The notes beneath the pieces are model-generated. The model did no database searches. It saw only the letters and a list, made by a program, of their open reading frames with translations, and was not told the origin of the DNA. From Hyphomicrobiales bacterium (GTDB lineage Bacteria > Pseudomonadota > Alphaproteobacteria > Rhizobiales > Kaistiaceae): a stretch of 32,000 nucleotides of DNA. The position numbers were made by a program, and so were the translations under genes. This document shows, in pieces, positions 1 through 32,000 of the stretch. The stretch is from positions 349,330 through 381,329 of the forward strand of contig JAFKKF010000007.1 in the NCBI GenBank assembly GCA_017305635.1. The letters run 5' to 3'. Position 1 is the stretch's first letter, and each line of letters begins with the position of its first letter.

Positions 1-1122
1 GCGCAGCAAGGCGCGCGCCGCGAAAATCAGATCGTCGAAATCGAGCTGCGCGCTGGCGCGCTTGTGGTCGCGATAGCGTTGCAGGATGGGATGCGCCTCG
101 TCGATCAGCGCAGCGAGGGCATGGCCGGCGGCGGCCTGCACGAGCGCGGTCCAGGCATCGCAGCAGGCGGCGTAGTGGGTCTCGGCCGCGTCGTTCAGCC
201 GATCGCCGTCGGCCTTGGAAAGACCTGCCTGCTTGGCGGCGGCCGCCCATTTCCCTTTCTTGCGGTAGGAAGCGAAGGCGCCGGCCTTGGTGCAGAGATC
301 CGGGTGAGGACGCGAGGTCAGGAGCTGGACGAGGCCCGCGGGCGTCCCCGGGTCTGGAGCGTTCGCCAGGGCGGCGACCATTTCGGTCAGCCGTTCGACG
401 ATCGTCGCGGTCTCCGGCTCGGCCGCCGCCGTACCGCCCATGAAGCCCGTGAAATCCGCCGCCGCCTGCCGAAACGCCGCGAGGTGGCCGTCAAGTGCCG
501 AGACAGGGGGCGCAGCGAGCGTGGGGCGGCGGCGCAGGTTCTCGGCGATCTTGTGGATCAGCGCCACCGTCTCGCCGGGGCTATGCAGCACCATCTCGGC
601 CAGGATACCGCCTTGACCGCCGGACAGCCGCTCGCGCAACCAGCCATCGACAATCTCAAGGAAGGTCAGATCGGCCTGGTTGCGATCCATCACCCCGGCG
701 CCGGGGTCGATGTCGGCCTCCGCCGGATAGGGCTTGATCAGCCGCTGGCAAAATCCGTGGATGGTCGAGCAGGTGATTTCGTCGATCGCGGCACTTGCGG
801 CGGCGAGATTGCGGCGATGGACCTCCGACAGGCCATCGGGCAGCGCCACGCGCAGCTCGGTCGCGATCACGCCGGCCGAGAGGTCGGCGACGAACTCGCG
901 GACACGCGACAGCAATTCGCTCGCGGCGAGTTCGGTGAAGGTGACGGCGGCGATGGCGCGCGGGGACACGCCTTTGGCGAGCATGGCGGCGATGCGCCCA
1001 GCCATGACGGCGGTCTTGCCCGAACCCGCGCCCGCCTCGACCAGGATGGAGCGATCATGAAGGCTGATCGCATGGCGGCGCGCGCCGTCGTCCTTCAGCA
1101 CCTTGGACACGTTGCTCATCAT
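1..1122 (-). CDS. UvrD/REP-type SF1 helicase (AddA-like), first 374 codons only; the 3' part runs off the left edge
   Basis: Absent from the ORF track because it is open to the window edge. My reverse-strand translation from ATG 1122..1120 reads MMSNVSKVLKDDGARRHAISLHDRSILVEAGAGSGKTAVMAGRIAAMLAKGVSPRAIAAVTFTELAASEL...CSTIHGFCQRLI...QLDFDDLIFAARALLR with no stop down to nt 1. The GAGSGKT Walker A, TFTxxAA and TIHxFC motifs are UvrD/AddA hallmarks. The start overlaps the upstream stop (ATGA, 1119-1122). Confidence 0.85.
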   Translation of the reverse strand, partial: MMSNVSKVLKDDGARRHAISLHDRSILVEAGAGSGKTAVMAGRIAAMLAKGVSPRAIAAVTFTELAASELLSRVREFVADLSAGVIATELRVALPDGLSEVHRRNLAAASAAIDEITCSTIHGFCQRLIKPYPAEADIDPGAGVMDRNQADLTFLEIVDGWLRERLSGGQGGILAEMVLHSPGETVALIHKIAENLRRRPTLAAPPVSALDGHLAAFRQAAADFTGFMGGTAAAEPETATIVERLTEMVAALANAPDPGTPAGLVQLLTSRPHPDLCTKAGAFASYRKKGKWAAAAKQAGLSKADGDRLNDAAETHYAACCDAWTALVQAAAGHALAALIDEAHPILQRYRDHKRASAQLDFDDLIFAARALLR

Positions 1123-3776
1123 TCCGCCTCCCAGACCTGAGTGACTTCGCCGAGCCGCTCCGTGGCGGCCGGCATCTTGCGTTTGCAGTAGGTGGCGTTG
1201 GCGTTGGCCGGCAGGGCAAAGGCGAGGTCGTCGTAGTCGCCGCCGGTATCCGGCCCAGGCAGGGCCGCGCCGCCGGCGAGACTCGCCCGTGCCGCGCGCA
1301 GATAGCCGGTGATCTCCACGAGCACCGCCTCGGGGTCGTCGAGCTGGAGATCGACGGGATCGCGTGGGTAGAGCAGCGAGGCGCTGATCGCGACGTCATC
1401 GCCGAGCAGCGCCTTGACCGCGAACGCATAGAGGCAGCGCTGAAGCTCGCGTCCGCCGTTCAATCGGATGTCGCCGCGCGGCGGGCGGCCGGTCTTATAG
1501 TCGCGCACGAGGGCGCGTTTGCCGTCGCCCGCAATGTCGAGCCGGTCGATATAGCCGGCGATGTTGAAGCCCGTGTCGGGGATCGTGACTGGCGTGCTCG
1601 AATCCCAAGGCGTCTGAGCGTCGGATTTCGGCTGCGAACCGCCGAAAGGAACCTCGCCGTAGGAACGCGCGCCTGGCAGAAGGTCATCGCCATAGGACAG
1701 GGCGCGGCTCGCCAGCATGCGGGCGTCGTCGAGGGTGCGCCCCCAGATGACCGCCGGCGGAACCGGGCGCTCGCTTTCCCAGTCGGCGGCGACGGCTTGC
1801 GCGGCCCGCGCCACGGCGGCTTCGATGGTCTGTGCGTCGGCGGCCGCAAGGCCGCCCCCGGCTTCGAGGTCGCGCAGGGCGTGGTCGAGAACCAGGTGGA
1901 CAAGATCGCCGATCCCGAGCGCGTCGAGCACGAGCGGTTCGGCGCTGCTCTGGGGTTCGCGCCATCCGAACGCATAGATCCACACGAAGCTCAGCGGATT
2001 GCGCAGCAGTCGGCGCAGCGAGCTGGCCGATTGGGTCCGGCCGAGGATGGCGAGGACGAGCGGATGATCCGCGCGCACGAGTCCATCGTGGGGGGTGATC
2101 TCGATCTGTCGCCAGTCGCGCCAGCAGCCTTGCGCGCTGACGGCTTGCGGATCGGCGGCGAATTCCTCGGGCCGCGCCATCAGGCGATCGGTCTCGCTGA
2201 AGGCGTGCGCCGGCGTCGCGTTGCGGCGCAGATAGGTCTCGTCGCCATGTCCGGCGAGCAGAGGGCTGCGCCCCAGGAGACGGCCGTCGCTGTCGCGCCG
2301 TGCGCGCGACAGGACGACGGTGTCGCCCGTCGTGGCGAGGATCGTCTCGAAATCGCGCCGGTCGGCGAGATTGACCGGCAGCGGATCGAGCACCGGGGTC
2401 GGGATGATATGGTCGGGGATCAGCCGGTCTTCGGCGATCCCGCGCGGCCAGCGGGACGAATTGAGGCCAAGCAGCCGCACGAAGCGGCGAGGCGACGCCG
2501 CAAGCGCACTGGCCGGCATCCAGGCGATGCAGACGCAGGCTTCCAGTCCGTCGTCCTGCTTCAGGGTCTCGAGCGTCGCATCGACCGAGGCGGCGGGGCC
2601 GGCGAGCAGCGCCTTGCGCCAGATCGCGAGGGCTCGGCCCTTGAGAAAGGCTTCTCCGATCTCACCGGCGGCCTCCGGCCCTTTCGCCAACGTCTCGACC
2701 GCCGCGCGCAAAGCCGGGGCATGGTCGGCGCCATCGGGCCAGTCGTCCGCCGTCAACCGGGCGAGCAGGCGGTTCCAGGCGCCCGGCGTCGAGAGCGGCG
2801 CATCGGTGGGCAGGACTCGCAGCCAGCCTTCGGGCAGCGACCCAAAAGGTCCGCTGTCCCGGCAGAGCGCGGCAAGCCGACGCAACCGCGAGTGCGACAG
2901 GCCGCGGACCACGATGTCGGCCAGCGCCGCGGCGGCCTGACCGTCGCGGGTGGTGACGGTCCGGACGCCGTGGACGAAATGCAGGTCGATGTTGGCGTCG
3001 GCGCGCAGAGCCAGGAAGTGATCGTCATAGTCGGCGGGCGAGGCGGTCGCGATGGCGATCTCCGAGGGGACGACGCCCGAGGCGAGCAAGCCGCGCGCCC
3101 AGCGCATCGCCTCGATGGCCTCGTGATAGGCCGTCGCCGCGCTGACGGCGTTGATTTTCGGCGCTTGCGCCGGCGCGCGAGCGATCGCGACGCCCGTTAC
3201 GTCCAGCCACACGGGAACGCTCCTCGGGCCGGCCGTCCACTGCACGGGGATATGGGCGGTGAGCGCCTGAAGCAGCGGCCGCCAGCACGGCGAGAGTTCG
3301 GTGAGCCCGACGATCTCCATCGGACCAAGCACCGCCGGCGCATGGGCGAGGCGCTCGGTCGCGGCGGCGGCGATGTCGAGAGGCCGCAGCATGCCGGTCG
3401 GAAGCTGGTCGAGGACGGCCGCCTCCAGGCGTGCGATGGCGGCGAGGCGCGGATGGTCATCGGTCGCGCATGCGGCAAGGTCGATGCCCGCGCGCCAGGC
3501 TTTGTGCAGCGTGTCGGCCGCCGCATCGATCATGCCGGGCAGGGTCTTGATGCTTTCCAGTTCGCCCATCGGCGTGACGGACAGGGCCGCCTGGATGGCC
3601 GCGTGCAGGCTCTCGTCATCGATCGGGCGGACGAAACCGCCGGCCAGCCGGACGGCGGCCTGCTCGAAGGACATGATCTGGAGGCCGTGCCGACCGGTAC
3701 GCCCCGCCGTGAGGCGGTTCTCCCGCATAGCGAGGCGGCCGTGAACGACCAAGGTAGATCGATGCGCGATGGTCAT
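1119..3776 (-). CDS. PD-(D/E)xK nuclease family protein, AddB-like partner of the UvrD helicase
   Basis: 885-aa ORF. The C-terminus carries a RecB-type nuclease signature, GYIDRLDIAGDGKRALVRDYKTGRPP...ELQRCLYAFAV (D...D-Y-K...Q..Y). I found no Walker A in the N-terminal part, as in inactivated-helicase AddB/RexB proteins. Stop codon overlaps the helicase ATG by 4 nt. Confidence 0.8.
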   Translation of the reverse strand: MTIAHRSTLVVHGRLAMRENRLTAGRTGRHGLQIMSFEQAAVRLAGGFVRPIDDESLHAAIQAALSVTPMGELESIKTLPGMIDAAADTLHKAWRAGIDLAACATDDHPRLAAIARLEAAVLDQLPTGMLRPLDIAAAATERLAHAPAVLGPMEIVGLTELSPCWRPLLQALTAHIPVQWTAGPRSVPVWLDVTGVAIARAPAQAPKINAVSAATAYHEAIEAMRWARGLLASGVVPSEIAIATASPADYDDHFLALRADANIDLHFVHGVRTVTTRDGQAAAALADIVVRGLSHSRLRRLAALCRDSGPFGSLPEGWLRVLPTDAPLSTPGAWNRLLARLTADDWPDGADHAPALRAAVETLAKGPEAAGEIGEAFLKGRALAIWRKALLAGPAASVDATLETLKQDDGLEACVCIAWMPASALAASPRRFVRLLGLNSSRWPRGIAEDRLIPDHIIPTPVLDPLPVNLADRRDFETILATTGDTVVLSRARRDSDGRLLGRSPLLAGHGDETYLRRNATPAHAFSETDRLMARPEEFAADPQAVSAQGCWRDWRQIEITPHDGLVRADHPLVLAILGRTQSASSLRRLLRNPLSFVWIYAFGWREPQSSAEPLVLDALGIGDLVHLVLDHALRDLEAGGGLAAADAQTIEAAVARAAQAVAADWESERPVPPAVIWGRTLDDARMLASRALSYGDDLLPGARSYGEVPFGGSQPKSDAQTPWDSSTPVTIPDTGFNIAGYIDRLDIAGDGKRALVRDYKTGRPPRGDIRLNGGRELQRCLYAFAVKALLGDDVAISASLLYPRDPVDLQLDDPEAVLVEITGYLRAARASLAGGAALPGPDTGGDYDDLAFALPANANATYCKRKMPAATERLGEVTQVWEAE

Positions 3777-3885
3777 GATCGTCCTCCTTCCGGGTTTCGC
3801 TCGACGCTGTGCGCCGGCCTAGCGGTCCGATCCTCCAAGCCGAGTCGCCCCACGCTTTGCTCCGCTGGCTGTGACCGATAGACCA

Positions 3886-3915
3886 TTGACGAAACCCCCT
3901 AATGGGAATAATAAT
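3886..3915 (+). promoter_or_regulatory. Candidate sigma70-type promoter for the WYL regulator and defence operon
   Basis: TTGACG at 3886-3891, an 18-nt spacer, AATAAT at 3910-3915. It lies in the conspicuously AT-rich 200-bp divergent intergenic region, about 60 nt upstream of the ATG at 3977. An imperfect palindrome GGACCTCAGCAGGTTGTCC (3921-3939) follows and could be an operator. Sequence pattern only. Confidence 0.3.
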
Positions 3916-3976
3916 TACACGGACCTCAGCAGGTTGTCCATATAGTTTTTATCCTCATGTTGGCGAGGCAAGGCAA

Positions 3977-4861
3977 ATGGCGGAAGCCACGACGGCGTTG
4001 AAATGGGGGGTGGGGCGCCGACTCGAATTCATCGAGTTTCGGCTGTTCTGGGAGGGGTCGATCAACCGGGCCGACCTTGTCGAGGCGTTCGGCGTGTCAG
4101 TTCCGCAGGCTTCCAAGGATTTGACGCTCTATCAGGAGCGGGCGCCCGGCAACATGGAGTACGACACCCGCGCCAAGCGCTACGTCGCCGCCGAAAAATT
4201 CGTACTGCGCTTCCTTGAACCGGACCCCTACATCTATCTGTCGCAGCTCCGCTCGGTCGCCGAGGGGGCTCTGCCTGCGAGCGACTCGTGGATCGCGGCG
4301 CTCCCCAGCGCCGATGTGGCGCTAACTCCCAGGCGGGACATCGACATCAAGGTTCTGCGGAAGATTCTCGACGCGAGCCGGGAGGGCGTTTCCATCGACG
4401 TCTTCTACCAGTCGATGAACAAGTTGCGGCCCGAGCCCACCTGGCGACGGATCACCCCGCACGCCTTCGGCTACGATGGTTTCCGCTGGCACGCGCGGGC
4501 CTATTGCCACCTCGAACACAAGTTCAAGGATTTCCTGCTGCCGCGAGTCCTCGACGTTGGCGCGAAGGGGGAGCCTGGCGAGGCGGGCGACCGGGACTGG
4601 CTCTGGAATAACTATTTCGACGTCATCATCGGCCCGCATCCGGGGCTTACGGCGAGCCAGAAGATGGTCGTCGCCAAGGATTATGGGCTGGACCAGGGAA
4701 ACGGCGTGCTCTCGGTTCGCTACGCCATGCTTTTTTACGTTTTGAAGCGCCTGGGTTTGCTTGGTGACGCCGCGAAACAGAGCGCCCATACACAGCATAT
4801 CGTAACAATAAACCGCAAGGAAACTGAAGCCGCGCTTGAGAAGGCGGAGCTTCAGCTATGA
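3977..4861 (+). CDS. wHTH-WYL domain transcriptional regulator, BrxR/CapW-like
   Basis: The ORF track frame starts at 3902; I prefer the internal ATG at 3977 (MAEATTALKWG...). N-terminal winged HTH (INRADLVEAFGVSVPQASKDLTLYQE). Central WYL-type domain (VSIDVFYQSMNKLRPEPTWRRITPHAFGYDGFRWHARAYCHLEHKFKDFLLPRVLDV). A C-terminal extension as in BrxR-family regulators that sit upstream of defence operons. Confidence 0.85.
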   Translation: MAEATTALKWGVGRRLEFIEFRLFWEGSINRADLVEAFGVSVPQASKDLTLYQERAPGNMEYDTRAKRYVAAEKFVLRFLEPDPYIYLSQLRSVAEGALPASDSWIAALPSADVALTPRRDIDIKVLRKILDASREGVSIDVFYQSMNKLRPEPTWRRITPHAFGYDGFRWHARAYCHLEHKFKDFLLPRVLDVGAKGEPGEAGDRDWLWNNYFDVIIGPHPGLTASQKMVVAKDYGLDQGNGVLSVRYAMLFYVLKRLGLLGDAAKQSAHTQHIVTINRKETEAALEKAELQL

Positions 4862-4882
4862 AGAACTGGGGGGAGCCGAGCA

Positions 4883-7800
4883 ATGCCGGCAAGGCTTGAG
4901 GAGATAAAGAACGGCGCCTCAGTGCGAGGCGTCGCTTCGGCGCAGCCCGTGCATGTGCTTTCGGTCGATTGGATCGGCGATCAGGCGATCAACGTCGTTT
5001 TCCGCGACCGCAACGGCACGGTGGCCGAGGCTGTTCTTTATCGCGACGATGAGCACCGTCTCGAGGTCGAGCAGAACGGCCGACCGTGGTCGTTCGATGT
5101 CGACGGCGCGTTGCTGCGCCTGGTGACGGAAGCCAACCGCATTAAGCTGGCGCACTATTTCGACCCGTATCTGGCGATTCACACGAGCCTGGTCGATCCG
5201 CTGCCGCACCAGATCTCGGCGGTCTATGGCGAGATGCTGCCGCGCCAACCGCTTCGCTTCCTCCTCGCCGACGATCCCGGCGCGGGCAAGACGATCATGG
5301 CCGGGTTGCTGATGAAGGAACTGATCGCCCGCAGCGATCTGGAACGCTGTCTTGTCGTTGCGCCGGGCAGCCTGGTCGAGCAATGGCAGGACGAACTCGG
5401 CCAGAAGTTCAATCTCGAGTTCGACATCCTTTCCCGCGACATGATCGAGAACTCGCGGTCGGGCAATCCGTTCAGCGATAGGGATCGGCTGATCGTCCGT
5501 CTCGACGTGTTGGCGCGCAACGAGGAGCTTCAGGAGAAGCTCATGAGCGCGCGCGAATGGGACCTGATTATCTGCGACGAAGCCCACCGCATGTCCGCCA
5601 CCTATTTCGGCGGTGAGGTCAAATATACGCGGCGCTATCAGGTCGGCCAGAAGCTCGGTCAGGTTTGCCGCCACCTACTGCTGATGTCGGCGACGCCGCA
5701 CAACGGCAAGGAAGAGGATTTCCAGCTCTTCATGGCGCTCCTCGACGGCGATCGGTTCGAGGGCCGGTTCCGCGACGGTGTCCACTATGCCGACACGGAA
5801 GACATGATGCGGCGGCTGACCAAGGAAGAGCTGCTCAAGTTCGATGGCCGGCCGCTGTTCCCCGAGCGGCGCGCGCGCACGGTCAAGTATCAGCTCTCGG
5901 AAGGGGAGGCAGCGCTCTACACCGCCGTCACCGAATATGTGCGCAGCGAGATGAACCGCGTGCAGCGCTTCGCCGAGGGCGACGGGAAGAAGCGCAACAA
6001 CGTCGGGTTTGCCTTGCAGATACTTCAGCGGCGTCTCGCCTCGTCGCCGGCCGCCATCTATCAGTCCCTCAAGCGCCGCCGGGAACGGTTGGAAAACGAG
6101 CTGGGCGAAGCGCGCCTGGCCGCCAAGGGCCGCCGGGCCGGCGCAACCGAGCCCGCGATCAACGCTGACATGCTGCGGAACATCGAGGAGTATGGCCAGG
6201 AGGAGATCGACGAGCTTGAGGATCTGATCTCGACGGGCGCGACGACGGCCGAGACGGTCGAGCAACTCGCTCTGGAAGTCGAAACCCTGAAGGGGTTGGA
6301 GACGATGGCGCTCGGCGTGCTGCGCTCAGGCGTGGACACGAAATGGAGCCAGCTCAATCGTATTCTCGACGATGATCTGATGGTCGACGCGGCCGGCAAT
6401 CGTCGCAAGCTGATCATCTTCACCGAGCCCAAGGACACGCTGCACTACCTGCTCGACAAGGTGCGGGCGCGGCTCGGCAACCCCGAGGCCGTCGAGGTGA
6501 TCCACGGCGGCGTGTCGCGCGAAGAGCGGCGCAAGGTCGTCGAGCGCTTCATGCAGGACAAGGACATGCTGGTCCTGATCGCCAACGACGCGGCGGGCGA
6601 AGGCGTGAACCTCCAGCGCGGCCATCTCATGGTCAATTACGACCTGCCGTGGAATCCGAACAAGATCGAGCAGCGGTTCGGCCGTATCCACCGCATCGGC
6701 CAGACCGAGGTTTGCCACCTGTGGAATCTCGTCGCGGCCGATACTCGCGAGGGCGAGGTTTACGCGCGGCTGCTGGAGAAACTGGAAGCGGCGCGCGAGG
6801 CGCTGGGCGGCCGGGTCTATGACGTGCTCGGCGAATTGTTCGACGGCGTGGCGCTGAAGGATTTGCTGTTCGAGGCGATCCAGTATGGCGAGCAGGAGGA
6901 CGTGAAAGCGCGTCTTTTCCAGCAGGTCGATGGTGCGGTGGATCAGGCGCACCTGCTCGAACTGCTGCGCCGCCGCGCCCTGACCAACGACACCATGCCG
7001 GAAGCGAGGGTCGAGGAATTGCGGCTGGAGATGGAGCGGGCCGAGGCGCTGCGCCTACAGCCGCACCACATCCAGAGCTTCTTCGTCGAGGCGTTCCAGC
7101 ATCTGGGCGGGCGCATCAAGCGCCGGGAGGAAGGGCGTTGGGAGGTCACGCATGTCCCGGTGCGCATCCGCGAGCGGGATCGCCAGATCGGAACCGGCGC
7201 GCCGCTCCAGACGCAGTATGAGCGCATCTGCTTCGAGAAGGACAAGATCAACCAGCAGCCCGTCGCCGCCTTCGTTTGTCCCGGCCACCCGCTGCTCGAG
7301 GCCGTGATCAGCCTGATCCGCGAACAGTATGAGCAGATTATGCGGCAGGGCGCGATCCTGGTCGACGACACCGACGCGGGCAATGCGCTGTCGGCGATTT
7401 TCCTGCTGGAACATACGGTCCAGGACGGTCGCGTCACCAGCGCCGGCAAGCCGCATGTGATCTCGCAGCGCCTCCAGTTCGCTGCGATCGACAAGGCCGG
7501 AAACACCGTCAACGCGGGCATCGCGCCGCATTTGAATCTGCGGCCGGCAACGCCGGAGGAAATCGGCAGCGTGCGAGAGCTTCTGGACGAGAGTTGGCTG
7601 ACCACCGACTTGGAGAAGGTCGCGATCCGGTTTGCGACGGTCGAACTGGCGCAAGGCCACGTCACAGAGGTCAAGGCGCGGCGGCTGCCCGAGATCGAAA
7701 AGGTCGAGCAGGAAGTTCGCGCTCGCCTCAAGAAGGAGATCAATTACTGGGACTCGCGCGCCTTCGAGCTGAAGGAGGAGGAGCGCGCCGGCAAGAAAAC

Positions 7801-8386
7801 GCGGGTGAACTGGCAGAACGCGCAGCGCCGTGCCGAAGACTTGGCGGATCGGCAGAAGCGGCGCATGGACCAGCTTGAGCGGGAGCGTTTCATCTCGTCG
7901 CAGCCCCCGCGTGTGCGGGGCGGCATGGTCGTCATTCCGCGTGGACTGTTGCAAGAGCGCCAGGCGCCGAGCATTCCGAACCATTTTGCAGAAGACCCGG
8001 CCGCGCGCCGGGAGATCGAGCTCGCGGCGATGGCGGCTGTGATGGCGGCCGAACGCGCGCTGGGCAACGAGCCCGCCGACGTCTCCGCCCAGAAGATCGG
8101 CTACGACATCGCGTCCCACGATCCGCGGTCGGGGCATCTGCGCTTCATCGAGGTCAAGGGCCGCATCGATGGCGCGGACAGCGTGATGGTCACGCGCCAG
8201 GAGGTCATCACCTCCCTGCATGAACCGGAGAAGTTTATTCTCGCCATCGTGCCGGTCGCCGCGGGTTTCGCTCATGCGCCGCGCTATGTGCGCGGCCCGC
8301 TCGTGGAACGGGAACCGTCGTTTCTCGAGACCGCGATCCAGTTCCATTTGCCACGCCTACTCGAGCGTGCGGAGGAACCGCGATGA
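4883..8386 (+). CDS. SNF2-family (SF2) helicase/translocase with a C-terminal DUF3883 PD-(D/E)xK-like domain
   Basis: 1167 aa. Motif I LADDPGAGKT, motif II DEAH (ICDEAHRM), motif III MSATPHNG, motif VI QRFGRIHRIGQ. C-terminal about 130 aa: AERALGNEPADVSAQKIGYDIASHD...LRFIEVKGR, giving a D (8105-8107) ... E-V-K (8150-8158) nuclease-fold signature typical of DUF3883. G-rich SD GGGGGGAG at 4869-4876. Confidence 0.9.
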   Translation: MPARLEEIKNGASVRGVASAQPVHVLSVDWIGDQAINVVFRDRNGTVAEAVLYRDDEHRLEVEQNGRPWSFDVDGALLRLVTEANRIKLAHYFDPYLAIHTSLVDPLPHQISAVYGEMLPRQPLRFLLADDPGAGKTIMAGLLMKELIARSDLERCLVVAPGSLVEQWQDELGQKFNLEFDILSRDMIENSRSGNPFSDRDRLIVRLDVLARNEELQEKLMSAREWDLIICDEAHRMSATYFGGEVKYTRRYQVGQKLGQVCRHLLLMSATPHNGKEEDFQLFMALLDGDRFEGRFRDGVHYADTEDMMRRLTKEELLKFDGRPLFPERRARTVKYQLSEGEAALYTAVTEYVRSEMNRVQRFAEGDGKKRNNVGFALQILQRRLASSPAAIYQSLKRRRERLENELGEARLAAKGRRAGATEPAINADMLRNIEEYGQEEIDELEDLISTGATTAETVEQLALEVETLKGLETMALGVLRSGVDTKWSQLNRILDDDLMVDAAGNRRKLIIFTEPKDTLHYLLDKVRARLGNPEAVEVIHGGVSREERRKVVERFMQDKDMLVLIANDAAGEGVNLQRGHLMVNYDLPWNPNKIEQRFGRIHRIGQTEVCHLWNLVAADTREGEVYARLLEKLEAAREALGGRVYDVLGELFDGVALKDLLFEAIQYGEQEDVKARLFQQVDGAVDQAHLLELLRRRALTNDTMPEARVEELRLEMERAEALRLQPHHIQSFFVEAFQHLGGRIKRREEGRWEVTHVPVRIRERDRQIGTGAPLQTQYERICFEKDKINQQPVAAFVCPGHPLLEAVISLIREQYEQIMRQGAILVDDTDAGNALSAIFLLEHTVQDGRVTSAGKPHVISQRLQFAAIDKAGNTVNAGIAPHLNLRPATPEEIGSVRELLDESWLTTDLEKVAIRFATVELAQGHVTEVKARRLPEIEKVEQEVRARLKKEINYWDSRAFELKEEERAGKKTRVNWQNAQRRAEDLADRQKRRMDQLERERFISSQPPRVRGGMVVIPRGLLQERQAPSIPNHFAEDPAARREIELAAMAAVMAAERALGNEPADVSAQKIGYDIASHDPRSGHLRFIEVKGRIDGADSVMVTRQEVITSLHEPEKFILAIVPVAAGFAHAPRYVRGPLVEREPSFLETAIQFHLPRLLERAEEPR

Positions 8387-9357
8387 GGATCACCAAAGGT
8401 CTGATCATCGCCGACCCGTGGATCGGCTACATTCTCAGCGGGACCAAGGACTGGGAGATGCGCTCCTCGGGGGCGTCACATCGCGGCTGGTTTGCGCTGA
8501 TCCGTAAAGGCAGTGGGACGATCTATGGCATTGCCCGACTGGTCGACGTGGGGTCGCCGCTATCGCCAACGGAGATGGTCGTCACGTTCGCGCATCATCG
8601 TATTCCCGAGCACATGATTCGGTCGGGCGAAGTCGCCAAATGGAATACGCCTTGGAAGCTCGCCGATGTGCGTCGGTTCGAACGTCCGATCCCGTATCGG
8701 CACAAGAGTGGTGCCGTGACTTGGGTCGAACTGGACGACGCAGCCATCGATGGTGTCGCCAGTCAGCTCGAGGCTGGAGATATGACGATCGCCCCCGAAG
8801 CAGCAGCGCGGCCGGATGACGGCTCGCGGCGTGATCGCGTTGGCAGCGCCGATACGGTGACGGTTGAGGTCTCTCAGTGCGGCAGGAAGCTGCATATCGA
8901 CATCGAATGGGATGATCGGGAGCCGGACGCTGTCGCGGCGGTGAAACCGCGACCTGCGCCAGTATCGCCCCGTCCTCTGACGCTGCCGCCTATAACGGCT
9001 GCGCAGACAGCAGCGGGGCGTGTGATCGGCGAGGTGGAGATTGCCGACGGAAATATCACGAACAACCACATCTACCTGCGCTCATTTTTCGACCGCTTTC
9101 CGGCCGACGTCATTGGCGGTTCAAACAAGGCGACGAGAGCAAGGCGCGATCTCACGATCGACTGGGGCGGCGCGGAGCCGGTCCAGACCGACCTCGACGG
9201 CCAGAAGAAGTTTTTCCGTGCTCGCGGCTGGATCGGCGCCTTCTATCAGTTGCATCGCGCTCAGGCCGGGGACCGCGTCGTGGTCGAGGAGATCACGGCC
9301 TATCATTATCGCGTCAGTCTCAGAAAACAGGGACCGCGAGCAGGAGCGGCCCGATGA
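8383..9357 (+). CDS. ASCH (PUA-like) domain protein with an A/P/R/D-rich linker and an unassigned, possibly B3/EcoRII-N-like, C-terminal domain
   Basis: 324 aa. N-terminal about 115 aa contain the ASCH signature GxKxxExR (SGTKDWEMR) in an ASCH-like context (IIADPWIGYILSGTKDWEMRS...GTIYGIARLVDV). C-terminal about 100 aa: NNHIYLRSFFDRFPADVIG...DLTIDWGG...KKFFRARGWIGAFYQLHRAQAGDRVVVEEI. ATGA overlap with the helicase stop; SD GGAGGAA at 8371-8377. Confidence 0.8.
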   Translation: MRITKGLIIADPWIGYILSGTKDWEMRSSGASHRGWFALIRKGSGTIYGIARLVDVGSPLSPTEMVVTFAHHRIPEHMIRSGEVAKWNTPWKLADVRRFERPIPYRHKSGAVTWVELDDAAIDGVASQLEAGDMTIAPEAAARPDDGSRRDRVGSADTVTVEVSQCGRKLHIDIEWDDREPDAVAAVKPRPAPVSPRPLTLPPITAAQTAAGRVIGEVEIADGNITNNHIYLRSFFDRFPADVIGGSNKATRARRDLTIDWGGAEPVQTDLDGQKKFFRARGWIGAFYQLHRAQAGDRVVVEEITAYHYRVSLRKQGPRAGAAR

Positions 9358-10346
9358 TCGACGGATTGGACGACCAGCTTTGTGATTGGGCTGAGCTGAA
9401 AGATCAGGAGGATTGGTCGGGACTGCTCATCGGCAACGGATTTAGCCAGAATCTGTGGCAGCGTTTTGGGTATGGTTCGCTATTCGAGACCGCAGCGCAA
9501 GGCGATGGAGCGCAGCTCAACGCCGCAGATGTCTCACTGTTTGACCGCCTGGAAACACGAAACTTCGAAGTTGTTTTGAGCGCCTTGGCGACCAGCAAGA
9601 CCGTGTCCGCGGCGCTCGATCAGCCACTGGCCCCGTTTTCAGAGCGAGAGGTCAGTATTCGGGAGGCGCTGATCCGGGCCGTCCATTCGGTCCATGTGCC
9701 ATGGCAATCCGTACCTGCCGCCCACCTCGACGTTATCGCCGCCGAACTATCAGCTTATGCGTCGATCTACTGCACGAATTATGACCTCACGCTCTATTGG
9801 GCGCTCATGCGGAATCAGAACGGCTTCCGGGATTATTTTTGGTCGGAGAAGTTCGACGTCACAAACACCGAGATCTGGGGCAAAAGGACCAAGGTGCATT
9901 TCCTGCATGGCGGCCTGCACCTCTATCGGCGACCGAACGGCCAGACATTGAAGAGACCGGCCGCGGCGGGACAAAACCTGCTCGATCTGTTCGGAACCGC
10001 CTATCAGGATTCTATGCCGCTCTTCATTTCGGAGGGGACGGCTCAGGAGAAGCTCGCGTCGATCTATCGGTCCGACTACCTCTCCTTTGTATTCGCTTGC
10101 CTGGCGCAGGACACGGAACCCTTGGTTGTCTTTGGTCACAGCCTTGGCGACAGCGACAAGCACCTCATAGACGCTATCGGAAACCACAAAGGCCGTTCGG
10201 TTGCCGTATCGCTCCGCGCCTCCGGCAACATTCGGCAGAAGAAGGCCGCGCTGATTGAAGCGCTGCCCGAAGCCACGCTGCATTTCTACGACGCCGCCAC
10301 GCATCCGCTGGGCGCAGAAAACCTCCAAATTGAAGAGCCCGCGTAA
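9354..10346 (+). CDS. DUF4917-family protein (SIR2-like fold inferred)
   Basis: 330 aa. N-terminal WSGLLIGNGFSQNLW matches the DUF4917 opening motif (LLxGNGFS). Also FLHGGLHLY and VVFGHSLGDSDKHLIDAI, which parallel the GxG..S / LHG / fGyS..D layout of SIR2-like defence proteins. ATGA overlap with the upstream gene (9354-9357); SD AGGAG at 9342-9346. Confidence 0.8.
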   Translation: MIDGLDDQLCDWAELKDQEDWSGLLIGNGFSQNLWQRFGYGSLFETAAQGDGAQLNAADVSLFDRLETRNFEVVLSALATSKTVSAALDQPLAPFSEREVSIREALIRAVHSVHVPWQSVPAAHLDVIAAELSAYASIYCTNYDLTLYWALMRNQNGFRDYFWSEKFDVTNTEIWGKRTKVHFLHGGLHLYRRPNGQTLKRPAAAGQNLLDLFGTAYQDSMPLFISEGTAQEKLASIYRSDYLSFVFACLAQDTEPLVVFGHSLGDSDKHLIDAIGNHKGRSVAVSLRASGNIRQKKAALIEALPEATLHFYDAATHPLGAENLQIEEPA

Positions 10347-13072
10347 TGACCCAGAATTACAAAAAGAAACTCATAGAAATCGCAATTCCACTCGAGGCGA
10401 TTAATGCGGCGTCGGCGCGGGAAAAATCGATCCGACACGGGCATCCGTCGACATTGCATCTATGGTGGGCGCGCCGTCCGCTCGCGGCATGTCGGGCGGT
10501 GCTGTTCGCCCAGCTTGTCGATGATCCGTCGAGCCATCCCGAAAAATTCGTGACCGAGGAGGAGATCGAAACTGAACGCGATCGTCTCTTCCGGATCATC
10601 GAGGACTTGGTGAAGTGGGAGAATTCTACCAACGAGGAAGTTCTGGAACGCGCCCGCGCTGAAATTCGCAGGAATTTTCCGGAAGGCGTCCCTCCGGCCT
10701 ATGACCCCTTTTCCGGGGGGGCCTCTATTCCACTCGAGGCTCTCCGGCTCGGTTTGCGGTCGACCGGGTCTGATCTCAACCCTGTTGCCGTGATGATCGG
10801 CAAGGCAATGATCGAGCTGCCTTCCCAATTCAAGGATCGGAAGCCTGTCCATCCCGGCAAACTGGAGCGCCTGCACTATCGCGGCGCTGAAGGTCTTGCC
10901 GAGGACATTCTCTGGTATGCGCAGGCGCTAACCGACAAGGCGCGGGAGAAAATTGGACACCTCTATCCGCAGGTCGCTCTTCCTAAGAAGGATGGCGGCG
11001 GCGAAGCTACCATCCTCGCTTGGCTGTGGGCCAGGACCGTTGCTAGTCCGAACCCGGCGGTGCGCGGCGCCCATGTCCCTTTGATTTCCAACTATTGGCT
11101 TTGCAACAAGCCCAAGAAATCAGTTTGGGTGCAGCCCACCATCAGCGGTTCTGACATCTCCTTCGAAATTCGCACTGGTAAACCCGCTGATCCGGGTGCC
11201 GTCGCGGCAGGCACCAAGGCGGGCCGGGGTGCGAATTTCAGATGCCTCCTAACCGGCGACGCGATCACGGCCGACTATGTGAAGGCCGAGGGCATGGCCG
11301 GTAGGATGGGCTGGCGACTGCTTGCCATAGTTTTGGAAGGTAAAGGCGGACGCCGATACGTTGCTCCAACAAAAGAACATGAAACTTTGGCTTTCAGCGA
11401 AAAGCCTGATTGGAGGCCGGAGTATCCTCTATCGCAACATCCCCAGTATATGAGTGTGACCAATTATGGTCCGACCAATATCGCCGATCTTTTCATGGAT
11501 CGGCAGACCATCGCGTTGAATACATTCATGGGCATCATTCCAGATGTTGTCCGCGAAATCTCGGACGAAGCATACCGAAAGGCAATCGTCTCATATCTTG
11601 TGTTGGGCGTGAGCAGGTTGGCTAACAGGCAGTCGACAAGCGCCTTTTGGGATACCGCTGGAGAGAACGTGCAGCAGGTGTTTGCAATGCAGGCCTTGCC
11701 GATGCGCTGGGACACGGTTGAAGGAAACCCGTTCTCGTCGTCCTCGGGCAATTTCATCGGTCAGGTCGAATATCTGGCGAAAGCCGTGGCCGCTCTTCCC
11801 TGTTCGGATCAGGGTGGCATCGAACACCAAATGGATGCCCAGAACGTAGATTTCTCAGGCTTCGTTATCTCTACCGACCCGCCGTATTACGACAACGTCC
11901 CTTATGCGGATTTGTCCGATTTCTTCTATGTCTGGCTGCGGAAAGGGCTGGCAGGGGCCTACCCGGACCTGTTTTCGACCATGCTGGTTCCCAAGCAAGA
12001 GGAACTGGTTGCCGACTATAAACGCCACGGCGGTAAGGACCAGGCCGACAGCTTCTTTCTCGAAGGTATGACTACCGTCATGCGTCACATGGCGACGCAG
12101 GGCCGGCCCGATGTGCCTGCTGCGATTTATTATGCTTTCCGGCAAGGCGAGGTCGACGAAAGCGGTTTCTCGGTTAAGGGGTGGGCGACCTTCCTTCAGG
12201 CGATTGTCGACGCCGGCTATTCGATCGGGGCGACATGGCCGGTACGGACCGAGCTTGTTGGCAACCTCAAGAAAAACAAAAACGCGCTCGCTACGTCTGT
12301 CGTGATGGCGTGTCGGCCTCGTGCGGCGGATGCCGAGACGATCTCGCGCATCGAGTTTATCCGGGCGCTGCGCCGTGAACTGCCCGCAGCCCTCAAGGAG
12401 ATGCACCGCGCAAGCATCGCTCCGGTGGATATTCCCCAGGCTTCCATCGGCCCCGGCATAGCGATTTTCAGCCGCTACGCCTCAGTGATCGAACGCGATG
12501 ACAGCCCGATGTCGGTGAAGACCGCCTTGCAAATCATCAACGAGGAACTGGATCAGTATCTTTCCTCTCAGGAAGGTGATTTTGATCCGGAGACGCGCTT
12601 TGCCGTGACCTGGTTCACTCAGCATGGGTACGAAAAGGGCTTGTTCGGCGATGCCGATAACCTTGCTCGCGCCCGTGGCATTTCGGTGGACGATGTACGC
12701 CATGCTGGCATCGTGGAATCATCGGCAGGGCGAGTCCGCATCTACAAGCGGGAAGACCTAGAGGACGATTGGAATCCCGAAACGGACCGCCATCTCACCA
12801 TCTGGGAATGTTGCCAGTATCTCGTGCGTCAACATCAACTGGATGGGTTGTCGCATGAGACGGCATTGCTCCTGAAGAAGGTTGGGAGCGACAAGGCCGA
12901 GGCGGTGAAGGACTTGGCTTACGTCCTTTATGAAATCAGCGACAAACGGCGGCAGGATCGCCAAGAGGCCACTACCTACAACGCGCTCGTCACCGACTGG
13001 ACCGAACTGACGCGGCAGGCTGCGGCGATCCACGACACCGTCGGCGATCGCCAGATCAAGCTGGACATCTGA
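10346..13072 (+). CDS. DUF1156-family DNA amino-methyltransferase (N6-adenine or N4-cytosine, DPPY type)
   Basis: 908 aa. Hallmark DUF1156 N-terminus LIEIAIPLEAINAASAREKSIRHGHPSTLHLWWARRPLAACRAVLFA. AdoMet motif I-like DPFSGGASIPLEA (10703-10741). Catalytic motif IV DPPY at 11876-11887 (ISTDPPYYDNVPYADLSDFFYVWL). The start overlaps the upstream TAA by 1 nt (TAATG). Confidence 0.9.
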   Translation: MTQNYKKKLIEIAIPLEAINAASAREKSIRHGHPSTLHLWWARRPLAACRAVLFAQLVDDPSSHPEKFVTEEEIETERDRLFRIIEDLVKWENSTNEEVLERARAEIRRNFPEGVPPAYDPFSGGASIPLEALRLGLRSTGSDLNPVAVMIGKAMIELPSQFKDRKPVHPGKLERLHYRGAEGLAEDILWYAQALTDKAREKIGHLYPQVALPKKDGGGEATILAWLWARTVASPNPAVRGAHVPLISNYWLCNKPKKSVWVQPTISGSDISFEIRTGKPADPGAVAAGTKAGRGANFRCLLTGDAITADYVKAEGMAGRMGWRLLAIVLEGKGGRRYVAPTKEHETLAFSEKPDWRPEYPLSQHPQYMSVTNYGPTNIADLFMDRQTIALNTFMGIIPDVVREISDEAYRKAIVSYLVLGVSRLANRQSTSAFWDTAGENVQQVFAMQALPMRWDTVEGNPFSSSSGNFIGQVEYLAKAVAALPCSDQGGIEHQMDAQNVDFSGFVISTDPPYYDNVPYADLSDFFYVWLRKGLAGAYPDLFSTMLVPKQEELVADYKRHGGKDQADSFFLEGMTTVMRHMATQGRPDVPAAIYYAFRQGEVDESGFSVKGWATFLQAIVDAGYSIGATWPVRTELVGNLKKNKNALATSVVMACRPRAADAETISRIEFIRALRRELPAALKEMHRASIAPVDIPQASIGPGIAIFSRYASVIERDDSPMSVKTALQIINEELDQYLSSQEGDFDPETRFAVTWFTQHGYEKGLFGDADNLARARGISVDDVRHAGIVESSAGRVRIYKREDLEDDWNPETDRHLTIWECCQYLVRQHQLDGLSHETALLLKKVGSDKAEAVKDLAYVLYEISDKRRQDRQEATTYNALVTDWTELTRQAAAIHDTVGDRQIKLDI

Positions 13073-13085
13073 GGGGGGACGGAAC

Positions 13086-16000
13086 GTGGCAAAAAGCACG
13101 CGCCAATATGTGTTTGAAGGAATGGAGTTGCTCCCGGCGGCGCTCATCCCGTTCGTAGAGAAAAGGCTGGAAAGTTCGCTTAAGGGGCACTGGCAGGTCC
13201 AGGTGCTGGAGAAGTTGCCGAACCTGCGCCCCAACAGCAGCGGTGAGGTCGGTTGGGACCAGGCCGCGCTGTTCAACGCCATGGATCGCTTTTGGAGCGA
13301 GGCGTTCAAGGCCGTGCTTGGCCGCGCCGAGCGCTCGCTGGTCAACGAGCTCGGGGATGTCCGCAACAAGCTCTCGCACAACGAGACCTTCACCTACGAC
13401 GACGCCGAACGTGCGCTCGATTCCATGCGGCGCTTGATGGAGGCGATCAGCGCCGGCGAGACGGCGGAGCAGCTCGGTAAGATGCGCGACACCATCCTGC
13501 GCACGAAGTTCACGGAGCTTCAGCGGAACGAGGAGAGGCGGAAAACCCAGCGCCTTGAGATTTCGGTCGAGACTGTGGCCGGGCTGTTGCCGTGGCGCGA
13601 GGTGGTCGAACCCCACCAGGATGTCGCCACCGGCGAGTTCCAGCAGGCCGAGTTCGCGGCCGACCTCGCCAAGGTGCATTCGGGCAGCGCGCCACCGGAA
13701 TACCGCGACCCGCGTCAGTTCTTCAGCCGCACCTATCTGACGGAAGGTTTGAGCGCGCTGTTGATTGGGGCCGCGAAGCGGCTGTCCGGTAGCGGCGGCG
13801 ATCCGGTCGTCGAACTGCAAACCAACTTTGGCGGCGGCAAGACGCACTCGATGTTGGCGCTCTATCACATGGCTGGGCCTGCCCCCGTGCAGGACCTCTC
13901 CGGCTTGGACCAGTTGCTCGAAAAGCAGGGGCTCAGCGTGCCGCAGGGCATCAACCGCGCCGTGCTCGTCGGCACGTCGCGCGGGCCGCAGGACGTGCTC
14001 CATGCCGAGGGCGATCGGAAGATTCGCACAACCTGGGGCGAACTCGCCTGGCAGCTTGGCGGCGCCGACGCTTTCGCCATGGTCGCGGAGAATGACGCCA
14101 GCGGCATCGCGCCGGGCTCGAACCTGCTGGAAGCGCTCTTCAAGAAATATGCGCCGTGCCTGATCCTGATCGACGAATGGGTCGCGTACCTGCGTCAGAT
14201 CTACAAGGTCGAGGGACTGCCGTCCGGGTCGTTCGATGCCAACCTGTCCTTCGTCCAGTCGCTGACCGAGGCGGTCAAGGCCAGCCCCGGCACGCTGCTC
14301 GTCGCGTCCTTGCCGGCCTCGCAGATCGAGGTGGGCGGCGAAGGCGGCCAGGAAGCGCTTGCTCGACTCAAGCAGACCTTCAGCCGCGTGGAATCCTCAT
14401 GGCGTCCGGCGAGTCAGGAGGAGAGCTATGAGATCGTCCGGCGGCGGCTGTTCAAGGACATCCCCGGCGACAAGTTCCACCATCGCGACAACACGCTGAA
14501 GCAGTTCGCGAAGCTCTACCGTGAGAACGCCAACGATTTTCCGCAAGGCTGCGCGGACGAAGACTATCGGCGCAAGTTGGAGAAGGCTTATCCGATCCAT
14601 CCCGAGTTGTTCGACCAGCTCTACACGAGCTGGGGGTCGCTCGAAAAATTCCAGCGCACGCGCGGCGTGCTGCGCCTGATGGCGCAGGCTATTCACGAGC
14701 TGTGGATGAACGCGGATCCGTCGGTGATGATCATGCCGGGCAGCGTGGCGGTGAGTTCACCGCGTGTGGAGCCCGAATTGCTGCACTATCTTGAGGTGAG
14801 TTGGCAGTCGATCATCGCCGGCGATGTCGATGGTGCGACGTCCACGCCCTACAAGATCGACCAGTCCGCGCCCAACCTAAACCGATACTCTGCGACGCGT
14901 CGCGTCGCGCGCGCGATCTTCATGGGGACGGCGCCGACGCATCAGCAGCAAAACACGGGCCTCGACGACAAACAGATCAACCTCGGCGTCGTGCAGCCCG
15001 GCGAGCGGCCCGCGATCTTTGGTGATGCGCTCCGGCGGCTAACCAACCAGGCCAAGTTCATGCACGCTGATCTCGGCCGCTACTGGTATTCCATGTCGGC
15101 CAGCCTCAATCGCATCGCGGCGGACAAGGCCGCGCAGATCGAGGCGGCATTGGTTGACGTTAGGATTGATGCGGAACTCGGCAAATATGTGAATGGCCTT
15201 GTGGACCGCGGGCATTTCGACGCCGTGCAGGTTGCGCCTGCTTCATCGGCCGAAGTGCCCGATGAAGCCGGAGGCGTGCGGGCCGTGGTGTTAGGGGTTG
15301 CACATCCACACAGCGGGCGCGACACGTCGGAGGCCCTCGCCGAGGCTAAGGACATGCTGACGCAGCGCGGTTCCGCACCGCGCGTTTATCGCAACATGCT
15401 GGTTTTCATTGCCGCAGACTCGCGCCAGCTCGATAACCTGAAGGACGCTATGCGCGCGTCCCTGGCCTGGGGCGAGATCGTTCGTGACAAGGAGCGTTTG
15501 GAGCTTCGGCCGAGCGATCAGAAACTCGCGGAGGCCAAGCTGGCCGAGGCGACAGAAACGATGAAGACGCGCCTCAAAGAGGCGTGGTGCTACCTGCATT
15601 ATCCGGCGCAGGAGAGCGCTCAGACCGATGTGGAGTGGGTCTCGGGCAAGATCCCGGCGCAGGATGGGCTACTGGCGCGCGCCAGCAAGAAGCTCGTGGC
15701 CGAGGAAGGTCTGTTGACCGAGCTGGGGCCGTCGCGTCTCGATCGCGATCTCCAGAAATACATCTGGAACGACAAGCCACATCTGTCGCTGAAGGATCTG
15801 CGGGAATACCTCAATCGCTACATCTATCTGCCCCGCCTCAAGGGGCAGGACGTCCTGATCAAGGCCGTGCAGGCGGCCGTCAGCGGCATGTTGCCCGGTC
15901 CCTTCGCCTATGCCGAGCGATGGGACGAGAAGACCGATACCTATCTGGGGCTCGCTATCGAGCGGGGCGGCAACGCGCCTGTGGTGATCGACAGCGATAG

Positions 16001-16388
16001 CGTCATCATCAAACCGGACGTGGCCGAAGCGCATCGCCCGGCGCCTTCGCAACCCGGGGCGGGTGATACGCCTGGAGGCGCCGACAGTGGCGGACCCACG
16101 CCCGCGCCTGGCGGGCCGGGCGTCGAGGAGACGCCTGCCACGCCGCCGACGGAAAAGAAGCCGACACGTTTCAGCGGCGCGGTGATGATTTCACCGGAGC
16201 GCCCCGCCAGGGACATTCACCAGATTGTCGAGGCGATCGTGGAGCAGCTGACGACGCTGCCCGGCAGCGAGGTGCGGTTGAGACTGGAGATCGAGGCGGA
16301 TGTGCCGGGTGGGCTTGATCGCGCCAAGGTGCGGACCTTGGTCGAGAATGCAAACACCCTGGGGTTTGTCGAGAAGTCAGTAGAGTGA
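13086..16388 (+). CDS. Swt1-like HEPN domain + DUF499 P-loop ATPase
   Basis: 1100 aa from a GTG start 13 nt after the MTase stop, preceded by GGGGGGA. HEPN Rx4H motif RNKLSH at 13362-13379 (ELGDVRNKLSHNETFTYDDAERALDSM). Walker A NFGGGKTHS (GGGKT 13830-13844). Walker B CLILIDEW (DE 14172-14177). A P/G-rich linker and a small C-terminal domain, as in DUF499 proteins. Confidence 0.9.
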   Translation: MAKSTRQYVFEGMELLPAALIPFVEKRLESSLKGHWQVQVLEKLPNLRPNSSGEVGWDQAALFNAMDRFWSEAFKAVLGRAERSLVNELGDVRNKLSHNETFTYDDAERALDSMRRLMEAISAGETAEQLGKMRDTILRTKFTELQRNEERRKTQRLEISVETVAGLLPWREVVEPHQDVATGEFQQAEFAADLAKVHSGSAPPEYRDPRQFFSRTYLTEGLSALLIGAAKRLSGSGGDPVVELQTNFGGGKTHSMLALYHMAGPAPVQDLSGLDQLLEKQGLSVPQGINRAVLVGTSRGPQDVLHAEGDRKIRTTWGELAWQLGGADAFAMVAENDASGIAPGSNLLEALFKKYAPCLILIDEWVAYLRQIYKVEGLPSGSFDANLSFVQSLTEAVKASPGTLLVASLPASQIEVGGEGGQEALARLKQTFSRVESSWRPASQEESYEIVRRRLFKDIPGDKFHHRDNTLKQFAKLYRENANDFPQGCADEDYRRKLEKAYPIHPELFDQLYTSWGSLEKFQRTRGVLRLMAQAIHELWMNADPSVMIMPGSVAVSSPRVEPELLHYLEVSWQSIIAGDVDGATSTPYKIDQSAPNLNRYSATRRVARAIFMGTAPTHQQQNTGLDDKQINLGVVQPGERPAIFGDALRRLTNQAKFMHADLGRYWYSMSASLNRIAADKAAQIEAALVDVRIDAELGKYVNGLVDRGHFDAVQVAPASSAEVPDEAGGVRAVVLGVAHPHSGRDTSEALAEAKDMLTQRGSAPRVYRNMLVFIAADSRQLDNLKDAMRASLAWGEIVRDKERLELRPSDQKLAEAKLAEATETMKTRLKEAWCYLHYPAQESAQTDVEWVSGKIPAQDGLLARASKKLVAEEGLLTELGPSRLDRDLQKYIWNDKPHLSLKDLREYLNRYIYLPRLKGQDVLIKAVQAAVSGMLPGPFAYAERWDEKTDTYLGLAIERGGNAPVVIDSDSVIIKPDVAEAHRPAPSQPGAGDTPGGADSGGPTPAPGGPGVEETPATPPTEKKPTRFSGAVMISPERPARDIHQIVEAIVEQLTTLPGSEVRLRLEIEADVPGGLDRAKVRTLVENANTLGFVEKSVE

Positions 16389-16502
16389 GTGCGGGGCAAC
16401 GTGGGTGCAATCCGCCATTTCTGTAAAACCATGCTTATTCAAACACATGAAACAATGAGGGGGTAAAATGTAGCGCGGCAAGATGTGGAGAAGAGTAGCT
16501 CC

Positions 16503-17453
16503 ATGGTGATCGAGTTGCGCAACATTCACTACTTCGTCGCGGCTGCGGAGCATGGTAGCTTTCGCAGGGCGGCGGCATTCCTGAGTATTCAGGAATCTGC
16601 CGTCAGCCGCCGCATCCGCGATCTCGAGGACCGGCTTGGCGCTTCCTTGTTCCACCGCCACTCCGGCGGCGTTTCCCTCACGGTGGCGGGCGAACGGTTT
16701 CTAAGTCGTGTGCGGATCGCCCTCCAGCAGATCGAAAATGGCGTCAACGATGTCGCCGCGATCGGCCGATCCGAGGACGGCATCGTCAAGATCGGCATCT
16801 TCTCGTCCCTGGCGTCGGGTTTCCTGTTCGACCTGATGAAGGCGTTCGACGAGAAGCATCCGCGCGTGACGGTCGAACTGATCGAAGGCAATCCATCGGT
16901 CCATGTCGCGGCGGTCCGGCAGCTCCAGCTCGACGTGGCGTTCATCACCGGCACGGGCGAGTGGCCCGGCTGCGAAACCGAGCAGCTATGGACGGAAGGC
17001 GTGTTCGCCGTCCTGCCGACGGAACACGGTCTTACGAAGAAGCAGAGCTTGCGCTGGCGCGATCTTGATGAGGAGACCTTCATCGTCAGCGATGCCGCGC
17101 CGGGACCGGAAATCCGCGATTATCTGGTCCAGCGCCTGGCGGATCTCGGCCGCCATCCGAACATCCACCCTCAATATGTCGGGCGCGATGTCCTTCTGTC
17201 GATGGTCGCCGTGGGGCGCGGACTGACAGTGGTCAGCGAGGCGGCGACCGGCGCGCGCTTTCCCGGCGTCGTCTATCGGCAGATCGCAGATGAGGTCCTG
17301 CCGTTCAGTGCGATCTGGTCGCGCCGAAACGACAATCCGGCATTTCGCAGGTTTCTCAGCCTTGCTCGAATACTGTCGCGATCCGAAAGCGCGAATATCA
17401 AACGGACGGGTTCGCCCGCTTCGCCTTCGCAAAGCCGCGATCCGTCCCGATGA
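16503..17453 (+). CDS. LysR-family transcriptional regulator
   Basis: MVIELRNIHYFVAAAEHGSFRRAAAFLSIQESAVSRRIRDLEDRLGASLFHRHSGGVSLTVAGERFL is a canonical LysR HTH, followed by a substrate-binding-type domain. The track starts at GTG 16485; I prefer ATG 16503. Confidence 0.85.
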   Translation: MVIELRNIHYFVAAAEHGSFRRAAAFLSIQESAVSRRIRDLEDRLGASLFHRHSGGVSLTVAGERFLSRVRIALQQIENGVNDVAAIGRSEDGIVKIGIFSSLASGFLFDLMKAFDEKHPRVTVELIEGNPSVHVAAVRQLQLDVAFITGTGEWPGCETEQLWTEGVFAVLPTEHGLTKKQSLRWRDLDEETFIVSDAAPGPEIRDYLVQRLADLGRHPNIHPQYVGRDVLLSMVAVGRGLTVVSEAATGARFPGVVYRQIADEVLPFSAIWSRRNDNPAFRRFLSLARILSRSESANIKRTGSPASPSQSRDPSR

Positions 17454-17625
17454 ACCGCTCCAGCATCGGAATGATCAGCCGCGCCGGATCGGTCGCCGGT
17501 TGCCCGGCTTCGCGGGCGAGGATTTCCGCATAGGCAGTAAGATCACGATAAAGGCTCGCGGGCAGCTCCAGCGTGACCTTGACCGGCTTGTCGTCGACGA
17601 TCGGACCGAGCTTCAGTTTCGCCAT
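17398..17625 (-). CDS. DUF2274-family small protein (T4SS-associated, follows trbI)
   Basis: MAKLKLGPIVDDKPVKVTLELPASLYRDLTAYAEILAREAG... matches the conserved DUF2274 opening found after trbI in Trb-type ICEs. I prefer ATG 17625, which has GGAGG 5 nt upstream and lies 1 nt after the trbI stop, over the track start at 17637. Confidence 0.8.
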   Translation of the reverse strand: MAKLKLGPIVDDKPVKVTLELPASLYRDLTAYAEILAREAGQPATDPARLIIPMLERFIGTDRGFAKAKRANPSV

Positions 17626-17626
17626 T

Positions 17627-18880
17627 TCAGCCTCCATAGGGTTCGAGCACCAGGTCGCGCGTGACGATGACGCGGACGGGAAAGCCCGGCCGGGTCGTCA
17701 GCGTCGGCGCGATGTTGAGCTGGCGCTGGACGATCTGTTGGCCGGTCTGGCTGATGCTGTCGGAAGCGCCGTTGCGGAGCGCACGCACGATGTCGCTCTC
17801 CTGCCCGGACGAGCCCGTTTCGGCGCCGACGCTGAGCAGGGTAGAGAGCGCGGCCGATTTGAACAGTTCACCCCAATGATAGTCGACGCCATCTTCCAGT
17901 CCGGCAAAGCCCTCGGCGTCCGCGCCTGGCTGGCGCTCGAGCACGATCGAGCGGCCGTTCGGGAAGATCAGGCGATTCCAGACCAGCAGGACGCGGCGCT
18001 GGCCGAAGCCGACGCCGCTGTCATATTGGCCGACGACGCGGGAGCCCTGCGGGATCAGGAGGATGCGGCCGGTGGGGCTGTCGTAGATGTTCTCCGTCAC
18101 CTGCGCGGTGATCTGGCCGGGCAGATCGGAGCGGATGCCGGTGATGAGCGCGGCGGAAATCACCGCGCCCGCTTGCAGGACATTGGCAGACGCGGGCGCC
18201 GTCAACCGATCGGGTGAAACCGTGCGCTTGTCGGGCGTCTGGTCGAGGAAGGCGAGCTGACGATCCTGGGCCGAGGGCGTGGCCGGTTGCGGTGCGAGGC
18301 CAAGGCTGGCGAGATCGGTCGCGGGCGCTGCGGTGGGCGCGCCGGCTGAAATGGTGGCAGGCCGCGTCTCGGTGGACGAGAACAGGCGCGCGGTGCGCGC
18401 TGCTTCCAGCTCCTGCGCCCGGCGCTGTTCTTCCGGGCTGGGACCGGGCGGTGTCGCGGCCATGCCCGGCGTCGGAACCGTCCGGCCGCCATTCTGGGCA
18501 TTGAGAATGGGGCGGCCGAGATCGCCGGGCAGCGGCGGGCCGAGCTGCGGCACGCCCGCATAGTCCTTGGGCAGGCCATTCAGCCCATCGGGCGTGGCGC
18601 GGTTGTCGGTGGAATAGAGTTCCTGTCCCCGATGTCCGTCGTTGCGGGACTGGAGCGCATGGACCAGCGCCCCGCCGACACCGATGCTGGCGACGAGGCC
18701 GAGCCCGGCCAGCACCTTGCGCGAGAGGCGGGTCACGCGCGGCGGCTCGGGACGCAGCCGCATAGGCGCTGCGGGCTCGCCCGAGAGCGGCCGTTCGTCG
18801 ATGTCATCGTCGGGCCGCGAGCGCGGAGCCTCAGCGGGCGTCCGGCCGTCTTCCCGTTCTGGATCGCGGGGGTCGCTCAC
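17627..18880 (-). CDS. trbI: P-type conjugative transfer protein TrbI (VirB10 family)
   Basis: 417 aa. RPEPPRVTRLSRKVLAGLGLV TM anchor, a Pro-rich region, and a conserved C-terminal barrel region (AGAVISAALITGIRSDLPGQITAQVTENIYDSPTGRILLIPQGSRVVGQYD). GTG start overlaps the trbG stop (GTGA). Confidence 0.9.
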   Translation of the reverse strand: MSDPRDPEREDGRTPAEAPRSRPDDDIDERPLSGEPAAPMRLRPEPPRVTRLSRKVLAGLGLVASIGVGGALVHALQSRNDGHRGQELYSTDNRATPDGLNGLPKDYAGVPQLGPPLPGDLGRPILNAQNGGRTVPTPGMAATPPGPSPEEQRRAQELEAARTARLFSSTETRPATISAGAPTAAPATDLASLGLAPQPATPSAQDRQLAFLDQTPDKRTVSPDRLTAPASANVLQAGAVISAALITGIRSDLPGQITAQVTENIYDSPTGRILLIPQGSRVVGQYDSGVGFGQRRVLLVWNRLIFPNGRSIVLERQPGADAEGFAGLEDGVDYHWGELFKSAALSTLLSVGAETGSSGQESDIVRALRNGASDSISQTGQQIVQRQLNIAPTLTTRPGFPVRVIVTRDLVLEPYGG

Positions 18881-19944
18881 GATGCCGGCCTCCCATCGTT
18901 ACGGGAGATGCGCACGCGCTTCTGGGTCTTGCCCGCGCCGAAGCGCAATTCGGCGGCGGCGAACAGCCGGTCGACGATCATGTAGTTGCCGCGCACGCGG
19001 TAGTTCACGAGCTCGGACGTGTCGCCTTCCGCGCCGACGACGAACAGCGGCGGCATCTCGCCTTGGCCGATGCCGCGCGGGAACTCGATGAAGACCTGCC
19101 GGCCATCGTCGAAAGCGCGCAGCGGCCGCCACGGCGCACGATCGCCGCTCACATCGTAGCGGAAGTTCACGCGCGCCAGATCGATGCCGGCCGAAACCGG
19201 CTGCGCCGCCTGCGCCTCGACATTCTGCCGGCGCAGCGCGATCAGTTGGTCCTGCGGATATTGCCAGGACACCGACGCCATATAGGTCGCCGGCGTCGAG
19301 CGCAGTTCCATGTGGTAGGTGCGGCGATCGGTGTTGATGACCAGGTTGGTCAGCAGTTCGGCCCGGGTCGGTTTCACGAGGATGTGGATCTGCCGCGCGG
19401 CGCCGCCGCCGCTTTCGGTATCGCCGATGATCCAGCGCACCGTATCGCCGGCGGCGACCGGGCCTGCGCCGACGAGCTGCTCGCCGGGCTGAAGCGCGAT
19501 GTCGGTGATCTGGCCCGGGGAAGTATAGACCTGATAGAGCGCGCCGCCGACGAAGGGATAGACCTGCATCGCATTGATGAAGCCATCGCGTACCGGCTGA
19601 ACTCGCGCGGCCGCGTTCGCCTGGTTGACGCGCACGGTCGGATCGGCGGCCTCGGGTTGCGGCCGCGCGCCGGGAGCGACGGGCTTCAACTGGCCGGGGA
19701 GCGGCAGGGGCCTCGGGAGTTCGACGACCTCTACCGGCTTGGGCGGTTCGACCGCCTCCACGGCGGGCACGGCGTTGTCATAGGCGATTTCAGGCGGCGG
19801 CAGGTGGCTCGCGCAGCCGGCGAGCGCCGACGTGCAAAGCAGCACGAGCAGCAGGCCGGATGTACGGAATGCCGGATTGGCGGGGATGCGGAAAGCCGGA
19901 CGCCCTGCACTCCAGGGGGCGGCTTTGCGGAGTGCGGGCGTCAT
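18877..19944 (-). CDS. trbG: P-type conjugative transfer protein TrbG (VirB9 family), lipoprotein
   Basis: 355 aa. Lipobox LLCTSALAGCAS. FINAMQVYPFVGGALYQVYTSPGQITDIALQPGEQL is a typical TrbG/VirB9 core. ATGA overlap with the trbF stop. Confidence 0.9.
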   Translation of the reverse strand: MTPALRKAAPWSAGRPAFRIPANPAFRTSGLLLVLLCTSALAGCASHLPPPEIAYDNAVPAVEAVEPPKPVEVVELPRPLPLPGQLKPVAPGARPQPEAADPTVRVNQANAAARVQPVRDGFINAMQVYPFVGGALYQVYTSPGQITDIALQPGEQLVGAGPVAAGDTVRWIIGDTESGGGAARQIHILVKPTRAELLTNLVINTDRRTYHMELRSTPATYMASVSWQYPQDQLIALRRQNVEAQAAQPVSAGIDLARVNFRYDVSGDRAPWRPLRAFDDGRQVFIEFPRGIGQGEMPPLFVVGAEGDTSELVNYRVRGNYMIVDRLFAAAELRFGAGKTQKRVRISRNDGRPAS

Positions 19945-20624
19945 TGTCCAAGCTCCTTCGACCAGTTGATGGCGTTGACGTAGATTCCGAGGGGGTTCTT
20001 CTTCAGCGTGTCGGCGTCCCGCGGAGGCTGCACGCCGACGGTGAGGATGGCCGACCAGCGTTCGGTGGAGGCCAGAGCGCCGTCCTGATATCGCCGCTCG
20101 ATCCAGGCGACGCGGAAGCTCGACGGCGAGGCGCGGATGACGCTCGACACGTCCACCGCCACCTGGCTCTTGCCGACCTTGGCGAAGGGATCGTTCGACC
20201 GGGCGTAGTCATTGAGCGCCAAGGCCCCGGCCTGGGTCGTGAAGTCGTAGGCGCGCAGCCAGTTCTGCCGCACGATGATCGCGTCGGCGGGGATCGAGCG
20301 GACCTGTTCGATGAAGCGCGCGAGGTAGAAGGCGATCTGCGCGTCGTTGGGCTGATAGTCGGCGGTCGCGGGCGCGATCGCCTGAGCGGCCCCCAGCCGG
20401 TCGACCTGCACCACCCAGGGCACGATCGAGCCGTTCGCCGATTGCCAGACCAGCGCGGCGGACAGACCCATCGAGAGCGCGAGCGAACCGAAGGCCATGA
20501 AGCGCCAGTTGCGGGCCTGCACGCGGGCGGAGCCGATGCGCTCGTCCCAGACCTGGGCGGCGCGCTGATAGGGCGTCTCGGGCTGTGGGGATTTGCCGTA
20601 ATGGGTGGCCGGTCGTTTGAACAT
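19941..20624 (-). CDS. trbF: Conjugal transfer protein TrbF (VirB8 family)
   Basis: Only the last 227 codons of the 696-aa track ORF are credible: MFKRPATHYGKSPQPETPYQRAAQVWDERIGSARVQARNWRFMAFGSLALS... (ATG at 20624). The upstream extension overlaps trbL in another frame. Confidence 0.9.
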   Translation of the reverse strand: MFKRPATHYGKSPQPETPYQRAAQVWDERIGSARVQARNWRFMAFGSLALSMGLSAALVWQSANGSIVPWVVQVDRLGAAQAIAPATADYQPNDAQIAFYLARFIEQVRSIPADAIIVRQNWLRAYDFTTQAGALALNDYARSNDPFAKVGKSQVAVDVSSVIRASPSSFRVAWIERRYQDGALASTERWSAILTVGVQPPRDADTLKKNPLGIYVNAINWSKELGQ

Positions 20625-20626
20625 GG

Positions 20627-21976
20627 TCAGTCGCTTTCGGAGAGGTTGACGGAGGAGCCGCCGCCGTGGCTGTCGCCGCTGCGCACCGCATGGGCCGCGG
20701 CCTGAACGCCGTGCGTCATTTGCTGTGAGCGCTTCATGCGCTTGGCCCAGGCCGGCGGGCCGTCCGTGGAGGGCGCCTGGGCGGCGGTTGGCGCGTCGCC
20801 GTCGACCGTACCCGCGGTCGATGACCCGCCGGTCGAGGCGAAGGCGGCGCGCGCGCCGGATCGATAGCTCTGCTTCAGGCTGTCGGCGGCGCGGCCGGCC
20901 GCGCGCTTCAATGGCGATACGGCGGCCTGGGCGCCCGCGCTGGCGACGTTGCCGAGCCCGGAAGCGACGGCGGACGCGCCCGAGGAGCCGGCCGCGCCCA
21001 GGCTGTAGGCGGTCGATGCGCCGCCGGCGAGCGCGGCTCCGCCACGCGCCGCGGCGGCGGCGCCACCTGCGAGGGCCCCGCCGCCCGAGGCGACGGCGCC
21101 CACCGTGGCAGCACCGGCTGCCACCATGCCGCCGGCCGCGAGCCCGGTGCCGATTGCAGCGCCGGCGCCGAGTTGCGGGCCACCGGAGACGAGGCCGTTG
21201 GCGATGCCCGGGCCGAAAATGCCGAGACCCAGCAGCGACAACGCGGCGAGCACGATCGCCATGGCCTCGTCGATCGACGGCGTGGCGCCGCCGAAGCCTG
21301 CGGTGAACTCGGAGAACAGGGTCGAGCCGATGCCGGTGATGACGGCGAGCACCAGCACCTTGATGCCCGAAGAGATGACGTTGCCGAGCACCCGTTCGGC
21401 CATGAAGGCGCTCTTGCCGAACAGGCCGAAGGGGATCAGCACGAAGCCGGCGAGCGTCGTCAGCTTGAACTCGATCAGGGTGATGAAGAGCTGGATGGCG
21501 AGCACGAAAAAGGCGAGCAGGACCAGCGCCCAGGCGAAGAACATGCAGGCGATTTGGATGAAGTTCTCGAAGAACGACCAGTAGCCCATCAGGCCCGAGA
21601 TCGAGTCGAGCAGCGGCCGGCCGGCATCGAGGCCGGTTTGCGCCACCTTGCCGGGGCGGAGCAGATCGGTGACGGTGAAGCTCGTGCCGGACGCCTTCAG
21701 GCCAAGGCCGGCGAAGCTCTCGAAGATGATCCGCGCGAGATTGTTCCAGTTGGAGATCAGGTAGGCGAAGACGCCGACGAACAGGGTCTTCTTCACCAGC
21801 CGGGCGATGATGTTGTCGTCGGCGCCCCACGACCAGAACAGAGCGGCCAGCGTCACGTCGATGACGATCAGCGTCGTGGCGATGAACCCGACTTCGCCGC
21901 CGAGCAGGCCGAAGCCGCCGTCGATGTAGCGGGTGAAGACCTCGAGAAAATGGTCGATGACGCCGGTGCCGCCCAT
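20627..21976 (-). CDS. trbL: P-type conjugative transfer protein TrbL (VirB6 family)
   Basis: 449 aa. MGGTGVIDHFLEVFTRYIDGGFGLLGGEVGF..., a polytopic membrane profile, and a Gly/Ala-rich C-terminal tail typical of TrbL. Confidence 0.9.
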   Translation of the reverse strand: MGGTGVIDHFLEVFTRYIDGGFGLLGGEVGFIATTLIVIDVTLAALFWSWGADDNIIARLVKKTLFVGVFAYLISNWNNLARIIFESFAGLGLKASGTSFTVTDLLRPGKVAQTGLDAGRPLLDSISGLMGYWSFFENFIQIACMFFAWALVLLAFFVLAIQLFITLIEFKLTTLAGFVLIPFGLFGKSAFMAERVLGNVISSGIKVLVLAVITGIGSTLFSEFTAGFGGATPSIDEAMAIVLAALSLLGLGIFGPGIANGLVSGGPQLGAGAAIGTGLAAGGMVAAGAATVGAVASGGGALAGGAAAAARGGAALAGGASTAYSLGAAGSSGASAVASGLGNVASAGAQAAVSPLKRAAGRAADSLKQSYRSGARAAFASTGGSSTAGTVDGDAPTAAQAPSTDGPPAWAKRMKRSQQMTHGVQAAAHAVRSGDSHGGGSSVNLSESD

Positions 21977-21978
21977 GG

Positions 21979-22356
21979 TCAGCGACCCTCCGGAGCGGCC
22001 GGTCGCTCCGGGAGGACGGGCGCGATGTCACCGGCGGCCGGATCGTTGGCGCCGCCGGGAAACAGGCTCGCCGGCGGCTCCGGGGCCGCTGACGGCCTGG
22101 ATGCGGGTTGCCCGAGAAAACGGCGGCGGTTCTCCGCCCAAATCTTCAGGCAGCCCGGATCGCGTGTGCCGGCTTCCCCCATGGCGCTGCACCGGGCGAG
22201 ATCCGCGCGGAGCGGATCGTGCGTCGGCGCGGGGCGCGCCTGCGGGACGGCGTTGTCGTGCCCGTCTTCCTTGCGGGTCATCTCGATGGCGGTCGCTGTG
22301 ACCGCGACCGCCACGAAGACGACGGCGCCGAGGCGTGCGAGGGTCTTGCCGTCCAT
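21979..22356 (-). CDS. trbK: Putative entry-exclusion protein, TrbK-alt type
   Basis: 125 aa between trbJ and trbL. N-terminal TM segment (LGAVVFVAVAVTATAI) and the conserved core DLARCSAMGEAGTRDPGCLKIWAENRRRFLG, characteristic of TrbK-alt. Confidence 0.7.
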   Translation of the reverse strand: MDGKTLARLGAVVFVAVAVTATAIEMTRKEDGHDNAVPQARPAPTHDPLRADLARCSAMGEAGTRDPGCLKIWAENRRRFLGQPASRPSAAPEPPASLFPGGANDPAAGDIAPVLPERPAAPEGR

Positions 22357-22366
22357 CGCGCCGCCC

Positions 22367-23128
22367 TCAGTTGCCGTTGTAGAACATCTGCGCGTTGCCA
22401 GCCTGATAGCCGGTCCCCGGCGTCAGGAAGCGGCGGCGCTGTTCGCGACCCTGTTCCGCAGCCGCGGCCCGTTCGGCCGATTGCAACGCCTGCGCCCGGC
22501 CGTTGGCGCTGACGACGGCGGTGAGGTCGGCGAGCTGCTGCGCCTGAAGGGCGAGGAGCTGATTGCCGGCCTGCGTCGCCTGCAATGCGCCCGTGGCCGA
22601 CTGGCTGGCCCCGACCAGCGCCGACATCTGGGTGCGGTTGGTGTCGATATTGCCGACGACGGTGGCCTGCACGCGCATGGCGTCCTGGAGGCCGCCCACC
22701 GTGTTTTGCCAGCGGGTCTTGGCGTCGGCGAGCAGTTGCGCGTCGGACGCCGACATCGACGCATTGGCGTATTTGGTCTGGAACGCCTGGTCGATCTGCT
22801 GGACGTCGTAGGCGATATTTTGCGCCTGGCTGAGCAATTGCTGCGTGCGCTGGACCGATTGCTGAAGCTGTTGCAGCGACGAGTAGGGCAGGCTCGCCAG
22901 ATTGCGCGCCTGGTTGATGAGCATCTGCGCTTCGTTCTGGAGCGAGGTGATCTGATTGGTGATCTGCTGAAGGCTGCGCGCGGCCGTCAGCACGTTCTGC
23001 GCATAGTTCGTCGGGTCGAACACGGTCCATTGCGCCTGCGCCGGCGTCGCCAGCATTGGGGTGAGTGCGACCGGGGCGAGGAGCAGCGCGGCGGCGAGCC
23101 GCGCCGCGCGGGAGCGAGGCAAGGTCAT
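22367..23128 (-). CDS. trbJ: P-type conjugative transfer protein TrbJ (VirB5 family)
   Basis: Credible start ATG 23128: MTLPRSRAARLAAALLLAPVALTPMLATPAQAQWTVFDPTNYAQNVLTAARSLQQITNQITSLQNEAQMLINQARNL (signal peptide plus TrbJ coiled-coil core). ATGA overlap with the trbE stop. The 403-aa track ORF is over-extended. Confidence 0.9.
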   Translation of the reverse strand: MTLPRSRAARLAAALLLAPVALTPMLATPAQAQWTVFDPTNYAQNVLTAARSLQQITNQITSLQNEAQMLINQARNLASLPYSSLQQLQQSVQRTQQLLSQAQNIAYDVQQIDQAFQTKYANASMSASDAQLLADAKTRWQNTVGGLQDAMRVQATVVGNIDTNRTQMSALVGASQSATGALQATQAGNQLLALQAQQLADLTAVVSANGRAQALQSAERAAAAEQGREQRRRFLTPGTGYQAGNAQMFYNGN

Positions 23129-25563
23129 GGTAGTTTCTCCTTCAGGGTGAGCGTTGGGATGAGGTCGACCGCCCAGCCGAGGTCGCGGTGGCGGAGCCAG
23201 GCGGCGAGGAAGCCGGCCTGCCCATGTTCGGCGGTGAGCCGGGCGATCGCGGCCTGATCGGTTTTGGAAGAGGCGGCGCAGAGCGCGAGGGCGACGTCGG
23301 AAAGCCCCAGCTCGAACAGGCGGTTGCCGCGCCGGGACTGACAGTAATAATCGCGCTTGGGCATGGCCCGCGCGATGATCTCGATCTGTCGGTCGTTGAG
23401 GCCGAAGCGGCGATAGATCGCGGTGATCTGCGGTTCGATGGCCCGTTCGTTCGGCAGTAGCAGCCGAGTCTGGCAGCTCTCGATGATGGCCGGCGCGATG
23501 GCGGAGCCGTCGATGTCGGAAAGCGACTGCGTGGCGAAGACGACGCTGGCGTTCTTCTTGCGCAGCGTCTTCAGCCATTCGCGGAGCTGGCCGGCGAAGC
23601 CCTCGTCGTCGAGCGCGAGCCAGCCCTCGTCGATGATGAGCAGGGTCGGCGATCCGTCGAGGCGATCCTCGACGCGGTGAAAGAGGTAGGAAAGGACGGC
23701 GGGCGCGGCGCCGGTGCCGATCAGACCCTCAGTCTCGAACGCCTGGACGGTGGCCGTGCCGAGCTGCTCGCGCTCGGCGTCCAGCAGGCGACCGTAGGGG
23801 CCGCCGATGCAATAGGCGCGCAGCGCCTGTTTCAGGTCATTGGACTGGAGCAGGACGCACAGGCCGGTGATGGTGCGTTCCTCGACCGGCGCGGAGGCCA
23901 GCGAGGTCAGCGCCGTCCAGACGTGCTCCTTCACCTCCGGGCTGATGGCGACGCCTTCGCGGATCAGGATGGCGACGATCCAGTCGGCGGCCCAAGCGCG
24001 TTCGGAAACGTCGTGGACGCGGGCCAGCGGCTGGAGGCTGACCGAGGTTTGCGAGCCGTCGGAAAGATCGCCGCCGAGGTCGTGCCAGTCGCCGCCCATG
24101 GCCAGCGCCGCCGCCCGGATCGATCCGCCGAAATCGAAGGCGAAGACCTGAGCGTCGGCATAGCGGCGGAACTGCAAGGCCATCAGCGCCAGCAGCACGG
24201 ATTTGCCGGCGCCGGTCGGGCCGACGATCAACGTATGGCCGACGTCGCCGACGTGGAGGGAAAACCGGAACGGGGTCGAGCCCTCGGTCTTGCCGAAGAG
24301 CAGTGGGGGCGCTGCAAAATGCTCGTCCCGTTCCGGCCCCGCCCACACCGCCGAAAGCGGGATCATGTGGGCGAGATTGAGAGTCGAGATCGGCGGCTGC
24401 CGGACATTGGCGTAAACGTGCCCCGGCAGGCTGCCGAGCCAGGCGTCCACCGCGTTGATGGTCTCCGCCATCGCCGTGAAGTCGCGGCCCTGGATGACCT
24501 TTTCGACCAGGCGCAGCTTCTCGTCGGCGGCGCGTGGATCGGTGTCCCACACCGTCACCGTCGCGGTGACATAGGCGATACCCGCATAGTCGGCGCCGAG
24601 TTCCTGAAGCGCGAGGTCGGCGTCGGCTGCCTTGTTCGACGCATCGGTGTCCATCAGGACGGACGCCTCGTTGGTCATCACCTCCTTGAGGATGGCGGCG
24701 ACCGACTTGCGCTTGGCGAACCACTGCCGGCGGATCTTGGTCAGCAGCTTGGTCGCGTCGGTCTTGTCGAGCAGGATCGCGCGAGTGCTCCACCGATAGG
24801 GGAAGGCAAGCCGGTTCAGCTCGTCGAGGAGGCCCGGCGTGGTGGCGGTCGGAAAGCCGGTGACGGTGAGGATGCGCAGATGCGCCCGCCCGAGGCGCGG
24901 CTCGAGCCCGCCCGACAGCGGCTGGTCGGCCAGCAGAGCATCGAGATAGATCGGCGTCTCGGGAACGCGGACACGGTGCCGCTGCGGGGAGACGCAGCCA
25001 TGCAGATAGGTCAGCGTCTCGCCGTCATCGAGCCACCGGCATTCGGGCATGAAGGCTTCGACTAGGCGCAGCAGCCGGTCGGTGCGGTCTATGAAGCCGC
25101 CCAGCGCCTCGTGCGGATCGAGGCCCTTTTGTTCGCGGCCTTCGTAGAGCCAGCTTTCGGCGCGGGCAGCGTCTTCGGCCGGCGGCAACCAGGCGAAGGT
25201 GAGGAAATAGCTGGACTCGAAATGCGCGCCGGCTTCCTCGAAATCGGCTTTGCGCTCGGCGTCGACCAGCGCGGAGGCCGCATCGGGAAAATGGCTGTCG
25301 GGATAGCGGTTGGAGGGATGGCGCTGCGCTTCGACGAAGATCGCCCAGCCCGAGCCCAGACGGCGGAAGGCGTTATTGAGGCGGCCGGCGACCGCGACCA
25401 GCTCGGCGGGGACCGCCGAATCGAGATCGGGTCCGCGGAAGCGCGCGGTACGTTGGAAGCTGCCGTCCTTGTTGAGCACGACGCCGGGGCCGATCAGCGC
25501 CGCCCAGGGCAGGAAGTCGGCGAGCCGAGCGTTCTTGTCGCGATATTCGGCGAGGTTCATCAT
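23125..25563 (-). CDS. trbE: Conjugal transfer ATPase TrbE (VirB4 family)
   Basis: Credible start ATGATG at 25563: MMNLAEYRDKNARLADFLPWAALIGPGVVLNKDGSFQRTARFRGPDLDS... Walker A VGPTGAGKS and Walker B LLIIDEGW. The upstream part of the 927-aa track ORF overlaps trbD and trbC. Confidence 0.9.
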   Translation of the reverse strand: MMNLAEYRDKNARLADFLPWAALIGPGVVLNKDGSFQRTARFRGPDLDSAVPAELVAVAGRLNNAFRRLGSGWAIFVEAQRHPSNRYPDSHFPDAASALVDAERKADFEEAGAHFESSYFLTFAWLPPAEDAARAESWLYEGREQKGLDPHEALGGFIDRTDRLLRLVEAFMPECRWLDDGETLTYLHGCVSPQRHRVRVPETPIYLDALLADQPLSGGLEPRLGRAHLRILTVTGFPTATTPGLLDELNRLAFPYRWSTRAILLDKTDATKLLTKIRRQWFAKRKSVAAILKEVMTNEASVLMDTDASNKAADADLALQELGADYAGIAYVTATVTVWDTDPRAADEKLRLVEKVIQGRDFTAMAETINAVDAWLGSLPGHVYANVRQPPISTLNLAHMIPLSAVWAGPERDEHFAAPPLLFGKTEGSTPFRFSLHVGDVGHTLIVGPTGAGKSVLLALMALQFRRYADAQVFAFDFGGSIRAAALAMGGDWHDLGGDLSDGSQTSVSLQPLARVHDVSERAWAADWIVAILIREGVAISPEVKEHVWTALTSLASAPVEERTITGLCVLLQSNDLKQALRAYCIGGPYGRLLDAEREQLGTATVQAFETEGLIGTGAAPAVLSYLFHRVEDRLDGSPTLLIIDEGWLALDDEGFAGQLREWLKTLRKKNASVVFATQSLSDIDGSAIAPAIIESCQTRLLLPNERAIEPQITAIYRRFGLNDRQIEIIARAMPKRDYYCQSRRGNRLFELGLSDVALALCAASSKTDQAAIARLTAEHGQAGFLAAWLRHRDLGWAVDLIPTLTLKEKLP

Positions 25564-25577
25564 CGGCGCGCTCCCGC

Positions 25578-25850
25578 TCAGACCGTGAGGTGCGCGGGGA
25601 TGCGCAGGTGGCGGCGGCCGACATCGACGAACAGCGGATCGCGCTTGGCCGCCCACACCGCGGCGACGTGGCCGACGGCCCAGATGACGATGCCGACCAG
25701 CCAGAGGCGCAGGCCGAGGCCGAGCGCGCCCGCCAGCGTGCCGTTCATGATGGCGAGCGCGCGCGGCGCGCCGCCGAGCAGGATCGGCTCGGACAACGCC
25801 CGGTGGACCGGCACGGTGAAGCCCGGCAGATCGTCGGCCCCACCCAGCAT
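25578..25850 (-). CDS. trbD: Conjugal transfer protein TrbD (VirB3 family)
   Basis: 90 aa. VHRALSEPILLGGAPRALAIMNGTLAGALGLGLRLWLVG...AAKRDPLF is typical TrbD. Positioned between trbC and trbE. Confidence 0.85.
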   Translation of the reverse strand: MLGGADDLPGFTVPVHRALSEPILLGGAPRALAIMNGTLAGALGLGLRLWLVGIVIWAVGHVAAVWAAKRDPLFVDVGRRHLRIPAHLTV

Positions 25851-26182
25851 CAGACCAGCGCTCCGCCGCCGAAGGAGAAGAACGACAGGAAGAAGCTCGA
25901 CGCCGCAAAGGCGATCGACAGGCCGAACACGATCTGGATCAGCCGCCGGAAGCCGCCGGACGTGTCGCCGAAGGCGAGCGTCAGGCCGGTCATGATGATG
26001 ATGATGACCGCGACGATCTTGGCGACCGGGCCTTCGATCGACTCCAGAATGGATTGCAGCGGCGCCTCCCAGGGCATCGACGAGCCGGAGGCATGGGCGG
26101 GCGCGGCCATCGCCACGGAGAGCGCGGCGACGGACAGCGCCGCGAAGAGGCGGCGATGGGCGTGGTGCAGGCTTTGGATCAC
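25850..26182 (-). CDS. trbC: TrbC/VirB2-family pilin
   Basis: The last 110 codons of the 462-aa track ORF. GTG at 26182 preceded by AAGGAGAAA, overlapping the trbB stop (GTGA). Signal peptide ...AAPAHASG, then [61 protein letters not shown], the two-TM pilin pattern. Confidence 0.8.
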
Positions 26183-27210
26183 GATGTTTCTCCTTCGGGG
26201 CTGGCGGGGATGAGAGCGGCGGCGGGGTCGCCGCTCCTGGAGACCGGGGCGCTGACGGCGGGCGCGACGCGGTAGTCGCCGTCCGGACCGAGGCCCTCGA
26301 CGCGAACGAGTTCGGAGAGCCGGCGCGCGGCTCCGCGGCCGGACAGTACGGCGACGAGATCGATCGTCTCGGCGATCAGCGCGCGCGGGACGGTGACGAC
26401 GGCTTCCTGGATGAGCTGTTCCATGCGCCGCAGCGCGCCGATGGCGCTGCCGGCGTGGATCGTGCCGACGCCGCCGGGATGGCCGGTGCCCCAGGCTTTG
26501 AGCAGATCGAGCGCCTCGGCTCCGCGCACCTCGCCGACCGGGATACGGTCGGGGCGCAGGCGAAGCGAGGAGCGGACGAGATCGGAAAGCGAGGCGACGC
26601 CGTCCATGGTCCGCATGGCGACGAGGTTGGGCGCGGCGCATTGCAGCTCGCGGGTGTCCTCGATGATGACGACGCGATCGGCGGTCTTGGCGACCTCGGC
26701 GAGCAGCGCATTGGTCAGCGTGGTCTTGCCGGTCGAGGTGCCGCCGGCGACGAGGATGTTGGCGCGGGCCGCGACGCCCACGCGCAGCGTCTCGGCCTGC
26801 GTAACCGACATGATCCCGGCGGCGACGTAATTGTCGAGCGTGAAGACGGCGACGGCGGGCTTCCTGATGGCGAACGCCGGGGCGGCGACCACGGGCGGCA
26901 GCAGCCCCTCGAACCGCTCCCCCGTCTCGGGCAGTTCGGCCGACACGCGCGGGGCGCCGGCATGAACCTCGGCGCCGACATGGTGCGCGACCAGGCGCAC
27001 GATGCGTTCGCCATCGGCCGGCGCCAACCGCTCGCCGGTGTCGGCCAGCCCCTCCGAGAGGCGGTCGATCCAGATGCGACCGTCGGGGTTCAGCATCACC
27101 TCGACGACCGCGGCGTCTTCGAGGAACCGGGCGATGGCGGGGCCGAGCGCGGTGCGCAGCATCCGCGCGCCGCGCGCCCATCCTTCCGAATTGCTCCGAG
27201 AAATCGCCAT
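26179..27210 (-). CDS. trbB: P-type conjugative transfer ATPase TrbB (VirB11 family)
   Basis: 343 aa. Walker [11 protein letters not shown], plus [10 protein letters not shown] and [27 protein letters not shown] motifs of VirB11/TrbB secretion ATPases. Confidence 0.9.
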
Positions 27211-27378
27211 TCCATCCCCGCTTCGGCCGGGGAGACATCGAACGGTTCCCGGACGGGGATGATTAAAAGAGCCAGAAATCAGGCCGGCTCAACAAGGATT
27301 TGCGAGTGTAGTGGCCTAGCGTGCAAATACAGGAGAACGGCGGGATTGGCTCGGTGGACCTGAACCCCACTGCGTTCT

Positions 27379-27816
27379 TCAATCTGGCTCGACGGCTCCG
27401 CTGCGCCTCGAGTCGATGTCGCGCGACAGGTCTTTCAAGAAGCGATCCCCGGTCGCCAGCTTCCGGCCGAGCGTTTGCAGGAAGCTCTCGAACCGCTCGA
27501 CGCCCTTGGCGCGCGCCGACGCCTGGGCGCTGTCGGGCAAGGGCGGCGTGATGGTCAGCCAGAAGCGGATGAACAGCGATAGCGTCTCGCCGAGAATGGC
27601 GAGGTCTTCGTCCATGCCGTCGATCTGGCGGCCGATCCGGTCCATGCGGTGGGCGAAGACCGCCTCCAGACGTTCCGAAGCGTCGGCCGAGAGGAAGGAG
27701 GCGACCGCGGCCTCGATGACGGCGGATTTGGAGATGCGCCGCCGCAGCGCCAGGGCCTCGACCTTCTTGAGGAGATCGGGATCGAAATAGACGTTCATGC
27801 GGGTCTTGGTCTGCAT
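27379..27816 (-). CDS. Ribbon-helix-helix (CopG-family) protein between traG and trbB
   Basis: MQTKTRMNVYFDPDLLKKVEALALRRRISKSAVIEAAVASFL is an RHH beta-strand plus helix-helix pattern. I prefer the start at ATG 27816, avoiding overlap with the traG stop at 27828. Confidence 0.7.
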   Translation of the reverse strand: MQTKTRMNVYFDPDLLKKVEALALRRRISKSAVIEAAVASFLSADASERLEAVFAHRMDRIGRQIDGMDEDLAILGETLSLFIRFWLTITPPLPDSAQASARAKGVERFESFLQTLGRKLATGDRFLKDLSRDIDSRRSGAVEPD

Positions 27817-27827
27817 GGCCAGCCCTT

Positions 27828-29819
27828 TCACAACGCGATGCCGTCGTCCGGGTCCATCGTTGCCTGGCGCGCGACCGATGTCACCCGAAGGCGCAGGTTG
27901 CGGGCCTTCGCGGCGTCGAGGTCGGGTTCGTCGTCGAGGAGGTCGAACTCGCCGACGGCCGGGCGCTCGGGCGGCGTGATCTCCTCGTGTTCGGGCAGTC
28001 CCGGTTCACGACGGATGCCGGCGTTGGCCGGATCGGCGATGTCGCCGAGCGCACGGGCCGCACTTGCGGCCGCCACAGCGGCGGGGACCGGCAGCGCCGA
28101 CCAGTCATCGCCGGGGCGCGTTGTCGCTCGTTTCGCGCTTCCAAGTTTCGGCGGCGGGACGATGCGTTCGCGGAATCGCGCATCCTCATAGTAGCGCGCC
28201 TTCTTCGCCCGCACCGGCGGCACGCCTGCGACCAGCAGCAATTCGTCGGCGGGCGGCAGCTGCATCACCTCGCCGGGGGTGAGCAACGGTCGGGCCGTCT
28301 CCTGCCGCGACACCATCAGATGCCCGAGCCACGGGGACAGCCGGTGGCCGGCGTAATTGGTGGAATCGCGCAGCTCGGTCGCGGTGCCGAGCGCGTCCGA
28401 CACCCGCTTGGCGGTGCGTTCGTCGTTGGTGGCGAAGGCGACGCGCACATGACAATTGTCGAGCACGCTATTGTTCGCGCCATAGGCCTTTTCGATCTGG
28501 TTGAGGCTCTGGGCGATCAGGAAGGATTTGATGCCGTAGCCGGCCATGAACGCCAGGGCGGACTCGAAGAAATCGAGCCGGCCGAGCGCCGGGAACTCGT
28601 CCAGCATCAGCAACAGTCGATGGCGGTCACCCGACGTCTTCAGATCTTCGGTCAGCCGCCGTCCGACCTGGTTGAGCAGCAGGCGGATCAGCGGCTTGGT
28701 GCGGTTGATGTCGCTGGGCGGGACGACGAGATAGAGGCTGACGGGTTTGTCGCCCGTCACCAGATCGGCGATGCGCCAGTCGCAGCGCGCCGTCACCTTG
28801 GCCACGACCGGATCGCGGTAGAGGCCAAGAAACGACATGGCGGTGGACAGCACGCCCGAGCGTTCGTTGTCGCTCTTGTTCAGCAGTTCGCGGGCCGACG
28901 AGGCGATCACGGGATGGACGCCGGCGTCGCCCAGGTGCGGCGTGTTCATCATGGCGCGCAGCGTCGCCTCGACGGGGCGTTTGGGGTCGGAGAGGAAGTT
29001 GGCGACGCCGGCGAGGGTTTTGTCGGCTTCCGCGTAGAGGACATGCAGGATCGCGCCGACCAGGAGCGAGTGGCTGGTCTTTTCCCAATGATTGCGCTTC
29101 TCGAGCGCGCCTTCGGGGTCGACGAGAATATCGGCGATGTTCTGGACGTCGCGGACTTCCTTGTCGCCGCGCCGCACCTCGAGCAGGGGGTTGTAGGCCG
29201 ACGAGGCCGGGTCGGTCGGATCGAACAACAACACGCGGCCATGGCGGGAGCGGAAGCCGGCGGTCAGACCCCAATTCTCGCCTTTGATGTCGTGGATGAT
29301 CGTGCTGCCGGGCCAGGTCAGCAGGGTCGGCACGACGAGACCCACGCCCTTGCCCGATCGGGTCGGCGCGAAGCACAAGACATGCTCCGGGCCGTCGTGC
29401 CGGAGATAGTCACGCTCGTAGCGGCCGAGGACCACGCCGTCGGCGCCGAGCAATCCGGCGGCCCTGATCTCGCCGGGCTCGGCCCAGCGCGCCGAGCCAT
29501 AGGTGATGACGTTCTTGGCCTCCCGCGCGCGGATCACCGAGAGGGTGATGGCGACGATGATCGAGATGAAACCGCCCGAGACCGCGATAGTGGCGCCTTC
29601 GAGGAAGACTTGGGGCGCATAGGCGTCGTAGCAATACCACCACCAGAAGAAGAGCGGCGGGTAATAGACCGGCCAGCCCGCGACCGCGAACCAGGGCTGG
29701 CCGAGCTGCGCCTGAAAGCCCAGACGCCACGCCGTCCACTCCGTCGCACACCAGATGGCGGTGAGCACGATCGACAGAACCAGGGCGACTTGTCCCCAGA
29801 GGACGCGGCTTCCAGACAT
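27828..29819 (-). CDS. traG: Type IV coupling protein TraG (VirD4 family)
   Basis: Credible start ATG 29819: MSGSRVLWGQVALVLSIVLTAIWCATEWTAWRLGFQAQLGQPWF... Walker A FAPTRSGKGVGLVVPT and Walker B LLLMLDEF. The upstream 127 codons of the 790-aa track ORF run into the relaxase gene and are rejected. Confidence 0.9.
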   Translation of the reverse strand: MSGSRVLWGQVALVLSIVLTAIWCATEWTAWRLGFQAQLGQPWFAVAGWPVYYPPLFFWWWYCYDAYAPQVFLEGATIAVSGGFISIIVAITLSVIRAREAKNVITYGSARWAEPGEIRAAGLLGADGVVLGRYERDYLRHDGPEHVLCFAPTRSGKGVGLVVPTLLTWPGSTIIHDIKGENWGLTAGFRSRHGRVLLFDPTDPASSAYNPLLEVRRGDKEVRDVQNIADILVDPEGALEKRNHWEKTSHSLLVGAILHVLYAEADKTLAGVANFLSDPKRPVEATLRAMMNTPHLGDAGVHPVIASSARELLNKSDNERSGVLSTAMSFLGLYRDPVVAKVTARCDWRIADLVTGDKPVSLYLVVPPSDINRTKPLIRLLLNQVGRRLTEDLKTSGDRHRLLLMLDEFPALGRLDFFESALAFMAGYGIKSFLIAQSLNQIEKAYGANNSVLDNCHVRVAFATNDERTAKRVSDALGTATELRDSTNYAGHRLSPWLGHLMVSRQETARPLLTPGEVMQLPPADELLLVAGVPPVRAKKARYYEDARFRERIVPPPKLGSAKRATTRPGDDWSALPVPAAVAAASAARALGDIADPANAGIRREPGLPEHEEITPPERPAVGEFDLLDDEPDLDAAKARNLRLRVTSVARQATMDPDDGIAL

Positions 29820-29823
29820 AAGA

Positions 29824-29857
29824 CTCCGATCGGCAAATGAGATGGAGCCGATCAGAG
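29824..29857 (-). promoter_or_regulatory. Imperfect 11-bp inverted repeat (hairpin) immediately upstream of the traG start
   Basis: CTCCGATCGGC (29824-29834) and GCCGATCAGAG (29847-29857) are reverse complements at 10 of 11 positions, with a 12-nt loop. On the minus-strand RNA the 3' arm contains the GGAG that is the only SD candidate for the traG ATG at 29819. Confidence 0.3.
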
Positions 29858-29997
29858 AATATCCGCTTTGCCGAGACGCAACATAAAAGCCCGCGCGTCG
29901 AGCTTTCGGATGCCATGGCTGACAAAACGGAGGGGCACGCCGCGTCGAGCCGGTCGTCATCTGGCCGACGCGCAGCATCGTCACCGCAAAGCTGCCG

Positions 29998-32000
29998 TCA
30001 CATCGCCAATCCTCTTTGCCGGCCCACCTGCCATGAGACCGAACCGCCTTGCACGACGCCGATGACTTCCCGGCCGAGCTGGCGGTCGATGACCGGCCGC
30101 CAGGGGACCAGGGTGAACTCGTGGGACTTCTCGACGATGGCGAATTTGCCGCTCGCCAGCTGGGTGGTGCCGGTAAAGGCGCCGGTGACGGTCTCGCCAT
30201 CGGTCGCCATGCGGAACGGCAGCGCCATCCTCGTCGCCAGCTCTTCTCCGGCGCGGGCGACGTCCCGGTCGCGCAGGGCGGCGATCAGGTTGCGCCGGTA
30301 AGCGATGCGACCGTCCGGCTGGCGGGCGGCGTCGCCGTGGTCGAGATGATGATCGCGGCGTCGCTCCATGGCCTCGCGCACCTGGTCGCCGAAGCCCGCG
30401 GGTGACAGGTCGGCGGCGCCCGCGCCGACCAGACGCCGGTCGAGCCAGGTCGCGCCATCGGACCCGATCTGGTGTTCGAGGTCGAAGGTCGAGAGGATGC
30501 GGACATTGGCGCGGGCGTTGCGCCCCGCGTCATGAGCGGCGGCTCTCGCCTCGAAGTTGGTCGGGATACGCCATTGATCGGCGTCGATGCGCTCGACGAT
30601 CCCGGCGCGGCGCAACGCCTCCAATCTTCGGACATGGGCGTCGATGAAGCCCTCATGGTCGCCGCTTGGCACACGCCCGTCGAACCGGGCCTGTTCGAGA
30701 TGGCGGCTCGGCCGGTAGATGCCGTCCTCGGTCATGCCGGCGATCGCGCGGTCGGATGGGCGTGGGGCGGCGTCGGGCGCCCCTATCTCGACGATGCTGC
30801 CGATGCGGGCGTCCTCGACGCGAGCCGGGTCGATCCCGGAGACATGGTGCGTGCGACCATCGATGCCATCGACGACCAGCGTCAGGGTCTCGCCGAGTTC
30901 GTCCGAGAGGCCCTTGTCGATGACGCGGCCGACGATCGGCGAGGCCGGCGCCGCGTCATGGATCTGGAAGCTCATCGGGTCGCGCTCGGCGCCCTCGGCC
31001 CGCAGCGCCTGTTGCATGGTGCGGATGATGTCGCCGCGCTCGCCCATCTCACGCAAGGTCGGCTCGAGCCGGTCGCTCAATTCCCAGACGCCGGGCGCAT
31101 GTTCGGTCGCAAGGCCCATGTCGCCGAGCTTGCCCAGGCGGCGCAGGCGCAGCGTTCGGTCGGACTGGCCGCGAAGGTCGCCCGGCTCCTGACGCAGGTC
31201 GATGAGCCGGTCCTCGGCTTCGGCGATCAAGGCCCGGTCGATCCGGGTCAGCCGATCCTGATCGAGCTCGGCGAGGAGCTTGCGGCGCTGCTCGATCTCG
31301 GTGACGGGACCGAGTTCGAGCGTCGCCCGTTCGCTCGCCCGCTCGCGGATGCCGCCCGCGAGATAGTCGCCATTGATGACGAGATCCTGGCCCAGGTCAT
31401 CGCGGCCGTTGACGATGACATGGACATGCGGATGACCGGTGTTGTGGTGGTTCACCGCGACCCAATCGAGCTTCGTGCCGAGATCGGTTTCGAGCCGGGC
31501 CATCAGATCGCGGGCATAGCCGGTGAGGTCGGTCAGCTCGGCGGCGTCTTCCGGTGAGACGATGAACCGGAACTGGTGGCGATCGTCCTGGCCGCGATCG
31601 AGAAAGGCTTGCGGATCGGCCCGGTCCTCCGTCGCCGAGTAGAGGCGGCCGCGTTCGCCGTCGCGGGCCGTGCCGTCGCGCTGGATGTAGCGCAGGTGGG
31701 CGGCGGCTTTGCCGCTGCGGCCGGCGAGACGCACCGAGCGGGATTTGACGACGACGCGCCGGCTGCCGGGCTGGCGATGACTCCAACCGTTCGACAGATT
31801 GCGGGCGCGCACGAAGGATACCCCGCGCCCGCGTTGCACGCCGCGGCCGGAAGCGACGAGCTTCGCTGACCGACCGGCGCCGCCCTTCGCGGTCCGGCTC
31901 CGGCCGGGGCCTGACTGCTGCTGCCGGGCGATCTTGCGGACCTTGCTGAGGAAGCTCTTCGCCTGGCCCGTCTTGGCGCCGTTGGAGCGGATGCGGCCGG
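29998..32000 (-). CDS. Conjugative relaxase (VirD2-like N-terminal relaxase domain plus DUF3363-type C-terminus); 5' end beyond the right edge
   Basis: The frame stays open upstream of the track GTG at 31839 to the window edge (...GRIRSNGAKTGQAKSFLSKVRKIARQQQSGPGRSRTAKGGAGRSAKLVASGRGVQRGRGVSF...). His-triad relaxase motif VNHHNTGHPHVHVIVNG. RVVVKSRSVRL...AAHLRYIQRDG is typical of this ICE relaxase family. Confidence 0.85.
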   Translation of the reverse strand, partial: GRIRSNGAKTGQAKSFLSKVRKIARQQQSGPGRSRTAKGGAGRSAKLVASGRGVQRGRGVSFVRARNLSNGWSHRQPGSRRVVVKSRSVRLAGRSGKAAAHLRYIQRDGTARDGERGRLYSATEDRADPQAFLDRGQDDRHQFRFIVSPEDAAELTDLTGYARDLMARLETDLGTKLDWVAVNHHNTGHPHVHVIVNGRDDLGQDLVINGDYLAGGIRERASERATLELGPVTEIEQRRKLLAELDQDRLTRIDRALIAEAEDRLIDLRQEPGDLRGQSDRTLRLRRLGKLGDMGLATEHAPGVWELSDRLEPTLREMGERGDIIRTMQQALRAEGAERDPMSFQIHDAAPASPIVGRVIDKGLSDELGETLTLVVDGIDGRTHHVSGIDPARVEDARIGSIVEIGAPDAAPRPSDRAIAGMTEDGIYRPSRHLEQARFDGRVPSGDHEGFIDAHVRRLEALRRAGIVERIDADQWRIPTNFEARAAAHDAGRNARANVRILSTFDLEHQIGSDGATWLDRRLVGAGAADLSPAGFGDQVREAMERRRDHHLDHGDAARQPDGRIAYRRNLIAALRDRDVARAGEELATRMALPFRMATDGETVTGAFTGTTQLASGKFAIVEKSHEFTLVPWRPVIDRQLGREVIGVVQGGSVSWQVGRQRGLAM

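Follow-up and report, generated by a model that had tools for sequence, protein, structure and literature searches.

Organization of the operon

The window, the whole stretch of 32,000 nucleotides that was analysed, contains six verified open reading frames on the + strand between positions 3977 and 16388, here called g1 to g6. They are tightly packed: from g1 onwards the junctions are a gap of 21 nt, ATGA overlaps at 8383–8386 and 9354–9357, a TAATG at 10344–10348 and a gap of 13 nt, exactly as a first-pass annotation of the DNA had claimed. A purine-rich stretch lies upstream of every one of the six starts, which bears out the purine-rich SD sequences described there. The GC content of the block is 55–65%, compared to 68–72% in the flanks.

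Within 3600–17600, a single promoter-like site is found on the + strand (TTGACG-18 nt-AATAAT at 3886–3915, scoring 10/12), located upstream of g1, and a weak terminator-like hairpin follows directly 3' of g6 (16401–16415, + strand); both are consensus matches only. Terminator-like hits in the same scan are not enriched (11 vs 11.6 in shuffles), and the combination of one promoter-like site with no terminator excess fits one transcription unit. The site would place the transcription start past the ATG at 3902, which favours a start of g1 at 3977. A longer g1 frame from 3902 is unlikely given this position and an alignment to CapW that begins at residue 5 of the 294-aa form.

The first gene, g1 (3977–4861, + strand, 294 aa), encodes a protein with a wHTH, a WYL and a C-terminal domain. 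Pfam detects WYL at 28 bits, and phmmer aligns residues 5–284 to the solved CapW structure 7tb6 (E 1.3e-61) and the protein to BrxR 7t8k (E 1e-31). Its orthologue in Sphingopyxis sp. 113P3 carries the precomputed domains WHD_BrxR, WYL and BrxR_CTD, and 18 related genome loci keep the gene upstream of hmaA. By homology, the operon is headed by a WYL repressor of the BrxR/CapW family, in line with the earlier proposal of a single defence operon led by a WYL regulator.

The locus belongs to the cargo of a conjugative element whose host is a Sphingopyxis-like alphaproteobacterium. The same six genes are found in Sphingopyxis sp. 113P3 (CP009452.1) at 96.9% identity over 19.4 kb, where the public annotation gives identical lengths for all six, including the 294-aa form of g1. 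Sphingomonas sp. Y57 has the same gene order as far as its 8-kb contig extends.

The Hma core genes

Three of the genes form the core of a known defence system. The g2 product (HmaA; 4883–8386, + strand, 1167 aa) combines an SNF2-type helicase with a C-terminal PD-(D/E)xK nuclease, detected by Pfam as SNF2-rel_dom, Helicase_C and NOV_C (formerly DUF3883), and matches the PADLOC HmaA model over its full length (1583.6 bits). It contains the motifs GAGKT (5279–5293), DEAH (5576–5587) and EVKG (8150–8161). HmaA is the predicted restriction effector of the locus; its counterpart in Halomonas protects against T4 via helicase and nickase activities (PMC11232893).

The g5 product (HmaB; 10346–13072, + strand, 908 aa) is a DUF1156 DPPY DNA methyltransferase (Pfam DUF1156, 112 bits; PADLOC HmaB, 1069.9 bits) with FSGG at 10709–10720 and DPPY at 11876–11887. 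It is predicted to be the self-marking enzyme and to methylate adenine at N6. Overexpression of HmaB in Halomonas left T4 sensitivity unchanged (PMC11232893). The central region of HmaB is hypervariable (aa ~240–640, nt ~11063–12265), with a mean pairwise identity of 41–51% over aa 241–520 vs 69–93% at the N-terminus, and the HmaB distance matrix does not correlate with those of HmaA or HmaC (rho 0.02–0.04).

The g6 product (HmaC; 13086–16388, + strand, 1100 aa, GTG start) fuses a Swt1-like HEPN domain (aa 12–122) to a DUF499 ATPase of the ORC/Cdc6-type AAA+ class (Pfam HEPN_Swt1, 94 bits; DUF499, 102 bits; PADLOC HmaC, 953.1 bits over the full length). The Rx4H motif RNKLSH (13362–13379), the Walker A motif GGGKT (13830–13844) and LIDEW (14166–14180) are present. 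This HEPN-fused form of DUF499 is reported from 1370 taxa (PMC12839542).

All motifs named in the first-pass annotation were located, and the catalytic motifs of the trio are intact. By these matches the helicase, methylase and ATPase genes are an Hma system (defined in PMC8565338), also called the Type-1 DUF499-centred BREX-related (BR) system, to which HEPN-DUF499 belongs (PMC12839542). The view of the trio as a recurrent methylation-type defence module is thus upheld by the HmaA, HmaB and HmaC models, whereas its supposed overlap with MADS, the methylation-associated defence system, is not. A MADS variant lacking the kinase could be argued for from that proposed overlap of gene sets and from the fact that both systems are methylation-based with ATPases. 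PADLOC does contain mad models, of which mad2 and mad3 matched other proteins weakly, but none turns up in the listed matches of g1 to g6 (E<=0.01; the best 25 of 55 for g2). The Hma models, by contrast, match full length at 953–1584 bits (1584, 1070 and 953 for the three proteins), and the literature treats MADS, BREX, MANTIS and Hma/BR as distinct (bioRxiv 10.64898/2026.09.23.753747; PMC12839542). This makes a MADS variant extremely improbable.

A SIR2-like gene in the insertion slot

The space between hmaA and hmaB is a known insertion hotspot of Hma systems, and here it holds g3 and g4. Embedded genes occur in 62.7% of 1,485 Hma systems (bioRxiv 10.1101/2024.01.29.577857; also PMC11232893), and seven of nine tested cassettes protect by themselves (bioRxiv 10.1101/2024.01.29.577857). 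Among the related loci, the slot contains a TmtA-like gene of 1410 aa (L003–L006, L024), a GmrSD/HEC-05-like gene (L017) or HEC-07 (L011), while in about 10 it is short with no cargo gene assigned, two of these having a small conserved ORF.

The g4 product (9354–10346, + strand, 330 aa) is a stand-alone SIR2-like protein (Pfam DUF4917, 151 bits) that matches the PADLOC phage-defence-candidate model PDC-S21 at 339 bits. The best fold matches of its structure model (pLDDT 90.8) are all defence sirtuins, namely the SIR2 protein of SIR2-HerA (8sub, E 1.7e-11), ThsA, KomC and DSR2, which agrees with the SIR2-like reading made from the sequence. The motifs GNGFS, TNYD and HGGLH are conserved, with G27/N28/G29/S31, N142/Y143/D144 and H185/G186/H189 invariant. 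From this model, g4 is predicted to be an NAD+-consuming effector of the SIR2 NADase type. Only one DUF4917 protein has been characterised, and it proved to be a secreted deacetylase rather than a defence NADase (PMC10421069).

It had been proposed that all six genes constitute one obligate system, with the ASCH reader and the DUF4917 protein integral to the methylase, the helicase-nuclease and the HEPN-ATPase. The translational coupling of all six in one operon and the shared gene order in strain 113P3 and, within its contig, strain Y57 are in its favour, as is the fact that at least 11 Hma loci, diverse in sequence, have DUF4917 immediately before hmaB. The test of conserved linkage failed for DUF4917, however. 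Only 3 of ~25 related genome loci have it in the slot (L001, L017, L026), and ~22 keep the order WYL-HmaA-ASCH-HmaB-HmaC without it, the slot being filled by unrelated defence genes or empty in other loci. The window and the 113P3 orthologue also have DUF4917, besides these scanned loci. Of 80 metagenome loci, DUF4917 stands directly before hmaB in 8, several of which lack the ASCH gene (Hma loci with DUF4917 but without ASCH are L079, L084 and L089); for ~70 of the 80 homologues, many on short contigs, the sequence retrieved contains no Hma gene. As most homologues lie outside Hma, g4 is best regarded as swappable cargo and not as a system component. Together with the experimental support for independent embedding cited above, this makes an obligate six-gene system quite unlikely.

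An ASCH-B3 protein linked to helicase genes

The g3 product (8383–9357, + strand, 324 aa) is a two-domain reader protein, with an ASCH domain (aa 1–~135), a disordered variable linker (aa ~137–209) and a B3-like pseudobarrel (aa ~212–318). Pfam confirmed the domains assigned to the other proteins, but ASCH stays below threshold in g3 (17.8 bits vs a cut-off of 21.2) and was confirmed by fold: in the AlphaFold model (pLDDT 76, both domains mostly >80), Foldseek matches it to 2dp9 (E 5e-9), the TRIP4 ASCH-dsDNA structure and ZmASCH. The GxKxxExR motif reads GTKDWEMR (8440–8463). The C-terminal part, previously left unassigned, is indeed a separate domain and can now be assigned: it matches FUS3, NGA1, RAV1, the LlaJI.R1 N-domain and BfiI-C (prob >=0.93, mostly 1.00), and although the E-values are weak (~1e-2), their consistency across many B3 structures points to a B3-like DNA-binding pseudobarrel. 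No catalytic or effector domain was recognised in g3 by Pfam, PADLOC or Foldseek, and no PADLOC model matches it.

Of the 49 full-length g3 homologues in genomes, about 24 follow hmaA directly, with 4 nt shared between the hmaA stop and the g3 start in 21 loci. In Zorya type I the family trails zorD by 23–29 nt, as seen in at least 15 complete loci with PADLOC ZorA1/B1/C1/D1 matches at 381–1253 bits. One further locus, resembling type III RM, has it between a ResIII (Res-like) helicase and a type III methyltransferase, and ~6 homologues have other or unknown contexts. An analogous archaeal order, COG1743, DUF499, SNF2-nuclease, EVE, was described by Bell et al. 2020 (PMC7641849). The ASCH domain diverges in parallel with HmaA and HmaC (rho 0.72–0.75), while the B3 domain tracks poorly (rho 0.17 with HmaB, 0.34 with HmaA). 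Linkage of the ASCH gene with the trio therefore holds, limited to one Hma clade. Judged from gene order and divergence, g3 is a stably linked, translationally coupled partner of hmaA in an alphaproteobacterial Hma clade, not random cargo.

Two other roles for g3 must be considered. It could be an autonomous embedded gene for defence, anti-anti-defence or regulation, a hitch-hiker with no tie to the helicase. This is consistent with its presence in four or more types of host locus, with an NJ tree that suggests several context switches, and with single-domain relatives carried by plasmids and Vibrio phages or forming the N-terminus of DruA. The poor tracking of the B3 domain is compatible with it as well; HEC-07 or a 995-aa ATPase gene separates the helicase gene from g3 in L010/L011 and L034, and ASCH is among the domain abbreviations naming frequent Hma-embedded cassettes in the legend of Fig. 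S1 of bioRxiv 10.1101/2024.01.29.577857. Such autonomy nevertheless seems somewhat unlikely for a protein without a recognisable effector domain, whose position is fixed 3' of an SF2 helicase-nuclease gene (4-nt overlap in 21 loci, 23–29 nt spacer in 15) and whose ASCH domain diverges in step with the HmaA/HmaC backbone, as the swapped HmaB core and the slot cargo do not. Alternatively, g3 could be a second transcription regulator, in which B3 binds DNA and ASCH senses a ligand or modified nucleotide to control the downstream operon or the slot cargo. Both its folds are of kinds that bind nucleic acids or ligands and no enzyme domain accompanies them, it stands before the variable slot in Hma loci, and HTH-ASCH fusions proposed as regulators exist (PMC7641849). 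In Zorya loci, however, it comes after zorD, with which the Zorya operon ends, and conserved-neighbour clustering finds no recurrent downstream + strand gene family there; in the window, the 3600–17600 scan finds no promoter-like site downstream of g3, and the operon already has its BrxR/CapW regulator. A regulatory role is accordingly rather improbable. We infer instead for g3 a non-catalytic role as a nucleic-acid reader or adaptor which may target or license SF2 helicase-nuclease effectors, for example to DNA with modified bases.

Taken as a whole, the first-pass interpretation is partly supported. Since embedding in Hma is published and g4 matches PDC-S21, its claim of novelty is much weaker; what stands is that the g3 family trails the helicase genes of Hma, Zorya type I and a Res-like locus, for which no published description was found.

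A model for the locus

The operon is probably a BrxR/CapW-regulated Hma system on a conjugative element, with g4 as mobile cargo and g3 as stable partner of the helicase. Its mechanism can be proposed on the basis of homology, the work on Halomonas HmaA, and MANTIS, the Type-2 sister of the Type-1 (Hma) system, for which loading, hemimethylation and cleavage have been shown (bioRxiv 10.64898/2026.09.23.753747). The WYL repressor would hold expression low until a trigger arrives. The AAA+ ATPase HmaC would load the DPPY methyltransferase HmaB onto short DNA sites, where HmaB would mark host DNA, and on incoming DNA the unmarked sites would license translocation and nicking or cutting by HmaA, with the HEPN domain of HmaC as a possible back-up RNase. 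The independently mobile g4 may add abortive infection as a second layer, tied to the operon only by shared expression. The locus would provide its host with restriction-modification-like defence against both phages and plasmids.

Operon organisation and regulation

Six genes follow one another closely on the forward strand. The regulator gene g1 (3977-4861) heads the operon 21 nt 5' of hmaA (g2, 4883-8386), which shares an ATGA overlap with the ASCH gene g3 (8383-9357); g3 overlaps the DUF4917 gene g4 (9354-10346) in the same way, g4 meets hmaB (g5, 10346-13072) in a TAATG junction, and 13 nt separate hmaB from hmaC (g6, 13086-16388), the last of the six. On recomputation, the six ORFs and every junction came out as the first-pass annotation had described them, and a purine-rich stretch precedes all six starts. 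The GC content is 55-65% in the six-gene block versus 68-72% in the flanks, with g4 and hmaB at 57%, below the 64% of hmaA and hmaC. Within 3600-17600, consensus matching returned a sole promoter-like site on the forward strand (3886-3915), and terminator-like hairpins are not commoner there than in shuffled sequence. Judged by these signals, the layout is consistent with a single transcription unit from g1 to g6 and with a g1 start at 3977, not at the ATG at 3902.

The product of g1 carries a Pfam WYL domain and matches the solved CapW structure 7tb6 over residues 5-284 (phmmer E 1.3e-61) and BrxR 7t8k at E 1e-31; its orthologue in Sphingopyxis sp. 113P3 has precomputed WHD_BrxR, WYL and BrxR_CTD domains. 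Homology places g1 in the BrxR/CapW family, with a predicted wHTH-WYL-C-terminal domain architecture. It resembles BrxR and CapW over its full length and in heading a defence operon, and differs from them in being joined here to Hma. A search for an operator among inverted repeats in 3770-3990 returned just one 8-nt repeat (3792-3799 / 3890-3897) with a 90-nt spacer.

Genomic setting

The operon is followed by a LysR gene (16485-17453) and by conjugation genes on the reverse strand, which encode TrbI (17627-18880), TrbG/CagX (18877-19944), a VirB8-domain protein (19941-22031), a protein with a TrbC/VirB2 pilin domain (25850-27238), a TraG/VirD4 coupling protein (27828-30200) and a DUF3363 protein (29998-31839). 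As T4SS genes occupy the flanks, the defence operon is cargo of a conjugative element. The 113P3 chromosome (CP009452.1) is 96.9% identical to the window over 19.4 kb and carries the same six genes at the same lengths. Plasmid records each cover 47% of the locus at most, and the best match is chromosomal. Because the near-identical 113P3 stretch lies on a chromosome, the element is probably an ICE; no tRNA gene was found in the window and no integrase was seen among the ORFs scanned. Directly upstream of the operon and divergent from it, an 885-aa AddB-like PD-(D/E)xK (PDDEXK_1) protein is encoded on the reverse strand (1119-3776). In 113P3 a 1132-aa UvrD-type helicase comes after this protein, making an AddAB-like pair upstream of the operon.

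Identity of the core trio

The g2 protein matches the PADLOC HmaA model at 1583.6 bits over residues 4-1166 of 1167. It contains the Pfam domains SNF2-rel_dom, Helicase_C and a C-terminal NOV_C (DUF3883; PD-(D/E)xK nuclease), with GAGKT, DEAH and EVK motifs. The g5 protein matches HmaB in PADLOC (1069.9 and 1044.6 bits) and Pfam DUF1156 (111.8 bits; COG1743 DNA methyltransferase), with DPPY and FSGG motifs present, and g6 matches HmaC (953.1 bits), combining DUF499 (an ORC/Cdc6-like AAA+ ATPase) and HEPN_Swt1, with Walker A, Walker B and Rx4H in place. The catalytic motifs of all three proteins are thus intact. The PADLOC gene rule for Hma, as used in a 2024 preprint, asks for single copies of the three genes on the same strand, neighbours being separated by no more than three embedded genes; here all genes are on the forward strand, with two genes inserted between hmaA and hmaB and with hmaC following hmaB directly. 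From these full-length PADLOC and Pfam matches and the intact motifs, the trio is assigned to Hma. For all six genes, Pfam and PADLOC agree with the domain content read earlier from the translations, the ASCH domain being sub-threshold by sequence and supported by fold.

Payne et al. 2021 (PMC8565338) defined Hma, and Rakesh & Krishnan 2026 (PMC12839542) re-described it as a Type-1 DUF499-centred BREX-related (BR) system, reporting the HEPN-fused form of the DUF499 ATPase from 1370 taxa. Halomonas HmaA defends against T4, and the sole published Hma defence is HmaA-dependent (PMC11232893). The window shares with described Hma the complete core, its three proteins matched over their full length with high scores and encoded on one strand, the HEPN-fused form of HmaC, and insertions between hmaA and hmaB, embedded genes being known from 62.7% of Hma loci. 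It differs in belonging to an alphaproteobacterial clade with a BrxR/CapW regulator in front and with a fixed ASCH-B3 gene whose start overlaps the hmaA stop; neither feature was found in the available portions of the Hma and BR literature.

The first-pass annotation had suggested an overlap of the trio with the MADS gene set. This did not hold up, and a MADS identity of the locus was rejected: the matches to the Hma models are full-length, and none of the mad1-mad8 models, the kinase-like component included, is among the PADLOC matches listed for the six proteins at E<=0.01 (for g2, the best 25 of 55). Such models do exist in the PADLOC library, as mad2 and mad3 weakly matched other proteins. 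In the literature, too, MADS is kept apart from Hma/BR systems (bioRxiv 10.64898/2026.09.23.753747). Closer in composition is MANTIS, also known as Gao_RL or the Type-2 BR system, in which ATPase-loaded hemimethylation is followed by cleavage of unmodified sites, the sole worked-out mechanism of the group (Shaw et al. 2026 preprint, bioRxiv 10.64898/2026.09.23.753747). In both, a DUF499 AAA+ ATPase, homologous between the two systems, goes with a DUF1156-type methyltransferase and a helicase-nuclease. However, MANTIS has a PLD-nuclease helicase and a small DUF3780 co-regulator, MtsB, whereas the nuclease of the window is NOV_C and none of the six proteins matches DUF3780 in Pfam. The PADLOC type-2 models reach only 75-138 bits against the window proteins; g2 scores 99.8 bits with PLD_Helicase versus 1583.6 with HmaA, and its nuclease is NOV_C, not PLD (HKD).

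Cargo of the hmaA-hmaB interval

The gene g4 belongs to Pfam DUF4917 and scores 339 bits against the PADLOC candidate PDC-S21, besides weak PADLOC SIR2 matches. Compared with the PDB by sequence alone, the DUF4917 profile yields just a marginal SIR2 match (E 0.02), so that a fold search was required for the assignment. The best Foldseek matches of the g4 model (pLDDT 90.8) are all defence sirtuins, namely SIR2-HerA (8sub, E 1.7e-11), ThsA, KomC and DSR2, ranging to E 4.9e-4. Invariant across 30 homologues are G27, N28, G29 and S31 (GNGFS), N142, Y143 and D144 (TNYD), and H185, G186 and H189, which include two His. The protein is therefore predicted to adopt a SIR2 Rossmann fold with a Gly-rich loop, Asn/Asp and a catalytic His. 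It has the fold and the conserved Rossmann, Asn/Asp and His motifs in common with the defence sirtuins (SIR2-HerA/Nezha, ThsA, DSR2, KomC), but is a lone 330-aa domain with neither a fused sensor nor a conserved partner gene. The sole characterised DUF4917 protein, SliP of C. jejuni, has sirtuin activity and was reported to be a secreted deacetylase (PMC10421069). No mention of PDC-S21 by name and no phage-defence test of a DUF4917 gene were found in the literature. The g4 product offers itself as a candidate minimal SIR2 defence protein that has no sensor.

The content of the hmaA-hmaB interval, here called the slot, varies strongly between related loci. In about 10 of the roughly 25 Hma loci the slot is short and has no assigned cargo gene. 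A TmtA-like 1410-aa gene fills it in L003-L006 and L024, a GmrSD/HEC-05-like gene together with DUF4917 in L017, and DUF4917 with a 251-aa ORF in L026, while in L011 HEC-07 separates hmaA from the ASCH gene. Just three of the roughly 25 loci have DUF4917 (L001, L017, L026). A search of metagenomes with the DUF4917 alignment gave 80 loci; eight have DUF4917 directly 5' of hmaB, several of them without an ASCH gene, and about 70 have no Hma gene in the retrieved sequence, many of those contigs being short. This distribution led to the rejection of DUF4917 as an obligate part of Hma; in the published insertion hotspot of Hma it is a cargo gene that can be exchanged for others. Small conserved ORFs of 156-165 aa starting with 'DFAILAPVPLEHLQSG' were also seen in two of the short slots, in L012 (10960-11430) and L015 (10888-11385). 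Neither these nor the L026 ORF (7429-8184) have a Pfam or PADLOC match, and the three are possible further embedded candidates.

Embedding itself is well described. Embedded genes occur in 62.7% of Hma systems and seven of nine tested cassettes defended alone, and 'guilt by embedding' yielded the Hma-embedded candidates HEC-01 to HEC-09 and the phage-defence candidates (PDC) of PADLOC (Payne et al. 2024 preprint, bioRxiv 10.1101/2024.01.29.577857). The window resembles these HEC/PDC candidates in that g4 matches PDC-S21 and sister loci hold HEC-07 or HEC-05-like genes in the slot; it differs in that g3 has no PADLOC model. In the available part of the preprint's supplementary tables, PDC-S21, DUF4917 and Pfam accessions were not found. 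Of such terms only ASCH turned up, in the legend of its Fig. S1, for a cassette that may be of the g3 family. Since both Hma and embedding are known, the earlier reading of the six genes as a new composite system falls away, and the window becomes a textbook case of embedding, an Hma system that serves other defence genes as a landing pad within a conjugative element.

The ASCH-B3 protein

The model of g3 has a pLDDT of 76, with two folded domains mostly above 80 and the C-terminal one above 90. Against Pfam ASCH the protein scores 17.8 bits (cut-off 21.2), and the N-terminal domain matches 2dp9 (E 5e-9), the dsDNA-bound ASCH domain of TRIP4 and ZmASCH in Foldseek, so that an ASCH fold is predicted. 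The motif GTKDWEMR (GxKxxExR) is near-invariant across 31 homologues, K22, E25 and R27 being invariant. Both domains are strongly conserved in this set, and the linker between them is disordered and hypervariable. The C-terminal domain, a putative DNA-binding pseudobarrel of the B3 / EcoRII-N / BfiI-C kind, has no sequence-profile match; its Foldseek hits are the plant B3 domains FUS3, NGA1 and RAV1 and the B3-like recognition domains LlaJI.R1-N and BfiI-C, with a probability of at least 0.93 (most 1.00), a target TM of 0.35-0.65 and an E of only about 1e-2. No catalytic domain is apparent in g3. The family comprises 262 clusters at 50% identity (E<=1e-30).

Several relatives of the ASCH domain were seen in other settings. 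Small proteins (about 115 aa) of Vibrio phages and plasmids are about 50% identical to it, for example in Vibrio phage MW009675.1 (18361-18696) and Piscirickettsia plasmid NZ_CP013758.1 (75537-75887); carriage by phages could reflect a counter-defence or DNA-modification-related role. Proteins that carry the annotation Druantia DruA are about 29% identical to it at their N-terminus. In a Caulobacteraceae MAG (L057, 8714-14035) the ASCH match forms the C-terminal end of a 555-aa ORF directly 5' of hmaA, which places ASCH beside Hma in another architecture and position than in g3.

Linkage was assessed by scanning species-representative genomes with the g3 alignment and searching the resulting 59 loci with the six window proteins and Zorya proteins. 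The order WYL-HmaA-ASCH-[slot]-HmaB-HmaC recurs in about 25 alphaproteobacterial loci, 21 of which have a 4-nt overlap between the hmaA stop and the start of the ASCH gene. The ASCH gene is stably present in one clade of Hma. Of the earlier proposal that both inserted genes are linked to the trio, the ASCH half stands for this clade and the DUF4917 half does not.

Full-length g3 homologues also occur without Hma, mostly in Rhodobacterales. In complete Zorya type I operons the ASCH-B3 gene lies 3' of zorD at a distance of 23-47 nt (mostly 24), and of 23-29 nt in at least 15 loci. The zorD-linked copies are those of L025, L028-L033, L035, L036, L038, L039, L041, L043, L044, L046 and L059, at about 10001-10870 in most. 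In L028 PADLOC identifies ZorA1, ZorB1, ZorC1 and ZorD1 at 799, 381, 518 and 1253 bits. Several of the zorD-linked loci also have an Azaca ZacC gene directly 5' of zorA. In L034 (6954-9941) a 995-aa SMC_N/AAA_23 ATPase gene with weak PADLOC matches to LmuB and mad3 stands between zorD and the ASCH-B3 gene, so that the Zorya-ASCH junction, too, can take cargo.

The remaining contexts are diverse. In L052 (6939-13644) one neighbour of the ASCH-B3 gene encodes a ResIII-type helicase (1020 aa) and the other a type III methyltransferase (PADLOC MTase_III, 1449 bits), and a methyltransferase of that family lies directly 3' of the ASCH-B3 gene in L027 (6716-10379). The gene is found 5' of Zorya-like genes in L048 and L055, in L048 also 3' of a type I RM system, and near a type IV restriction enzyme in L045. 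In an NJ tree of the family, built without support values, most Zorya-linked copies form one clade and the other contexts are nested among the Hma-linked copies. No literature tying an ASCH protein to Zorya was found. The clade with a fixed ASCH-B3 accessory, which it shares with Zorya type I, is, as far as we searched, an undescribed variant. The nearest published parallel is archaeal: in the order COG1743, DUF499, SWI2/SNF2-nuclease, EVE, a stand-alone EVE gene follows the SNF2-nuclease (Bell et al. 2020, PMC7641849). Both arrangements have a stand-alone reader gene of the PUA/ASCH superfamily right 3' of the trio's helicase-nuclease gene. The reader of the window, by contrast, is bacterial and has ASCH fused to a B3-like domain, and other members of its family accompany Zorya type I, a system without a methyltransferase.

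Independent variation of HmaB

Co-evolution was assessed by comparing identity matrices across 19 complete loci. Those of HmaA and HmaC correlate closely (rho 0.91); HmaB is uncorrelated with either (rho 0.02-0.04). HmaB has a hypervariable core at about aa 240-640 (nt ~11063-12265), with a mean pairwise identity of 41-51% at the centre versus 69-93% at the N-terminus. The same core is the least conserved stretch of the window against 113P3 (about 90%, where the window is otherwise about 97% identical). This pattern, together with the lower GC content of g4 and hmaB, suggests that the centre of HmaB is a specificity module exchanged by recombination; its reshuffling independently of HmaA and HmaC predicts that the module is swappable.

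Within g3, the ASCH domain tracks the HmaA/HmaC backbone (rho 0.72-0.75) and the B3 domain does so less (0.34-0.43). Neither domain follows HmaB (rho 0.17-0.27). The idea that the B3 domain reads the HmaB site was therefore dropped, the B3 and HmaB core matrices being essentially uncorrelated (rho 0.17).

Proposed model and implications

Homology, fold and comparative genomics support the gene identities, the intact motifs, the operon-like packing, the variable slot and HmaB core, and the fixed placement of g3. By analogy with MANTIS and from the work on Halomonas HmaA, HmaB would methylate DNA with the help of HmaC and HmaA would attack unmodified DNA. The HEPN domain of HmaC may serve as a back-up RNase, the WYL regulator would repress the operon, and g4 may add an autonomous NAD+-depleting layer. 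The least secure step concerns g3, which might serve SF2 helicase-nucleases as a reader or adaptor. In Hma, Zorya type I and a type III-like RM locus alike, ASCH-B3 occupies the position immediately 3' of the helicase-nuclease gene; the main rival of the adaptor reading is that g3 is one more autonomous embedded gene.

Extending the adaptor reading to the whole family gives a tentative proposal that we hold to be rather doubtful: g3 and its relatives would be portable, non-catalytic nucleic-acid readers that plug into the SF2 helicase-nucleases of unrelated systems (HmaA, ZorD, Res-like) and set or widen the DNA attacked, for example to base-modified phage DNA that evades methylation-based discrimination. 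ASCH-B3 would then be an accessory module across system boundaries and not a component of one system. Should g3 indeed modulate these effectors, it would be one of the rare accessories that unrelated systems have in common and would offer a handle on the targeting of HmaA and ZorD.

Follow-up and report, generated by a model that had tools for sequence, protein, structure and literature searches.

Organisation of the operon

The window, by which is meant the entire 32,000 nt stretch of DNA analysed here, contains an Hma operon, of the Type-1 DUF499 or 'BREX-related' kind, situated on a conjugative element (Table 1). The complete Type-1 DUF499 set of NOV_C helicase, DUF1156 methyltransferase and DUF499 ATPase is present in one operon: HmaA, HmaB and HmaC were detected by PADLOC with scores of 1584, 1070 and 953 bits respectively, and the Pfam matches comprise SNF2, Helicase_C and NOV_C, DUF1156, and HEPN_Swt1 with DUF499. 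Both searches therefore agree with the original prediction, which placed the gene described here in a DUF1156/DUF499 operon. This gene lies directly downstream of hmaA and encodes a protein with an ASCH domain at the N terminus and a B3-like domain at the C terminus, hereafter the ASCH-B3-like protein. It had also been predicted to be translationally coupled at both ends, and ATGA overlaps are indeed found with both hmaA and the following DUF4917 gene, the latter itself overlapping hmaB by 1 nt (TAATG).

Table 1. Positions of the genes, domains and motifs discussed in the text, numbered from the first nucleotide of the window
Feature	Position	Strand	Remarks
WYL / BrxR-like regulator	3902..4861	+	Opens the operon
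HmaA, SNF2 helicase with C-terminal NOV_C PD-(D/E)XK nuclease	4883..8386	+	Conserved upstream partner gene
Shine-Dalgarno-like GGAGGAA	8371..8377	+	5 nt before the ATG, within the 3' end of hmaA; read from sequence
ASCH-B3-like gene	8383..9357	+	Complete, 324 aa, ATG start, stop codon included
ATGA, stop of hmaA and start of ASCH-B3-like gene	8383..8386	+	4 nt overlap kept in related Hma loci
ASCH / PUA-like beta-barrel, residues 1-131	8383..8775	+	Basic, pI 9.5
ASCH octapeptide G20-T-K22-D-W24-E25-M-R27	8440..8463	+	K22/E25 equivalent to the K23/E26 dyad of TthASCH (2DP9)
Acidic, variable, mostly disordered linker, residues 132-209	8776..9009	+	Shortened in many homologues
Beta-hairpin, residues 159-176	8857..8910	+	Predicted solely in long-linker variants
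B3-like pseudobarrel domain, predicted DNA-binding, residues 210-316	9010..9330	+	Basic, pI 9.5
T269-D-L-D-G-Q-K275-K-F-F-R279-A-R281	9187..9225	+	Most conserved motif of the B3-like family
ATGA, stop of ASCH-B3-like gene and start of DUF4917 gene	9354..9357	+
DUF4917 / PDC-S21, weak SIR2-like matches	9354..10346	+	Variable cargo
HmaB, DUF1156 N6-adenine methyltransferase	10346..13072	+
HmaC, HEPN_Swt1 and DUF499 AAA+ ATPase	13086..16388	+

The open reading frame is not a chance one, since both domains are conserved across a family of 468 homologous proteins. It is not a defined component of Hma systems, the published accounts of which describe three core genes only (PMC11232893, PMC12839542) and for which PADLOC includes no model of this protein. 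No NCBIfam or PADLOC model matched it, a search of viral folds in BFVD returned no match, and literature searches on ASCH or PUA domains with Zorya, and on ASCH with B3 domains, yielded no description of the protein. Pfam, NCBIfam, PADLOC and fold searches revealed no nuclease domain within the 324 aa, and the protein likewise lacks an ATPase or any other effector domain that could be recognised. Also absent from this polypeptide is the combination of a sensor with an HNH or PD-(D/E)XK nuclease that characterises type IV modification-dependent restriction endonucleases; the nuclease is in the neighbouring HmaA, a separate polypeptide.

Two predicted nucleic acid-binding domains

The N-terminal domain is confirmed as an ASCH, or PUA-like, barrel. 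Consistent with the GTKDWEMR octapeptide on which the assignment was first made, the family profile matched Thermus TTHA0113 (2DP9/1WK2) in the PDB with an E-value of 1.6e-14, and the AF2 model fits known ASCH structures. In a Foldseek search, this model retrieved 2DP9 (E-value 2.6e-6), TRIP4-ASCH and ZmASCH, followed by YTH domains. The Pfam ASCH model (PF04266) scored 17.8 bits against the whole protein and 19.8 bits against the isolated domain, both below the gathering threshold of 21.2 bits, which is exceeded by three more distant relatives from the same N-domain subfamily (26.2, 23.1 and 21.3 bits). Across 33 homologues, residues K22, W24, E25, M26 and R27 do not vary, and the octapeptide is retained in distant, Zorya-linked and stand-alone relatives.

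TTHA0113, the closest solved relative at around 30% identity, has been reported in one preprint to be an N4-acetylcytidine (ac4C) amidohydrolase dependent on Y14, K23, E26 and R28, as assayed on RNA and nucleosides, not DNA. The Lys/Glu dyad of the GxKxxExR motif was reported as essential for this activity in the same study, in which tRNA was deacetylated by all 19 ASCH proteins assayed. Alignment pairs Y14, K23, E26 and R28 with the invariant W13, K22, E25 and R27 of the ASCH-B3-like family, and Tyr81 with an invariant Gly82, such that four of the five functional residues are conserved. Because its GxKxxExR motif carries the TTHA0113 dyad, the ASCH domain may be an eraser, not only a reader, and the earlier statement that no catalytic motif is visible must be regarded as doubtful.

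Modelling confirms the C-terminal domain as a B3-like pseudobarrel at the level of the fold. The AF2 model of residues 210-316 (pLDDT 93) fits solved B3-type structures, being a seven-stranded open pseudobarrel with two helices. All 28 of the top 28 Foldseek matches in the PDB were B3 domains or other DNA-binding pseudobarrels, including FUS3, NGA1, RAV1, TEM1, ARF, VRN1, LEC2, the N-terminal domain of LlaJI.R1 and the C-terminal domain of BfiI; these had TM scores of 0.40-0.66, mostly 0.5-0.66, with the remaining matches being noise (TM below 0.3). Whilst the B3 half of the 'B3/EcoRII-N-like' assignment stands, EcoRII-N was neither matched by the domain in Pfam nor found among the 50 best fold matches listed. 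A further candidate, DUF3780, to which ASCH is fused in Type-2 systems, was rejected, as there was no Pfam match and the beta-rich pseudobarrel does not resemble the DUF3780 fold as described.

At the sequence level, the domain has no significant match in Pfam, including to B3 (PF02362), and profile searches of the PDB returned only noise. Pfam B3 was nevertheless the commonest sub-threshold family, matching four of 30 diverse members of the domain family (best E-value 0.0011), with MazE/AbrB-type matches, again sub-threshold, in three of the 30. Comparison of the family with the RAV1 B3 domain using hhalign gave an E-value of 4e-4 at 35% probability over 40 columns. In the most conserved motif, the D, the K and the first R are invariant in 30 diverse members, and the motif aligns with EDVNGKVWRFR of RAV1, the conserved K275, R279 and R281 corresponding to the KVWRFR strand. 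This alignment, along with the pI of 9.5, suggests that the domain might bind duplex DNA in the major groove.

The wider B3-like family consists of approximately 660 clusters, is unnamed and has no Pfam model; its domain stands alone in some proteins and in others is fused to HNH, RNase T, RNase H, HEPN or ASCH domains. Stand-alone B3-like proteins in gammaproteobacteria are located within islands of small unknown genes, contexts that gave no functional clue. The polar surface residues of the domain hardly vary across the 660 clusters, a pattern that argues against sequence-specific recognition of varied sites, and the fusions to RNase H, RNase T and HEPN make RNA or hybrids a possible ligand. 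Overall, the models point to a predicted two-domain nucleic acid-recognition protein composed of an ASCH barrel and a B3-like barrel.

Recurrence behind SNF2 helicases

A scan of GTDB species genomes for related loci found homologues of the gene recurring behind HmaA, behind ZorD and, once, in a type I RM operon. There were 24 Hma loci, one per species, with the gene order BrxR-HmaA-[ASCH-B3-like]-(0 to 4.7 kb of variable cargo)-HmaB-HmaC. Wherever the junction was present on the contig, the gene was directly 3' of hmaA, usually with a 4 nt overlap; the exceptions were L019 and L020, in which a 1.7 kb insert separates the two. A further 11 loci were Zorya type I operons, ordered ZorA-ZorB-ZorC-ZorD-[ASCH-B3-like], in which the gene directly follows zorD. 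EH_Signature and SNF2 were identified by Pfam in the Zorya-linked loci, and in L034 the PADLOC scores for ZorB, ZorC and ZorD were 388, 522 and 1269 bits. An MTS-like gene follows the L034 copy but no other, hence a conserved methyltransferase beside Zorya-linked copies was rejected. The type I RM locus has the order HsdR-HsdM-HsdS-[ASCH-B3-like]-GmrSD. Some family members (L029, L031 and L044) were found outside Hma or Zorya systems.

The original prediction coupled the gene to both of its neighbours, and only one of these associations is conserved. DUF4917 is encoded in just three of approximately 25 related Hma loci, the window included, and was rejected as a functional partner owing to its absence from most of them; the conserved link is with the upstream SNF2 helicase, and DUF4917 is occasional cargo. 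Other cargo in the hmaA-hmaB interval includes a TmtA-like gene, PDC-M55C/HEC-05 and a 163 aa open reading frame. As this interval is known to be a hotspot at which unrelated defence genes insert, Septu in Halomonas being one (PMC11232893), adjacency to hmaA is on its own weak evidence for partnership. However, divergence of the ASCH-B3-like protein tracks that of HmaA (rho 0.70) and HmaC (rho 0.67). No such co-variation was found with the methyltransferase HmaB (rho 0.20), which falls into two identity classes, whilst the ASCH-B3-like protein varies continuously.

It is conceivable that the gene is itself independent cargo: a small, self-sufficient gene for defence or regulation, which landed in the hotspot after hmaA in the manner of DUF4917 and is functionally unconnected with the helicase. 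Both the entry of unrelated genes into the interval and the existence of family members outside Hma and Zorya would be expected in this case. We nevertheless consider it unlikely, given that the gene is the first after the helicase with other cargo behind it (L019 and L020 excepted), the ATGA overlap is conserved, the protein co-diverges with HmaA and HmaC, the gene takes the same position in 11 Zorya operons, where the SNF2 helicase is a different one, ZorD, and no effector domain of its own can be recognised. That it recurs directly after the helicase-nuclease in no fewer than two unrelated anti-phage systems points instead to a portable targeting or licensing subunit.

Proposed role and alternatives

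The interpretation we prefer, the chances of which we judge to be about even, is that the ASCH-B3-like protein is an accessory recognition subunit for SNF2 helicase-nucleases. As a non-nuclease subunit, it would work with the SNF2-family enzyme encoded just upstream, this being HmaA or, in Zorya type I, ZorD. The folds and partners suggest that the B3-like pseudobarrel would hold the protein to nucleic acid, with duplex DNA the likeliest form; that the W13/K22/E25/R27 pocket of the ASCH barrel would accommodate an inserted base, a modified cytosine or adenine being probable, which may be either read or hydrolysed there; and that the flexible acidic linker would let both basic domains engage neighbouring sites. 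From the genomic linkage, the outcome might be that the translocase-nuclease is recruited, loaded or licensed on invader DNA with a particular chemical feature, thereby widening or gating the target range of the host system.

This role is favoured by the identities of the domains, the basic character of both, the recurrence behind SNF2 helicases and the co-divergence with HmaA and HmaC. It also has precedents: NTP-dependent restriction enzymes recognise DNA through B3-like domains, as in BfiI and LlaJI.R1, both among the fold matches of the C-terminal domain, and in CglI and NgoAVII (PMC5861437); the TRIP4 ASCH domain docks beside the ASCC3 helicase and stimulates it (PMC10076317; 8alz); and a stand-alone EVE has been predicted to have the same role in the same DUF499 system (PMC7641849). 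Set against any need for an accessory, HmaA alone protected E. coli from T4 (PMC11232893). The gene is dispensable for the core Hma mechanism, as it occurs in a small minority of systems: around 24 species, relative to the 2446 taxa in which Type-1 systems have been reported (PMC12839542).

A rather doubtful alternative is that the ASCH domain has amidohydrolase activity and, with the B3-like domain as its tether, strips an acyl- or amide-type base mark from phage DNA or from some RNA so that the adjoining restriction machinery can act, or else removes ac4C from tRNA as a translation-directed effector. Its relationship to TTHA0113, the deacetylation of tRNA by every ASCH protein in the preprint, and the invariant pocket residues, with a motif that persists in Zorya-linked and stand-alone relatives, all fit such an activity. 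However, Tyr81 is replaced, the reported activity comes from a single preprint and concerns RNA or nucleosides rather than DNA, and the literature found ties no phage DNA modification of such chemistry to Hma or Zorya; furthermore, the same residues could serve binding alone, the TRIP4 ASCH domain also binding dsDNA (8yfi, 9kyl). More speculative still, with a correspondingly slim chance of being correct, is an 'anti-anti-restriction eraser': a portable adaptor for SNF2/SF2-motor systems (Hma, Zorya I and type I RM) with an ASCH domain catalytic on DNA, which would remove an acyl- or amide-type protective mark and so re-expose the phage genome to the partner nuclease. On this view, the B3-like family would be a DNA module specific for structure or modification, not for sequence.

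It seems improbable that the protein is a transcription factor or antitoxin-like brake, its B3-like domain binding an operator or the nuclease to restrain a toxic helicase-nuclease until infection: although plant B3 domains are transcription factors, sub-threshold MazE/AbrB-type matches were seen and the gene is translationally coupled to that of the nuclease, the operon already has a BrxR/WYL regulator, the gene is mid-operon in the Hma window yet last in Zorya operons, B3-like domains are repeatedly fused to nucleases and not to sensor or oligomerisation domains, and HmaA alone has not been reported to be toxic (PMC11232893). Equally hard to sustain is a sensor for the system's own methyl mark, in which ASCH would read HmaB m6A and the B3-like domain the same motif, together shielding host DNA from HmaA and HmaC; PUA-like YTH domains do read m6A and an N6-adenine methyltransferase is encoded in the operon, but the same protein accompanies Zorya type I, a system with no methyltransferase, HmaB divergence is not mirrored in that of the protein, and there is almost no variation across the family in those B3-like residues that would be expected to touch bases.

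Anti-phage defence by Hma/DUF499 and Zorya is widespread, and an accessory recognition subunit shared and exchanged between them would give a handle on target selection. The protein is small, soluble-looking and readily deleted or purified. The prokaryotic B3-like family gains a predicted fold and a set of partners, which should improve the annotation of defence islands, and the question is raised of whether ASCH domains linked to defence act on modified bases by recognising or by removing them.

Comparison with known systems

The suggestion that such a component is not part of the usual modules is half true, as PUA-like readers have already been reported with DUF499 systems (PMC7641849, PMC12839542). 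One is the archaeal stand-alone EVE of the COG1743 methylase-DUF499-SWI2/SNF2-nuclease operon (Bell et al. 2020, PMC7641849), a PUA-superfamily domain that is encoded in the same kind of operon and has been predicted to flag foreign DNA bearing modifications for the SNF2 helicase-nuclease. It differs in being an EVE rather than ASCH, archaeal and single-domain, with neither a B3-like domain nor a link to Zorya. Type-2 DUF499 systems carry ASCH/PUA or RAMA fused to DUF3780, similarly pairing ASCH with a second small domain in a dedicated extra gene (PMC12839542). However, the DUF3780 partner is an alpha+beta domain with a four-stranded sheet and five helices, in contrast to the B3-like pseudobarrel, and the window system is of Type-1, with its NOV_C helicase and HEPN-DUF499; the main text of that study makes no mention of B3 or pseudobarrel domains.

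TTHA0113 (TthASCH of Thermus thermophilus; 2DP9, 1WK2) shares the GKER-type octapeptide, with the K, E, R and aromatic residue kept, but is a single-domain protein of 121 aa with no defence context and has Tyr81 in place of Gly82. TRIP4 (ASC-1) is likewise a DNA-binding ASCH protein and the cofactor of an SF2 helicase, ASCC3 (PMC10076317; 8alz, 8yfi), although it is eukaryotic, docks through a zinc finger onto a Ski2-like rather than SNF2 helicase, lacks a B3-like domain and has no defence role.

The predicted fold of the C-terminal domain is that of BfiI-C, EcoRII-N, LlaJI.R1-N, NgoAVII/CglI and the plant B3 factors (TM 0.5-0.66, EcoRII-N not being among the top matches), whilst its sequence similarity to these falls below every family threshold. 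In the ASCH-B3-like protein it is not fused to a nuclease, and its polar surface residues hardly vary, in contrast to those of the domains of site-specific restriction enzymes. CglI/NgoAVII and LlaJI pair their B3-like module with an NTP-driven motor on a separate protein (PMC5861437), and it is this arrangement that we propose for the ASCH-B3-like protein and its upstream helicase.

A coupled gene in an Hma operon carried by a conjugative element

The operon, the genes of which were called with Pfam and PADLOC, is an Hma system, a type since renamed Type-1 'DUF499-centred BREX-related' (PMC12839542). Halomonas HmaA suffices for protection against T4, acting through its nickase domain, and the interval between hmaA and hmaB is an insertion hotspot for further defence genes (PMC11232893). 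The limits originally predicted for the gene encoding ASCH-B3L were correct, the open reading frame, ATG codon and Shine-Dalgarno sequence all being readable in the DNA, as was the translational coupling proposed at both its ends, each of which is an ATGA overlap. The following DUF4917 gene in turn shares one nucleotide with hmaB (TAATG).

Features of the window surrounding the ASCH-B3L gene
Feature	Coordinates	Strand	Remarks
PD-(D/E)XK (PDDEXK_1) protein, 885 aa	1119-3776	-	runs off left end; divergent from BrxR gene
WYL/BrxR-like regulator	3902-4861		first in operon; Pfam, PADLOC
HmaA, SNF2 helicase with C-terminal NOV_C PD-(D/E)XK nuclease	4883-8386		PADLOC HmaA, 1584 bits
Shine-Dalgarno GGAGGAA	8371-8377	+	ahead of ASCH-B3L ATG
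hmaA stop/ASCH-B3L start overlap	8383-8386	+	ATGA
ASCH-B3L	8383-9357	+	324 codons, ATG start
Predicted beta-hairpin in linker	8857-8910		residues 159-176
ASCH-B3L stop/DUF4917 start overlap	9354-9357	+	ATGA
DUF4917 (PDC-S21)	9354-10346	+	weak SIR2-like PADLOC matches; Pfam, PADLOC
HmaB, DUF1156 N6-adenine methyltransferase	10346-13072		Pfam, PADLOC
HmaC, HEPN_Swt1 and DUF499 ATPase	13086-16388		Pfam, PADLOC
LysR regulator	16485-17453	+	between defence operon and Trb module
Trb-type secretion/conjugation module	17627-31839	-	TrbI, CagX/TrbG, VirB8-like, TrbE/VirB4-like, TrbC pilin, TraG/VirD4 coupling protein, DUF3363

Beyond the operon, the segment from 17.6 to 31.8 kb of the window carries the genes for a Trb-type type IV secretion system, a coupling protein and a DUF3363 protein, and in three related loci (L001-L003) the same LysR-DUF2274-TrbI-CagX genes lie behind the Hma operon. 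The whole Hma island thus travels as cargo of a conjugative element, in which it occupies a fixed site. The divergent PDDEXK_1 gene may represent another module of this element, for defence or maintenance; in L001 and L002 it is followed by a gene for a 1132 aa UvrD-helicase/PDDEXK protein, the two forming an AddAB-like pair.

Domain composition of ASCH-B3L

Pfam ASCH scores the protein at 17.8-19.8 bits, slightly under the threshold of 21.2. However, remoter members of the same N-terminal subfamily pass this cut-off, a profile of 33 homologues matches Thermus TTHA0113 (PDB 2DP9/1WK2) over residues 6-119 with an E value of 1.6e-14, and the AF2 model of the domain matches 2DP9, TRIP4-ASCH (including its dsDNA and ASCC3 complexes) and ZmASCH, with YTH domains next. 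As the octapeptide G20-T-K-D-W-E-M-R27 is also present, and invariant among homologues, the predicted ASCH/PUA-like assignment is confirmed. Less secure is the view of this motif as a signature only. The Thermus protein, TthASCH, is reported in a 2026 preprint to be an N4-acetylcytidine amidohydrolase that requires Tyr14, Lys23, Glu26 and Arg28, with a contribution from Tyr81; in the profile alignment these correspond to W13, K22, E25, R27 and G82, the first four of which are invariant, hence the motif may be catalytic. Sequence cannot separate a 'reader', which only binds a modified base, from an 'eraser', which would be an active amidohydrolase.

Residues 210-316 have no significant sequence match in Pfam, NCBIfam or the PDB, yet are conserved to the same degree as the N-terminal domain and are modelled confidently, with a pLDDT of 93 alone and over 90 within the full-length protein. 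The B3-type pseudobarrel guessed at originally is supported by this model, with which Foldseek retrieved 28 consecutive PDB matches, all of them B3-type DNA-binding pseudobarrels: FUS3, NGA1, RAV1, TEM1, ARF1/2/5, VRN1, LEC2, At1g16640, the LlaJI.R1 N-domain and the BfiI C-domain. Most had TM scores of 0.5-0.66 with probabilities of around 1, below which the list falls to TM scores under 0.3; a viral structure library gave only noise of the latter level. Pfam B3 was the most frequent sub-threshold family, found in four of 30 diverse members (best E value 0.0011), and hhalign against the RAV1 B3 domain, its identity verified against 1WID, paired TDIDGxKKxFR with EDVNGKVWRFR and aligned a common 'GD.V' strand (E value 4e-4, probability 35%).

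Both domains are basic (pI around 9.5 each), whilst the linker between them is acidic, variable and largely disordered. Within it, AF2 places a beta-hairpin with moderate confidence; this segment is confined to the long-linker homologues, from sphingomonads, Bradyrhizobium and Brucella, with many others having a deletion there.

Searching 1.84 billion cluster representatives with the B3-like profile identified 661 clusters, including many stand-alone proteins of around 104 aa, tandem duplications, fusions to ASCH in both domain orders, and fusions to HEPN_Swt1, an RNase T-type exonuclease, RNase H and HNH. P240, G245, D270, K275 and R279 are invariant across the 30 diverse members, and N224, H229, Y231, T269 and R281, amongst others, nearly so. 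Such constancy is unusual in comparison with site-specific restriction-enzyme domains, and suggests that the family's ligand is a common feature rather than varied sequences. Three stand-alone 104 aa gammaproteobacterial examples (L005, L007 and L008, at 8001-8315 of each locus) lie in extended series of small unknown genes on one strand, with TIR_2/SEFIR and SUKH/SMI1 proteins, resembling arrays of cassettes or of immunity genes; in one case a Gabija-like OLD-TOPRIM and UvrD pair immediately precedes the copy.

Distribution of ASCH-B3L amongst defence loci

There are 468 full-length homologues, for the most part alphaproteobacterial. Scanning a single genome from each GTDB species yielded 51 loci, which were typed by local tblastn and blastp with Pfam and PADLOC spot checks. 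Twenty-four are Hma loci with the order BrxR-HmaA-[ASCH-B3L]-(0 to 4.7 kb cargo)-HmaB-HmaC, four of these being cut by contig ends such that the full order is partly out of view. In every locus whose contig spans the junction, ASCH-B3L comes immediately after hmaA, normally sharing the 4 nt overlap, except in L019 and L020, where 1.7 kb intervenes (with a GmrSD-like match in L019). By contrast, of around 25 related Hma loci only three, namely the window, L010 and L026, contain DUF4917; elsewhere the space between hmaA and hmaB holds a gene resembling TmtA or PDC-M55C/HEC-05, a 163 aa ORF or nothing. Therefore, of the two couplings originally emphasised, that to the helicase-nuclease is conserved, whereas DUF4917 looks like incidental cargo of the insertion hotspot.

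In 11 loci from Rhodobacterales and Rhizobium, ASCH-B3L instead ends a Zorya type I operon (ZorA-ZorB-ZorC-ZorD-[ASCH-B3L]); in a twelfth locus, L042, a ZorD-like gene runs in the opposite orientation. One further locus is a type I restriction-modification system, HsdR-HsdM-HsdS-[ASCH-B3L]-GmrSD. Relatives encoding ASCH alone or with other C-terminal domains (L052, L054, L055 and L057) likewise adjoin Hma or Zorya-like genes.

A different C-terminal domain of around 70 aa, without a Pfam match, is joined to this ASCH subfamily in L054 (3305-4048) and L055 (10001-10770) and has the motif DG[ST]xFSP...GxxG[DE]E...W[RK]RPNxxGNWGIV; both genes are a few kilobases from ZorD-like helicases, and L055 also has a ZorB-like gene. 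For the Zorya-linked gene of Paracoccus fontiphilus (L038, 9974-10915), ASCH (146 aa) and the B3-like domain (152 aa) are encoded by separate ORFs, which reflects either a frameshift or a natural division into two genes. Residues 1-114 are 29% identical to the N terminus of an annotated Druantia DruA on a Piscirickettsia salmonis plasmid (NZ_CP013758.1), so DruA proteins may also be headed by ASCH-like barrels. Plasmids of Vibrio, Paenibacillus and Bacillus commonly carry stand-alone copies of the N-terminal domain (36-49% identity); one on V. cholerae pSA7G1 has a Dam methylase to one side and, to the other, a second methylase with a restriction endonuclease.

Possible function and relation to known systems

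ASCH-B3L has no effector domain apart from the possibly catalytic ASCH pocket, and its translational coupling to an SNF2 helicase-nuclease is conserved in two unrelated systems, Hma and Zorya. Its divergence tracks that of HmaA (rho 0.70) and HmaC (0.67), but not HmaB (0.20), amongst 17 loci that are not phylogenetically independent. We infer that it could be an accessory recognition subunit of the helicase-nuclease: the B3-like domain would anchor it on nucleic acid and the ASCH pocket would probe a base, such that the helicase-nuclease is recruited, loaded or licensed. We give this adaptor model, in its general form, about an even chance, the remainder being shared by an eraser, independent cargo, a regulator or brake, and a reader of the host's own methyl mark. 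This last version is less likely, because Zorya type I lacks a methyltransferase and ASCH-B3L does not track HmaB. Separately, the HmaB homologues of L012-L041 fall into two classes by their identity to that of the window (around 50-58% or 87-89%), whilst HmaA and HmaC of these loci are 72-98% identical, which suggests that the methyltransferase (specificity) gene is exchanged by recombination independently of the remaining operon.

The Hma system, its PUA-like accessories and the B3-like domains of restriction enzymes are already known. No description of ASCH-B3L was found in the searchable Hma, BREX-related or Zorya literature. To judge by that literature, what is new is the two-domain protein itself, its repeated occurrence behind SNF2 helicases in Hma and Zorya alike, and the identification of a large prokaryotic family of B3-like domains, as yet unnamed, that includes fusions to nucleases. 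Every functional statement on ASCH-B3L is inferential and current understanding is not overturned; for specialists, the link between Hma and Zorya and the choice between reader and eraser merit testing. There are precedents for an adaptor: B3-like modules guide the NTP-driven restriction enzymes LlaJI, the R1 N-domain of which was among the Foldseek matches, and CglI/NgoAVII (PMC5861437), and the TRIP4 ASCH domain stimulates the ASCC3 helicase (PMC10076317), whilst a stand-alone EVE protein has been predicted to have this role in the same DUF499 operon (PMC7641849).

Follow-up and report, generated by a model that had tools for sequence, protein, structure and literature searches.

A DUF4917 protein with a predicted SIR2-type fold, embedded in an Hma operon, is a candidate NAD+-depleting defence effector

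The window (the whole stretch of 32,000 nucleotides that was analysed) carries one operon with the gene order WYL-HmaA-ASCH/B3-DUF4917-HmaB-HmaC, located inside a conjugative element of the Trb type. The operon begins with the gene of a WYL/BrxR-like regulator (3902..4861, + strand; Pfam WYL). The relatives of this regulator are composed of WHD_BrxR, WYL and BrxR_CTD domains, and because they are 294 aa long the true start of the gene is probably ~75 nt downstream. A promoter-like site precedes it (3886-3915), to be read in the light of a promoter and terminator scan whose counts were no different from those in shuffled sequence. The next gene (4883..8386, +) encodes HmaA, an SNF2 helicase whose C-terminal part is a NOV_C/DUF3883 nuclease domain (PADLOC HmaA, E=0 over the full length; Pfam SNF2-rel_dom, Helicase_C and NOV_C). 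It is followed by the gene of a putative DNA-binding protein with two domains, ASCH and B3-like (8383..9357, +). This assignment is based on a structural model; the Pfam ASCH match is below threshold (17.8 bits) and none of the PADLOC profiles matches the protein. The N-terminal domain of the model matches ASCH structures (2dp9 with E 1e-8, TRIP4 and ZmASCH), in agreement with the ASCH label that the gene had received in the initial annotation, and for the C-terminal domain the matches are B3 domains and the N-terminal domain of LlaJI.R1 (E ~0.02, probability 0.99). In alphaproteobacterial Hma the ASCH-B3 gene is a near-constant partner of HmaA, whether DUF4917 is present or not. Downstream of the DUF4917 gene lies hmaB (10346..13072, +), and the methylase predicted there is a DUF1156 N6-adenine DNA methyltransferase (PADLOC HmaB, E=0; Pfam DUF1156). 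The operon is completed by hmaC (13086..16388, +), which codes for a fusion of HEPN_Swt1 with a DUF499 AAA+ ATPase (PADLOC HmaC, 4.7e-287; Pfam HEPN_Swt1 and DUF499). An SNF2-REase helicase, a DUF1156 methyltransferase and a DUF499 ATPase are clustered here in the canonical order of an Hma / type-1 BR system.

The region 17627..31839 of the opposite (-) strand is occupied by a Trb/VirB-type conjugation module (TrbI, TrbG/CagX, VirB8, TrbE-like, TrbC, TraG coupling protein and relaxase, all by Pfam), and the same arrangement is seen in two relatives (L081 and L097). This conjugative element is the carrier of the Hma operon. A megablast search of the operon against plasmids retrieved only partial relatives.

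The DUF4917 gene (9354..10346, +) encodes a protein of 330 aa, predicted to be a stand-alone NAD+ hydrolase of the SIRim/SIR2_2 type. Its start codon is preceded at 7 nt by AGGAG and overlaps by 4 nt the upstream ORF ending at 9357 (cccgATGAtc at 9354), and its stop codon overlaps by 1 nt the ORF starting at 10346 (gcgTAATGacc, junction 10344-10348). The ORF, both overlaps and the three quoted stretches, LLIGNGFSQNLW (residues 24-35), FLHGGLHLY (residues 183-191) and VVFGHSLGDSDKHL (residues 258-271), were all found as the initial annotation had described them, and such tight overlaps fit the co-expression with the neighbours that it proposed. The product matches Pfam DUF4917 (PF16263) with 151.2 bits against a gathering threshold of 28 (E 5.7e-44) and has 1379 homologues at E<=1e-5; the ORF, the Pfam score and the number of homologues are far beyond chance. 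The family comprises ~3,200 clusters at 50% identity, and its members are almost all 320-360 aa long.

In PADLOC the protein is assigned over its full length to PDC-S21 (PDLC04961, 6.1e-102; PDLC04960, 8.4e-65), with residues 6-325 aligned to positions 10-333 of the 336 positions of the profile. PDC-S21 is a phage defence candidate from the "guilt-by-embedding" study of Payne et al. (10.1101/2024.01.29.577857), so that the family is already listed as a candidate defence gene and makes a sound rather than a surprising lead. A literature search for PDC-S21 returned no paper, and there is no entry for DUF4917, PF16263 or PDC-S21 in the accessible part of the supplements of Payne et al.

The AlphaFold model of the DUF4917 protein has a pLDDT of 91.9 and a pTM of 0.90. 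Foldseek returned 80 PDB matches at E<=0.001, of which the best 50 are all defence SIR2 NADases. The best one is SIR2-HerA/Nezha (8sub, E 4e-11, probability 1.0); further matches include PsSIR2 (8w9l), ThsA (6lhx), KomC (8zsf) and DSR2 (8wya), with E values between 5e-6 and 1e-4 for ThsA, DSR and KomC. The TM-scores against the solved SIR2 structures are moderate (0.45-0.57), which counts against reading the protein as a NADase effector. The homology is visible in the sequence as well: a 74-sequence family profile matches solved SIR2 8w9l with E 4.9e-5, and its alignment to 8j4u places GNGaS on GAGAS, TNYDL on TNYDL and HG on HG. Sub-threshold Pfam matches to SIR2_2 and AbiH (PF14253, best 2.7e-4) occur in 15 and 18 of 39 DUF4917 members, respectively, and the PADLOC Aga_SIR2/SIR2 profiles match the protein weakly. 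According to the model, the DUF4917 protein possesses a real SIR2-type fold of the immune SIR2_2/AbiH-like branch. The profile and structure comparison with SIR2 families, suggested in the initial annotation, pointed to SIR2 in the fold, in the profile-to-sequence homology and in the catalytic residues.

The putative active site is formed by three motifs. The loop G27-N28-G29-F-S31 (9432..9446, +) follows strand β1 (residues 23-26 in the model) and corresponds to the dinucleotide-binding GAGxS motif of SIR2; its G27-N28-G29-x-S31 pattern is kept in 157/157 aligned residues, and E. coli Sir2 8j4u has LLGAGAS at the aligned position. The segment T141-N142-Y143-D144 (9774..9785, +) is the equivalent of the catalytic TQNxD motif, with N142 present in 156 and D144 in all of the 159 homologues, and is aligned with TTNYDL of 8w9l and 8j4u. 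It is the most diagnostic SIR2 motif, and it was missing from the motif list of the initial annotation. The SIR2 HG motif, H185-G186 (9906..9911, +), harbors the putative catalytic His185, is found in 159/159 homologues and is in register with HG of both structures. Taken over the 159 homologues (36-98% identity), G27, N28, G29, S31, N142, D144, H185 and G186 are 98-100% conserved. A C-terminal loop following a β strand, G261...D268-x-H270 (10134..10163, +), overlaps the weak Pfam AbiH (residues 247-278) and SIR2_2 matches. Here G261 is retained in 157, D268 in 158 and H270 in all of the 159 homologues, and S263 in only 69. The SIR2 reading put forward initially holds. In the "fGxS..D" element near the C-terminus, conservation is confined to G261, D268 and H270 and does not include the serine.

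In the model, residues 43-132 form an insert made up entirely of helices. The zinc-binding Cys4 ribbon of the sirtuin small domain is absent: there are three cysteines in the protein, none of them conserved among the 159 homologues, and the protein is therefore taken to lack the sirtuin zinc module. No sensor domain is present either, as the SIR2 fold takes up all 330 aa of the model. Invariant polar residues are also found outside the core SIR2 set (E72, H114, H189, E227, K233, D268, H270 and H317).

Among the known defence proteins, SIR2-HerA/Nezha (8sub, 8j4u, 8w9l) gives the best matches in both structure and sequence: the GxGxS, TNYDL and HG motifs align and both proteins are devoid of the zinc ribbon. 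They differ in that the identity is only 14-16% with a TM-score of ~0.5, and Pfam and PADLOC find no HerA ATPase gene in the operon, where the neighbours are ASCH-B3 and HmaB. AbiH, the abortive-infection protein of Lactococcus, is alike in being a stand-alone, sensor-less, SIR2-like protein of ~330-350 aa carried by mobile elements, and it has been described as sirtuin-like and ICE-associated (PMC13064643). However, the window protein reaches 15.4 bits against the Pfam AbiH cut-off of 30.9, and the mechanism of AbiH is itself unproven. The SIR2 NADase fold class is common to ThsA, DSR1/DSR2 and KomC as well, and the equivalent of the conserved catalytic histidine is marked by the mutations H171A of DSR2 and H146N of KomBC in the PDB titles. 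The additional parts of these systems are not found: the SLOG/Macro sensor fusion and the ThsB TIR partner of ThsA are absent from the protein and the operon (Pfam, model), the large C-terminal sensor of the ~1000 aa DSR1/DSR2 proteins is absent from the 330 aa chain, and the operon holds no KomA/B partner genes.

The initial annotation held that no function of DUF4917 had been defined by experiment, which is outdated. SliP from Campylobacter jejuni, a DUF4917 protein characterised in 2023, is reported to consume NAD+ and to deacetylate lysine peptides, and mutations of the glycines in its G-N-G motif reduce the NAD+ consumption; these activities are weak, with ~2-fold changes (PMC10421069). 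The likeness to the window protein is at the level of family and motif (Pfam DUF4917, G-N-G). In contrast to the latter, SliP is reported to be a virulence factor, a histone deacetylase secreted via the flagellum, and its gene lies next to dnaK/grpE and not in a defence operon. That the only characterised DUF4917 protein is described as a secreted deacetylase and not as a NADase defence effector counts against an effector role.

Homologues with assessable flanks were compared at 113 loci, with flank genes called by a GC3-filtered ORF caller that failed on five loci. In eighteen distinct loci (36-98% identity) the homologue lies within Hma, as a rule immediately 5' of hmaB. An operon 98-99% identical to that of the window is present in Sphingopyxis sp. 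113P3. Three close relatives of the window operon (L094, L095 and L182), in which HmaA and HmaC are 90-97% identical, have other genes at this place, and a fourth one (L183) has nothing there beyond ASCH-B3. On this comparison the DUF4917 gene seems to be a swappable cargo in a variable slot between HmaA/ASCH-B3 and hmaB, a pattern that matches the embedded defence genes of Payne et al. (10.1101/2024.01.29.577857). Embedded cargo between hma genes is already known for Hma, a type-1 DUF499-centred BREX-related system, and PDC-S21 is likewise a single-gene candidate embedded in multi-gene defence systems, the host system in the window being Hma. The main texts of two papers list nucleases, ABC ATPases, GmrSD and RNases as embedded or auxiliary effectors, and SIR2 did not turn up in a word search of either. 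An obligate ASCH-DUF4917 pair was ruled out: ASCH-B3 stands without DUF4917 in the Hma loci L183 and L182, and DUF4917 without ASCH-B3 in L083, L125 and L130.

Outside Hma, homologues adjoin BREX-2 PglW/PglX, a type IIG RM enzyme, an Old/GajA-like ATPase, a PDC-S37/Hhe helicase-nuclease and a CRISPR I-U locus with a toxin-antitoxin pair. Many others are solitary. A large syntenic Pseudomonas clade (~40% identity) lies among chemotaxis and iron-uptake genes, all of it in housekeeping context; a Beijerinckiaceae gene 63% identical to that of the window has housekeeping surroundings; and some homologues adjoin polysaccharide, ABC-transporter or thioredoxin genes. An automatic screen of this biased sample, which has no genome-wide background, left 93 of the 113 loci with no Hma, type IIG RM or Old-like neighbour; a few of the 93 adjoin defence genes of other kinds, and the majority, the Pseudomonas clade among them, have housekeeping genes around them. 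Such placement is atypical for a dedicated immune gene and counts against an immune-effector role. As to the association with defence loci suggested earlier, homologues do recur in or beside defence systems, but not universally. A tblastn search of 50,697 phage records gave no homologue and the viral BFVD library gave no matching structure, which makes a phage origin or an anti-defence role unlikely.

Starting from the fold, the conserved catalytic residues, the operon membership and the recurrent embedding in defence loci, we infer NADase activity, its trigger and an abortive-infection phenotype. On balance, we lean towards the DUF4917 protein being a sensor-less SIR2-type cargo of the Hma operon that depletes NAD+ as an abortive-infection effector once Hma restriction fails. 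In the uninfected cell the protein would be held inactive. When an invader passes or interferes with the Hma restriction layer, NAD+ would be bound via the GNGxS loop and its nicotinamide-ribose bond cleaved by N142, D144 and H185, and the resulting depletion of NAD+ would arrest the growth of the infected cell. The protein has neither a sensor domain nor an obvious partner, an observation that speaks against an effector. Should it be a NADase, it would represent a minimal, sensor-less SIR2 immune effector of ~330 aa and would bear on the off/on switching of AbiH-like proteins. The recurrent position in front of hmaB offers a testable case of whether genes embedded in BREX-like systems are independent or wired into the host system. 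It would also provide an experimental handle on PDC-S21 and help to judge whether the DUF4917 family is mainly immune, as opposed to the secreted-deacetylase role of SliP.

Less probably, the protein is an integrated NAD-consuming effector arm of Hma in a sub-lineage, switched on by Hma itself through either the AAA+ ATPase HmaC or the SNF2 helicase-nuclease HmaA, by analogy with the activation of SIR2 partners by HerA, short pAgo and STAND ATPases. In the best structural matches the SIR2 subunit is dependent on a partner ATPase. Of the 12 Hma loci whose flanks are complete, 10 have the end of the DUF4917 gene <=27 nt from the hmaB start, and in many cases the stop and start codons overlap. 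The association persists over 36-98% identity and several phyla (e.g. Planctomycetota locus L015). The identities of DUF4917 track those of HmaA (Spearman 0.95, n=12) and HmaC (0.99, n=8), although this correlation could be mere host relatedness. The GC3 of the gene (0.69) is like that of hmaB (0.66) and unlike that of hmaA/hmaC (0.81-0.83). On the other hand, the relatives with near-identical HmaA and HmaC lack DUF4917 or hold other cargo, and most DUF4917 members are solitary or beside other systems. An equally doubtful proposal is that HmaC/HmaA, possibly with the ASCH-B3 reader, could allosterically activate DUF4917 on unmethylated or modified foreign DNA, as an Hma counterpart of SIR2-HerA. 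If an Hma arm of this kind is real, RM-like self/non-self discrimination would be coupled directly to abortive infection.

It is rather improbable that the protein modifies a specific target and does not deplete bulk NAD+. In this reading it would be an ADP-ribosyltransferase or a sirtuin-like deacylase of proteins (or nucleic acids), and its target could be, for instance, a protein of the phage, a component of Hma or a modified base that the ASCH protein handles. The lysine deacetylation by SliP is NAD+-dependent and involves a protein with the same G-N-G motif (PMC10421069), but its weakness noted above tells against this precedent. ASCH genes recur beside DUF4917 in three architectures (Hma ASCH-B3; GNAT-ASCH-type IIG RM in L003/L090; GNAT-PIN + ASCH in L150), and the extra invariant polar residues could form a substrate site. 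However, the protein has no Cys4 zinc module of the classical deacylase sirtuins (PF02146), no such sirtuin is among the best 50 of the 80 PDB fold matches, all of the NADase-type defence SIR2 class, and according to Pfam the operon encodes neither a macrodomain nor any other partner that handles ADP-ribose. The ADP-ribosylation function that the initial annotation had mentioned falls under this rather improbable reading.

The protein might also be an NAD-related enzyme with a housekeeping or niche function outside defence, simply carried along on mobile DNA, so that its position in Hma would be meaningless. This would suit the Pseudomonas clade and the polysaccharide, ABC-transporter and thioredoxin neighbourhoods, but it is very improbable for a translationally coupled gene that is found again and again between hmaA and hmaB (18 distinct loci) despite the rarity of Hma (1,485 distinct systems in >230,000 genomes; Payne et al., 10.1101/2024.01.29.577857) and whose homologues also adjoin BREX-2, RM, Old-like and CRISPR loci. 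As to HmaB, strict co-evolution with DUF4917 was ruled out, HmaB being only ~50-54% identical where DUF4917 is 61-82% identical.

The ORF 9354–10346 on the forward strand is real and codes for 330 amino acids. Its junctions are those described in the initial annotation: an ATGA (9354–9357) is shared with the stop of the upstream ORF 8383–9357 and a TAATG (10344–10348) with the start of the downstream ORF 10346–13072; an AGGAG lies 7 nt 5' of the ATG. The assignment to DUF4917 holds, at 151 bits in Pfam (E 5.7e-44; threshold 28). A search of a 5.8-billion-protein collection recovered 1379 homologues at E≤1e-5, and an exhaustive profile search for the family returned 3195 clusters at 50% identity (1321 of them at E≤1e-30), nearly all single-domain proteins of 320–360 amino acids.

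Four independent lines, namely structure, sequence, Pfam and conservation, demonstrate that the protein is SIR2-like, as had been proposed from its motifs. The AlphaFold2 model, for which 39 homologues were used, has high confidence (pLDDT 91.9, pTM 0.90). Its comparison with the PDB by Foldseek gave 80 matches at E≤0.001, and all 50 listed are defence-type SIR2 domains, including SIR2-HerA/Nezha (8sub, E 4e-11), PsSIR2 (8w9l), ThsA (6lhx), KomC (8zsf) and DSR2 (8wya); TM-scores to solved SIR2 domains are 0.45–0.57. The solved SIR2 8w9l was also matched by a profile of 74 diverse DUF4917 members (E 4.9e-5), and the profile alignment to E. coli Nezha Sir2 (8j4u) pairs LLGNGaS/LLGAGAS, TNYDLLxYWA/TNYDLALEWA and LHG/LHG. 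Pfam SIR2_2 and AbiH are found below threshold in 15 and 18 of 39 DUF4917 members, respectively, and the PADLOC models Aga_SIR2 and SIR2 match the protein weakly.

Conservation was counted over 159 non-identical homologues (36–98% identity). Residues G27, N28, G29, S31, N142, Y143, D144, H185 and G186 are 98–100% conserved (N142 in 156 of 159), and in the model the motifs are ordered as in canonical SIR2, each one preceded by a beta strand. The TNYD motif, equivalent to the catalytic TQNxD, was absent from the initial motif list, whose three peptides were located at residues 24–35, 183–191 and 258–271. From the proposed "fGxS..D" element, G261, D268 and H270 are conserved and the remaining positions are not. 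There is no conserved cysteine among the 159 homologues, hence the zinc ribbon is absent, and the beta1–beta2 insert (residues 43–132) is all-helical in the model. The protein therefore groups with NADase-type "immune" SIR2 domains, the SIRim branch (10.1101/2024.09.18.613514), rather than with the classical deacylase sirtuins.

The gene is the fourth of six in a tightly packed cluster, all on the forward strand: a WYL/BrxR-like regulator (3902–4861), HmaA with SNF2 helicase and NOV_C nuclease (4883–8386, PADLOC E=0), an ASCH-like protein (8383–9357), DUF4917, the DUF1156 adenine methyltransferase HmaB (10346–13072, PADLOC E=0) and HmaC with HEPN_Swt1 and DUF499 ATPase (13086–16388, PADLOC 4.7e-287). 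This cluster is the Hma system (Payne et al., 10.1101/2024.01.29.577857), later renamed a type-1 DUF499-centred BREX-related system (PMC12839542). Embedded genes are a published phenomenon, present in 62.7% of Hma systems (Payne et al.). The protein falls among SIR2 NADase-type defence effectors and is already catalogued: PADLOC PDC-S21 matches it along the full length (6e-102), PDC families being candidates only, nominated via "guilt-by-embedding" (Payne et al.). A literature search found no mention of PDC-S21, and a word search of two published catalogues of embedded or auxiliary effectors found none of SIR2.

Both close and distant homologues are embedded in Hma again and again, in 18 distinct loci (36–98% identity) among 113 with assessable flanks. 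The SIR2 interpretation of DUF4917 is supported, and its function is a candidate one. The best supported reading, which we favor with some reserve, is a SIR2-type NAD+ hydrolase that lacks a sensor and travels as cargo of the Hma operon, where it would serve as a second-line abortive-infection effector. The analysis shows its fold, its conserved active site, its place in the operon and the repeated embedding in defence loci; its NADase activity, trigger and phenotype are predicted. The nearest functional analogue is AbiH, a stand-alone, ICE-associated SIR2-like lactococcal Abi protein (PMC13064643).

The main rival, by analogy with SIR2-HerA, is that the protein might be an integrated effector arm switched on by the Hma ATPase/helicase. 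Its fixed position before hmaB fits this (of 12 loci whose flanks are complete, 10 have the gene end ≤27 nt from the hmaB start), as does its divergence together with HmaA and HmaC: across loci, DUF4917 identity to the protein studied here declines with that of HmaA (Spearman 0.95, n=12) and of HmaC (0.99, n=8). However, many homologues are solitary and the cargo is swapped in the slot, which makes such wiring rather unlikely. Other genes fill the slot in Bradyrhizobium pBb323S2c and Niveispirillum, with HmaA and HmaC 90–97% identical; Ochrobactrum has a 162-aa gene and a 1413-aa ATPase-like gene there and Rhodoblastus ASCH-B3 alone, and in several loci a GmrSD/BrxU-like gene is stacked with DUF4917. 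The operon center is mosaic, since GC3 is 0.66–0.70 for ASCH-B3, DUF4917 and HmaB against 0.81–0.83 for HmaA and HmaC, and HmaB is just ~53% identical in two relatives with other cargo (L094, L095) where HmaA and HmaC are 90–97% identical. This suggests that the central module of methylase (specificity) and cargo (8383–13072) was exchanged relative to 4883–8386 and 13086–16388. The recurrent, translationally coupled DUF4917–hmaB arrangement is new and useful: with it, whether embedded effectors are independent or wired-in becomes a testable question.

The initial statement that DUF4917 has no experimentally defined function is out of date, because C. jejuni SliP, a DUF4917 protein and secreted virulence factor, has been characterized, with reported NAD+ consumption and lysine-peptide deacetylation (PMC10421069). 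A SliP-like deacylase or an ADP-ribosyltransferase acting on a specific target, to which the G-N-G motif shared with SliP might point, is an improbable reading for a member of the NADase-type group.

Outside Hma, homologues neighbor various sorts of defence genes. A Planctomycetia homologue (40% identity; locus L024, 4226–13934) lies directly 5' of BREX-2 PglW and PglX (both PADLOC E=0); DUF5131 and GMT-wHTH genes precede it. Two Phycisphaeraceae contigs (L003, 4016–10981; L090, 4082–11023) carry GNAT, ASCH, a type IIG RM enzyme and DUF4917 in this order, and another locus (L150, 10001–13827) carries DUF4917, a 169-aa gene, GNAT-PIN and ASCH. Other homologues adjoin an Old/GajA-like ATPase (L006), a PDC-S37/Hhe helicase-nuclease (L104), or CRISPR I-U with a PIN toxin-antitoxin pair (L087). 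A Beijerinckiaceae homologue (63% identity) and the entire Pseudomonas clade (~40%) have housekeeping neighbors, as a non-defence hitch-hiker would; given the recurrent defence embedding, this explanation is very improbable. The Pseudomonas loci (L019–L080, match at ~10001–10985) occupy a roughly syntenic chromosomal site among genes for a methyl-accepting chemotaxis protein, ECF sigma/FecR/TonB-receptor, an XRE-cupin regulator and aldolase, with no obvious defence neighbors. Searches of phage genomes and of predicted viral structures yielded no DUF4917 homologue.

The upstream gene is truly ASCH, though below the Pfam threshold: its model matches 2dp9 (E 1e-8), TRIP4 and ZmASCH. The ASCH fold is followed by a disordered variable linker and a C-terminal pseudobarrel, which in the model resembles B3 DNA-binding domains and the LlaJI.R1 N-terminal domain. 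In many alphaproteobacterial Hma systems, with or without DUF4917 (L183, L182, L094), the ASCH-B3 gene comes after hmaA and overlaps it by ATGA; it seems to be a near-core part of this Hma lineage that has gone unrecognised. Small ASCH and GNAT or GNAT-PIN genes recur beside DUF4917, and ASCH and DUF4917 occur together in three architectures.

A Trb/VirB-type conjugation module (17627–31839, reverse strand) adjoins the operon, with TrbI, CagX/TrbG, VirB8/TrbF, TrbE-like ATPase, TrbC pilin, TraG coupling protein and a DUF3363/MobA-like relaxase. The whole arrangement matches the Sphingopyxis sp. 113P3 chromosome (CP009452.1, ~1.085–1.106 Mb; L097) at 94–99% protein identity; the operon is thus cargo of a conjugative element, which, given this near-identical chromosomal locus, is probably an ICE. 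A LysR-family regulator (16485–17453, +) directly 3' of hmaC keeps its position in L081, L097 and L183/L184, and may regulate either the defence operon or the conjugation genes. Called from ATG 3902, the WYL/BrxR-like protein has 319 aa, against 287–297 aa in relatives; its true start is probably ~75 nt downstream (region 3886–3977), since a sigma-70-like site (10/12) covers 3886–3915. In Ochrobactrum (L182, 1025–3251) a CBASS-like pair of DncV-like nucleotidyltransferase and patatin phospholipase stands immediately 5' of the Hma operon, forming with it a small defence island on one element. Divergent from the operon, on the reverse strand, lie 1119–3776, which codes for an 885-aa PD-(D/E)XK protein, and 1–1140; in relatives an 1132-aa UvrD-like helicase-nuclease completes an AddAB-like pair, which is kept together with the Hma operon in L097 and L183.
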